Source of the DNA: Raillietiella orientalis
Taxonomy: Eukaryota
DNA length: 64,000 bases
Direction of reading: 5' to 3'
Assembly: GCA_036172245.1 (NCBI GenBank)
Contig: JAYWIR010000006.1
Location: forward strand, 2,108,001-2,172,000
Below the pieces are notes generated by a model, which worked only from the letters and a program-made list of their open reading frames with translations, made no database searches and had not been told where the DNA came from. This document shows, piece after piece, positions 1 to 64,000 of this stretch. The translations under genes were made by a program, and so were the position numbers. The stretch's first letter is position 1. The number at the start of each line of letters is the position of its first letter.

Positions 1-149
1 TTTGCCCTCCAGCACGTTCGGCGACCCGAACGCACTGTTCCACCGGTTGAAGACGGCGACAAAAGGGAGCTAGGAAGTGGTCTCTTGCGGTGAGCTCATC
101 CCTGAAGACCTCTTGTCCCCGTTCGGATCTGGCTCTGCCTAAGGGAAGG

Positions 150-1500
150 AGTGTGGTCATCCTGGACTTTGCCTGCCCCCTTCGAGAGCGCCCCTGACGC
201 GTTTCAAAGCGTCCGAGAAAGAAAGGAGGTCTGGCTGCCTCCCTGCCAATGAGGGATGTTCAAGTGGCCTCCAAGAGTGTAGTTGCTGATGGCCGCGTGA
301 TCTACAAATTAAGGAGATGATGCTTGTAGTTGAGACCTTGCGACTGTAGCTCGACAAAACAGGAGCCTTGAGGGAGGTTACCTCCAACATCAAATATGGC
401 TTCGAGGTATACTGGATCCACAGATTGGGGCATCCTTCTATGACAAAAATGACCTCTACACCAGGGTCCAAGAAGAACCACACCAGGATTCCACCACCAG
501 GGTCCAAGAAGAACTGGTACCAACCGATGATGATGTGGACGGAGGCTTTTTGAAAGTGATGCTGAATCCTCATGCGATTCCACAACCTTATACGCAAAAA
601 ACAAGTTACACAGAACTTGCAGATGAAGATGAAGAAAAGGATGATCTTTGACCTGCTTTATTCTGCGTAAGAAACGCGTGCGCTCTCTTTGAATTTCCAG
701 TTCTTTCGGAACATCGTCGTTCTTGGGATTACGGGATCCCAACTCCCTAACGATGGTCCCTCGAGTTGACTCTTGGGTTCCCGAGAGCACAAGAAGAGTT
801 CGCCATTTGAAGACTTTCCTTCCTTCCTTCTTTGAGATTTCCTGGAGAATTCCACGTGATTTCGAATGGTCAGCTCGCGTCCAGGACAATGGCGAGATGA
901 TTGTGCTTAAGACGAGGTCATGTCACAGTTGCAACCAGTGCAGCCGGATGACCATGATCTCCCACGTTCCCTGAGTTGTCTACTTAGTGCTGTCGATCAA
1001 GGACTCCTCCTACTGCCTCTGATGTGTAGCTGAAAGTCTTCTCGTCAGTATTTAATACGTGTGGCAGCATTTCATCCCATTTCTGACTTTGACAGCTAGA
1101 TGGATCTCTTGTCTCTTCCCTAATCGGTGATCAGATGGGCGGAAGATCGGATATTCTGCGTCCGCTCCGGACGGCGCGCTCTCCAAAGCAGCTGACAGTG
1201 CCTAGCCTGCAGCCCGGCTGCTCCTGAAGGATACTCCCTGAGCTTTTCCGTAGTTCTTCTTCTCTGAAGACCAGCCTTTCTCCTGCTGGGATGCTCGCAA
1301 CTCTGCATTGGATAGCAGAGGCGTGTCGTGGCGTGGGCTCGCTGTCGCAGCAGAGTCGTTCCTCCAGAATCACGAGAAGCCATCTCCATCGCTGCCTCCA
1401 CGATGAAGAGGGGTGAAGAGTCACAAGTGGACAGGAGAATGGAGGAGGATTTTTTGCTATCACAAACGGGACGTGGACCAAGATGTAGCGAAGCAACTCG
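150..1500 (-). mobile_element. Degenerate LINE ORF2 fragment (EN C-terminus to RT N-terminus)
   Basis: ORF 302..889 has ADHSK...VFKWRTLL (SDH / W-F-N-LL end of EN). ORF 157..597 has TTSIISLICRSRGHQQLHSWRPL (I-LIPK...WRPISL of RT). Frameshifted; boundaries approximate. Confidence 0.55.
459..514. repeat. Local tandem duplication, period 36 bp
   Basis: caccagggtccaagaagaac at 459-478 and 495-514. Confidence 0.85.
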
Positions 1501-1639
1501 TTGTTTCTTCCCACCCTTCCGTGTATTTTACGCATTTGTTTTTATGGAACAGGAAGGAGTTGTGCTCCGGGCACACAGCATGAAATGAGAGGAGGAATGG
1601 AATCAGAAGGCAGCAGTGAGGATGGCGGCGGTGACGGCG

Positions 1640-3000
1640 ACGACTGCTATGGTCGCTCCCACACCGCCGTCTTCGCAGTCGATCTGAGTGTCCGCAGATC
1701 TTCTTGCAGGATCAGTCAGGATGTAGTTGGGAGAATGTCTCTTGCGTGCATTTGTGTAAGCGAACTCCTCCAGCGCGATCGAGTAGGAGGTCACGTGCTC
1801 CGAACCGCCCATCTTGAGATCTCGCGTGTCCTCGGATTCTCAAACAATCAGGTGCATTGCGTCAAACGGACCCTCTTGACATTCCGACCTCGTCATTCAC
1901 CCGCCTAAATAAGAATATCATTTTTCATCCACCTGGAAAAAATGGGAACTCTGGCGTTTGATGGAAAAAAGGGGACTGAAGACCAAGAAAGGAGCACCGG
2001 TTCTGGAAGTATGCAATAAAGACTTCCATCATTGCGTGATATCCCTTGATCTCGCTGCTCTGCGTAGAAGGGCTCTGCGTGTGATTCGGCTGCCTTCTCG
2101 TTGGGCCTGGGGGAACTCCGAAACCTTCCTGGTCGCCATGATCCCGCAGACTAAGCATACACGTCCGGGATAGCCGCCGAGGAGAAAGGACCGCTTCAGT
2201 TCGGTGCAGGGGAGGGGACTTCTGTGAGGTGCGACTCCTCCGCACATGCAGTAGTGAGTCTGCCACGAGGGATACCCTAGCAAGCGAGCTGGACCAAGTG
2301 CGCTGAATCTGTAGGTAGCTCCAAGTCTTTTCTCACCCCTTCTCCTTTTTCCTTGCTCCTCCTTTTTTCTCCTGGACAATACCTCCGAACTCTCGAACAG
2401 AAAAGCGGACGTCCACAGCGGAGTGAGGCGATCGTCTCTCCTGGCAACGGGCTTGCTCTGTGAGCATCTTTCTATCTGTCTATAAAGATGGTCGGTTGTT
2501 CTTCTTCTGGTGGAGGCTTCAAGGCTCGATTAGATAATCGTCACGGTCCACCCTACCACCGACGCCTTCCTTCTGCTCTGCTCGGACACCACCACCCGAC
2601 CCCGATGCGTGAATAACTATGTCATCCAACACGTGACCAAGACGGTGTTCTTGCCTGCAGCGTACGTTAGCGGTAACCGCAAAGTACCTCATTTTCTGCG
2701 CGTACGACTGAGGAACACCAATTCTCCTAATGTTGCACCATTCTTTGGACACCACGATTCCAGAGCGCTCGCACTCTTGCTTGTATCTCCACCTGAGCAC
2801 CTTTCGAAGAGAGTTGTTACCCTGTATTTGCTCTTTTTCTCTTCCTGGTCTGTTCTCAGTGCTTACTCTTTAGTTTCCAAAAAGGGAGGGGTTGCAGGTC
2901 TCATTCAGGATGACGATGATATTGCACTCTTGTAGATCGCAATGCAGGTAAGAATCCTCATTAGGGACTCGTTGGCTGGTCCTTGAAACTTTCCCTCTTC
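1640..3000 (+). mobile_element. Degenerate LINE ORF2 fragment (EN end to RT catalytic motif)
   Basis: GRSHTAVFAVDL (SDH-like) in ORF 1501..1908; GLIQDDDDIALL (YADD-like) at the end of ORF 2609..2935. Confidence 0.5.
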
Positions 3001-3249
3001 CAGCCGTCGCAGCCCTCAACTTTCCGACAAGGGTGCCTTGTCATGGTGATAAAGTCCCTTACGATGAAAAACTGCGCGAGACACTCCCCGTTCCGGAAGG
3101 AAGAGCATCTGCATCTGATCCTCTGCTCTCATTCATCGGGACCAGGATCAACCCGGACAAATCGACAAGGCGGCAGCCGGAGAGCTCAAGATGACCTTTC
3201 GATGTCAGTAAGTAGCTCAGCTCACGATGCACTCCAGCTCGTGACTTTC

Positions 3250-4620
3250 TTCTGATTCAAGTGTTCGAGAGCTGTGGATCCCCACACTTGGTGGTGGTGT
3301 AGAGGAGTTCTGATCGTCGAAGGGAAATTCCAACGCATGATGGGAGTCGAAGGTCAAGTCGCCAATACTAAGTCCTGCTCCACCACCATCGAACTTCCAG
3401 ACAGCTCAAGATCGGACTGACAGCCCACCTACTGTCTGGATCTTCTGACGATACCTCTCCAGACAGGAAATTCCCAGGGCCCTTATTCGAGACTAGTACC
3501 ACCTCTCGCGGAGTCCCTCGAGCAGGTTTCATCGGCGAGAGAATCAGGGTCAAGAGGTCACGTCCATGCTGGAGGAGTCTTCTTTGCCGGGCTAGTTCCA
3601 TGAGGGCCAGGAATTCTTCGTCCTGCTCACTCGTTTGACTGCTCTCCGCTCTTAGCCAGAACGCCGAGGATCGTGCCCGGAGTCCAGGGATCTGTGAGGT
3701 TCCTGCCCGCCTCCGCTCCAGAAGCGCGAGGGTCTTGTGGCGGAGGGTGGATGCAGCAGCTCGGAGAGGTCGCGGCGTTCCGAGAAATGCCCGGAGAGGA
3801 GGCCGACTCCCGCTCTTGGTTGCCACGATACCTTCCCACGCGCCTCACTTCCTGGTCCCCCGGAAAAAGCAGCTCTCTGGTGACCTGCTTCGCCCGTTTG
3901 TCGCCAAACGGGCGGTGCCTGGACGAAGAGGATGACGGTGCGCACTGCGGACAACCAGCCGAAGGTCATCCAGCCAGGGAAGCCACCTTGTCACGGTGGT
4001 GCATTCTTTCCGACCTGGAGATGTACATCCCTTTCTCCCTGATGTCTCTCGAGGTGCTTCCCCGTTTCTTCCGGGGAAAGAAAACCTGAGAAAGGCTTAG
4101 AATCTACCGAACCCTGATGGAGAGACTGCCCTCGCAATTCTCTCCTCCGAATAAGGACCCCAGGACCTCACCAGTCGTGATCTCCGTCAAGATCTTTGCC
4201 TTCGACGCACTCCTCTTCCTGCTTTCCGCAACCCGAGCAACCTGCAGTCTTCCGGCGACGGAACGCCGAGAGGCAGGGAGGACTCCGCCCTGGTGGTCCG
4301 GTGTGCCGCCTCTCGACGCTCCAGTGCCGCCCATCTCCGAGGCCGGTCGCTCCGCCGGGAAGGATGGAGGCGAGGTGGTCGCCACGCGCTTCCCGGCGGA
4401 TTCTCGCTAGCACGGTCCTGTGGTAGCTTGTTGCAAGAACCAAGGCCTTTGACGGGATTCGATGGGCGCGCCGCGTAAGGCGACGTTCAGCTCGTCTCGG
4501 AGAGCCAGTTCTGGAGCTTGGCGCTGCTGCCGCGAATTTTCTCTCCCTCGAATGCTCTTGGCATTCTCCCCTGACCTTCTCCGAGTAGGTTGCTATGAGA
4601 AATAGGGAAGCTCTCAAAGC
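3250..4620 (-). mobile_element. Degenerate LINE fragment (ORF1 tail and EN)
   Basis: VILFVQAP (LQET-like) and AGVGLLS (GVAIL-like) in ORF 3652..3969. Segment 4150-4450 is homologous to 55670-55960, which follows an ORF1 zinc knuckle. Confidence 0.45.
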
Positions 4621-5499
4621 CAAGTCCCTCTTGGAAAATTGAGCGGGTCAGTCTTGGCACCCTTAGGTATCGAACCGCTGCTATGACCACCTATTAAACT
4701 AAACACAAAAGGCTTGAAGATGTGTATGTGTGAGGGGAGTGGAGGGTGAAAATCACTTCCTCTGTTTCAGGAGTTTTTTATAAGTCAGAGCAGGATCGAA
4801 GAGAGGCCGGTGCGGAGGAGAGAGGTGGACTTAAATCCCCTACGAACAAGGAGATTCATGACAGAAGAGGAAGGCATCTGTTTTTGGAGCGTGCCTCTCC
4901 CGGCCTTGCTCGGGAAATGGATTTTTTTTTCGTGGAAAAGGTGGGCCCCTAACGTTTTCTACATGCGGAAAAGCAAAAAGAACGGGTAAGTAGGGGTGAC
5001 AGTGCAAGGAGGACAGCGTCGACGGGTCTGTTCAGTCCTAAGATCCATGCTGCAGAGAAAAGAGGTGCAGCAATCAGTGGAGACAGCCTCTCCCTTTTGT
5101 GGTCCTCGAGTCCTTGGATGCTGTCTCCAGGACGGTGCAGTTGGCAACAATTCTAACTCTTGGGAGATCTCCATGATGAACCTCCTTAATCCCGGCTCTC
5201 TGCGTTTCTGTTCCTCTGCACCGCTGCTCCTGACAGCATCTCGAAGACAGCTTTCCTCCGGAGCGCGCCCTCTAGCACGCCAGGTTCCCCATGCCTTTCC
5301 CAAAGGCGGAGAGGCAGTCCTTCCGGCTCTCCTTAGCCTTGGGAGCCGGCTCCCAGGTCCTGGGAGCCACATAACAGGATCAGCTGCTTCCGAGAGAGCA
5401 CACACACACATATAAAAAAGAAAAAAAAAAAAACGAACGAACACGCAACACCTCCGGATCTTCCAAGATCCCCTACGGGAAGAGCGGAAACTCTGCAGC

Positions 5500-6515
5500 T
5501 CGTACCAATGCATCCTCCCGTCCGAGATGCTTCCAATTCGCTGCTGCCTCCGGTACCTGCAACCTTCTCTCCCTGAAGACTTCCTGGCGAAGACTCACCA
5601 CCACAGCACACCGACCCCTTCACTCTGCATACCGTACGTCCCGCCGAGATTCTCGGAGGAAGTTCTGGACGGATCGGATGTTTTTCGAAGCGAATACGAA
5701 GTGTTCTCCACCTCCTCTTTCCCGGTAACCTATCTTCCTGCGTTTGGAGTCTCCATCGATTGTCATGCGCAAGCTCAAAGGACGCCGAAGATGCTAGCGT
5801 AAGAGCGTCCTCTCCTTGCAGAGAGGAAGAGCAGCCGAAGATTTTTCTCCTCTCGAGGCTGCTTACTGGAACTCTTTTTTTTCTAAATCACAAAAGAAAG
5901 AACGAAAATCGATTTGCTGTATGATTCATCAATTTCCTGCATCCCAATTCATCTGTATCCAAGACTCTCTTCCTCTGTCATTCTCGGCAGCTTCTCAGCT
6001 CCATGTTCCCTCAACCTCGGGATCGATTTCCGTGTTCCATCATGGGAAAATGGCAGCCCCGAAGCGGACCTTGCGTGCACCCAGCTCTGTTCATGATCTT
6101 CTCCTCGTGATCTATCCCTCTGGAGCGGGAGTTGCAGGAGTCGCTAGACCAGAAGCGGCTTCCGTGGCGTGGATCGGGCAACTCCTCGAAGAGCTCTCGT
6201 CCCGAGTGCAGGCATCGCATTTCCTACCAACGGCACCCGAGCCACTCTGTTGCTTGCTCTAATGTGGAGGTAGTGGACCGCATGAAGTCGATGGCCAAGC
6301 GGCCAAGAGATTCAGGCTCACCGAACGGAGCAGGCCTCGAAGCCGCTGCAGACGACCCAAGATGAAGCCGCTCGCACCCAGCTTGCGGCAGTCCAGTCGT
6401 GAACATTGCCTGCGCCAAGAAGCAGACGACCTCCTGGACAGGCAACCCGAAGGGGTCTTTGACTGTAACCCCCACACCGAGCCGGACGACAGCAAGCTGC
6501 ATGCGGCTGCGAGAG
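5500..6515 (-). mobile_element. Degenerate LINE RT domain
   Basis: Colinear relics: PFGLP...MFTTGLP; HSGRELFEE (GF..GR); GIDHEEKIMNR (LD.EKA.DRV); LAHDN (YADD, ~5760); CRYRR (YLG position, ~5550). Confidence 0.6.
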
Positions 6516-6523
6516 TCCTTGGT

Positions 6524-7570
6524 TCGCAGCCCGGTCACGACGGCAAGTTTATTGAAGCTGTATAAACGTACATAAAATGCCTTTCAAATACAATTCGAGG
6601 TTCTCTGACATGCATCTAGGCAGCAAAGACAGACAGGGCACACTGGAGAAACGGGATTAAGAAAAAGTAATGCAGAAGAAAACGAACTGGCAATGGCTTC
6701 AGTCCGATGCAGTCGAAATGGTTTTGCATGAAAGTCCTGCAAAGTGAAACCCCAATGAAGTTCAGTCGGTTCATCCGGTGTTTCCAGTTTTATTTGCTTC
6801 GTTTGCAGCAGACAGAATTCTTTCTGAGTCCTCCATAAATTCTACACGCAAAAAGCCAAATGGCTAGACCTCGGTGTTTCGAGATCGTTTTCAAACCACA
6901 TCCTATCACAAACACCACTCACGTGCCCACGCGGATTCTTTGGGAACTTCGCTCCGAAGAGTCTATCTGCTGACGCATAATTTCTCGCTCGATCTTGCTC
7001 AGTTATGGGTTGAGCAGGCACGGTCGATGCTGACAGCTGCACATCTATATCTTGTAATTCCGGTTGAACTATTTGTATTGTTTGTGGTTCCTTGGCTATG
7101 TATCCTCATTTTCTTGCTCTCGATCTTGTTCGCATTTGCTTTTTCGATTTGCTCTCACCTCTCTCAGGCGTCTTGCGGACGTCTCGTTGTTGTTTCTGTG
7201 CAGCCCACGAACCACAATTTGGCCTTCAACCTCACGCGTAGTTGAAGTGGCTCGTCTTGGCATATCGACTTCACCAGTCCCGCCGCCCAATGAACTCCAA
7301 GAGGCTGTTGAGTCCTGGGCTACATTCTGAGGAACCCGGGGATACTTTGCCCTGTGCATCACTTTCTACCTCAACCGTTAGGAACGGTGATGCAGGACAA
7401 GCTATGCGGTCGACCCTGACCACCACACTCCTTGCCGCAGCTCTGCCTGCCCTAACGGACAGCGGCGACAACAGCCAAACGGCAGAGTGGGATTTTTGCT
7501 GCACCCTCACAGGAAGGGCAAACCTCCTTGGTGGCCGGAAGACACAAGAGTTGGTTGATGCTGCGACTGA
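6524..7570 (-). mobile_element. LINE 3' fragment ending in the terminal hairpin unit
   Basis: Terminal unit at 6530-6553; 7115-7255 is the inverted homologue of 7625-7750; SADRL...GVCD zf-like relic near 6900-6980. Confidence 0.5.
6530..6553 (-). other. LINE 3'-terminal unit
   Basis: AATAAA CTT GCCGT CGTGA CCGGG. Confidence 0.65.
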
Positions 7571-7589
7571 CCCTCTTGGCGCTTAAAGT

Positions 7590-8560
7590 TCATTGAGAGG
7601 CAGGGTCGGTTGAATTGAGAAGTTGCAAAGGGTCACTTCAACTACGCCCGTGTTGCGTCGCAGGGCTGCACGAAAACAACCAGACGACAGCAAGAAGCCC
7701 GCGAGAAATGATAGCAAATCGAAAAAGAAAATGCGAACAAGATCGACAGCTTCCAGGACAGAAGGAACACTTCCTTGTTCCCATTGTCTTGAAAGCAGGC
7801 TGTGCTGCTCTTTCTGCATTGGGCATTCCAGTGCAGTGAGCTCTGACACCTCGTTTCCTGAGCAATTTGCATTTTCGAACTGTTTTTCCAGATGCAGGCC
7901 GGTGGGATTACCTCCGCACCTGCTTTTGGACTGCGGTGCTGCCTAGGAATTGCGGAAGAGGCTGGTTTCAGCACTTCCGCGCCAAGGGGACACCGCCTGC
8001 TACATGCTGAGGCAGTTCTTCGTGCCCGACGGACTTCGACGGCCTCAGTGATCGCACTAGCGATGGGCTGCGTCGGCGCCATCGTCACGACTCGCCAATC
8101 GCTCCAGACGAATGGAGAAGAGAGAAGAGACATAGAGAAGAGAGGCCACCAGAATGGCAGCCACCTACATGAGGACGGCTGCAAGGTGCCTCAACGGAGG
8201 AAGAAGGGAAGACGGAGAATCGCCAGCATTCAGTGACTGTTTTGAAGTGGAGGAACGGCAGACATCGGTGATCCTTATCCCCTGCTTTCCTTTTTATTGT
8301 CCACTTCCTTTCGCTCTGGACTTTTCTTGGTTTTGCATTTATTTTTCCCGGTGTAGATGGAGCGACGCCAAAGTCCCTTGCCTCCCATCCCTCCCGCATT
8401 TCCACATATTTTTTTTTTGTGTCCCCTCCCTTCCGTTCCGGACTTTCAGACTCCACTTGCATCTCGATGGACCCTCATCCTGAACTTCTTTTGTCTTCGA
8501 CTGGAAACCAGAGTGTTCCCAGCTGGTCTCTTTCTTATTAAAGAAATGCTCCAGGTGAAA
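7590..8560 (+). mobile_element. LINE 3' fragment: zf-RVT-type finger and T-rich 3' UTR
   Basis: From 7781: PLS*KQAVLLFLHWAFQCSEL*H, then NCFSRC...PHLLLDC. The UTR at 8500-8545 resembles the reverse complement of 37205-37245. Confidence 0.7.
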
Positions 8561-8599
8561 AACTTCACCTGTTGGGGGCCGGAAAAGGTTCGAAGGCCA

Positions 8600-9500
8600 G
8601 CAACCCGAGCTCGCAGATGTGTCATTGCGCGATCGTGATGGCAGGGGAGCTCTTCCTCCGCTTCCCCAAGGAATCCGAGAGCGAGCTGGATCGGCTGGGC
8701 AAGCTACCGCTAGACAGGACGGCCAACACCAACGGGTTCCCCAGGGAGGCCTCGAACCGATCTCCTAGACGCGGCGAGCTCTGTGGGAGCGCCCAAGGTG
8801 GTCGTGCTTCTCTCCTTCGAGACGAAGGACAGGAACGCGGCCGCGCGCGTCGCGACTGCCAGGGTCCTCGACCACCTCGTCCAAAATCCGCTTGAGAGAG
8901 GACTCTGAAAAGCGAGGACAGCAACAGGAGGGTTCTTTCTATGGCATGGCAATTACTCCAAGAAGGGATCCAGGAAACCAGGAATCACACGAAGAACGTC
9001 TTCCGCAAGCTGATGCAGCATCCGGCCCTGCGGAGCCAGCTGAAGGCTCACGTGTCGGAGAGCTGCCTGCTGCCCGTCACTAAGACCCTGGAAAGTCTGG
9101 AAAGAGGGGTGCAGATGCAGACGCCGGCAGTGCGGGCGGCCACCACACCGGCATCGAAGGGACCTCAGACGAAGACTCTGTACCAGAAGGCTGGCTGCGG
9201 CACCTCCTTCCGCTCGCCCGCGAGAAAATAAACAGCAAGGGTGGAAGGAGATGCCTTCTGTGTTCCCTCCCAGTCACAATGCAATCCAGAAAGCGACAAG
9301 CTAGAACAAGGTTAGACTGGATCCAACATGGATTGCCTCTACTTTCTCGTATCAGCTCGGAGATAGAAGGGGGTCGTCGAGAGGGTTTGAGCTCCTCTGT
9401 CGGCCGGACACCCCGAGCGCGGACGCTCTTCACACTGCGGCAGCCACATTTCGAAAGCTGGGCATTCGATCCGGAAGGCAACCCCACGCTACCGTAGGGC
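8600..9500 (+). mobile_element. Probable LINE post-RT fragment
   Basis: RLGKLPL (YLGLPL-like) and SKKGSRKPGI (PK..GG.GI-like) relics; weak. Confidence 0.35.
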
Positions 9501-10049
9501 TTTTGCAGAGCTACCGTCTGCTGTTCGTAGTTGGCAGTTCCGGCTTCCGAGAGGCAGGGGCATCGGAGATTTCAAGAACGGAAAAATTCGCCAACTCTTC
9601 CATTCCCGGTTGGGGGCTCCAAAACCAACAGGACCATGTGCAAACGAATCGTTGACCTGGAAACTGGATTCCCTACTAGGCATTCTCGCTGCTTCTATCC
9701 ACCCTTTATAGTTTAGATGTTCTCGTTGAAAGCAGACAAAATGTAGCGAAACCAAGACTCTTTGGGACGAAGGTTTTTCAGATTTTTGGAAAACAAAAAA
9801 ATTACCTCAATGTATGGAAATATGGAAATCACTCTTGCATATAGGATACTGTTTTTATAGATATAAAATATATCTCATTTTCGACAAAATAAGTACAGTA
9901 ATGCCTTGGTACTCGATGGTGCCGGAACTCGTCAAATCAGTACTCGTCACATTTTGATGAGAAAAAATGCTTCAGCACTCGGCGCATGTTCGGAACTCGA
10001 CACCCCACTCATGATGAAACGAGTGAACGCTCATGGTGGCTCGCGAACA

Positions 10050-13000
10050 CTACCACACACTTCATAAAGTGCCTCCCAAATCGTTCCTTTTTGTGTGCTT
10101 TCTGTGCATCTTGAGCGTTAATCACGGGTCCTAAAATGGTTAAAAATGATACTACGAAGGCTTGACAGAACACCTTTTCGACTTCCGACCCAAGACGAAG
10201 CCATCTTGATGCCCTCTCCACCATGTACGGCCATCCTCTCCTGTTGCGTGACAAATCGCGACTGCTTCTAGGATGCAGCGTGGTATCTCTGATGGCCTAG
10301 GGATCGAGAGCCCTCGCCTCTCCGGAAGCTGCCGAGGGAAACTTCGGATTCAAGAGGACTGCTGCCAAGCTTTGACACCTACGAGGAGGAGATCGTAGAG
10401 AAGGAGCAGGTGTGGGGACGATGCAATTCTCCCACCCCAGGCACTGTTACAAGCGTGCGTTTCCTCTTCGTCGCCACGGCTGCCGGCGATGGTTGCATTG
10501 GAAATCCCAGTGCAAGAAGAATGTCGCCGCTTGTTGCCACCGGGGGGGAAGAGGCACTGAGACACCCAGGAGGATGGTGGGGATCATCAGTTCATCCGTG
10601 GTGTGCTGAGAGCTCCACCCATCAGACCAGTCTCGAGGCGTGGACACTAGGTATCATGGCGCCCAAGCTCTTGGAAGCCTTCCTGCCATGAAATTCGGTT
10701 ATCCACTGTCGCCATGCTCTCGTGGGAAGGACACCGCTCCGCGCCCAAAGGGATGTTAGTGAAGCGTGCGCACTTCGGATTCCGTCGTATCCCTTTCAGA
10801 GTGACTCTTGTGAAGTGTTGCACAGGACGGAGCATTCGTGAACTGGTCCTCCCGAATCTCTGCCAATCCGGGACGCCAACGGCCCCTAGAAAGGACGCAT
10901 TGGTGGGTTCGGTGACAAAGGGCAGGGCGCAGCGTTCTTGCCCCTTGAGCGCTTAAGAGTGCACAAGACGTTTCCCAGCCCACTGTTGCCCTCTCGGGCA
11001 AGGGAGGGCAATCCAAGGATCCATCTGAACTTCGGGCAAAATTCGGAATCATCCTTGAACCCAGACTTTCTCAGAGACAGTCTAGAGGCGAAGTCACACC
11101 GGCTTCCAGTCTCCTCGTCAGCTTTGAAGGCGCAGGTCAAGAGCTGCAGGACGTGCTGGGATCGCAGCTCCTTCTTGGAAGATTTAGAAACTGGGAAACT
11201 ATCATTCTGATTTTTCTGTCCACGAATGCACGACCTCCCTCAACAGGGACGCCAAGCCGCTGGAGGTGCACTGGTCCAGAATGAAAAAAGTTTTACTAAG
11301 TCCAGTTTCCGTCAGGTGTGAAGCCCACAGTCTGCCCGAGTCTGCTCCTCAGAAACATTACTCACTTCCTAGAAGATGGATCCCAAACAGCTTGCTCAAT
11401 GTACTTGTACACCCGTGATACTTCGAATACAATGTATTTCCGACTGGCTTATCCAGAACGTCGTTGCCTGCTCCCTCAACGTGCGCTCGCTCTGTAGCGA
11501 AGGGCAGTGCATCTTCCTGGGTTTGCAGATAGGCTAGATTTCGGATCAATTGAAATTGTTTTTGCAATTTTCAGGATTTTCTTTTTTTTTTTTAAGGGGG
11601 GCAAGGAGGGAGGGGAATTGAAGCGAGATCGCTTGAGCATTCGGAAAGCAAGCCGTGTCTGAACGCAGCTTTTCATCTTCCGGAAAAATGGTACCAGCAG
11701 TACGCTGGACAGCGGTGAGCGCAGAGTAGATCTTCAGCTCTCTGCACTTCGTGATGGATCCTCATGGGTCTTGGGGAATCGTCCGATTCCAGTGAGGTCG
11801 TCACGGCCCCATGTGCTCCTTCCACTTGCCTTAGAAAGCCGTCTCCCGGTTCTGATCCTCGCGAGGACTCTAGCGTCAATTGATCGATGCAAGACCGTGC
11901 CGAAGGGACTGACCAGATCCATGAAGGCAACACCTGCATCTGCACCGCCTACTTCCTTTCTGCTTCCAGACCACGTCCTTTAAGGAGATTTCTACCTGTT
12001 TGTGGAATTCTTCTTGTCCAATCCTTGTTCAATGTCCAATAAGGTAAATCCTTCTTGTTCTTGCTCCAGCCAGATTGTGCTGTTGCCCATTACTCATTCC
12101 CGGTGCCTACGCCTACAGGCACTTCTCCGTATAACCTGTTAGCTCAATTCCCCACGGATCTCGGCCTTCGATTTCATGTAGAGCACTTGAGGATTTGGGG
12201 ATAAGGATATTGCTGGAATCTATCCAACAGAACTTGATCTTCAATGTCCTTAAAACAAATATGGAAGACTGGAAGATTGTATCTGGCCTTGAGCACGATC
12301 GAGCACCCCCCATCGGGTACAAGGGGCTCTGTCCATTCCCGGGTAGGAATCGTTCTGCATTTTGGAGGATCCTCTTCATCTCCTCCCATGTAAAGTTAGG
12401 AGGAACGGCGCGGAATCTGGAGGAGGGATCGGTTCGATTCTCGCTCTCTCTTACCACTTGGTGGCTAAAGGAAAATTCGCTTCCGGGCACCTCGGCGAAG
12501 CGCCATTCCACTTTGCCTGCTGAAACTCTGCAGTGCAACCCTGCAGGTCTCATGATGACCTGCATGGTCCTTTCTCTGCACACCTCGCATGATTCTTTGC
12601 ACCTCTCCTTCACTAGGAGGTCTCTTTGTCCTGTCCGGTGCACGTGGTGGCTTGATCTTTCGGATTTCGAGAATTTTTTCTTCCTTCCATGAGAATTCGG
12701 CAGAGCATCTCCTAGAAGTCATCATAGAGGACCTCCGAATCGAATGGCATCCACAGTTTCATTTTTGCTTCCCGCCCACACTGGTCGTCTGCTGTACCCA
12801 GGAGATTCGTTTCGAGCTGCGTTGCTGGGTAACACGGAACCTTGTCTCCCTATGGCGCCCGCTACGTCCACAAGGGGCAGAGGGGGCGGTCTCTCTTACA
12901 GCAACAAGCATACCACAATCGAGGTGCCACGGACGATGCTGGCGACGAAGGAACTTACTCAGGAGCCTTGGAGTTTTTTGGCCATCGTTCATGCGATGCC

Positions 13001-14800
13001 TTCCGAGATGCGATCTCCGCTCCCAGCGCATGGGCTTGAGTGAGACCAGACGAGTCACGTCTCCACATGCCCCTTTCTTTGTGGGGTCCTAGTGGAATCT
13101 CAGGATGTCCCCGTAGGTTTGTCTACTTTCCGGTGGATACATGCGGCTTCATCCCAGATTGCCAGGGCCCTCTAGCCGGTGCGAAGAAACGAAAATTCAT
13201 CAAGAAGAAAGGCACACGTCGGACACGTGCCTATCTGAGACAAAGTGGACCGGGCCGTACTGAGGAAAATACTGGGAAGAGTGTGAGGAGGAAAGAAAAT
13301 GGAGTGTGAGGAGGAAAGAGGCAGTAAAGTTATAAATGGATGGGAGTGGGATGGACCGGCATCAACGTGATGAACCGGATGTCCGGCTGCCTGAGTTGCA
13401 CTAGAACCACAGGAGGGGATGAGGCACTGTCCACATACTGCCCAATTGGTTTCAAGTTAGTCCAACCACGACAGTGCTGAGTCGCTCCCTTTCGTTCCAG
13501 CTTCCAGTTCGGACCACTTCGCTCAGAACGAAAGCGGCTCCACTTGCTGCTTTTTGGAGATTACCGCTGCTCGGACGCGGCAGGAGATGCCAGCAAGGAG
13601 GCAGCCTGCGAACACGAAGGGCCTCTTCCCCTCCTCGATGTTTCCCAACAACCGCAGCTTCCGCGCGTTCCTTTGCAACTTTCGCCAAGTCACCCGAGGA
13701 TGCAGGAAGGCCGCCGCAAGCCCGGCCTAGAAGGCGGTTTACACTTTCTACAACCAGGAACCTCGCGAAAGGAGACTTCGGATGGCCCACTAAAGAGGGC
13801 CGTCCTCATAAAGGAGGACGCCCGTCTTTCTTTTGCAGCCAGGGTTGTGCACATGTTCGCTTCCCTCCATCCGGACGTTTCTCCATAGGGGCTGCGGAAG
13901 CTCTGGAACATTCTTTGGAGGCCCCTGTTAGCTCCTCTCCAAAGGTCTGCTCCTGAAGATACCGAATTCCCATTTGGTTCATCTCGCCTCGCACGCTGCA
14001 ACGTTCGGAGCTCAGAAAAGCGATCTGCCTGCTCCTCGGGGAAAGATCGACGATGAACTGCCTCTAGGATGGACGCCCATTCCTGCTGCTTCCTGGAGCA
14101 TTCCCGAGTTTTCTCGCTGCACTGTCGCGAGCGATCCAAAGCGAATGGCCTTCCTCAAAAGTCGAACCTCGCCGTCGGTGACGACATCCCCACGAGGATC
14201 GAGGGAAGAAGCCTCTGAGGGCGATGACGCTTCTTCGCCTGGATACCAGAATCATCATCGAGTATCTGCCCATGGTTCATCGAAACTCGCGGAGGGACCG
14301 AATGGGTTCCAAAAGGAAAAAAAGATGAAGGAAAAAAACGGCACTTCACTACGGTGCTGAGAATTTCCTCTCTCTCTCTGTCTTTTTTTGCTTTGCCGAT
14401 TCTGGAACGGGAAGAAGAGGAGTCGAGAAAGGAACTAGCAGCTCCGGAAAGTGCCGCGGACACAGGGAACCCGCTCTTGTCGTGCAGCTGGTGCGTGTGA
14501 GCGGACGTGGAAGCGTCCGGTAATGCTGAATTCGCGCGGCCCCTACCTGTCCCGTTTTCTTCCGCTGGCCGGAAGGAGATCGGAGACTCCTGGACGGCCT
14601 GGACGAACGCCCAAAGTGAGCGCCAGAAAGCGCTCGCTTCCCGAGACCAGCGATCCGGATAGGGACAGATACGCCAGTGAAACTCGCTCCAGCGGCCTCT
14701 CGTCGCCTGCGCTGCAGGAGCACTGCGGAAAGGAAGAGGAAAACCGGAATAAAAAAAAACAGCTCGAGGCCTTTCAAGCTACCTGCCTCAAAGATTGGAT
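10050..14800 (-). mobile_element. Near-full-length degenerate LINE (ORF1 relic, EN, RT, zf-RVT)
   Basis: Motifs in correct order: RTGSWNE (~13500, EN start); HLDCGMLV...SGRH; WMPFDSEVLYDDF; FTWEEMKRIL..PGNG; NILIPKSS; QEGF; VAFMDLVSPFGTVLH (D..KAFD.V.H); YLQTQEDAL (YADD); PPRWQQAATFFLHWDFQCNHRR (~10480-10550). Confidence 0.75.
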
Positions 14801-15173
14801 TGCAGAGACCCAGAGGGAGGAGGATCGGAACGCAGAAATTAGAAATTTAATGAGATTGCTTTAATGGACCAAATGCATCAATAAGGAGAGCAACGATTCA
14901 GAAAATTCAGCAAACATTAACTTCAGTGCTCTCGTGGGTGGCGAAGGGATGCTGAGTTTGCAGCATCGCAACACGAAAATAGCGCCCGACCCGTTAAACG
15001 AGGGTGAGCAGGAAGAAAATTAAATTTACTTATCAAATTGCCTGCTGCATCCGATCTTCGCTCATCAATAAATCAAGGCTGACGAATCCTATCGGCCGCT
15101 GTATTTATGGCTGTACCCAGCGGCTCCAAATGAAGATCAAGCGGCGAAAAGAGTTACGTGCTCCGATATGCTG

Positions 15174-17500
15174 GCAGCCCGGAATCCGGACGTTCTCCAT
15201 AGTCCACGGATCGGATCCACGTTTCCAGCATGAAAGGAAACGAAAAGTGTGTTTTTTTGTTTAGCGGAACGTTTGAGTGGATCCCCGTGTCATTTCTTTT
15301 GGCCTCGGGAAGAGAGAAAAGGAAGCGAACAAAGCAGCAAGGCTAAAATCTCCCTCAGCTTACGCACCCACCCATGTGCGCGAGGTGCTGGCTGCTACGT
15401 GTGGCGGCTGCAGAACCGCAGAAAGCAGCCAGAGGGGCGAACTCGCCGTCTCCCAGACAGCCTCAGAACCGCCTTTTTCGCAATGGTCAGGTTCAACTCT
15501 CCCGGATTCCAATTGCTGGAGCGGTAGCGAGAGGGCGCAAGAAGGGTAGAAGGAGGAACAAGCCTCCATGAAGAGGCACTTCGGCGGTATAAGAGTCTTC
15601 CTCCAAAGTCTGGAAAGGAACTGGAAGAACGCTGGAAAGCAGGAAACATGGGGCAGAGGGGGAAGGGATCCAAATTGAACGGAAGCATTCCCTCTGGAAC
15701 TCATCTGTCCCGCTGATGAAGGCAAGCAGATCCGAACGGGGACTTCAGAAGAAGAGACGAGGAAAAGAGGAGAGGGTGCTGACGAGAGTAAACAAGGAAA
15801 AGGCGCCTCTTTACGTGTAGGATCTGCGGAAGCTGTGAAGTGCGGGCTGGAAGCTGTGCGGCCAATCCGCAGATACTCAGACTGCCATCCTCATTAACGA
15901 ATCGCATCCGTTCCGCAGCATACGAACGAATTCATTTGGGCTCGTGTCTCAAATAAATCCTTGTAACGGTCCGCATGCAAAAGTCTCTCCCTCCGCCCTT
16001 CGATCCACTTTCCTGCGGTCGTCCATTCGAACTTCCTTGCAATTCAAGGATGCGCTTCTCTGCCCGGCAACATGGCCGCAGAGAGCAGCGGCTCCACTGG
16101 GAATTTTTCTCGCGCAAAACAAATCCTCGAAATTCCCACCATTTGACGATCCGGTTGCACGGGATGCAGTATTCGCGATCACCATGGGCACCGTTGTGCC
16201 CGACTCAGGTCATGCCGTTCTCTTTTATGTTTCCTGCTTTGAGACATTGATCTCTTAGTATCCCGTGACTCCTCGACTTTCAGACTCCCAAGCATCCTAC
16301 CACTGGTAGTTCTCTCTGAAGTCTGTGCTCATCAGTCGGCAAACAGGAGACAGCGTTCAGCATCCCTCTCCCTGTCGCGTTTCTTCTGATGCTGTTGCCT
16401 GGCTCCTACTTGAGTATGAAACATCAACTTCGATGACTCGATCTTCGTTCGAGAACGCCAGAGCCGGTATCCTCTGGTTGCGATGGATTGTTAACCACGG
16501 ATGGGTAATCACCAGGGCTGCAGAATCTCCGCATCACGAAAGTTTCCGCGCTGAAGAACTCTCAGCCATCTCTGGCAACCATTTAGCATCACGGGAGGAT
16601 GAGCAACATCGAGACCGTTCCAAAGACCTTCTGCGTGGATAAACTCGAGCTCAGACGTCAGCTCACCTCCTTGAGATCCAAGTATCTGCTTCCCAGATAC
16701 TGCAGCCTCCGACTATGGATCAACCCTGTCTGGTGAGGAGAACTCCGAACATCCGTCAATCCATGGTTTTCCTCGTTTTGTTCGTACTGTCTCCCGCTTT
16801 ACAAGGAAAAGGCGATTCTTCCTCAACGGTAATCCGTAGATCGCTATGAGTGTCCTTCGAAATGGAAGACACACGGGATATCTTGCCCTTGATTACTCCT
16901 CCCTTTTCTGCGAGACATCCGAGGAGCTTTAAAGTTTCTACAGCTCTGTCCTATGCAGCTGGCCACTCGTAGGTCCTCTGGAAACCAACAAGTAACTGGC
17001 AGGTTTATGGAATGACCTTCTGGAGACTCCTTACGCAGTTCTTCTGCCAGTTATTAAGCGCCAGCACGCTGCACAGTTGCTATTGAAACAAGGAGGCTCA
17101 TGGAGAGCGCACATCTTTCTCAAATGATTTTTTTTTTCTGCACGGAAGGAACACTTATGGCGGACTGTGAACATGCAGGGACCGTCCTTAAGGTATCCAC
17201 CTATGTATTCTTCTTTTCGGAAAAAGGCTTGCGCGATTCATGGGCGGTTTGGTTTCTGTCGTGGGGCTGCTAGGTCCCATTTTGGGAATCGATTCCATGG
17301 CCAGGAAGAACAAAATCCTTTCCTCGCACAATCTGGAACGGACTCAATTTCCCTACCGAACTGAAGCAGAAACGGAATGGCATGGTATCTCTTCCTTCCT
17401 TGAGGGTCTTCGGTGCAAGCGATCGAGTGGTTGCTGCACTGTTGGAGGAGATTTGAATCCAAAAGTGTTCTGCGGAGTTTTCCTTTGAATGCAAGGAGTC
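15174..17500 (-). mobile_element. Degenerate LINE (RT to zf-RVT, possible 3' end)
   Basis: LQYLGSRY (~16690); RMDDRRKVDRR matches the WRMDAEKW block of other copies; LWRKTLIPPKC (zf-RVT start) in ORF 15360..15725; degenerate hairpin gaacgtccggattccggg at ~15178-15195. Confidence 0.55.
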
Positions 17501-19399
17501 GATACCGTTCAGGAATGCCCTAGCTTGAAAGAAAAGCAAGTCGGAAAACAGGAGTGCTCAGGAAAGGAAGTCCGTGTTGCGCTGGTGTGGAGCGTTGCGC
17601 GGAGGAGGTTGTGTCTCCGTATCCTCAGCGAGAAAGGAAACTCATCTTCCACATAGCGGTTCCTGATTCAGTTCCCTCTGGGAAACTCGTCATTCCATGA
17701 TTGCCGCATCCCTACTGAACTGTGTCAGACCTCTGGTCACTTCCAATCATTAGTGGAGTCTTATGGAGATGAAGTCAAGGCATGATTCCTAGGCGCAGGA
17801 AACGACTCCCTGGTCTCAAACCAACTCCGTAGTCGCTTGGTTGCTCCTATCTTGGGTTTCGGTGAACAACGAATAGTATACAACAGAAAACTTTTGTCAC
17901 TGGGTCACCTTTCTTCCATCTAATAGCAGAGTGATCCCAGGAGCTCGCCAATGCTTTGTAGCTCGGTCGCACCTGGAAATTTATCTACAGAAGAACAGAA
18001 AACAGCAGCCGAAGAAGCAACAATTCCAGACAGATAGACATCCACGCAAGATTCTAAGGTGCACAGATGGTCGCGCAGAAGGAAGGAACAGTAGATGGAC
18101 GGAAGGACTGAAAAAAATGTATACATGGTTGTTGGGTCATATTATAGAGGAAGCTTCAACCGGGTGCCACAGTCCTTCAAATCCTTAGGCGTTGCGAAAA
18201 ACATGCAGGAGAACCCTTGTCGTCGGTGAGATTTTTCCAGTACCAGGTCTAAAGCTCCCCAGTTCTGGCTCTTTACTTCCCTCAGGCTTGCTACCGTGTT
18301 GCCGAAAGCGCAGCACAGCATCGCCACCACCGCCGGCCGTGGAGAGCTCTTGGAGTAAGAACAGACCAAGCAGGGATAGCAGTTGACGGAGAGTGGGCTG
18401 CAGCTAGTCTCTCCCGTACCAGAAAGAGAGTTCCTCTAACAAGAGGTTCGGGGTCGTTTCGACCCTACGAGGAACAACTCTCAAAAGTCCACTGGCAGCA
18501 CGGCTTATTATGTGGGGATCTCTAGTGCAAAAACAGCGTCTTAATCTTCTGGGAAGGAAAAAATAGCAGAGATTCAGATGGATTTCGCGGTCCACCAATT
18601 CTTTTACAGGTAGCTCCTAAAGGGCCGCCCGGCGCTCTGAACGCCGGAAATGCACACTCATACGATGTTAGGAAACAGAGGTACTGCAATCCGAGAGCTA
18701 CATTTGCTATCTTCCTTATCCTGTTCGGTTTCCACGAAAACAATCAAAAAATATTTTTTCTTCGGAGCACCAGGTTTGGGGTCAGCGTTTGCTGTTAAAC
18801 TGTTGCTAACAAGCGGATAACAGGCTCGTGAGGAGGAAAGTTCTCCTCACCTACTGGTCCGGGGATGATTTCAGTTTGTCTTCTATGCCCTGAAGTCTTC
18901 ACCTTCTGTCAGCTTCCACTCCCCCTTCTCCTTCCTATCCCTTGCCTGCCCTCGATGTTCTCGGACCCTCGTTTCATGCTCATCATCCTTCCCGACCTTG
19001 CACTTCCAGACGAAGCTCCCATGAACTTCGAAGGTCTAAGTGACAAGGATCTCGTTCCTCAGACACTGCCCTCCCTCTAGAGATTTCTGAAAGTAGAAAG
19101 ACCTCACCCCTCGTGAGATGGATTTTCGCGCTCTCCTACCGGAAGTATACCCCCTCCCACATCGCTTCCATGCGCGCCCTTGCCTCTCAAGGAAACTCTC
19201 CAGCGACAAGGTCCTGGACCATGGGCGACCTCGCTTCCTAAGAAGTATAGAAGCCGTGCGCCCTCTCCACTCAGGTGAAAAGAGGAAGAAATGGGTTGTA
19301 TTTTAGCGTATGAAGCGACCTGCGAGATTGAGAAATTTCTAGCTCCACACCCTCGTTCTCCATCCTCCTCTTCTCGTTACACCCAAGGACTCTGATCAG

Positions 19400-22300
19400 G
19401 GATCACAGGGAAGGGAGGAGGGGGGGAATTGTCAGGATTCGCCAAGAAGACCTCGGGACCTCGTGCTTCTCTACTGGAGCCGCCCACCCTGCCGCCGGCG
19501 CACGGAGCCCCCATGCACCACAGCGAGAAACTCCGCCACGCACTCGCGGAGACGATGATGCCCAAGGAAAGTATCCTCCGCGCAGTCGTGGCCAACCCTT
19601 GCGCAAGCGCTTCTGGGACGAACCAGTGTGCGTCGGACTTCTGGACCCGCATCTCAGGGGCGCTCTTAACTCCCCAGCAGTGCCCCTCCATGACGTGATC
19701 CGAGGAATTCGGGACCGTGAGCTGACTCCTGACTGGCCACCTTCTGCCACCCGAAGGAAGCAACAGAACAGGATCCAAGAAGCAAGAAGGGCGTAGCTGC
19801 CATCCAGAGCAGCCGTTCGCGGTAACCGCGGCTTTCGGTTGCACGCAACGTGAAGCCAACTGGACCAAACTGAGAAGCAGACAAAAAGGCGCCTCATTTC
19901 GAGTGGGGATGTGGTGGCTCTTCATTTCTTCCCTCCTTGCCGTCCCCTGACTGAGAGCAGATCTGTGCTCGTGTCAGAAGGAACGCCTTAGTTCCTTGCA
20001 GCGCCATCGGAGGACGAGGTGCCGGGCACCGGCCCGGGTGACCACGGCAGCAACATGCAGCGAGTTCATCGCTAACGGAGGGTCCGGAGCACGGGCTGGT
20101 ATGCCGACCCGAGCTGCCGAGGTTTCCATCCTCCATGCACTCGACTACCCAATCAGAGGACGAGTTTTTTGAATTCGAGAAACAAAGGAAACGGTGAGCA
20201 CCTCTCTAGGTGAAACTCTTCCTGTTTTTCGGTGCTCCTCCCTTTTCTGGTCCTCCTGTTCTCGCCTCTCAGAGCCCCTTCTCTGCTTCTGTGATTCCCA
20301 GGTGCCTGGGAATACGCCCCTATTGCCTTCGGTCCGGTCTCGCGCACGTTAGCATCTCGAGTGTTGAGCCGATTCTTCATCTTGAGATCTGGCCAGAGAA
20401 AGAAAAACGAGCAAGGAAGTAGTTCACTTGAGTCCGGATGCCCTCTCACCTCGAGATTTCAGTCGTTCTCTTATTTCCTCTCTCCTGATGACCATTGGCT
20501 ATCCACCTACCTCGATTTTTTTTGCTGTCCGTCTTTTTGGTGGCTTTTGATCCCGTTTGAGCTCCGGGAGGAAGACGAATGCAAGCCAGAAAAATTGTCT
20601 GGTGCTTTAGGAGGCATCTGTCAGATCCGATTCTTCCCCTCTGTTTCTTCCTTCGTTCCTACAGCCACTCTTGCTTGCCCGGATTCTGCCACTCGCTCGA
20701 TGGTTCCACGGTCCAACGGAATCGCTTCCGGGTAGGGAACCTCCAGATGCGGCCAAAGTGGTGGACCCAAGGTATTGCATCGTGGTTGACTCAGAGTCAG
20801 TGGTTTCATTAGTATCCTGAGTAGTGGAGCTTTCAGCCATTGTCCGCGAATGTGGTCTCAGCATTCTCTTCTGAAAGGAGCAAGCTCCTTTATCAGTTGA
20901 CCTTATGGACGAAACTTCGTGGGAGGCCAGTAGAGGTCTAGGTAGAAGGATAGCAGTTAAGGTGAGAGAAACTGGGTGCGTCTTGCTCGCAATGTTTCAA
21001 GGATACATATCACCCAGTCTTTTTTTTTCTATTCAGAATGGGTGGACGTATGTGTGGCTCACGCGACGATCCACTGAATTTTTTTTGGCTTCTTTTCTGT
21101 ATTCGCTGAGTTCCTTTCAGCATTCTTTTTTTTGGAATTGCTCGTGTCAACGGCCGTATGGTTGCGGTCTCTGCGTGTGGTACCAAGCGTTGCAGGTTCG
21201 AATCCACACATGGAGGATCGACGCCGAGAAACGGATGAGTGCGTCATGGGTGTCGAGTTCCTCTCGCAGGACGGCGTTGACTGGCTCACGGGCTTCGATC
21301 GCGACATCGGTGGGATCCGGAAGCCGGGTGCCCCATCGACTGGCCTCCGGGATTAAAAGTTGACCCTCCGGGATCCTTCCAGGAATCAAGGAGCCGGTTC
21401 CCTCCAAGGTTCCCCTCCGGTTGTGAAAATGGAGCCGTACCATGGAGCCGGTTGATACCACCATCGGAGGGTTGCCTCTCCAGAGGACAAGAAGCACCCT
21501 GATCCCTTGGGAGAGAGCCCCTCAGAGAAATTGAGATCTTTTCAAGGGAGGAGGAAAGAAGGAGGGGTTCCCTTGCGGGTTCCCTTCGGAGACAACCAGG
21601 CTAGAAGAAAACAGTTGGCACGTGGACGAAGGTGAACGATGTGAACGAGCCGAGCTCCGAAGAATGGAACTGCCTGCGACTCGGCATCTGTGCCAGCTAC
21701 TCGCTGCAGAAGATCCTCGTGAATCCCAGCATGAGCGCATGGGCGGAGACGACCTCCCCCGCTGCAACGATGCCCTTTCTGAGGAGGGCACCTGGCAGCA
21801 GCCAACCGCTGCGGTGAGAAGTCTCCTGCGAGATCGCTGGCAGGTGGAAGCTGATGAGTACATAGACCATAGGTCAGCTGACGGATTCTGCTACCCTGAT
21901 TGCCCTTCCGCGGGGACTACAGCGCTGGGGCAAGCTGCTCGGCATTCCTAGAGGAGACCTGGAGTGTCCCCCAGTGCTCAAGGACAGCAGCGTTCCCCAG
22001 ATCAAGCCCAGAAGCGGAAGAAGTTCTCACTACTGCTTCTGCACTGAGGTCTTCTCTGCAACTCTCGTTGACACCACCGGCCGCTGGGAGGGCGAGTCAG
22101 GATTGTCTCAGATTGTGGGGAACGCGAATCTCCCCTCCCGCACCTGTTCGTGGACTGTGTTACCCTCCGATCCCTTTGGGAACAGTTTCGGAACGACCCT
22201 CCGGATCCCAGTTGGCACCCCTACAGACGTTTTACGGCTCCTCTTTGAGCAGCCAGCCGCAGCCCCAGAAGCGCTTTGCTGCATCCGCGGGATTGCGACG

Positions 22301-22651
22301 GACTGGAGCGAAGCTGAAGGAGGAAGAAACGAGAGGAACGCCGACCAGCTTGCAGTTCGCTTTCTGTGGACTGTTGATCTATTCAGAAGGAACTAATTGG
22401 CATCCTGGAAAGGATGCAGATTCTCTTTAGTGGACTGTGATCTCTCCGTGACCTCCCAAGGATTTTTATTTAGTCTTTATTTTATTTTATTTGTTCTTTT
22501 GTTTTCTCCCATCCCCTCCGCTTATTGATCTGCGTACCGGCAACGCGGCAGGTCACATGTACAAACGCAGTGTGGTAGGACCACATGTCCTACCACGAAA
22601 TACGAGTTTATTCAAAATTTTAATAAACGCCCCTGCGTGTCAGAGTGGAAA
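19400..22651 (+). mobile_element. Degenerate LINE (RT to 3' end)
   Basis: ILRAVVANPCASASG..DFW (KAPGPDG..EF region); conserved block WYQALQVRIHTWRIDAEK (21150-21240); T-rich UTR, motif A at 22525, terminal unit at 22622-22645. Confidence 0.65.
22622..22645 (+). other. LINE 3'-terminal unit with a compensatory pair
   Basis: AATAAA CGC CCCTG CGTGT CAGAG (G-C replaced by T-A). Confidence 0.7.
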
Positions 22652-22659
22652 TCGAGGAC

Positions 22660-23250
22660 TACCACGACGGAGGGTGCCCTTCGGGGCTCCCTCCCAAGCG
22701 TAAGATGAACGGACTCCCTTCTCCGAAGTCCTCCAGGATTCATAGGGTGGTTTCCTTCTGAGGTGTCCCCTAACCTGAAGCGTTACTACACGCACCCTCA
22801 GATGGCATGGAATAGTGTGAAGGGGCCTCCAGACGAACGGCTCTTGAGACGATCTATTGAGGGAGTGGTGCAGGCTTCACGGTATCATGTGTTCAACGCA
22901 TCACATCTGTGGAGCATGAGATGAATTAGACGAACCTATTTTTACATGAGGATGGGAAGGTATAGCGGCATGTGGCATTTTTTTTTTTTGTGTGGCTGCT
23001 GCTAAATGGTGGATGTAGGATGCACGTGGTAAGATTATTGCCGCATTGGTTATGGTAAAACTGGTAGAATCATAGGGTACTAATGAAAAGTTTCTGTGTT
23101 ATTGCCTTGCACGGGATGGATGCAGCAGTGAAGACTGCGCTCATGGATCCACGTGTTTATTTAGAAGCGAAAAATGTATGCCGTCTATCGACTCTAGCTG
23201 AAGCACCGTTACCATAAATGGAAGGATTCCTGCGATGGAAGCATCACCGT
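22660..23250 (+). mobile_element. Composite LINE fragment with a zf-RVT relic
   Basis: 22720-22850 aligns by eye with 34020-34150 and the reverse complement of 31250-31320. 22875-23080 reads ..RHVAFFFFVWLLLNGG.. and is the inverted homologue of 24965-25170. Confidence 0.6.
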
Positions 23251-24287
23251 TACCATGAAGAATATGTGGCTTTCATGCTAATGGTCCCGTGCCCCTTTTA
23301 TGGCTTGTCTCCTCGAGCCGCCCACCACAATCTCATAGTGTTCTCTCTGCCTACCGATGAGATCAGTAACTCCGCTATCTAAAAGTCACTGATCACCACT
23401 CACCGGTGTGCTTCGTCGTTTCCCCTCCTTCCTTTGGCGCTTCTGTTGCGCTCAGTTCACAATAAAAATATTTTCCATTCCCAACGGGCACGCATCACTT
23501 TTCTGGTTCATTCGGCCACACACGGCTTTTCTTTAAATCGATATCGTAAAGATCCTTTCCATCCGTCAAATGAGTCATCGTTTTCAAATAAGGAAGAATG
23601 CTGTTCCACTATTGACCGCTTCACATCATCAACAAGTCACCATGAGCACTTAAAACTGCGCTGTTAACGTGACAGAAATTGACCCCCCTATTTATCATTT
23701 CTCTCTCACCATCCTCCATTGTCCTTATCGTACCAACTGCCAACTGATCATCCCAATGACTGCTGTTGTCACACTTGGACCGATTATGTCCTCAATAATA
23801 GTTCCGTCTTGAATTTTTAATGCTTACTAAGTTGTGATCCTGCGAATCATAGCTTACCCATAATTCTCACAGCTACTATGAGTAACTTCCACAGTACACT
23901 CACCCGCATGGATACGAACAAAACCCACCTCGCCATCCATCCACTGGATTCACTGGTATGTAGAATCCTGCCCCATAACACCGTTCCGTATCGCATACAC
24001 TCCGTGACGACACCTCCTCAGCCCTTGTGATGCTCAGATTGATGGGCACACTGCTCCTTCGAGGATCCATGCTTATGCGAACATCCCTAGGGCTGCTACT
24101 CACTACCTAGGAGTTGTCGTAATGGGGACTTACAAACGTATCCCTCCGCGGAAGACCCTTTTGAGTATGACCCACCCTCACCACTGCCATTTCACCAATC
24201 TTGACACTAGCAGTGTATTAAAAGGTGCCCCCTCCCTGATACTTTTCGATCGAAACTTCAACTCGTGATCCAATGCCACAGGAGGAG

Positions 24288-24804
24288 TTCGAACCCGGTT
24301 ACGCCGGGACGTTTATTAAAAAAAAATAAATAAACTACAAGTTAGAGGGAAAGAGTATGCCCTCAGAAAAACAAAAAAAAGCCAAAGATAAAAAAAGGAG
24401 TTCATCAAGGATGACCACCGGCACGCAGGCTGGTTTCTGAAAATTAGGGAACAGATGGAGAGGACAATGAATAAATTAAAAAAAAAAGGGGAGGGCGGGG
24501 ACAGGTTTGGTTTAAGACGTTCCTTTCCTTCTAGAAGCGACTCTGGATAGTGGCGAGATCTCCCTGGCGACTTCTTCCGGCAGGTGAGACCACCTTTCGG
24601 CTGCTCTCAAGAGGGCTGTTGCCATGCTGGTGGATTCTCTTCGCCGCGAACTTGCTTCTAGCACATGGCGGACTGTCGCTATGGCGCGGATGCAACATCT
24701 CGTTGAGACCACGGCGCCCTTTTCCAGTCCTCCTCACGTGAAGAAGCGCCGCAGCAGGTTGGTGGCAGTGTTTTGGGATTAGCGGAGGGCCTAAGCAAAT
24801 CTCC
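24288..24804 (-). mobile_element. 5'-truncated LINE insertion (517 bp) with a perfect 13-bp TSD
   Basis: GCCACAGGAGGAG at 24275-24287 and 24805-24817. Contains motif A (24418-24433) and the terminal unit (24294-24317). Its composition differs from the G-poor host. Confidence 0.85.
24294..24317 (-). other. LINE 3'-terminal unit
   Basis: AATAAA CGT CCCGG CGTAA CCGGG. Confidence 0.85.
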
Positions 24805-24817
24805 GCCACAGGAGGAG

Positions 24818-27800
24818 GAAATCTGATCGTTCAATTCGATTCTTCCGTCACTCTTAGATTTGCATTTTAATCTTGCTAGCTCTGGGCATTACCTCTCACA
24901 TCACCTTACTCGGTACAGGGGAGGAAGGGAGGTAATTGGCAGTCTAGACATGATCTGTGCCACAATCGCCCTATAATGTACCAATGTTATCACAACCAAT
25001 GCACCAGTAATCTTACCGCGTGCATCCTACAGCCACCACATAACAGCATCCAAAAAAAAAAAAATGCCACATGCCGCTATACCTTACCACTCTCACGTAA
25101 AAATGGATTCTTCCAATTCATCTCATGCTTCACAGACGTGATGCATTAAACACATGATACCGTGAAGTCTCATAACCTTGAAGTCTGTGCCACACCCTCG
25201 AGAAGCGCCGTTCCCCTGGCGGCTCACGAGCTCGCCACGTATTTGGTGTAGGTCTGGACACAAGCTTGCTTTACCTCAGCCACCACCATGATCCATCCTT
25301 ACAGGAATCAGAATCTCCAGATTGCTGATCTAGCGCTTTCCCATAATACATCCCTCCTCCACTGAACCGCAATATCTGCAATATCAACTGACGGGGCTTG
25401 TTACTTCGTAGCACACTTTCCCTGTTACTTATTCATAGGCGCCGCCACCAATTATAGCCGGTTTCTTTCATCGGTGCCCTTTAATAACAGGAACCTTCCT
25501 CGGCTACCCTATCTTAGATACGCAGTTCTTCCCACATTAACTGGAGCGTATGCACCTTCTTCCCATAATGCTTCCTGACAGCATACCACGGCGCTTTTCA
25601 TATTACCTTGACATCTTCAGCCTATGAAACCTAATCTCAACCTCCGCGCCCTTTCTTTCCCTAATCTCCGCGTTTCCACTCATTTTCATCATCTAGAAAG
25701 ATTAATTGATAAACAATCCATTATCGATCACCTTTCAACGTAGGATTCACTAGAATGAGCACGATTCCCTTTAGATCAATCCATTCGTCCTCAGATCTTC
25801 CAATATGGCGGAATCAATGGACTGTCCATACATAACATTCAGTAATATTCCCAATAACATTTAAAAGGTCGTACTCTCTCACAGCAACCGCAACCACCAC
25901 CATCCCGTCCACTTCTCGTCCTACATCACACATCGTGCACTACAAACTCACACAGGCATCTCCTGTTAATTAATAGTAATCACCCCATGGAATTTCATTT
26001 GAACATCTACCCTTTCATTTATCCCATTATCGATCATAATTCCCTCCCTCCACATTCTATGTCTTCTTGACAGAAGCGCCTCTCCCTTGCTCCATTACCA
26101 CGACCATCCATTGCCAACCAACGATTCTGATCTCGTGAATACCTGTGCTTCAAAAACACCAAATTGGATTCATTTATAACCAGCCATTAATACTAATCCC
26201 CGCCTCCTCTTTACAGACAAGCATCTAATCATACCATTCAAAAACTACAGACCGCACAATCATTGCATCATCAGACGTCCTTCTGTCTTAATGACCCTCC
26301 CCCCCTTCCTTAGGAGATGGAAACCCTAGATACGTCGTCGGAATCACGGATAAACAAATGGAATTAAATTCGGACATCTTTTTCAGGTATAAAAAGTACG
26401 TTGTTGCCAAGCCGCAATTGCAAGAGTAAATCGGAGGACCGGAACGCCATTCGGTGCCACAGGTTAACACCCACATACTAACTTCCCCTCATGTTAGTAC
26501 TCAGAACCATTATGGAGCTACGAAATCATCCTTTCACGATCACACATCCACTTTTCTATTCGTTCCATTGCGGCTAAACACTCCGTGATACAAACCATAT
26601 CTGCAAACCTACACGAAAAGCAAGATGACCACGACAAACCTCGTCTCCTTCCCATCTGGATCCCTGAATCTTTTCCCTCTGCCCCATCTTACCGCTTCAT
26701 TAACATTATGTCTATCTCGGCCCCACCGGGGCACATCCCTACTGACTATTCCCCGTCACACGTAATGAGGATTGCCAGAAATCATTAGGAACAACCAAAA
26801 AGATAGAAGAAGCATTCTGGTCGATTGAAGGTGCCTCTCACTCCACGCAACCATCCCTCATCTCACTAATCCATCATGTCTCACTCTATGGCTGATGCAT
26901 CAGCGTACTTGTCCTTTTCTCTCGCGCGAACCACCACCTCTCCGGTTACCAAAAAAAGCTCTTCTCCACGTGAGAAAATCTACAGCACTTCTCAGCCTAC
27001 CTGAGACCGAAAGGAATCCTTACGACTTCATCACCATTCTTCCCTGTTCTCGGGGCTACAGGACTGCTAAGCCACTCTGAGACCGCGACTCACAACTGCC
27101 ATCACCTTCGGGCGCATTCTAAGCATCCTACCTACATGCGCCTTCATCCTAATCCTTACCATTCTGGAGATAGTCGTGAATCCAAGGTCTCAGAGCTGTT
27201 ACCTGATGCGCTCTTTACATCGAGAGCGACTCGAAAATGAACTCATTAACCACTTCCCGTTATCCACATGGACCCTGACCCATTCTCCCATCCTTATTGC
27301 CGCCTGTCCCTGAGCTGCCTCATACGTAACAAATAGTCTCCTCTCTCACTGCTGATCCTACCTGCAATAGGCTTCTCTGTGAGGAAAGATCGCGAACGCA
27401 GGTTCCTCATTCCTAGACGTCCTTTCCAAGGCAACAGCAAGCACATCCGGATAATACACATCCGCAATAATAATATGCATTCTCTTAGAGTTCTCCATCA
27501 TTTTTCCATGCCAGACGGGAAACCAGTCCACAACTCAACTTCTCTTCTGCCTCCTTCCAGCATCTACGAACCGTCTTCCAATCGTCTTCCAAAGAATTAC
27601 CACGTCTTAACACGCCTTTGTTTCTTAGTTCAGACATTACAGCAACCTCATCTCCGTACTGCTTCTCAAAAAACACACACACAAAAAAAATAAAGCTTCC
27701 TCAGTCGCCTCCACTATCACAGTCATCGTAGGTCTTCCATTCCCCGCCATTCGACCGTAGCACGGCTTCAAAGTCGAATTCCCCACTCCAGATTCCTTTT

Positions 27801-30000
27801 CGGCTTTATATTATCCTTTCTAGAGGCCCCCATGGGACCTCTTGTTATCACTAGCCTTACTAAGAAGAACATAGGACGTGCTTGTATATTTGCATGGATA
27901 CTTGTGGGATTGGCGTGAGACACGGGAGGCAGGGTTTTAGGTAGGGGATTGTAATTGTAGGAAGTGGGGATAGGGAAGAAGTCTCAAAGATGCCAGGCCC
28001 TGGACTGCGGGAAGAAGGGCGATTTTAGTTCGAATATGAGGAGGGCTTTGGGAAGAGCAGGAAGAGACCGTTTCGGAAATCGGTTCGAAAAAATCGGCAC
28101 TTCCACCTACCTCTCCATCCTTAGAAGAAGAAAGCAGCGTTCTAACCCAGAAGTCTGTAGACTTCTTCTTCTCTAGGGTGCATCTACGACACAAGAATCG
28201 TTCGAAAACCCCTTCAGGCATTAATGACTCTCCTTACATGTAGACGGACTCGTTCCCCGACAAATGAAAGGCCTGTGCAACGGCCCGGCCTTCTGCTAAG
28301 TTCTTGACTGCCCAACTCCATGTTGGCCAAAGAACCAGTCGTGCATCAAGCCGCCGAGATGATGCAGGCCACAGCCTTACATCGTTTAAAAGGAGCCAAG
28401 TTTCCACAGGGTCGGATCACATGCCCGAAATTCTCCGGCTCCGAGTCTGCCCGCTAACGCAGTGGAACTTCACCCCTCCTGTGGTCACCCCTCACTCGTG
28501 GAGGTCATCCGGGGAGAAAGCGAGGCTCTGGATGCTCGCCTTACGAAAAGATCCACGAGCAATCGCAGCTCGAAACTCCAGAAGGAGCCCCAACTCCTTC
28601 AGATAACTGGGGTTGCGTGCGTGTCTCCTTCGAATGTCACCTGCCCACGACCACTTTTCTCCCAGATAGCTTATTTTCGGCCGCAACTTCCACCTGAGCC
28701 GCTGTCAACCGCCTCCAAAAGTCCACGGCGGACCAGGAACCGAAGCGGGTAGTGCACCTCTGTCGAACACTCACCACTCCCAACGCGAAAAATCTTGGAA
28801 AGGACAACGGCTACGCACAGGCAGTTATTGGAAGCCACGTGAAGGGCAAACCGATGCACTTGACCCTGTCCAATTCGACGAAACGCATCCGAATAGCGAG
28901 GACTTTACGCAAGTTTTCCCGATTTCCCGTCTTACTGAGCGCCCGTCCAGCTAGGGCGTTTCAGCGTTCCCACTGCGCTCAGCTCAGTGTCGGTCCCCAC
29001 GGATTTCTGCATCGCTGCCGGTTCTGCACTCAAGAGGTGCTCAGCAGAAGTGGCAAAGCCACCTCCTCCAGAGAGCACCGAGAGTGCCTTCCGTCGGACG
29101 GATTCCACGCAGCGCTCTACAAAGTCCCGAAAGGCCCGGTAGAGCCCGTGGCAGCAATGGGAATCCTGAAATCAGAAAGTTCGGGTGCACTGGGAATCTT
29201 CCCACGTGCGGATATCAGCTGTCGATACCTGCTTCCCCCTTTTTTCTGTGCCTTCCCCTGAGCTTTGTCTGTTTCTCTGGGCCTCGGACTTCCCTCGATG
29301 AGACCGCGCGCCTACGAGGACTGGAAACTGCTGGAGCAGTTTCCGGTCCTCGTAGGCGTCTGCCTTAGGGATGGGGGACGGGAGTTTAATGCGCGTCATG
29401 CCGGATTCTGATGAATGAGCTCTTTCCTTGTTGAAGACTTGAGTTTGGACTTGAGGGCGTACAAGTACACTTCGAGGAAGGAGCTATTTTAATACGAACG
29501 TGTTTGCACTACTCCTTAGGTGCTTGCCAACATCAAAACACCAATAGCATCCGATGCGACGAATCCCTTCCGAGGAGCTCTCAGAATCCAGTAGCACCAG
29601 CAGTTCTCGAGTCCTTGTCCGAAACCACTGTTTCTTGTAAGGCAACCCTTGTCCTCCGGCATGAATTGTCTTTTTCGAGATCAGTTTAACTTTTCAAACA
29701 TCTTTTAGTGCCTCTTCAGCATCTGCCTCCCCTTCTCCGGATCCTCAAAGCACTTTTCCCTTCTAGGATTTCTCCCACAACTTCTAAAACGTTCTAATGT
29801 TCAAAGCAAGGGACGCGCCTTCTCAACGTGGGACAGCGGTCGATCACTCGCAGCGCCTAATCTGTGAAACCGTCTAAACGGACTCTCACACGCCGTTGAT
29901 CACCACGTGTTTGAAAGACCAGGGCTCGTCTTCATCAGCGTTCCCATCGCTACAGGCTGTTAGCAGGTTCATCCAATTACCCCGCTTCACTGCTCCGGGC
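24818..30000 (-). mobile_element. Long degenerate LINE: ORF1 (DUF4283-like and CCHC), EN, RT, zf-RVT; possibly two copies joined near 27850
   Basis: EPWSFKHVV...VRLDG (~29870-29930); CYWCFDVGKH (~29515-29550); WSWAGDIR (GDFN, ~28640); RVALDVKSA (~27220); LRGVRG..FYLF (~26830); FADM (~26600); TTYLGFP (~26330); CLSVKRRRGLV; FFWMLL..CGTDHV*TANYL (zf). Confidence 0.7.
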
Positions 30001-30369
30001 TTTCATTCTTCCCGTGTGCCAGCATCCAACATTTATCGCCACTTGGCTCCACCCTGAACCCTTACCGTGAGCGGATGTCTCGCACCGGCCCTGGCGCGTC
30101 TCAATCGAAAACTGAAATATGACCGCAAGGGTGGATCAAAAAAGTGAAGGAGGTTCAATTTTCTCCTTTTTTCCCCCCTTTTGTGGCTTTGGAAAAGGAT
30201 TTGCAAAAAGATCTGCTGCTGCCCATTTTTCAAAGTGGCCCTTTCCCTTGCTTACCGGGCCATATCTCACATCGTTGCGCCAGCTCCTCGAAAGAGGTGC
30301 CTAAGAAAAACGCTCTCGGCTGCTGCTTCTCCAACGGGTTTGTGCGCCGCCGCCCTGATAGCATCATCA

Positions 30370-32100
30370 CTCGAATGACGCAAGCTCGTTTATTTTATCG
30401 TGGTTTTTAATTAGCAAGCTTTTATTGATGTTGTTCAAGGACACAGGATTCCGCCTTCTGTGCGCGACAGGCATCATCATCGTTGACAACGGCAGGAGCA
30501 TAGCGCCGTCCGCTAATCATTTGATCATTAGCTCCAGGCAGATGGACCCAGATCAGCGCGCTGGGATCCCGGAGATCAGAGTTCCGAGTCGTAACGGGAC
30601 GGCGGTTCTTAAGGACTCCATCGGAAACTGGCATTCCTACGGGATGGCTGTCAGTTTGAACGAGACTTGCGAGTTCATCTTTTCCAGGATGCCAGCGAGG
30701 GCCACGGGCTCAGGGAAAGCTGGAGACGAGGAGAGGAGGCTACTCGCGGCTGATGGGGGGGGAGGGCGCTGGATGCTGGCAGAGGAGAGTCTGGACCGGT
30801 CGGATGGAAACGCGGGCAAAGCAAATGCCACGAGACTACGGGGACTATGCCGCTCCTCCGACTTCCTGTGAGAGAACTCTTGGACTCCCGATTATGGTTG
30901 AAATAATCGACATCCGTTTCCTACTTTTCGTCCAAGAGAGCCGGAGATGTGATGGTTGAAGGGAAGAGGTCCAAATCCGTGTGCGCTGGGCGAGGAAGAA
31001 GTTCAAACTTGCGACTCGGTGCGCAAGAGGGACATCTGCTTCAGCTGACCTGCACGGCCGACACTGCTGAGCAAAGCGGAAGAAGCACCTTTTGGGAAAC
31101 GGAACTGCTGCGTTCGCTGCGCGACTTCCGCTCTCTCTCCGAACACTGCCCAATGTCTTTGTCGCTCCTTCCACATTCCTTTTTTCTTTCTTTCCGGTTC
31201 GCCAATTGCTGAGGAACCGTTCGTTTCCTTAGGGACTTTCTCCTTAACACCGTCCACGCCACCCGAGGCTGCGTGTAACTCTCCAAGTCATAGGGGGACC
31301 ACCCTATGAATCCAGGAAGGCTATGGAGGGAATCCGTTCCTCTCACGCTTGGTAGCTAGCCCGAAGGGAACCTTCTCCCTTGTTGTCTCCGAAGTGAACC
31401 CCTAAGGGAACCTCTTCCTTGTTCTCCTGGGGGAAACCATCCGCTTTATAGGGGACATTCCTCGTTTCCTCTCCGTAGGGAACCTGGAAAGGATCCGCTC
31501 CTTATTTCCTCCTCTGAAGAGAACCCCGGAGGGACGCTTCCCCATTTCTCGGGCACTTCCCGAAGCGAGCAGCGCGCTTCTCACACTCTGGAGAGGCAAC
31601 CCACGAGGGGGCATCAACCAGCTCCATGGCACGGCTCCATTTGCTCCTGCACAACTGGAGGCTCTTTGATTTCCGGAAGAACCCGGGGGGTTGACCTCCA
31701 ATCCCAGCCAGTCAATACGGGCATCCGGTTTCCGTCTGCCTCCACCAGCGCCGCGCCCGAAGCCCGTGGACCAGCCAGCGCTATCCTGCGGGGGAGACTC
31801 GAGACCCACGATGCACCCACTTCTCGGCGTCCATCCTCCACTCAGGGATTCGAATCCGCAACGCTTGGCACACCACTCTCAGAGACTGCAGATACACGGC
31901 CGCGTTGGCGTCCTTGTAGCTACGGTCCAGGGAGAGCTGTATGGCAGAGGCTTCCCCTGTTCTGGTGGTGATTGAGGTATTTCCAAAACAACGTTTGCGA
32001 GAAGGAGGGTGCACTTTGCACGGTGTTTGGTGGCGGAGGAGGCGTGGAATCCATTGCTCTCCTCCGGCTGGATCGACGCTCCTCGCCTTATCTCGCTCCC
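30370..32100 (-). mobile_element. Degenerate LINE 3' half
   Basis: CQALRIRIPEWRMDAEKWVHRG and LPGFIGWSPYDLESYTQPRVAW blocks are shared with the copies at 21150 and 33570-34100; weak AATAAACG end at ~30370-30395. Confidence 0.55.
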
Positions 32101-32459
32101 TGCCGTCCATCGAAACGGTGCCCGTTCCCCATTCATCGCGATAACCGTCAGGAAAGCCGCTCCATGATGCATCGTTTAGTCTCGGTCTTGACGTGGCTGC
32201 GTAGCCACCTTGAACTCACTTTTGATATATTTTTGAGACACCGTGAATGATCAGTTACGTGGACCCGTGGCCGAGGTGTCCGACTTTCCAGCGATGGTGA
32301 AAACACCGATGCGCCTGCCCTCCTGCCTCTTCTTGATCAGCCACGTTGACTACTGCTGCCTGACAGCCTCCTACGCCTTCGTCTGTTGAACTTTTAACAC
32401 CCATTCGTGCCAGCCATTGTGCGACCCTTGTGTTTCGCTCCGTACTGCGCTGAGTTTTG

Positions 32460-32462
<3 letters not shown>

Positions 32463-32503
<41 letters not shown>

Positions 32504-32527
32504 ATTTCTGTCCCCCCCCCCCCCCCC
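32463..32527. repeat. (TG)19 microsatellite followed by a C16 run
   Basis: TG repeat at 32463-32500; poly-C at 32512-32527. Confidence 0.95.
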
Positions 32528-32699
32528 ACGCCTTCCCCTTCCCCTTTCTTTCTGGCTAGAAAAAAAATTGATCGCCCTCACACACCGACTGCGCCGATTC
32601 GTTTTCGAAATGCGCTGTCGTTTGACGACGGCACAATCGGCAAGACGGATGATGACTGCACTCGACCTACTGAGCCCTGCCGGCGTCGTATCGTAAAGG

Positions 32700-34517
32700 A
32701 ACTTGTCCTGACGACGCTGTAGGCTCCAAGACCTTGGGAGAGTGCCCCGAACAGGCAGTGTTGGTCGCACGCAAATCACCTGCACTTTTCCATGTCCTAT
32801 CTACCTCTTTTGGAGCACGAAGGATGGTGATTGCTCAGGGTGGATCGGGAAGTGCAGGCGATCTGCTCGCACCGCTGACCAACACTCCCTGTTCGGGGCA
32901 CGCTCCCAAGGTCTTCGAGCCTACAGCGTCGTCAGGTTGCAGTATCGTTGGGGCGAGTCCCTTACGGTACGACGCCAGCAGACCATCCTTCGTGCTCCGT
33001 AATAGATAGGTAGGACAGGGAAGAGTGACGTTCCCTTGCTAGGAGACAGTTTCCTTGGCTCCTGCCTTTTTTCATCTCTTCTTCGCGTGCTACGCACTTG
33101 TTTGCTTGATGCCTGAAACTCTTGGTCTTCGTGAGCGGCACGGATTCTGCGCCGTCATACGGAAGGATTGAAATTGGCTAAGAGTGACTTCTGCTTGCTC
33201 TGCGGCCGCTCCGACGCATCGCAGCAGAGCAGCAGGAAAACTCTGGGCAGCACGCGGCTGCCCTGAGGCCTCCGATTGGGCAGAGTGAGCATCACCAGCT
33301 CAAGTTCCGTCTGTGTGCGACCTCTCCAGATCAATCAGGTTGCACGTCGAGGTACAGCCGGTCGAACGCTGGCGTTCCGGAGAACTTTTTCAGCACAGAC
33401 TCCTGGTTTCCGGGGTAGCTGCGTCCCCAAATTGTTCAGGGCGAGGGGCGATTGATCGCTTTCGCACCTGCTGTTGGATTGCAGTGCCCTCGAGGAACTT
33501 TGGCGCAGGCTGGCTTCTGCATTCTTGCACGGTGAGGACACTGCCAGAGACATGCTGATAAGCCCACGTTGGCGGCCCTGTGGCTGCGGCCTCCGCTCAT
33601 GGCACCAAGCGTTGCGGGTTCGAATCTCCACGTAGAGCATCGATGCCGAGAAGTGGGTGCTTCGTGGGTTGCGAGTCCCCCCGCAGGATGACGCTATGTG
33701 GTCCATGGACTTCGGGGGCGAAGCTGGTAGAAGCCGCAAATCCCGGATGTCCCTGTTGACTGGCCGGGATTGGAAGTCGACCCTCCCGGGTCTTTCCAGG
33801 AATCCAGGGAGCAGTTCCTTTCGGGGTTGCACTCCGGTTGCGATAGTGGACCCGTTTCCCTTCTCAGAGGAGAACCTCCATCGCGTACCATGGAACTGAT
33901 ATGCCCTCAGGGGTTGCCTCTCCAGAGTGTAAGAAGACACTCTCTTCCTTCAGGGCTCCCTTCGGAGGTTACCAAGGAGAAGGTTCCCAAGCGTAAGAGG
34001 AACGGACTACTTCCTCTGGAGCCCTTTTGGATCCATAGGGTGATGCTCTCTGGGTTGCCCCCTATAACTTGAAGGATCACACGTACCCTCGGGTGGCGTG
34101 GACAGCCTTAAAGAACTTCATGAGTTCCCAGACGAACGGTTCTTGAGTACCTAGCGCACCAGAAAAAGGAAAAGGCCTGCTGTGACGGTTCTTCTCAAGA
34201 GGAACTGCGACAGGTGTTGCGAACGCGCCATCGTCACAGCCCAGTACTTACTGGAGTGTCGTGAGCAGCGATGGGAGGTAATCAGAATGAACCACATATG
34301 TGTGGGGATCGCTGCGAGGTGGCCTCACCTACAGGAAGAAGTCAAGGCGGAGGTCGCCGGTATTCCGCACTGTTTCTGAGCAGGAAGGAGCTTCAGATGC
34401 CAAAGATCTCCATCCTCCCTTTTTTTTTTCCGGTTGTTTTTCTATCGTCCCCCTTTCTTTCACTCCGTACTGCCTCAGCGAACGACCCGCGTGTTGGTGG
34501 ACCCTCCAAATGAACTT
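32700..34517 (+). mobile_element. Degenerate LINE (RT end, post-RT, zf, first half of 3' UTR); continues at 35734-35836
   Basis: PCPIYLF, HSLFGAR (FADD position), WHQALRVRIS block, NCDRCCE...QYLLEC...W finger (ORF 34182..34379); motif A at 34482-34497. Confidence 0.65.
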
Positions 34518-35733
34518 AAAGGTCAAGCGAGCCACCGGCTACGCTAAACTGTCTCCGTTCCTGGTGCGACGGCGCTGACGCAACGTGTCCAGCTGCGGAC
34601 TGGAGCTCCGGCAAGTGGCCACTCTGACCAGGACCAACAACTAGGTCTTCTGCTGGCCCGCGAACGGTAGTCCCTTGTTGCAGGAAACCGTTCGCACATG
34701 GGTCAGGAACGACGAAGCGAGCCCGGTGATGCGGCAGAGACTGCTGCACTCCTACAACAACCGCTCGCTTTAGGACGTTATCGTGCAGCCCACCACGTGT
34801 GCGTGGGCGCAAAGAACCTCCCTAGCCGCGGCACTGCCCTCCTTCATGGAGCACCTGAGCAGTACCAGCCGGCCAGATGGGAGGTCCGATGTGAGATCGG
34901 TGGAGGAGCGAAGGAATTAGGTGGTTGACACACGGACAAGCTTACGGGCGCTGCGACCCCGAGTGCCCCACCGAAAGAACTATTCCGCTGAGGCGAGCTG
35001 CTGGGAGTCATACATGAGGGCCTCAAGTGGCCCTCTGTGCTGGAGAACAGCGGGGTCCTCCCCCTGAAGTGGCAGGAGTCGGCACTTCTGCTGTTGCACT
35101 GAGGCCTCCCGTGCAATGTCCGCCGCTCCCACTAGCCCGGTCCCACCTGCAAAAGTTGGGGTCCATAGCCCCCTAATTTTTGCAGGTGTAAAGAACGGGA
35201 ATCCTTCCCTCACTTGCTTGTAGACTGTGTTGCCCTCCGGTTCCTGTGGTTACGTTACGCAACGTCCCTTGGTCCATCGACGGACGACCCCAGAGACGTG
35301 ATGAAGCTCCTCTTCGTGTGCAATGTCCTTCCGACATCTCCAGCAGCTCGTTGCTGCTTACGTGGGAACGTGGGATCTGGAGCTACACGAGAGGAAGACG
35401 GCACCATAGGGACTCCATCTGCTTCGCCCTGCGCTTGCTGCGGACGGCAGCAAGATAACCCCACCTGGGGCGTACTCAGAAGGAACTTGTCGGCATCCCA
35501 AAAAGGGTGCTGAGGATGCTCTCCAGAGGACAAGGATCCATTCCCGTGTCTCCCAGAGTTTTTGTTTTATTATTGATTTTTGCTTACTTTCATTTTTGCT
35601 TGCTCTTTCCCTCTCCGCTGCAGGGGAGAACCTTGCCGACCTGCGTGCTGGTAACTCTGCAGGTTCCAAGCATTTTCGGATAAACATATGTTTATTTTCT
35701 ATAACAAACGTCCCGGAGTAACCGGTCGAAAAA
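34518..35733 (+). mobile_element. 5'-truncated LINE nested in the 3' UTR of the previous copy
   Basis: From 35061: PLKWQESALLLLH*GLPCNVRRSH*...CRCKERESFPHLLVDC..LW. Motif A at 35636, terminal unit at 35703-35726. Degenerate TSD ccaaatgaactt (34506-34517) / ccgtatgagctt (35734-35745). Confidence 0.7.
35703..35726 (+). other. LINE 3'-terminal unit
   Basis: AACAAA CGT CCCGG AGTAA CCGGT. Confidence 0.8.
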
Positions 35734-35806
35734 CCGTATGAGCTTTTTTTCTTTCCATTTTTATTTCGGGAGCTGCGTTCCCAACTCCTGTGTTTATTTT
35801 TTATAA

Positions 35807-35830
35807 AATCAAGACCCCTGCACTCCCGGG
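35807..35830 (+). other. LINE 3'-terminal unit (degenerate)
   Basis: AATCAA GAC CCCTG CACTC CCGGG, followed by AGAAAA. Confidence 0.55.
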
Positions 35831-35839
35831 AGAAAATTC

Positions 35840-36030
35840 GTGCGAGACCCCTTCAGATCAATTAGGCTGCACGTCGAAGTACAGCCGGGAGAAAGTGTTG
35901 GCATTCCGGAGACCCACGGGCGGCACGAGGAACGGAGGCCGCCGCGTACCCTAGACCCGCTTGGGCGAGGGCGATGAAGCACGGAACAGGACGGATCTCT
36001 CCTGCAAACCTTCTTCATAGCTGCGCTACG
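35840..36030 (+). mobile_element. LINE post-RT fragment
   Basis: cagatcaattaggctgcacgtcgaagtacagccgg matches 33327-33361 (cagatcaatcaggttgcacgtcgaggtacagccgg). Confidence 0.55.
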
Positions 36031-37174
36031 TCTTCACAGCTTTCTCGCGCGAGAATGGCTTTCATCTGCGGCACCTCCCGTAGGCCCTCCAGCAGCCGGC
36101 TGTAATGCAGCATCCCCCACGGAGACGTACACTGCTAATTCGGGTCTCGATAAACTTGGCCAGGATAACCTAGCCGAGCTCGCGTCGCGTGGCTCTACGT
36201 GGCGCAGCTAGGCTTCGCAGTCGAACGGTCCATCCGATGCGTCTCCGAGATCCCCAGATAGCCGAAGCGATCAAACGTGTAATAAGCGTCCAGAGACGAA
36301 AACCGAAGTCGCCGATGATAAATTAGGGACCACCCAATGAACGACGTCTCCTTCCGTCACGACCTCGGCGGCGACTGCACCTGCTACGGCGAGTCCCGGG
36401 TTCAGTAAACAAGCGGACAAACAACGCCAGAGGGAGAAAGGAGCAAGGAGATGGAATGCCTCTGCAAAAAACTGCGAGCTCGAGTTCGCAGGAGTTAACC
36501 ACGATCAAGGCTCTGGAACCTGCAACAAAAAAAGAAAAGAAAAGAAGGAAAGAAAAGAAACCTGCCAACGCAACCAGGACGGGGCGAGTAGTGGTGCATC
36601 ATCTCGGTCTCAGAAGCAGACATTTGAACAAATCGTGACTTCCGTGAGGCGAGTCATCCAGCCAAAACACCTTGCTGCGCGCATCGGTGCATGTCGTTAC
36701 GTTCGCGGTCCACGTCAGCGGCATGAGTCCACGTACGCCACAGGCAAGTTAGGCAGCGAATCAGAAATGCGACACTGTAAGGGTGTACCATAGCATAACA
36801 CATGCGTTTATTAATCGTATATGCTGTGTACTTTTGCAAATGTAAGGTCATACATCTTCCATGAGCTGTGCACCGGTACATGCCATACTTTGATGCCGTA
36901 GTGTTCCGTACATAAACAGGGGACACACGTGCTCACGCCTTTCTGTTTTCCAGCTGTACGTACCGAGCAAGTGCACGTCTGCACGCGGGAGAACTGTCGC
37001 AGTTCCCGCGCTCCTGAACAAAGGCTTTCGGGTGCAACGCAAGCGCGGAGGAGGTGGCTGGAGAAGATTCCGCCGCAGAGCTAAAACAGGCAGGCCAGGG
37101 GAACGGGCAATAGCCCCAAGCGTTCCGGGAGTCCATCAGGAGCTATCTCGGATCCCAAGGTCGAGTGCCCGAAG

Positions 37175-39350
37175 TTTGTTACCCGGTCACTCCGGGACGT
37201 TTATTTTATAAAAAAAAATACACCAGTTGGGAGCTGGAATGTTCTCAATGTTCTCCTACGACAACAAAAAGAAAGACAAAGGTCCAACGGCACGCAGGCC
37301 GGGATAATGAACAGTTCGGAAGAGGGGAGGGACAAGCGAACAGCAAAAATAAATTAAATTGGGTGGGATGGGACAGGGAGCTTTGGATTGGGGACAGGGA
37401 TGAAAACGAAAAAGCACCGGGAAAATCGCGGAGCGAAAAGGGATACGAAAGGAAAATAAATAAATAAAAGGAGCAGGAGATCAGAGTCACCGGAATCGGC
37501 CGTTCCTAACGATCTACCAACGGATACTGTATGCCGATGATCTCCGCCTTAGTCTCTTCCAGGTGGGGCCACCTTGCAACCTCCCTAATGTAGACGGCTG
37601 CCATGGTGGTGACCTTTCGCTACGCGGTGGTCTCCAGCACATGTCGGACCATGACGATGGAACGAATGCAACCCCATGGTTGCGATCACGGTGCCAGTCG
37701 AGAGTCCTCCTGGTGCCAAGAACCGTCTCAGCACATCTCAAGCGGTGCAGGAGTGCTGCTGCCAGCCACCGCCACAGTTCTTGGAGCACACCGCAGTCTA
37801 AAAGTCCTCGCACAATTAGAGGGAACAACCCCTGTGGAAACTCGGAGCCACCGCTCGTTGCAGTGGAATGCCCAGTGCAAGAAGAGCAGCACGTCCTGCC
37901 TCCAACTAAGCGGAAACACTGGTACGTTCACGCAGTTTGGCGGAACTACAAGTTCTTCGAGAGTGTCCAAAGTTGTCCGCGGAATGCCATTCTCCACCGG
38001 CTTCCGGCAGCGACCAGTTTGGTGAACATCACGGTTGGCTTGGGCCTTCAGGAGTCCTGAGTAGCGTTCTGTTGCAACTGGAGCTCGACCCTCTCGAAGG
38101 AAAGGCTGCTTCTCATGCTCATGCTCCTTCCAGTGGCAAGGTAGGAATGTTCCGGGTTTTCACCGCCAGTCCAGGGATCACGCATTCCGCCCTCTCGGGA
38201 GCAGCCAGGCGCTCACAAAAGCGCGGTCCCAAAGCTCCTGGTTCGTTGAGGAAGTTCCGTTCTTCAGGTCTTGCGGCGCCGGAGCACCGTGGAAGAAAGA
38301 AGCAGAGAGGCATCGCAGACGAGAGAATTGAGCGCTGACGCCACGTGCTCGGAAGGCATTACCGGAGGTTCCTTCGGGAACGCCTTCGATCTCTCAGAAT
38401 CTCGAGATCAGAAGATCTCTCGCCTCAGATCTCTCAGAAGGACTCAGAATCGGTCGTCTTGTTGGCGCTCCGCGACACCGTCGAGGACCACCACCAACCA
38501 TCCGTCACGAGGTCTCCCGACTCCTGTAATGACCCGTTCCTCCGCCGTGGAGGAACCCATGTCAGAGATCCGGAAATCCCTCGTGGAAGAATCCTTAATG
38601 AGCCTTTCAGACGAGAAGAGCAACGAAGTTCTCTCCTCTAAAGATGACGAAACATGCTGGCAGCAAGAGCACTCATCGCATTCAAAGGCATCTACAGGGC
38701 AAGAAGCGGCGAAAGAGCACCCGAAGTCAATGCTTGCCACAAAGCTTGAGGGAAGGAGCTACTGGAACCGCGTCTACCCTTCCTCTTTGCTCCTTCTTCC
38801 TCTGTTCCCTTCAGCCTCTTCCACGGCTGGAACGACCGCGCACCACTCCGAAGAAAACTCTTTCCCTTCTCTTCAGTAGCTGGTCTCCCTGGAGCGACCC
38901 CAAAAGTTTTCTCGGTGAGGCGCTCCATCGCCTTTCTCGTGAACCTCCTATTGACGCAGCGGTCACGGTCCGGCGCCTCATAAGCTCTGGGCACCGCCTT
39001 TCGGAAGGTTATGGATCTTCCGGAGAGGTCCAGAAGCTGCACGAAGCTGAGCGCCCGCGATCTGTCTCCTTTCCTGGCCCTTCTGGAGGGAGATCGTAAC
39101 CTGGCACGCCTCTGACGGCGGAAACTCAGGAACCGAAGAGGATTTTTCTCCTTCAGGATTCCACAGCTTCCCTTTCCTCCGCTCTTGCCCGCGATCCCTC
39201 CCGCGTTTAAGGAGACAGGCGGAGTCCTCCTGCAGGAAGCTCACACTCCCCGGAAGCATCAGAGGAAGGCTGCTGCCACATCCTGGAAAAGGGAAGGGGA
39301 TGATGCGCCAGGAACCCAGAGTCCACCAGGAAGAGCGTTCCCGACACCGG
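37175..39350 (-). mobile_element. Degenerate LINE (RT, zf-RVT, complete 3' end)
   Basis: LLDLSGRS, VNRRFT...GVAPGRP (GVRQG.P), SFAAS; EELVVPP..PLSWRQDVLLFLHWAFHCNER..LLDCGVLQELW; motif A at 37287-37302, terminal unit at 37182-37205. Confidence 0.75.
37182..37205 (-). other. LINE 3'-terminal unit
   Basis: AATAAA CGT CCCGG AGTGA CCGGG. Confidence 0.85.
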
Positions 39351-39379
39351 TTCGCGCCACTGACTTTTCTGAGCCCTCC

Positions 39380-39552
39380 TCCAATTCACCTTTCTTTTTC
39401 TCTCCTGCCTCTTTTCCTTCTCTCCCTCTTCCTCTATGCTTCCTGCTTTCCTCCTCCTCCTCCTCCTCTCTTTTTCCTACTTTCCTTCTCTTCCTCTCTC
39501 TCCTCTTCTTCTTCCTCCTCCTCCCCTTTTCTTCCTCTTTTTCCTCCTCCCT
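39380..39552. repeat. Polypyrimidine low-complexity tract
   Basis: Almost pure C/T (tcc, ttc units). Confidence 0.85.
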
Positions 39553-39974
39553 CCCGATTTCCGTACGCCCCAAATTGATCCTGACATGAAGATTAGTTTT
39601 ATACTTGCTTAAGATAATTGAAGTTTTGGTCTTCTGCGCCGACCGTGGGCGGGGGGAGCATTTCCTTCTCCCGTGGCTGCCTCCCCCTATTCTCTACCTC
39701 CCTCCTCTCGCTCAAGATGAAAGCAATTACTCCACCCTGGGGAACGAGGGGCCGATCAAGTAGAAGAAGCCATTTTCCGGGTAACGGGATGCCTTTAGAA
39801 GGAAGGCAGCTTTCATCGAGCGCGCGCAAGCAGAGGACCCGGGAGCGCCGTCCCCAAGGACCTCGCGACTCTGCGCCTGCACAGTTGCCAGGAGCGCCGT
39901 CGATCCCCTGAGTGGGGAGACTCCGGGCTGCTGGCGCCGAGATCACCCGGAGGCAGGAGAAACTTCGGCAGTCA

Positions 39975-40330
39975 AGATCAACGAGGAGGAGAAAACGGGA
40001 GAGCGGGGGGGCTGGAAGGGAGAAACAGGAAGGGCGAGATGATGCTAGCGATAGAGGTGAGGAGGAGGGGGAGGGGAGGGAAGAGTAAGAAGAAACGGGA
40101 AAAAATGTGGATGACATAGACGCCGACTGCGAAGAGGAAGAGGAGACGAAAGAGGATCAAGGAAAGGAAGAGGAAGGAGAAGCAGAAAAAGTGGTGCTGA
40201 TGACGGCCGCGGCGGTGGCGATGATGCAAAGAGGACATGCTGGTGATGACGAACATGAGGAGGAGGGGGGAAGGAGGAACGAGAGAAGACGAGATAGAGG
40301 AGGGTAGGGGAAGATGAGGGAGAGAAAGCT
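39975..40330. repeat. Purine-rich low-complexity tract
   Basis: gag/gaa-rich sequence. Confidence 0.75.
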
Positions 40331-40799
40331 CTGAGACCCTCAAGCCGGCGGCAAGGGAAGCCTTAGGGTCCGAGTGAGCCCTGGAGGGAGCAAAGGAGGG
40401 GCCGGCTGCAGTCCATCGTGTGCGGAGCGAACGCGTGACAGAGCCCTGGAGGCGCAGAGCTGCCAGGAGACTCGGGAGTTTTCCGTGATGGGGACCATGT
40501 CCTCCTTGCTCTGGCTCCCTCCCTAGGGCGAGCCAAGCGCCACACAGAAACCGATAAGTCTGCTCCATTCCTCCTCCCCCTTGCTCATGCGGAGGCTCGA
40601 CTACAGGGTGGCGGGGTGCACCCCTCCCTCCTGAGGTATGCTCCCTCCTTTGGAAAGCTGAACTCTTCCTGGAGCTCCCACAGCGGCCTCAGGGGCGAAC
40701 TCCAGCTAGCAGCCTCGCCGCCGCGGGTGTCTCCCAAAGAGCGACCCCCTAACGTGGCTCTCGTCCACTTCGCAAGGGATCTGTCCACCCACCCCGAAC

Positions 40800-41650
40800 C
40801 CGCTTCGGCAGGATGCATGCCTTAATGGACCGATTTTATTTGCGAAGCTGCCCGCGCTCCGTTGGGTCCCTGGATCAGTGATGCTGATGCCAGATAACGG
40901 TGGTCCATCTCCCATGCAGTGCCCACGAGCTGGATGCCTACTCCAGGAGAAAATCGTCTCCCTCTCCAGGTTCCGTTTCTGAACCAATCTGTGATCGCTG
41001 CTTGCATCTCGGAGAAACTCGATGACTTTACGGCGTCATTGGCGGATGCATCCCCCGGCACTGAGACACTCTCTGCAACCACGGAAGCGATTCCCCCGAA
41101 GAAACGGGGAGAGGAGAAGACTTGTGGATGTTTCCACGGAGACGGATAGTTCGCGAGCCATGTGTGTCGCGGCGGGGAAGCACAGGGTTTCAGGTACCAC
41201 CCGCCAGCTCTCAGCGGAGGGAGGGCAAGGGACCAACGGGATGCCCGTCCGGGAGCGGGTGGCACGGGACAGACCCCGAGACCACCTGGCACGTAGAGCA
41301 GAGGAGACGAGGAGCCGCCCTACACGCCTCGCAGGGCAAAAGTCACCACGGAAAGGGGGAACCCCACGAGAGTTCGCGGAGGCAGGATCTCTGCCGGTGG
41401 CTGCGCTCCGGATGCTGAAGGAGGAAAGCAGACGGATCAATGGCGCTCCCCGGATTGTACCCACCCAGCAACATCCAGCGCGTCGATCGCGGCTCCCACT
41501 CCCCTCTGCGAGCTTCCTGTGCGTGGCTGCTCGTCCACTTCTTCCAGGCAACTCGACTCCGCAGTCCCAGCAGTAGTCCGTTCCGCGCGAAGGACGCTCT
41601 GGCTTCTGCGTTCCCAGCTGGAAGAGAGTGGATCCCTTTCGCGCTTCCTC
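40800..41650 (+). mobile_element. Degenerate LINE RT domain
   Basis: APLGP, NQSVIAACISEKLDD, LSGGR, INGAPRIV...RLPLPSASFLCVAARPLL (NG...QG.PLSP.LF.LA.EPL). Confidence 0.5.
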
Positions 41651-42999
41651 CCCCAGTCCGAGGAGCGCGTGACCCACACTTCTGGGAGCAAGCTTGCCAT
41701 CCCAGGACTTCCCGACCACCTACCGTGGATAAATAAAAACGAAACGTCGCAGAGTTTGGAAACACGTGAGAAGGATGAGGGAGAGCATTTCCACCAATAA
41801 GGAAAAGGGAAGGGCCTCGCATGTGCAATCCAAACCTACCGAAGTCATAGGTGGGGAGGGAGTAGCGGGTCCCTATAGATTGATATGAAGAGAATTGGAA
41901 GAGGGATGGATGAGCCTCAAGGAGATGAATCCGATTTCCCCATGACCTTCAGATAAAGAGAGAGGACAAGGTAGCGGGGTACTACGAGCCTTGGCGACCT
42001 AGTCCGCCCACCACAGTCCTGGGGCCCTTCCCTGTTTCGCATCTCGGTCTGGACCGTTTCCCCACCTCCAACAGGAGGGCGGCCGCGAGTGGTCCTCTGG
42101 TCGGCAGTCACGCCTTTCCCCCCACCTTGACTACCGCCAAATTGCAGGCTCGAGGAAGCGATCGTTCTCCGAGAAGGGGGTCCTTGGAAACGCCGCCAGG
42201 GAATCGGAATGCCCGTGCGCCATGCCTTCCTAACGTGCCCTCCGGCGCATTCCAGCAGCAGCGCGCGGGGGGGAGCGTTCCCCCGATTCCACAGCGCACA
42301 CGTTCCTTGCGGATTTTCCCGGAGTCGTGACGGCCTTCCTCGTTTCCGGGGAGGCCCCAGCGTGCCACCAGCAGACTGGCAGCGTGATGGCGGCGGAGCA
42401 CCCGGCATGCGCACGCGCCCTGCCTTCTGGCGGGCTTCGCCCGGCTCGCGAGCGCCTTCGCAGCGTCCCCACATGCAGCAGAACGCTCGCCGCCTTCAGT
42501 TCTGTTCCTCCTTTTCCTCCCACGCGACGAAAACGAAGTGGGAAGACCTCTCTTTGGTAGCTCGGATCCTCCTCTTCGGCGATTGCTTTTCCCCTTTTTG
42601 TGCTCCGCGACACTCACACTCTCCACGTTCGAGACTGCGCCACCTGACGCATGTTCGGCTGAGGCGGCGGCATTCTGTCTAGTGGATCTGCCCGTACCCG
42701 GGAGAAGGGAGCTCTCGAGGGAAGCAGTGGGAGCCCAGCTTTCTGGGAGAGACGAAATGGAGGAGGGCACTCCCGCGGAGGGGAGGCAGGAAGTTCGAGC
42801 GTCAGTCCCGATGCTCTGGCTCGTTCGCTGACAGCACCCTTCCCCCTCTTTGAGCTGGGGATGGCGTGGCTGTGCTCCACGGGTTCAGATTTCTCGCGAA
42901 AGGGAGTCTTTTGTGCTCCTCCGGGAACGCCTCATGGCCTCGAGTCCTGAACCACGCTTTCGTGGCCTGAGGGAGGCAAGTCTGCCGCTGAAAGAGACG

Positions 43000-45900
43000 G
43001 TTTCCCAGGGACACTTTTTTGTCCCCTTTCTTAAACGTGGCCATTCGTCGTGCACGCGCCGATGTTGCGCGGCAGCAACGCTTCCATTAATGACATCAGC
43101 AATTGTCGCTTTGTCGCACGCAGGAACCAAACATCAATCAGCTCCCAGTATTCTAACGTATTGTTTTGTTTCGACTGCTCGACACAGAGGCCGCGTGGCC
43201 AGAACTGTACGATTCCATGTGAACAGCAATGAGAATGCGCTTTACGTGCCAGAAGCAAGCCATGGGTGCCTCTCCCTCTCTGGATGCAATTGCGCGAGGG
43301 GTGGGGGGGCGCGAGGATACTCTTCAAAGACAGGAACAACCCTAAGGCCCAACAGGTCCGCTCGACCCGTGCGTTTCGAACCAGGTCGTCCGCGGCATCG
43401 AAGTGCGGCAAAGCGCCCGGCAGCCAGCCTGCAGACTTCGAAGAACGTTCGACGTCTTGCTTGCCGCTAACGATGGGCCATGCCTCAAGGGAGATTTCGG
43501 GCATACTGATTTCTGCAGTTGACCTGCGTTCTCCGGAAGAAAGTAGGTGTTGGCAATACGTGCACAGATCTTCTTCATGAGAAGGACGGCTCTCTTTCCT
43601 CGCTCTCCTCTGGTTTCGGTGCCTTTGGGCAAATCCCCATCGATCTTTCACACCCAAGGTTCGGAACCATGGATCAGTTTCCAAGGTCCGCATCTCCACC
43701 TGCGGTCCGAGCGAGTGACCTGATTGTCTCACCCCCTGATCGAATTTCGCCGATAGACAAAGTCGAAACGAAGGAACCCAACATTTCTCGAACTGGTCCA
43801 GAGGAAAGCTGGGGAAAATCGATGTCCTTCCCTTACGTCTAACTCGGATGCTGGGCACCTGTGGATTTCGGACGACGCTTCCAAGACAACTTCGCCACTC
43901 ACTGGGGCTTTCCTTCTTTCCCAACCTTAATCGGTTATAACCAAGAACATCCCTCACTCTGAAAGTCCTCAAGACGTCCTCGGGACCTCGGGACGGGCTG
44001 AGTCTACCATGTGACGGAGGACCTCGTCCATCTGCTCTCCAAAAACCCTTCCTGTGACCAGCAGTCGAGAAATGACGCTGGGATTACGATCTCCTCCGCC
44101 CACTTTCCCCCAAAGTGGTCATCATCGTGGTTGCACTCTCTTATTGATTGTTATGGAAAACCAAGGCTAAATCAGGTTTTTTCTGGATTCTTCATTACCT
44201 CAGATGGAGCGCCTGAAGCTCCTCTGAGTGCACCGCAGTGGTTCTCTTGCCCTGTTAGGGCCGAAAAAACATAGGGACAGGCGGCTTCCTTCTTTGTCCC
44301 GTCGCCCCTGCCTACCTTCTCCCAGACATCAACCACTGAGTGTCTGCCCGCGGTCCCAGGAGTCCTCCTCCGTACGCCAGAATCCTGCCCCTCACCCCAC
44401 ACTACCCTGAACGCTGTGGAAGCCATCTTTGGGATCATGATCGCTCCTGGAATTCGGACAGGTTGCGTCAGTTGTTCGCGATCCCCCCAGGTGATGGATT
44501 CCATAGACACCCCCCTTATCGACGTCAAGGAAGAGAACTGGAAAGCACAGCACGCGGTTTCTGAGATCACTGAGCATCACCGGCGCCTACTCTCCGAATC
44601 CCTCAGCACATCCATCAGAAGATGCAGGCAGGTGGTGGAAGGGATGCATCACGTCCTCCAAGAGTTCGAACCAGACCGCTGTGGGGGAAAAGTCGAGGTT
44701 CCCGATGGGGGGAGAGAATGGCACCTGCCAAAGGATCCATGGGGTGAGGACTTGAGTGAAATGTTTAGGACCCCTTGAGACAACCCTCGAGTTGCAGCCC
44801 CACCAAGGGAGGAGCTCTTTTCTACCTCCGTTCGGCGGGTACCCTCTTTCCCACCTCGTCCTTGGGTTCTTCCCGACCTGGAATCCGCCATGATCAATCC
44901 CCATGCTTCTCTTCCTTTTCGGGGGCTGCAGCAGCCGTCCAGGACGTGAGGGGAAGACCAGGCTTTTCCTTTCACGGTTGCTTCCCTCCCGATCACCTTC
45001 CTCGCCGTTGCATCGTGAGGCCCCATGAGCAGCGGAACGCTGCGCATGAGAACGCCGCGAAGACGCGCACTGCAATAGTGCTCTCAGCCATGGAGGCTAA
45101 ACCTTGCCCAGGTGCCTCTTCGCATCCGTCCTCTTCTTCTAGGTTTCTTCGGAGGCTCCGACCAACTCTCCCGGAGTCCACGCTTCCCTACCGTGACATA
45201 GGCATAAAGAAGATGGACCGCAGGAACGCTGTGAGGCTGCTGCTCTGATGGGGCTCACTGCCCATGCTGCTGCCTTTGCCGATCCGTCTCCACGCAGCCG
45301 CCGTCCCCTCCCTTCCTCTTCCCCCAATGCTTCTGAGGAGACTTGACGGCGGCGAATGGCATGAAAAAGAAGGCCTCCAACGGCTTCAGTCCTCTCCTTC
45401 CGGTCTGCAGGCGCTGAGCATGCAGCTGCAGCGTTCACCCTTCACGCAAGGAAAGCTGGAGTGCTGCGAGACGGGAGCGCGTTCTCGGGACCCGAGGCGA
45501 TCCGCGCAGGCGTCAGCTGCGGCATATGGAGGCGACGGCCGACTGTAGCGGACGGGGGGTTCGTCCTCGCCGTAGAAGGGCGGCCGGCGTCCAGGAGAGG
45601 CCATGGTCGAGCGGCACAGTCAGACGCGGTCTCCCCGCAGGGCTAGACGCGCGGCGGCTCAGACAGGCCGAGTTCCGCCTCACATCAGACATGGCGGGAG
45701 CGTTTCCGGAAGTTGCGGAAATCCTTTCCTGATTGATTTCCCCAGTCAGCTCTAGATTATGGATGCTTAGGAGGTAGAGAGGCGGGCTCCGGAGAAGCAG
45801 TGTGCGCTCGGCATACGCCAGTGTGCCCGCCAGGAAGTGGGGCGCCCGTTCTGCGGAGTAGCGGCTGGACGCAAGCTCGTGCGCTTGCACGCGGCCTCGG

Positions 45901-46100
45901 CTTGGCGCTTCCATGGTCCATGGATGTGGTGCCGACCGCAGGCGATGGGACGCTCGCTGGTCTGCTCGTTGACCTTTCCAGCACTCGCCCCATCGGCCCA
46001 TCTCTTGCGAGAACCCAGGCGCGACCGGCGACCCTTCTCCTCCGTTTCTCCCACCCGTCACCATCATGGTCACCGCCTTCAGCCTCCCCTACACGCAAGA
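43000..46100 (-). mobile_element. Degenerate LINE ORF2 (EN end, RT, post-RT)
   Basis: SMDHG...VQPLL; EAPGQGL; VLFLDVDKGGVYGIHH (LD.EKAFD.V.H); SGVRRRTP; EVMKNPEKT (GL..N..KT); SWKRRPKSTG. Confidence 0.6.
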
Positions 46101-47059
46101 GGATGGTCAGGAGAGACATTCCAGCGGTCCCGGAGACAGGCGGCTACGCTTCGTGGGAATGGACTTCCCTTCGTGCGACTGCGAGGGCGTCCGCCCGAAG
46201 GCACTCGCATTCTCCGGTGCGGGGGTGAAGAGAGGAGGAGAAGAGAGAAACGGAGAGAAGAAAGGTGGCTCCAACGGCAGCATCCCAGACAGGATGCTGA
46301 GAAATGATTCTCCTCGAGGTGTGATCATGCGTATCACTTTCTGATTGCTGAGAGAACTTTTTTTTTCTTTTTGTCCTTTTCTTTCCCTACCGGCGTTCAT
46401 CACTCGGAGCATTGGAGCACCGTGTCGGTGGCAACGACTGCGAATCACGGATTGGGGGAAGGAGCCATCCTGCATGATTCTCTCTCTCTCCTCCGATCTT
46501 CCTGCCCTCTCGAGAGGCAGGAGGAGAGAGAGCATTTTCTTATCGATGATGGATCCGAAAATCGATGTTCGGAACGGAAACTTTCGCTTCATCCCTATCT
46601 GTCCTGTGGTCCTCTCCCCTACAAAGACAAGGGGTGGGGATGAGGTGGAGGAATAAGATGAAAAATCGTACTGGAGATGATCCGTGAAAAAGGCTGCTCG
46701 TCGGAGGAGAAACTGCAGTCTTCTTAGGGTTCGTTTTCGCGGGATGACTACAGATGCCGAAAGCTGCGAAGTCAGCAAATGCCCTAGGTCATTCTTTTTT
46801 CCATCCCCCTCTCTCTCTTTGGAGAGCCTTCTTTGAACAGAATGCTGGAAGGCACCCCTAGTCGAGAAGGGAGGAGGAGAGGTCGCAGATGCGAGGAACT
46901 CCCGAGGAGAGACCCAGGAGTCGGAGCCTCCGGGACACCCTACTCTGAGAACAGCCTCCGAGAGGGTCCCTCAAGCGGGGCCAGTGGGGTCAGCAATCCA
47001 GCTCAGCAAGATGGAGCGATGTCCCGCTGCCTTTGCAGCTTCTCCTTGGCGGAGGTGCA

Positions 47060-48030
47060 AAGGGGAGACAAGCCCACGCGGCTCGCCACTTGGAACGCTT
47101 CCCGCGCTTCGAGCCCGCAGCGCGACCCAGGCCTCTACGCTGGCCCCCACCCTGCAAGTTCCTTTGGGTCTGGACTGACAGGCGGGGAAGGGAGCCTGTG
47201 CGCTTGAACAGCATCAAGCTCTCGCTTGCTCTTCGCGAAAGCTCCCGACGAGCAGCGAGAGGCGAGCGATTCGTCCCCATCCTGGGGAAGGGAGGACGCT
47301 GGAGGAATCTGGAAGGGTCAAGTGGTTGACAGGTAGGCGGAGTTCGACCTTCGAACATCCTCAGAAAGCGCCTCGCATGCCCTCCGGCGCCAGCGCTTTC
47401 TCCTGCGGTCCTCATCCGGAGCTTCGATCCATGCCGTCCAACAAAGAAGCGGAGGGGAACCCTGCGGGTACCTTAGAGACCTCAATTCCGGGAAAACGGG
47501 CCCATCCCGCAGAGAGAGCCGTAACTCCCCTCCCCCCTCCCGAAGCGGAGCAGCGCGGACTCCCTGAGAAATCTCCCCACTCTCCTTCCCCATTCCCACC
47601 TCCTCCGCCGAACTCGTGTTGGTCCTCGCGCTGCTTCCGTGAAGGTTGCTTGGCACCCACCCATGGCACGGTCCCTCATTATGCGAGCAAACGAGGAAGG
47701 GACCTCAGGACTGCCCTACGGGACACTCGGTCTTGGGAGTTATGGCAGAGGAAGACGGGGCCGGGGAGAGGATGTTGGGCTTTTCGGCATCTCTGCCCAG
47801 AGATCCCTACCAGACTTGGATCGGGTTCCGTGCGATCCATCTCGGGGAGGATTTAGGGAAAGATATGCATCAGGGGTCCTTCTTCCGCCTTCTCCTCCCT
47901 TGCTCTTCTTCCACAGCGTCATCTCTTTGAACGCCTTTCCACGGATGCTCGGGGACCACTTCGTGGGGTGGCGTCTCCGAACGCCATCGCGAACACTAGA
48001 GCACGCATTTCAACCACGCATTCCCGGGTG
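47060..48030 (+). mobile_element. Degenerate LINE AP-endonuclease domain
   Basis: RLATWNA (TWNVRG), LALRES (LQET), DLDRVP (RLDR) and LGDH (SDH), in order. Confidence 0.6.
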
Positions 48031-49895
48031 ACCGGGAGGCAGCTGCTGCGAAGGTTGCCCGTCTCGACCACGGAGCCCCACGAGGCTCACGGACGGGAAT
48101 CTAAGATTCAGAGGGGGGAGGACCACGCGGCCCACGAGACGCGTGCGACCTGCCAGAGGTTGGCAGGGAGCCGGCGCATTGCCTCGGGCGACCAGCTGGG
48201 CAGGGAAAATCCTTGGGGGAGGCTGGGAGCGCGCGCGCGACAGGACTCGTCGAATCCCAGGCGGCGTAATCGGAGACCACCTGGCTCTCGGTGCAGCACT
48301 GCCGGTTGGCCCGGCAACCCCGCAGGAGTTCTCCCGAAAGAAGTGGAGTCGCAGCGGGCCTCTCCCGCTCCTGAAGTCGAGGGCTCTCCTCCCCCTCCAC
48401 CACCACCACCTCGAGCATCATCGTAACGGGCGGGATTGGAGGGGGAAGGAAACCCGCGGACGTCGGTCCGCTCTTGGAAGGGAGAGAGAGGGCGCAAGGG
48501 CGGGTCCGAGAGCGGCCTGTGATCCACCCTGGAAGCAATAGACGCGCCCTGTGCCACCTAGTGGTTGCGAGGACGAGGGCACGCATCCACGTGGCTTCCC
48601 AGATCGTTGAACTACCGAAGGGTTCAGGTCCTGGAGTCGGAGAGCGGAAACCCCGCTCCTTCGATCCCCACGGGTCCATGAGGAGGAAAACAGAAGCAGG
48701 GCGCACGCCTGCAGGCGAGGGAAACGGGGATGCCGCCCCTGAAAGGAGAAGGGGTCCCGCGAGGTCAGGCAAGCGGCAGACTCGCAAGCTGCGGGGTGAA
48801 AATCCTAAGGGACTTCTAGAGAGAGTGGGAAACATCCCCTGCCTCCTTCCTGTTTCTTTGCATCGTCCTCCTCCTCTTCCTTCTTTCCTCTCTTCCTTCC
48901 TCCTGTATTCCTAAGCCATCATTTCGGCCTCTTCCCTGTTCTTTCTTGCAAGGAGGCGGTCGGAGGAAAGGAGTGGTGTCCGGGGCTGCAAGAAGGTTTC
49001 TTCCTGTACCAGCTACTGCACCCTTGAGGAAACTTCGGGCAGAGGAGCTCCCAAGCTCGGCTCAATGAGTGGGCCAAGAGAACTGGGCATGGCGAAACCT
49101 AAACGCCCCTTCGAATCTTGGAAACACGACGGGCGTACAGAGGCAGAGATGACGAGCTGGGGCAGCCTTTCTCCCCTCCACTCCGGGGGGGGAGGGCAGA
49201 AGAACGGACTCGAAAGCCCCTCGCGGCCAGGAACTTCCACAACCACCAACCACACCCTTTCCGGAGCGTCTGATCGACGCGTCCGTCGGAAAGCCAACAA
49301 GGGAAGAGCGGGCGTCCGATTGCCCCTTCCGTTGTTCCGCGCCCCTCTGCCGACCGACCGAGAGCACCTTCAGATCCACACAGCTCCTGGCCCATCGTGC
49401 CGATTTTCGGGAGACCACCACGCCGCGGGAATCCCTTTCTCTTGCCGCTCACTTCGGAGCCAGATCGATGCTGGTTGCCTTCCACAGGTAGTCACTGAGC
49501 ACGGGAGGCGCTACTAGAACATGTGAGGGGAGAAAGAACTCCTCGAGAAAGCAGAAGAAACCTGCATCCGAGATGATAATCTGTTTATTGCCCCGACCCA
49601 GATATACCGTTATGTACTGGGAGAGCCAGTACAGTCCCTGTGCGCCTGCAGCAGACAGGGCCAAATTATGACATCAATAAGGAAAGGAGGACAGACGAGA
49701 AATGGTTTCGTTTTATTATTGCAATAAATATGGGAAGCAGCAGCTTCCCATATCCTAGGTGTACGACTACGCGTCTCACGTAGCGCATGGTACACGGGCT
49801 CACGGCCCGCTGGAAATCCCCATCGATCTGGGGATGCTGGCAGTCTTCATCTTGGGATGGTCCAGCTGCTAGCGCGCTGCAACCGGTGCTTTTCT

Positions 49896-50260
49896 TCAGA
49901 GACCTCGAGGAGGCTCGGGCAGCAAGGCGTCGAAGCAGCGGAGGAGAATGAGACTCCGGGCCACCGACAACGTCCGCCGAGACTGCTTGCATTCCCGCTG
50001 GACTTCCTCCAGGCGCCACTCGTAAGCCACGGGACGGGAACCGTGGGTTACGAGACAAACGCTGCTGCTTACGAAATCTTCTTGCGTCCCCCATTTCCTA
50101 TTGCCGCGGAAAAGGGAGGGGATTTCCTCCGGTTCCCACGAGCTCACCCAGACGGATTTTCGGTCGAGGTCTTCGTCTTTACTCCGCGTCACCGGAACAC
50201 CAACTCCATCATGCAACAGCAAGATGGGAGTTTCCTGAAGCCAGTCTGCCTGGACCACTC
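49896..50260 (-). mobile_element. Degenerate LINE AP-endonuclease fragment
   Basis: ORF 49896..50258: WLQETP, DGVGVPV, LILLRCFDALL (LILLGDFNA.L). Confidence 0.6.
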
Positions 50261-50799
50261 CGCAGCTGCACAGATCTCAGGCATTTTCCGACTCTTGAAG
50301 CTTCAGTCCACATCTGTGGACGCGGATTAGCCCCATCAGTTCTTCAGTTCCTCGGTTTCGGTGCTTCACAGGAATCTTCCAGAGCGGTCTCTCGGAATTC
50401 TTGCTCCAGTGACATGAGATCACTCCTGCTGGCGTTACTCTCGGCGCTCGCAGTGCCACGTGCTCCGGCGTGACATGTCCAGGAGCGGCGAATCCTTCTC
50501 GCGGACGGAGGACGGGCTTCCGGCATCCTCCTCAGCTTCCGGGAGATCAGCAGCCGCGGAAGCATCGACCAGCATCAGGAGCACCACCGCCATCTGCGGA
50601 GGCCGCATCAGCCTCGGCGGGAGCAGGACCAGCAACACGGTCGAAACCGGGACTCTCAGCACGCGGTAGGCCTCCATCGGCACCAGCAACATCTGCACGA
50701 CCAGAGAAGTGAACCTCACAGGCAGCCGTGCCGTCAGCGGGAGCATTAGCATCGGAGGCATCACCACTGCAGGCAGGAGCAGCATATGCGGAAGTGTCA

Positions 50800-52950
50800 G
50801 CAGGGCTGCAGGAGCGGCGACGACAGAAGTGCCTTTCCCCCAAGAAATTCCCTTCCGCCTCCATTCACCTTCAGGAGTGTCTTCCTCAACTTCCTACGTC
50901 TTCTGGAGGGACAGCCTCGGCGCTCGGAAAGCGAAGGTTCTCCGGAAACGGCGTGCTTCCCTCCCTTCGACTCTCCGATGGCTTCCTGAAGAGCGAGGTC
51001 ATTGCATGGGCAATCTCGAACGGACTGCGTGCCGTCTTCGGCCAAGCGTCTCCGACGAGAATCCGCGGGCCCAAAGTGGCCAGCGCAAGCGAGGTCAAGC
51101 GTCCTTCTGCCGCGAAGCGGCGGCTTGTCCGGCGCCCACGGAAGCCTGGAGTCTGCACTGCGGAAGCAGGCAAAGAGTGCCATTGTTCCTTGTGCCATTG
51201 GTCACATAGCGAGAGAACTGACAAGCTCTCGTTCGGGCTGTAAGCAGAACCGTTGCCAGGGAACAGCGATGCTCTTCTCCCGCCTCTCTCTTTTCAAAAC
51301 GGGCAGCGACGAGCCACTGAACAAGGAGACCGGACCAAGCTACCGTGCGTTCTCTTCGGAACTTGCACGTGACAGGAAACAAAGGGGTCCGTCGCCGTCT
51401 CATCGAGGGACTACATCCACTTTTTTGAATACGTTAATGACTCTCTCGATGCTTGCGAGGTCCACCAGACCCCTGTTGGATCTCTGACTAGAAGAAAATC
51501 ATCAGGATGCCAACATATGGAGAGCTCGAAATCACCAGGGTGGCATCCGCTTCCCGCGATCGCCAGTTCCAGCCGTACACCTCGGAAAGTTCACATTCGG
51601 TATCGCATCCGGCAGCAGATCCCAACCGGGCAGAGGCGCATCTGGCTCCTGGACAGCTGGCCGTCATGCCGGACCTTGAAGAAGGTGAACCAAAGATCAG
51701 AATCAGTCAGTATCACGCTGGATCGGCGCAGGAGGCCCGAACCTACTTCCGGTCCTACCCCCGCTTCGACTTAGGAAGGTGTGGAACTACCTCGTCGAGT
51801 AGCACCCAGGTCAGGGGAACGCCAGGACCTTCGTCAGACAACATCGAGCGCCAGATGTCGCTCTCCGCGTGCCGCGCGTCACGACGATCCTCGCGCGCGT
51901 CTCCAGCCCTTCGCCCATACCAGAGACACGCACTTTGCGGACACCGCGGATCGCAATCCTCGGTCGGGAACGCGGAATTCAACCTACATCACCAGGAGGT
52001 GATCTAGGGAAGCTAGACTCCGTCCACTTGGTTCTGGTAGAAGAGTCGGGGGTACTTCTCGAACTGCAGGTAGAAAGCCGTGGACCCGACCACGTGGGCG
52101 CTCCGCAGTCCGGCATAGAAAGGGGAATAAGGAGGCTATCAACCCTCTTTGCCAGACTATCCCTGACGCCGGCTGCGCATCTGAGAGCACAGGCACGGCT
52201 CTTCGGCTCCGATGCTGATGCTCCTCTCGAGAAAGCACGCGATACCTCGAGGTAACCTCTCACTTGTCCTCCGTTGGCGTTCGGAGCTCCTGTGGAGACT
52301 CTGCTCCTGGTCCCTGGGTTCACGGCAGCCAGTAGTGATGGGAGGGTTTGAGATTCCACCGGTGCACGTCGAATGTCCGTTTGGCGCCACCACAGCCTCC
52401 AGTCACATCACCGCTACGTTCAAGGTGGAGGTCGGGGCGTCATCGTGCGAGCGCAACTGGCGCCTTCGAAGGGCAGCCAACAGCTTTGGAGAACGCCAGG
52501 AAGAGGTAGGAGACAGAATCATGGACTTTGTCCACTCATCCTTCTCCCAGAGGAGCGACCTCCATGATAGGTGCTCACGTGGACAACGTTGTGTGACCGT
52601 GTCCAGCGCATCCGGAGCGCGTACCGGGGTCACGATCGGGGTCGCCACTCAGGGAGGACAACTGCCAGCGAGCTTCCCACCAGATGTTCAGGTGGTGGTG
52701 GACACTGTGGACTATCCTTCCGAAAATACGTGTACCAAATTCGGGTACAGCAGGGACTCACGACGGTTCCGAGTAAACACCATGGAGCACGTGTTGGCGG
52801 AGGGCACCGAAGAAGCCTTTGGATGGCGCGAAAGGCGCCGGGCGTCGGGTCATGTCCATGCGGAAGGTCGCATCCGCCGCCCGTTGGGCGATGCCGTCTG
52901 TTGGATAAACCTTTTCAGCGGTTTATACGTAGCAGAAGATCGCAGCTTGC
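50800..52950 (-). mobile_element. Degenerate LINE ORF2 (EN and RT)
   Basis: RSHDDAP, HRWNLKPS, GVPLTW..VVPHLPKSKRG, LVDLASIERV, RCSLATVLL, FRSADS, in RT order. Confidence 0.55.
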
Positions 52951-53199
52951 CTCGTCTTCCGCAGGCCGGTCCGAAGAGCCGGTCCCACTCTCTTCAAGGA
53001 GCGAAGCGCTTCGCCTCGTCCACTAGCTCTCCCCTATCATCCCTCCCTGTCGGTCAAGTACGTTCCTTCGTGGACTTACGGTTGCCAGCGACATCCACGG
53101 AATCCTCTGTGACAGCCGCCGCTTTTTTTTCGTCTTTTCCAGGAGGCACCTCTGCCGTTTTATAAAGATGAGTCTCGCCGGCAAACCAGCAGGGAGGCT

Positions 53200-53850
53200 G
53201 TCCCGCGGACCGGTGTTGGCCTGTTGTTTGGACAGGCGCACCGATGCCCGGGAACCGAAGAACGCCGGAGACGCGCGGACAACTGGAGCTCTGCAGCACA
53301 AGGACAGAAAACGACAGAAGAGGACAGCCGATGGTGGAGTTGCTTGATGATGTCCAGCGCATCCGGACCACGGGCCGGGGTCACGCTCGGGGTCATCATT
53401 TAGGCGGACAATTGCCATCGAACTTCCCACAAGACGTTTCGGTAGTGGTTTGGCTCTCAGCTAGCAATGATCCCGCCTCAGCTTCCGCCGTAGATTAGCA
53501 CACTGCCCTCGAGATGATTACAATTCAGGCCGTGGTGGAAACCGTGGATGATTTTTCCGACAATGCGGTCACGTGTGCCAAATCGGAATGGAACGGTTCG
53601 TGTGCGGAGGGAAGTCACGGGTTCGAAGCTGGCTTTGCTCCCGGTGCCACACCCGATAAATGGCCTCTTCGGCCGAGCTCCTCCCATGAGCGCGCAGTCG
53701 CACCTTCCATCAAAGCTGCTGGAGAGTCCTTCTCCTGTCTTCGGTTGCTTTCCCCGCGGAAGATGCGGCTGCAAGAGCCCGTCCGACCGCATACAACCGC
53801 AAACAAATGCTCCATCCCCGCTCGTACGGATACATGTATCTCTCTCGGAG
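53200..53850 (-). mobile_element. Second EN fragment, homologous to 52600-52720
   Basis: Direct repeat 53351-53560 vs 52600-52722; VLIYGG (N.YAP position). Confidence 0.45.
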
Positions 53851-53879
53851 TAAGCGTAGATGACCGGCAAATGAATGTC

Positions 53880-54700
53880 CTCTTGGGATCATGACCGACG
53901 ACGCAAGCTGGACACAGCTGCGGCAGCGCGTAGGGAGAGAGCTTAAGCAGCAAGAAAGGCTCACTCTTCCGCAGGAGTTCGGGGCGAGTCGATCGTCGCG
54001 GGATGGATTGCGTTGGGTCTTCGGCAAGCTGAGAGGGCTGGGAGATGCTGTGGAGAGCGGTTGTTGGGCATGGAGCACACAAAGCTTCAGGCCTCACGCT
54101 CTCGGATTTCCTTTCTTACGTCTCTCTCTGTGCCAACGGGAACTTTGACAACTCTTTTCACGAGCGCTGGGATGCGGTCTCGCCGAAATTCGGATTCCTG
54201 GAGAATTACGAGGTGTCTGGGAACCTTGGAGCGAGAGGCGCCGTCGACGTCCAGGAGAAGAAGGGAATCACTTGCCTCCTTTTGGGTCGCCTTGCGCGCT
54301 GCGCAAACAAAAGGTTCGCGAGCTACGAAACCCTTGGAACCAGAGGACACGATCCAGAAGGGAAAAGAGATACAGAGAGGCAGCCGAAAGAAACCCGCAG
54401 ATCCCTCAGCTTCCCTCTGGGCTCCTTGTATCGGTTCGTGCTTCAAACACTTTTGGTTCCTCGGGCAATGCCCCCTTGAGAAGACCAAACCAGAAAGGGA
54501 GTGAAAGAGGAGAAACAGCAAGGAGGATAAACTCCGTGTTCCCCTTTGGAAAATGAAGTACCCCTTGGACAGTTCCGCCTTCCCGTGGGTCTTCGCAAAG
54601 ATGGCGGACCATTCCTGATCGGGATGAGGGGCAATTGAAGGAAACCGGCGGTGACCACCATGTACCAGTGGGTCGCAGGAGAAAGGCGAGCGAAATAACC
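53880..54700 (-). mobile_element. Degenerate LINE RT domain
   Basis: LPLIPIRNG; LLLLDVDGASRSKVP..LQ..F; RNPSRDDRLAP (RQGDPLAP); VVGHD. Confidence 0.6.
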
Positions 54701-55149
54701 AGCGTAGGGTTCCCGAATCTTTCCCTCAGGACAGCTCACACTCGTCGAGGCAGAAGAAAAACAAAGAGTGGTACTTCCGGTGAAGAGAATAATTGGATAG
54801 ACCCATCTTTTGACCTGGACTCATCCTCCCATTTCAAACGGGGGAGAGGTTCGACTTGCTCTGGCGCTGGAGCTTGGACCGTCTTCTTCAGGCGCGTCAC
54901 TAGTGGGTTGATTTTGGTGAGCACAGCTGGCACTGTGAAATGAACAATGAGCTGGATGCGTTCCTCAACAGACCTCATCGGAGATGGGGTTTCCATGGAC
55001 AGCAGGACTGTAGCAACCACACAAGCAGCAACCATTGAGGGGATTCTTTTTATTAACGTACCATAAGCAGCACAAAGAAAGTTCCTGGGAATGGTACACA
55101 GAATGCGAGGGGTGATCAATTCACACACATTTTGGAGGCACATGTGGCT

Positions 55150-55960
55150 CGTGTAAGGACCCACCCACCGAAGCAACTGGCCCTAGAGGTGAGTGGCTCT
55201 CGAGCGTCGAAAGGAGACACATCCGACCGCTGGAGCAGGGCGTTCCGTCCTCGTAGACCGCACGAGTGGGAAGGTGGCAACACTGCTCGAAGACGGGTTC
55301 ACTACGTGACCCCGCCCGCAGTTGCTGGCAGCGCACGTCTTGTCGGGGGTAGGGAACACTCTGGTGAGGTCCCTGAGGCCTGACATCGAGGACAGGTTTA
55401 CGCGAACAGCCTCCTGGCAGGTCCAGTCGACCTTCAGATATGACGCTGTCTTTTTGCGCGCTCTGTCGGCCACAACCACGCGACCTGCTCTGTCGGAGAT
55501 CCGGCGCCTTGAGAGCGAAATCGCCCTTCAGGCAGAAATGAGGGAGGCTCTTCAAGGAGCTGCCCATCCCAGCGGCTGGCGTTTCTCTGGGAGCTTCCGA
55601 CTCCTTGATTCGAGAAGATTTCTGCTGCCATCGTACCGTGGTTCGCATATTGGATCCCATCAAAGACCTTCGTCCTTGCTACAAGCCACACCAGGACCGT
55701 AGCGAGCAATGCAAGAGGGAATTCGCCGGGAAGTGCGTGGAGACCCCTTCCCTCCCCCCGTCGAAGCAACCGGCTCTGGAGATGGGCGGCGCTGGAGCGT
55801 CGAGAGGCGGCACACTCGACCGCCTTGGCAGTCTTCCCTGCCTTCCGGCCTCCCGTCACCGGAAGACAGCAGGCTGCTCGGGCTGGCGGGGAGCAGCAGG
55901 AGGAGTGCGTCGCAGGCGAAGATCTTGCCGGAGGTAGCGACCACTCGGGTAAGATCCTGG
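55150..55960 (+). mobile_element. LINE ORF1 relic with a CCHC zinc knuckle
   Basis: ~55430-55490 reads TFRYDAV / FCALC / GHNHATC across frameshifts (F.YE.L..FC..C..GH....C type). Repeated at 57110-57270. Confidence 0.55.
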
Positions 55961-57059
55961 AGACCTCCGAACGCAGCTCCGTTTTGGCATCTCTGCTGGT
56001 TGCCGGGGTTTCTTCATGCACTGCACGTGTCGCACCTCTTTGAGACGCGTACGTGTCGTCCTCAAGGAAGTTGGGATTCCTCGAAGAAAAAAGGAAAAAG
56101 GAAGAAAAAAATGGCAGGAATCGGCGGCACCGGACGCCTTCTGAATGTGAAATCACCTCCGGGTGGCATCCTTGCACCACCGCATCTGATCCTTCGGAAT
56201 CCACATCCGCCTGATTGTCGAAGGGATCGTTTCACGCCGGCGAAACGAACGTCGGGAGAGCTGCGGCGGTCCTCTCCCGGAGCGTGACTCAGTCTCCCAT
56301 GCTCCGTTTGTTTGCTTCCGATCCTGTGCTCCCATCTATCAAAATGCTCAAGTCGTTCCTTAATCTCCGTTCTGATAGTCGGGGTTTGAGGATCTTCCGT
56401 TTAATCCCGTGGGGAATTCCCAACTTCATTTGCGCAATCAAAAACCATTTAGGACTCCGTTCGGTCCCTTTTTTGTCCCTTTTTATTTTATTTTTTTATT
56501 GTTTTTCCGGAGCTGCCTTCCCTTTTAGTAAACTTTTTTGTTTACCTTCAAAGTATGCAACCCGGCCGGGTGCCCTCATTCGCAAAAAGCGATGCGCCTC
56601 CTGCTGCTGCACCGGCGAGTTCGGACGCCAAAACGCAAAGACGTCTATGATGAGAGGAACCGCTTCTTCCCAAATCCGGGATGAAAAATTGCGGTGAGGG
56701 AAAAGAGCGGAGTGGGATTCCTCCTCCGGTCCCTTCGACCCACAGCCACAAGAGAGCACAACCAGTGGTGGGCTTTCTTGAATGCCTCGGGCGAGGCGAG
56801 CGGAGCGCCATGGGTTTCTGCGAGTGGGACGAGGAGGAAGACCGATCGCTCGAGAAAGAGCGAGCGGACGGCGCCGTCGCCGGGCACGCACGCGAGAGCA
56901 CGCGAGAGGGGCGTGCGCGGGCACTTGGTAGCTGCGCAGGTCAGCTGAACGTGCCTCAAACCTGGAGCGTAGCTCTCACGTTTGAGGAACAACGGAGGCG
57001 GACGGCAACAACTGCTGGACCGTCCAGGGCGGGTACGCGACATGCTCAAAAATAGGATA

Positions 57060-59018
57060 CGTGCTGGGGAGGTGCCGACGAATAGGCACCTCTGTGAAGC
57101 TACAAGACTCAAGGGACAGCGAACACTCCTGTGAGGTCCTGAGGCTCGATATCGAGGACGGGTCCACGCGAACAGACTTCGAACAGGTCCAGCCGACCTT
57201 CAGATCAGACGCTGCCTTCCCGTGCGACCTGCTCTGCTGGAGGTATGGCTCCTTGAGAGTGAAATCAACTGCATGGCAGCAATGGGGAGGGGAGGGAAAG
57301 TGGCCTATCCAAGGGGACAACAACTTCACAGTAGGGCCTTCCGCATAATTTCAAGGCAGAGCATCAGTGTTTGCCTTTCTCCGCAAAAAAAGGGTATGGA
57401 GGGGTGAAAATCGTCTGAAGCGGTCAAGCAGCACCGTCTGCCTGCCACGCTGTGACTTAGTGGCAGGTTTCTTATTCCTGGAGAGCGTCCTCTCGAAACT
57501 CCAGATCGTGACTCCGACTCATGCTTGGACAGTGCCTTTCTTTTCTACGTGGGAGACTGCCGTTCCCCGGCAAAAGTGCAGACTTACGCGCCTCCCCACC
57601 TATTCGAGCAGGTTGAGTCTTTTGACTCTCCATGTGTCTCGCACAAACAATGGCAGTGCGGGCGGAACCCCAACCAAGTACATCATGCTCCCTCCTTGTC
57701 CACAGCGCGTAGAATGAGCGGTGTTGATCTTGAGACGACCGAATTGTCACGTAGCTGACCTCTCGGGAGCGTTATAGAATATAACTCCCTTGCGAAAGGT
57801 CGGTTTGATGGGAGACAGCGTAGGTCACTCGGGACGTGGACTATTCGGCGGATTCGGTGGTCCCCTGTACTCTGCGTCGCACCGAGACCACAGAAACAGG
57901 GAAGGTGGTGAGCATCCACGTTGGATACGGAAGCATGTGTTTCCCTCTGGAGAAGGCTGCGCGCCTTGCGACACCGAGGAAGGTGCAGCCATGAGGTTGG
58001 CGGCACCACGAATCATCTCTCAGCAAGCGTTTCGAGACAACGGGACCCGCAAGGCGTCCGCTTTGGTGGCCAAGGATTGGTCTACGGGTCACTTGAAGCA
58101 GGCTGCTCGGTGAGTGGATTAATGCGAGGAATACGACGGAGGAATGGACGGAAGTTGGTTTCCCCAAGTCTCTCCCAGCATCTCCTGGAACCCTGCTGGC
58201 GTCAGCAAGGAAGTTGTGCCTGACCAGCTTCATCGCCGCTTCTGACCCGGTCACTTTGGAACGTCCATGTGATCGTGTCAGAAGCGGCTTCATTCGAGTC
58301 AAAAAGACTTACGTGCTCAGGCGAACGCGGACCGCCATCGTGAAGGCGGAAAACTTTAAAGGGAAAGACGAACGGGACCGACAGGCAGTATGTCACGTGT
58401 TCCTAAACGGCACACCAGTGATCATGGTCACGGAACGCAAGGAAACCGCACCGCAGGAGTCTACCGCGCGTACACGTGCTCCTTCCTGGTTCGATACCGA
58501 GCACAAAACGTGCCACGAGGCTCGCATGGTAGCACCCCTTGAAGAGCTGTCTGCCCTGAGGACAAACGATGACAGTAGCCAGCCAGCGGGGCGGGAGCTG
58601 TCCTGCCGCTTGCCAGTCCTCGATGGCTGTAAGTACGAGCGAGTTGATGGACGCCACAGTGCTACTGTTCCCTGACAAAGGGACTCCTCCAGTGGAGTGA
58701 CCTACTTGATGTGCTCCCCGAAGAACTCACGGTCCCTCCCCTGTGCTTAGACACGATGGTGTCACCTCTGCAGCGGTGGAAACCACGGGATGTCCTGCTG
58801 TCTCTGCACTGGGGATTCCACTGCAACCAACGCAGGCGCCGGATTTTCGGGGAAGTCGCTTCTCCAAACTGTCCTCCGAACTGTGCTGCATTGGACCACA
58901 GCACCCTGGAGGACATGTGATGGAGACTCGCTCTGCCGGTCCGCCACCTGGAAGGCACCGCTTCGGACTTGCTGCGGCGCTTCTTTACACAAGGCCGGCT
59001 GACGGCAGGCTCCGTGAT
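57060..59018 (+). mobile_element. Degenerate LINE (ORF1 relic, RT end, zf); continues at 59938-60360
   Basis: FLFYVGDC (YADD), GRNPN; EELTVPP..RWKPRDVLLSLHWGFHCNQRRR (ORF 58711..58920). Confidence 0.6.
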
Positions 59019-59937
59019 TCCACACCCTGGTGCGCCGGGGCGTTTATTTCTCTTAGAGGGATCGATGGAGCTTACCGATTCCAATTATTACACTAAAACC
59101 GGCGAGGTCCATCACGTCCACGAAGGGGAAGGGAAATAAAACATAACTAGAAAAAAAAGAAACCAACTATAACAAACAATAAGAACTAACAAAAAAAAAA
59201 ATTGTTGGAGGGAAGACAAGGGATTATATTTCGTGGTGGGTGAGGCCTCTGCATCCGTTGAAGGATGCCAGCGAGCTCCTCCTCCTCCCTTTCAAGGTAG
59301 GACCACCTCAAAGCTATATGCAGGAAGCGGATGGCGTGCAGGACAGCCCCCTCCCCCGTCTCTCCGACCTCCTTCGGCGTCGCCCTTCTCCGCGACGACA
59401 CCGCGCATGCAGCACAGCGCTGCGATTGCGGCTGCGGGCGTCATGGCATGAAGAGGGGCCTCAAAGTCTCTGGGATCGCCCACGGGGTGCGGAAGGGACG
59501 CAGAGAAACGCTCTCACAAGTCCTGGAGGGCACTCCTCGACGCACTGCACTATGAGGTAGGGGAAGGTCTCCTTCTCTCCACACCTGGCACAGTTCGCCG
59601 ATGCTCTTCCCACCGTCCAGTGGTGCCGGTGCGCATTGCACAAGAGACCCCAGTGCAGTATTAGCAGCGCCGATTGCTTCCACTTGAGTGGAAGCAGCCT
59701 TCTGTCTATAAACACGGGGGGCACTCCCAACTCTTCGGGCCGCATGGAGGGGAGTTCGCCCCAACGTTCCAGTCCTTTGGAGACGGTTCTTGCTGTTGCC
59801 GCGTCAGCCAACTGTCTCATAATCCAGCCACCAATAGGCTTCCCTCGGGCCAAGAGCTCGCAGGAAACCTCCCTCTTCACCTGTAGGCAGGTTCCATGTA
59901 CCCTGACAGCGAAGGACACCGCTGCGACGAAGGGGGT
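59019..59937 (-). mobile_element. 5'-truncated LINE (919 bp) inserted antisense into a related copy, 15-bp TSD
   Basis: GGCAGGCTCCGTGAT at 59004-59018 and GGCAGACTCCGTGAT at 59938-59952. Encodes PLKWKQSALLILHWGLLCNAHRHHW..CARCGEKETFPYLIVQC; terminal unit at 59025-59048. Confidence 0.85.
59025..59048 (-). other. LINE 3'-terminal unit
   Basis: AATAAA CGC CCCGG CGCAC CAGGG. Confidence 0.8.
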
Positions 59938-60360
59938 GGCAGACTCCGTGATCACAGAGAGATGCTGCGTACGCGTCATAGGGACAGTCAGCTCCATGAT
60001 GGAGTCTCGTTCGCAGCGAAGGGAGACCACCCGAATAGCAGCAGCCTGGACGAGGATGGCAACGAGGTGGTGCCTCACCTGCAAGAAGTCTCCAGAGAGA
60101 TCGCCAGCATTCAGCGCAAGTTCTAGGAAGAAAGGAGTAGCTGGAACCAAAAACCCTTGTCCCTACCCTCCCGTCTTTTTGTTTACTGTCCTTTCATTCC
60201 TCTCCTGACTCCCTTAGAAGCCGGCCTGGAGCAGGTGGTCATCCTCAATGAACTTCTTTTTTGGTGTTGCTGTTGTACTTTTGTATTCAGGGGACACCGT
60301 TTCCTCTGACCTGTAATTTATTCATTTTTAAGTAGATGTACCGGCGTGACCGGGTCCAAA
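59938..60360 (+). mobile_element. Remaining ORF2 C-terminus and 3' UTR of the interrupted host LINE
   Basis: Frame resumes (AGSVI|TERCC...AAWTRMATRW); motif A at 60221, terminal unit at 60331-60354. Confidence 0.7.
60331..60354 (+). other. LINE 3'-terminal unit
   Basis: AGTAGA TGT ACCGG CGTGA CCGGG. Confidence 0.75.
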
Positions 60361-60999
60361 CGAGGCGACTACTGGCCTTGCTCCAACATCACAGTGTCCC
60401 TGTGCCTTGACTGGCCAATGGCTCCACGTTACCCTCGAAGCAGCGGTGTCGGCAGAGAGTTTGCCGCCGCACCGCCCCCCACCCCTGAAGGCTCGACAAT
60501 CTCTCGGATTCCAGGGAGACGTTCCTTTGTGGCCGTCGAGGGAACGCGGACGCGCCAGTAAACACGGGATTGATTTGATGTAGGAGGCGAGGACGAATGA
60601 ATCTCGAAATTGCTTTGGCACGCGATACCTGGCTGGAGGCGCTGCTCTTCGATAAATAATTGAAGGCACATTAGAAACCAGGCGTTTATTACATGCGAAA
60701 CTGGCAATTCCGACAAGGCGAACGTTCCTCAACGTCCCCGGATTGCACCACGCGCACTCCCGGTTGCATTAAACGAGCTCCTGATAAAAGCCGCGCCACG
60801 CCGGAGCGTCGATATTGCAGGTTACCGACCGAACGGGAAGGGGAAGAGGAGGAGGAGGAGGAAGGAAGGAAGACAGGAAGAGAGGAGGAGGAAGGAAGGG
60901 AGGAGGAAGAGAAGGAGACGGTAAGAGCGCATTTCAGTTGTGCGCGGGAAGTCATGCAGCAAATCAATTGGCGGAAGCTGTGAAAGTGTGGTGCTCAAC

Positions 61000-62062
61000 A
61001 ACTAGTCGAGGAGACGCGCCTTCAGCCTTGCCTTACCGATGCCCTCCGCAGCATTGGATGCAGCTCGTTCTGGGCGCTTTGCTCCGGCGTCAGATGATCT
61101 CAAGCTAGGGGAACGGCGCTGCTGAAGAGGGCAAAATGTGTCCTTCATGATGACGGTCGGGGAAGATCGAACACGAAGGGCTTGTCGGTCCGACGACGAT
61201 GCCAATCACGGCGGTGCGATCGCAGCTAGGGGGAGTGAGGGGCAAATGATGAAGTTCTCTAGGAGTTGGGCCCCTCCCGAGATGTGATGGGATGTGGGAC
61301 ACTTTTGGTAGCTCCATCAGCGAGGCCCGCGCATGGGAGGAAGTGTGCTCTGCTGCCGGTGTCTGTCCGCTGCAGGATGCCAGCAGACGAGCTCTTTGCC
61401 TGTAGGCAGAGATGACCTCGCGCACTTGGCTCTCTCTCGAACGCGCAAGCTAAAAGAGCGCACACCCCGAAATCGCTCTGACGGGCAGCATGAAGAGCGA
61501 TCCCCGCACCCCGCTCGCCTTCCTTCGATTCCCTGTCTGAGCAGGAACGCCTGGTGAAGCCAAAGACAAATGCTGAGGTTCCTCCATGAGCACTTAGGCC
61601 AGGCTGGGATCTCCTAAGCCGGATGGCATGTCGGCGAGAAGGTGCAGTGAGGAAAAGATCAAGGACAAAGAGCTTCCGGGAATTCGAAGAGTCTGCGTGC
61701 GCTCGTGTAGCGGCGACCCTGGAGCACAGAGCACGCCCGAGATCTTCGAATCGCCCGCCTTCTCTGAAACAAAGCAGGAAGATCGGACTCAATCTCGAAA
61801 TGGGTCGTCTACGAAGAGGAAGGGGGATCGCTCCGGGAGCGACTGGCTGCAAAGGCGTCTGCTCTGGTGGTCGAGGAGAGGAACAGACTCCTCTTTACGT
61901 CGATCCGCTGGTACTCGCAGCAGATTGCTCTGCAAATGGATGGTTACGAGGACTGCGAGGGAGGAATGGAAGAGAGTGGATCTCCCCCAAGTCTCTCCCA
62001 GCATCTCCTGGAACCCTGCTGGCGTCAGCAGCGAAGCCGCGTCTTCCCAGCTTCGTTGCCAC
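61000..62062 (+). mobile_element. Degenerate LINE RT and post-RT fragment
   Basis: GGVRGK**SSL (GVRQG), VGRDDLA (ADD), LVKPKT; 61935-62035 is homologous to 58110-58212. Confidence 0.55.
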
Positions 62063-64000
62063 TTGTGATTCGGTCACCCCAGGGCGTCCATTCGAATTAA
62101 GACCTATGTTGAGCGCCGGCACGCAAGTCGGCAGTGAAGAAAGCGGTAAAAGTGGGGCAGAAAGCAGGAAGATCAGAAAGGAAGCAAAAAAAAATAAATA
62201 GGCAAATAACTAAAATGTCACGAGGATTGGGGATCGCCTAAAAATAATGCTTCCGGCACCAGGATCGAGGCAGGTTTGTCCGTTTCCACTAAGAAGTCGG
62301 CGTCTGCCTTTACTCCTGGGCGAAGGTTGCACCCTCCTCTTCATCGGGGCAATGTTCGGTCGTTCCTTGCGGCGGCCCGTGCTCCACCTCGTGGTGAGCC
62401 ATCACGATCACATGGATTCAGCATGCGATGGCCAGGGAGCCGGAGGTGGAGCGTCCACAATCTCGCCGAAGCTGCCGAAGGGAGTCCCACGGGTGCAAGA
62501 GGGCTGCAGCTGTGCTCTTCCATCCTTCCAGACATTTGGTTCCCGACGGGCCGCTCAAGAGCAGAGGTGTTGGGATGTTCCTTGTTGAGGAGGAGATTCT
62601 GTCAGACAGGCTCATTTCATCGTTTCGAAACCCACGACTGGCAGCAGCTGCAGCTGTCTCCCCTATGACGGATGGACTCGGTTGTCCTCGAGCAGGGACA
62701 ACGGCCAAAGGCGTATTGTCTTCTGAGGTTTCTACTGCTTTGGTTTAGATGGTGTTTCTGAGGGTATGTGGGGCGCCCAGATTCACCAGTCGTATTGAAT
62801 ACTGGACAGCTGGACTGGTTCGCATTTGGTCTAAGGATTTCTAGCTCTTGAAGGACCACGTCATTCTTTGGGTGCCAGGGTTCCAGTAACCGGAGGACAA
62901 TTGTGCGAGTTGACCCTTGACCTCCTCCCTAGAGCGCATGGTTCCCGTATTCTCGTTCTTTCGCGTGCCATCTGAACAAAGCCGGTGTGCTTTTCTCAGG
63001 ACGAGATCAGGTCTCCAGAGGTGAGTGCCATCGCCGATAGTCCGCTTGTCACATTCTTGGAGCAGCCGAACAGGACTTCGCGCGCGCACCCTCGTGCAGA
63101 CGCACGCAGAGAACTCCCCTCCCTCCTCTCCTTCCTTTGAGGCCGTGGTTTTCGGCTCCAAAGAACTCCCCACCCTCCTTCGCTCGGAGAGCTGTTTCGC
63201 GTCTCTTCGCTTCTCCCCTCGCCGCATTTTTCGGAGAAGTCTCATTTCCCACCTCGACATTGCTGACGCCAGCAGATCGCATCCGGAACCTGGGAGACCG
63301 GCTTGACTTACGCGATGTTACTGCCATCATCCGTGGGTAACCTCGGGTGGTGTCGATTTTACCTTCCACGAGGCACTCTGCTGCGGCGAACAGTCCGGTT
63401 GTAGAATGGAGGGGGCTCTCCAGCTTGGATGAGGGCGCTTCTGATGGCTTGTTCGAACCACAAGGATGGGCTGGAACACCGGCACGGCGTGTGTCGCGCA
63501 TTGCATGGCTTCTCTTGAAGAAGAGGATGGAGCGACCAAGAGCATGTTCTCGAACGCTGCCCGATGCCTGCAAGAGAAGGCACTGCTTCCGAGCGGCAGG
63601 CCTTGTCTCGACCGCAATCGGGAACCCTCCACTCGCGCTTTGTCAACAGCGACCTCCAGCACGCCTCTGTCTACGGAGCATGCAGTCCTGCAGCCTTACA
63701 CTGTGAGGACCATCAGCGATGGTCCCCACAGCGTAAGATCGAGCGACTTCTGTATGTTGTATTTCCATGCTGGTGACGAAAGGGGGGGAGAGGAGAGAAA
63801 CGGAAAGAATCGTGGTGATGATTGCGATGATACGGTGGTGGCGGAGATGGTGACAGATGTGGGAACCATCTTCGGAACGGCCCATTCATCCCGCCGGCTC
63901 ACATTTGCGAGGGTGCAGTTGGCATGTCGCGCGCAGGCTGGCAGCGGACGAGGCGCCGGGCTCGAGATGAGGCGCGCGCGCCCCAGACGCTGACAACAGC
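62063..64000 (-). mobile_element. Degenerate LINE 3' half
   Basis: GRCPCSRTTESIRHRGDSC finger (ORF 62617..62859); motif A at 62116-62131; terminal unit at 62069-62092. Confidence 0.6.
62069..62092 (-). other. LINE 3'-terminal unit
   Basis: AATGGA CGC CCTGG GGTGA CCGAA. Confidence 0.65.

Follow-up and report, generated by a model that had tools for sequence, protein, structure and literature searches.

In a 64-kb stretch of DNA, referred to below as the window, diverged LINE copies very probably share as their 3' terminus a 24-nt unit consisting of an AATAAA hexamer and a GC-rich hairpin. The best reading of this unit, to which we assign a probability of about 0.6, is that it combines a poly(A) signal with a hairpin recognised by the reverse transcriptase (RT) of a stringent-type LINE. 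The firmest result is that the elements ending in the motif are retroposed and 5' truncated.

The 24-nt unit and its copies in the window

The consensus of the unit is AATAAACGYCCCGGMGTRACCGGG, in which a 5-bp GC palindrome encloses the loop NGTRA. The copy at 24294-24317 on the minus strand reads AATAAACGTCCCGGCGTAACCGGG and shows no mismatch to the degenerate consensus given in the first-pass annotation of this DNA; it is made up of AATAAA (24312-24317), CGT, the stem arm CCCGG (24304-24308), the loop CGTAA, and the stem arm CCGGG (24294-24298). With up to 3 mismatches to the consensus allowed, the window contained 5 sites, and 100 dinucleotide-preserving shuffles contained none. A second scan gave 7 sites at up to 4 mismatches and 9 at up to 6 (6530-, 22622+, 24294-, 35703+, 37182-, 58246-, 59025-, 60331+, and 62069-, the sign denoting the strand), with 0 sites in 5 mononucleotide shuffles in both cases. 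At up to 7 mismatches there were 12 sites in the window and 0 to 5 in the shuffles, so this threshold was uninformative. A covariance model was built from eight copies and used to scan the window without filters; it recovered its own eight copies at E values of 6e-9 to 1e-5, the best being 24294-. The additional matches of the model were all weak (17950-18015 on the minus strand, E 0.13; 35777-35842 on the plus strand, E 0.67; 30399-30457 on the minus strand, E 4.2; 8514-8567 on the plus strand, E 5.7; and 58234-58268 on the minus strand, E 7.1).

Through homology, 17962(-), 35807(+), and a variant near 8536(+) could be added, and the total may accordingly be put at about 12 motif-ended copies, a count that covers one 64-kb window and elements collected through the motif. 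They are as follows.

6530-6553, minus strand: motif copy with 3 mismatches; the match to the family profile is limited to the terminal ~55 nt
8514-8567, plus strand: variant 3' end (covariance model E 5.7)
17962-17985, minus strand: probable decayed motif copy, GATAAATTTCCAGGTGCGACCGAG, with 7 mismatches (covariance model E 0.13)
22622-22645, plus strand: motif copy with 4 mismatches, at the 3' terminus of nested insert A
24294-24317, minus strand: motif copy with 0 mismatches (covariance model E 6e-9)
35703-35726, plus strand: motif copy with 2 mismatches, at the 3' terminus of nested insert B
35807-35830, plus strand: decayed motif copy with 8 mismatches, at the 3' terminus of LINE copy E
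37182-37205, minus strand: motif copy with 0 mismatches, preceded by a UTR that shows homology to the UTRs of 24294- and 60331+
58246-58269, minus strand: motif copy with 6 mismatches and the hexamer CATGGA, a paralogue of 62069-
59025-59048, minus strand: motif copy with 3 mismatches, at the 3' terminus of nested insert C
60331-60354, plus strand: motif copy with 4 mismatches, at the 3' terminus of a longer copy
62069-62092, minus strand: motif copy with 6 mismatches and the hexamer AATGGA

Eight of the nine sites that the first-pass annotation had listed (6530-, 22622+, 24294-, 35703+, 37182-, 59025-, 60331+, and 62069-) were recovered by the motif alone. The ninth, 35807+, has 8 mismatches and a covariance-model E value of 0.67, yet it is genuine, because it aligns with the 37182- copy over the whole terminal region and because it terminates a copy that another insertion has interrupted. 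To that list we add 58246- (6 mismatches), 17962- (7 mismatches), and the variant end at 8514-8567(+), whose copy has its UTR at 7951-8502(+) and was found by the UTR profile. In the variant end, ATTAAA is followed by a perfect 8-bp palindrome (CAGGTGAA-AAAC-TTCACCTG) and this in turn by GCCGGAAAAGG. The palindrome was considered as a case of covariation and dropped, since it seems to result from 15 nt inserted next to the original 3' arm.

Over the 24 nt, all of the copies can be aligned with no indels, as had been claimed. The replacement of a G-C by a T-A pair in the stem of the 22622 copy is likewise real, and the same stem also has a C.A mismatch. The further statement that each copy follows a T-rich UTR was only partly true: the T fraction in the 100 nt upstream was 0.26 to 0.57, compared with 0.23 for the window.

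Nested insertions and the nature of the elements

Three of the motif copies form the 3' ends of inserts that interrupt other repeats, which makes both borders of each insert accessible. The inserts and their hosts are as follows.

21601-22651, plus strand: insert A, 1051 nt, with the tail TGGAAA
21151-21600 and 22652-22823: repeat Y, the host of insert A
34518-35733, plus strand: insert B, 1216 nt, with the tail CGAAAAA; its host is LINE copy E
34150-34517 and 35746-35839, plus strand: LINE copy E, interrupted by insert B
59019-59937, minus strand: insert C, 919 nt, carrying the tail TGTGGA and, at 59542-59592, a CCHC ORF end; its host is the 60331(+) copy
58672-59018 and 59953-60361, plus strand: the longer 60331+ copy, interrupted by insert C

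Insert A is flanked by the duplication TCGGAGACAACCAGG (21586-21600) and TCGAGGACTACCACG (22652-22666), identical at 11 of 15 positions, and repeat Y is found in contiguous form elsewhere in the window, at 33573-34147(+) and 31902-31242(-). Insert B is a 5'-truncated LINE fragment that comprises a CCHC ORF end (35181-35228), the UTR, the motif, and the tail. Its duplication, CCAAATGAACTT (34506-34517) and CCGTATGAGCTT (35734-35745), is identical at 9 of 12 positions; when it was sought by local alignment alone, nothing but low-complexity matches came up. The UTR DNA profile matched LINE copy E at 34173-34516 (profile positions 96-451) and again at 35750-35839 (profile positions 471-565), with the insertion between the two matches. 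For insert C, the duplication GGCAGGCTCCGTGAT (59004-59018) and GGCAGACTCCGTGAT (59938-59952) is identical at 14 of 15 positions. Nesting of the 60331+ copy in the 59025- copy was also considered and was rejected, as the profile and the duplication show the reverse order. Since uninterrupted host repeats are also present in the window, the borders of the inserts could be read to within 1 to 2 bases.

All three inserts end 6 to 7 nt past the hairpin, in an A run of 1 to 5 nt (3, 5, and 1 nt in inserts A, B, and C, respectively), at a distance of 24 to 25 nt from the hexamer to the element end, and none of them has a long poly(A) tail. In old copies such short A runs may be the remnants of longer tails that have decayed. 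The ends of the bottom-strand primers at the three target sites are ..CCGA, ..TTGG, and ..TGAT; they contain no T-runs, which argues against annealing between poly(A) and oligo(T). A target-site preference was dropped as an idea, the 4 bases preceding the duplication being CCCT for inserts A and B but TGTG for insert C. The proposal of the first-pass annotation that the unit caps the 3' end of the LINE copies was confirmed in these three insertions, each bounded by a target-site duplication of 12 to 15 nt.

In the other copies, inter-copy homology stops at the hairpin or no more than ~10 nt past it, with the single exception of 58246- and 62069-, which are ~78% identical for 165 nt past the motif and match more weakly to ~230 nt. 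Both copies of this pair have mutated hexamers (CATGGA and AATGGA, respectively). Their shared downstream sequence could stem from a small segmental duplication, from insertion into a repeated target, or from read-through. Read-through (3' transduction) was considered as the explanation and not adopted, since neither an A run nor a new signal marks the end of the shared unit.

With their duplications of 12 to 15 nt (15, 12, and 15 nt around inserts A, B, and C), a fixed 3' end, variable 5' truncation, a sense-strand AATAAA, and no terminal repeats, the motif-ended elements behave like the remains of non-LTR retrotransposons. The common 3' module is combined with insert lengths of 1051, 1216, and 919 nt, and the other copies retain from ~55 nt to more than 750 nt. 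Several diverged subfamilies are nested in one another within the window.

A GC-rich palindromic stem near an element terminus would also be found at the ends of other mobile elements, namely, in the 3' hairpin of a Helitron, in the poly(A) hairpin of the R/U5 region of an LTR element, or in the terminal inverted repeat of a DNA transposon, and three pairs of motif copies do face each other at distances of 1.4 to 1.7 kb (22622+/24294-, 35703+/37182-, and 60331+/62069-). The homology within these facing pairs, however, sits on their outer side and not between them, the 5' ends are variable, and there is no second LTR or matching terminal repeat. Helitrons end in CTRR ~10 to 12 nt past the hairpin and make no target-site duplication, and LTR elements produce duplications of 4 to 6 nt. 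The tails TGGAAA, CGAAAAA, and TGTGGA are not CTRR, and the duplications of 12 to 15 nt differ from the 0 nt of Helitrons and the 4 to 6 nt of LTR elements. We regard an origin from any of these other elements as extremely improbable.

The coding remnants also bear on the identity of the elements. Upstream of the UTR, five copies carry an ORF end of the form LLxLHWGLxCN...Cx1-3Cx7Hx4C (e.g., ..CRCKERESFPHLLVDC..), and a profile of four ORF ends detected three further fragments in the window; the amino acid identity between ORF ends of different copies is 29 to 44%. A remnant of the CCHC domain lies at 37686-38045, upstream of the 37182- motif copy. In the L1 clade, ORF2 has a C-terminal cysteine-histidine motif, Cx1-3Cx7-8Hx4C, and we tentatively read the Cx1-3Cx7Hx4C ORF end found here as a putative cysteine-histidine end of an L1-type ORF2; the L1-like lineage of the first-pass annotation is likewise a candidate assignment. 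The sole Pfam family to match the ORF end was zf-RVT (profile positions 62-85), with an E value of 0.057 and 14.5 bits against a cut-off of 27.5, and this subthreshold match was obtained in one of the four aligned copies.

RT or endonuclease domains were found neither in the 281 stop-to-stop ORFs of at least 100 amino acids in the window, nor in 150 of the 162 sense-strand ORFs of 50 to 99 amino acids lying within 5 kb upstream of motif copies, nor in read-through translations of 32001-35302(+), 5001-8002(+), and 38001-41002(-), and short RT-like patterns (YxDD and QG..SP) occurred at chance level. The copies seem to have lost everything up to a point 3' of the RT, which makes the missing RT domain expected and hence not decisive. 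The cleanest 160-amino-acid ORF-end fragment had no match among 1.84 billion representatives in a phmmer search, and the profile of four ORF ends had none in the PDB. A search for homologous proteins with 59464-60162(-) found none either; this query was chimaeric, its N-terminal part being the antisense of the flanking 60331(+) copy. The window showed no short SINE-like unit ending in this tail, and a candidate SINE-like unit of ~420 nt was dropped, as the 24294- and 37182- copies reach further 5' than 60331+. The window also includes a weakly Peroxin-3-like ORF.

Conservation and folding of the module

In an ungapped comparison of nine copies, which carries the ascertainment bias of their having been found through the motif, the mean pairwise identity of the 24 nt was 0.70, versus 0.26 to 0.33 in the flanking 24-nt blocks; the 3' tail is in this respect kept across diverged lineages, as is the case in stringent-type LINEs. 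A gapped alignment of the 100 nt upstream gave an identity of 0.59, versus 0.56 for random pairs from the window. Between diverged copies in the window, the conservation of the motif greatly exceeds that of the remaining UTR, which agrees with the first-pass annotation. Within the motif, conservation was 0.85 for the hexamer, 0.82 and 0.87 for the two stem arms, and 0.71 for the loop. Pairs of copies from the same subfamily are ~69 to 70% identical over 430 to 460 nt. As this value equals that of the motif, decay after insertion explains the 0.70, and the divergence of the flanks predates insertion. Judged from these identities, the copies probably decayed at one rate once inserted, and the module would have been kept constant before insertion, in source lineages whose UTRs were diverging.

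Conserved sequence is also present upstream of the unit. GTTTAT, the reverse complement of ATAAAC, lies 13 to 18 nt upstream in 5 of 11 copies, compared with 0.27 expected and a maximum of 3 in 2000 shuffles. A second element of the UTR was located as follows.

24417-24428, minus strand: second conserved UTR box, CTGCGTGCCGGT

With up to 2 mismatches, this box is also found at 22530+, 35641+, 37286-, 58377-, and 62115-. A position 34 to 113 nt upstream of the motif on the same strand was seen for 6 of the 11 matches in the window at up to 2 mismatches and for all 3 matches at up to 1 mismatch.

It is quite likely that the conservation of the 24-nt unit reflects a function in cis in retrotransposition. 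If the motif were instead functionless, its apparent conservation would have to be a product of the motif-based search, of descent from one master, and of T-rich flanks that align badly. The ascertainment through the motif would fit such an explanation, as would the lack of covariation described below and the closeness of the same-subfamily flank identity (~69 to 70%) to the mean motif identity. It is very unlikely, however, given that 24 nt are kept at 0.70 despite an ORF-end identity of 29 to 44% and a UTR identity at the random level, that the GTTTAT box occurs far above its expected number, and that the box CTGCGTGCCGGT is retained at variable distances.

The hairpin was the only consensus helix returned by RNAalifold (-3.56 kcal/mol), and the two best copies fold as an AU stem plus the GC hairpin. 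For eight copies, the folding z-scores relative to shuffles ranged from -1.02 to +1.11, so that the fold is no more stable than that of shuffled sequence. No covariation was detected in either of two tests of the stem. In the first, 32 of 40 stem cells were paired (80%), and 206 of 500 shuffles of the 3' arm were as good; in the second, 42 of 55 stem cells were paired, compared with a shuffle mean of 41.6. A single compensatory cell was present, in the 22622 copy, and it is the one that the first-pass annotation had already pointed out in proposing a structured signal. The pairing thus equals the shuffle expectation, and compensatory changes of the kind that back the stem-loops of stringent-type LINEs do not back this one. 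We do not count this result against a structure, because dead copies cannot reveal selection on pairing.

Function of the module and relation to known LINE tails

According to the preferred reading, AAUAAA would direct cleavage and polyadenylation of the element transcript 24 to 25 nt downstream, and this predicted cleavage point coincides exactly with the ends of the genomic copies. The GC hairpin (a 5-bp stem with the loop NGURA) would lie between the signal and the cleavage site and could be the handle by which the RT-containing protein of the element recognises its own RNA, in the manner of stringent-type LINEs. Reverse transcription would then begin near the start of the A tail, within its first few residues, and the nicked target would not have to be T-rich. 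The parts of this reading differ in strength: the hexamer probably acts as a poly(A) signal, while binding of the hairpin by the RT is a tentative proposal.

As the main alternative, the module could serve 3'-end formation only. The hexamer and the hairpin would together be an efficient, self-contained poly(A)/termination signal and stand in for the downstream element, which cannot travel with a mobile element, and the RT would be of the relaxed, poly(A)-using type of vertebrate L1. This alternative is consistent with the hexamer (0.85) and the stem arms being the best-conserved segments, with the copies stopping in A residues 24 to 25 nt past the hexamer, and with the hexamer-mutant copies (AATGGA and CATGGA) being alone in continuing past the motif, as read-through predicts. 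The 3' UTRs of vertebrate L1 are arranged likewise, with AATAAA behind pyrimidine-rich tracts, according to the portion of the source available to us (PMC5381506). It is opposed by the terminal A runs of just 1 to 5 nt in the three delimited copies (a weak point, as old tails can shrink) and by the three target nicks, which are not T-rich. The conserved loop NGTRA, GTTTAT box, and second UTR box, moreover, amount to more than a poly(A) signal needs. We consider a role limited to 3'-end formation rather unlikely.

It is more doubtful still that the copies represent a LINE lineage unlisted in the libraries searched, from a GC-rich eukaryote, with an ORF end that has no relative among the 1.84 billion representatives and with a compact RNA 3' module of two hairpins. 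In such a module, an AU stem (GUUUAUU/AAUAAAC) would hold the poly(A) signal, the GC hairpin with its GNRA-like GURA loop would follow, and a further UTR box, CUGCGUGCCGGU, would be situated upstream. The choice of the cleavage site would be coupled to recognition by the RT, and reverse transcription would start at the cleavage site with almost no poly(A) tail. If true, the element would be intermediate between stringent and relaxed recognition.

The preferred reading, a poly(A) signal joined to an RT-recognition hairpin, can be compared with the tails of known LINEs. The CR1 3' end consists of a hairpin plus an octamer microsatellite, and CR1 is not known to carry a CCHC ORF2 end. The present copies resemble CR1 in having a LINE hairpin near the 3' terminus and no long A tail and differ from it in the absence of a microsatellite or repeated unit past the hairpin. 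Elements of the L2 clade end in short tandem repeats and are not known to have an AATAAA hexamer as part of the tail. Like the L2-clade elements UnaL2 and ZfL2, as far as the available accounts describe them, the present family has a short stem-loop at its very 3' terminus and a conserved loop (here NGTRA); unlike them, it probably belongs to a different clade and is known from sequence alone. In eel UnaL2 and zebrafish ZfL2-1 and ZfL2-2, the tail is bound by the ORF2 protein, its stem and loop are read separately, and it is needed for mobility, according to the accessible parts of two reports (PMC4176376, PMC1636434).

The same parts of those reports describe stem-loop 3' tails recognised by the LINE's own protein in the L2, CR1, RTE, Tad1, R2, and R1 clades (PMC4176376, PMC1636434), and stringent L1-clade LINEs with a conserved 3' stem-loop are described, in the available text of a third, from monocots and a green alga (PMC3472496). 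Given these L1-clade LINEs, the contrast drawn in the first-pass annotation, with stem-loops assigned to L2 and CR1 and poly(A) to L1, was too sharp. In the monocot LINE1-1_ZM lineage and Chlamydomonas L1-1_CR (Ohshima 2012), a 3'-end divergence of 0.144 versus 0.570 for the remainder of the element is given in the same text (PMC3472496). The present family, compared with these lineages by description, shares a putative CCHC ORF2 end, last few dozen nucleotides far better conserved than the rest, a putative hairpin, and conserved nucleotides in the loop and next to the stem; it differs from what the available text reports in its A run of 1 to 5 nt, in that no SINE partner was seen, and in the lack of covariation (PMC3472496). 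What it has in common with the L1 elements of fish, frog, and lizard is a canonical AATAAA that closes a 3' UTR containing T-rich or poly-pyrimidine tracts, whereas those elements carry a poly(A) tail, with no terminal hairpin described in the accessible part of the source, and here a GC hairpin and few A residues follow the hexamer (PMC5381506). Ancient diverged LINEs figure in the available part of a report on the genome of Sarcocystis neurona (PMC4337577), an organism to which nothing ties the present window.

The first-pass annotation had not recognised the motif, and a search of the whole window against Rfam at the gathering score gave 0 matches, so that no curated family matches it; at E values up to 1, the regions 22400-24800 and 35400-37700 gave 0 matches as well. 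The exact motif pattern had 0 matches in metagenome, genome, and viral contig collections, and the motif strings had no match in the searchable full-text literature. A tail of this kind is already known from other LINEs, L1-clade LINEs among them, in the available text of the source cited above (PMC3472496). The unit is a well-delimited, real LINE 3' module and represents no new kind of mechanism.

The module is a precise marker of the element end. With its help, three nested insertions were resolved to single-base precision although the coding parts of this region can hardly be read, and repeat annotation of the source genome would profit from it. If the preferred reading is right, a LINE with a CCHC-type ORF2 end would use a specific 3' tail and not a long poly(A) tract, and this would bear on when and how often recognition by poly(A) alone (the relaxed type) arose (PMC3472496).

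Conserved and variant features of the LINE 3' ends

Upstream of the terminal motif (the 24-nt AATAAA plus GC hairpin at the 3' ends of the decayed LINE copies), the UTRs carry a second conserved box, similar to the hairpin loop plus 3' arm of the stem (GCGTGACCGGGT). A variant 3' end was also found, belonging to the LINE copy at 7951-8502(+).

22530, 24417, 35641, 37286, 58377, 62115: second UTR box CTGCGTGCCGGT, preceding the terminal motif by a variable 34-113 nt
8514-8567, +: variant LINE 3' end, ATTAAA plus perfect 8-bp palindrome CAGGTGAA-AAAC-TTCACCTG

The palindrome in the variant is composed of the old 5' arm and loop, paired with their exact complement; next to it are the apparent original 3' arm (GCCGG) and A run. 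The palindrome may represent an insertion of about 15 nt that lengthened the hairpin.

Repeats adjoining or enclosing motif copies

Two copies of the motif with a mutated hexamer (CATGGA and AATGGA) are followed immediately 3' by the same repeat of about 165-230 nt, with no further copies of it elsewhere within the 64-kb window; this arrangement could have arisen by segmental duplication, by insertion into a repeated target or by read-through. Two inverted repeats were also detected, the shorter of which encloses the LINE fragment ending in motif copy 24294(-); its arms possibly mark the two ends of an element of the foldback or terminal-inverted-repeat kind. The longer, 285-nt repeat has no relation to the LINE module.

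58091-58254 and 61913-62077: repeat 3' of the hexamer-mutant motifs, 78% identical, including a 47-nt block at 100%
22872-23077 and 24969-25170: inverted repeat of 206 nt with 84% identity, about 1.9 kb between the arms
4174-4458 and 55654-55941: 285-nt repeat, inverted pair, 77% identical

Gene content and composition

The sole hint of a host gene was a 111-aa ORF, and its match fell below the cut-off. Since no other ORF of at least 100 aa in the window matched Pfam, the window is either gene-poor or its exons are short. The GC content was 0.47 at 24000-28000 versus 0.53-0.60 in the rest of the window, and in the same interval C strongly exceeded G (skew of -0.18 to -0.30) and low-complexity C/T- and C/A-rich sequence was present.

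8896-9228, +: 111-aa ORF, weak Peroxin-3 match (E 0.0012)
39262-39693: GA-rich low-complexity tract, translated as E/K/R/G runs
near 32450-32500: (TG)n microsatellite

Repeat Y

The repeat split by LINE insert A (repeat Y) is present in three copies of about 70% identity.

21151-21600 plus 22652-22823: Y, split copy
33573-34147: Y
31242-31902, -: Y

A very weak motif match at 30399-30457(-) may be the end of Y. Upstream of the 33573 copy, near 33456, lies a further ORF end of CCHC-like type (..SLSHLLLDC..), and because of this order it is probable that a second LINE subfamily has Y as its 3' UTR.
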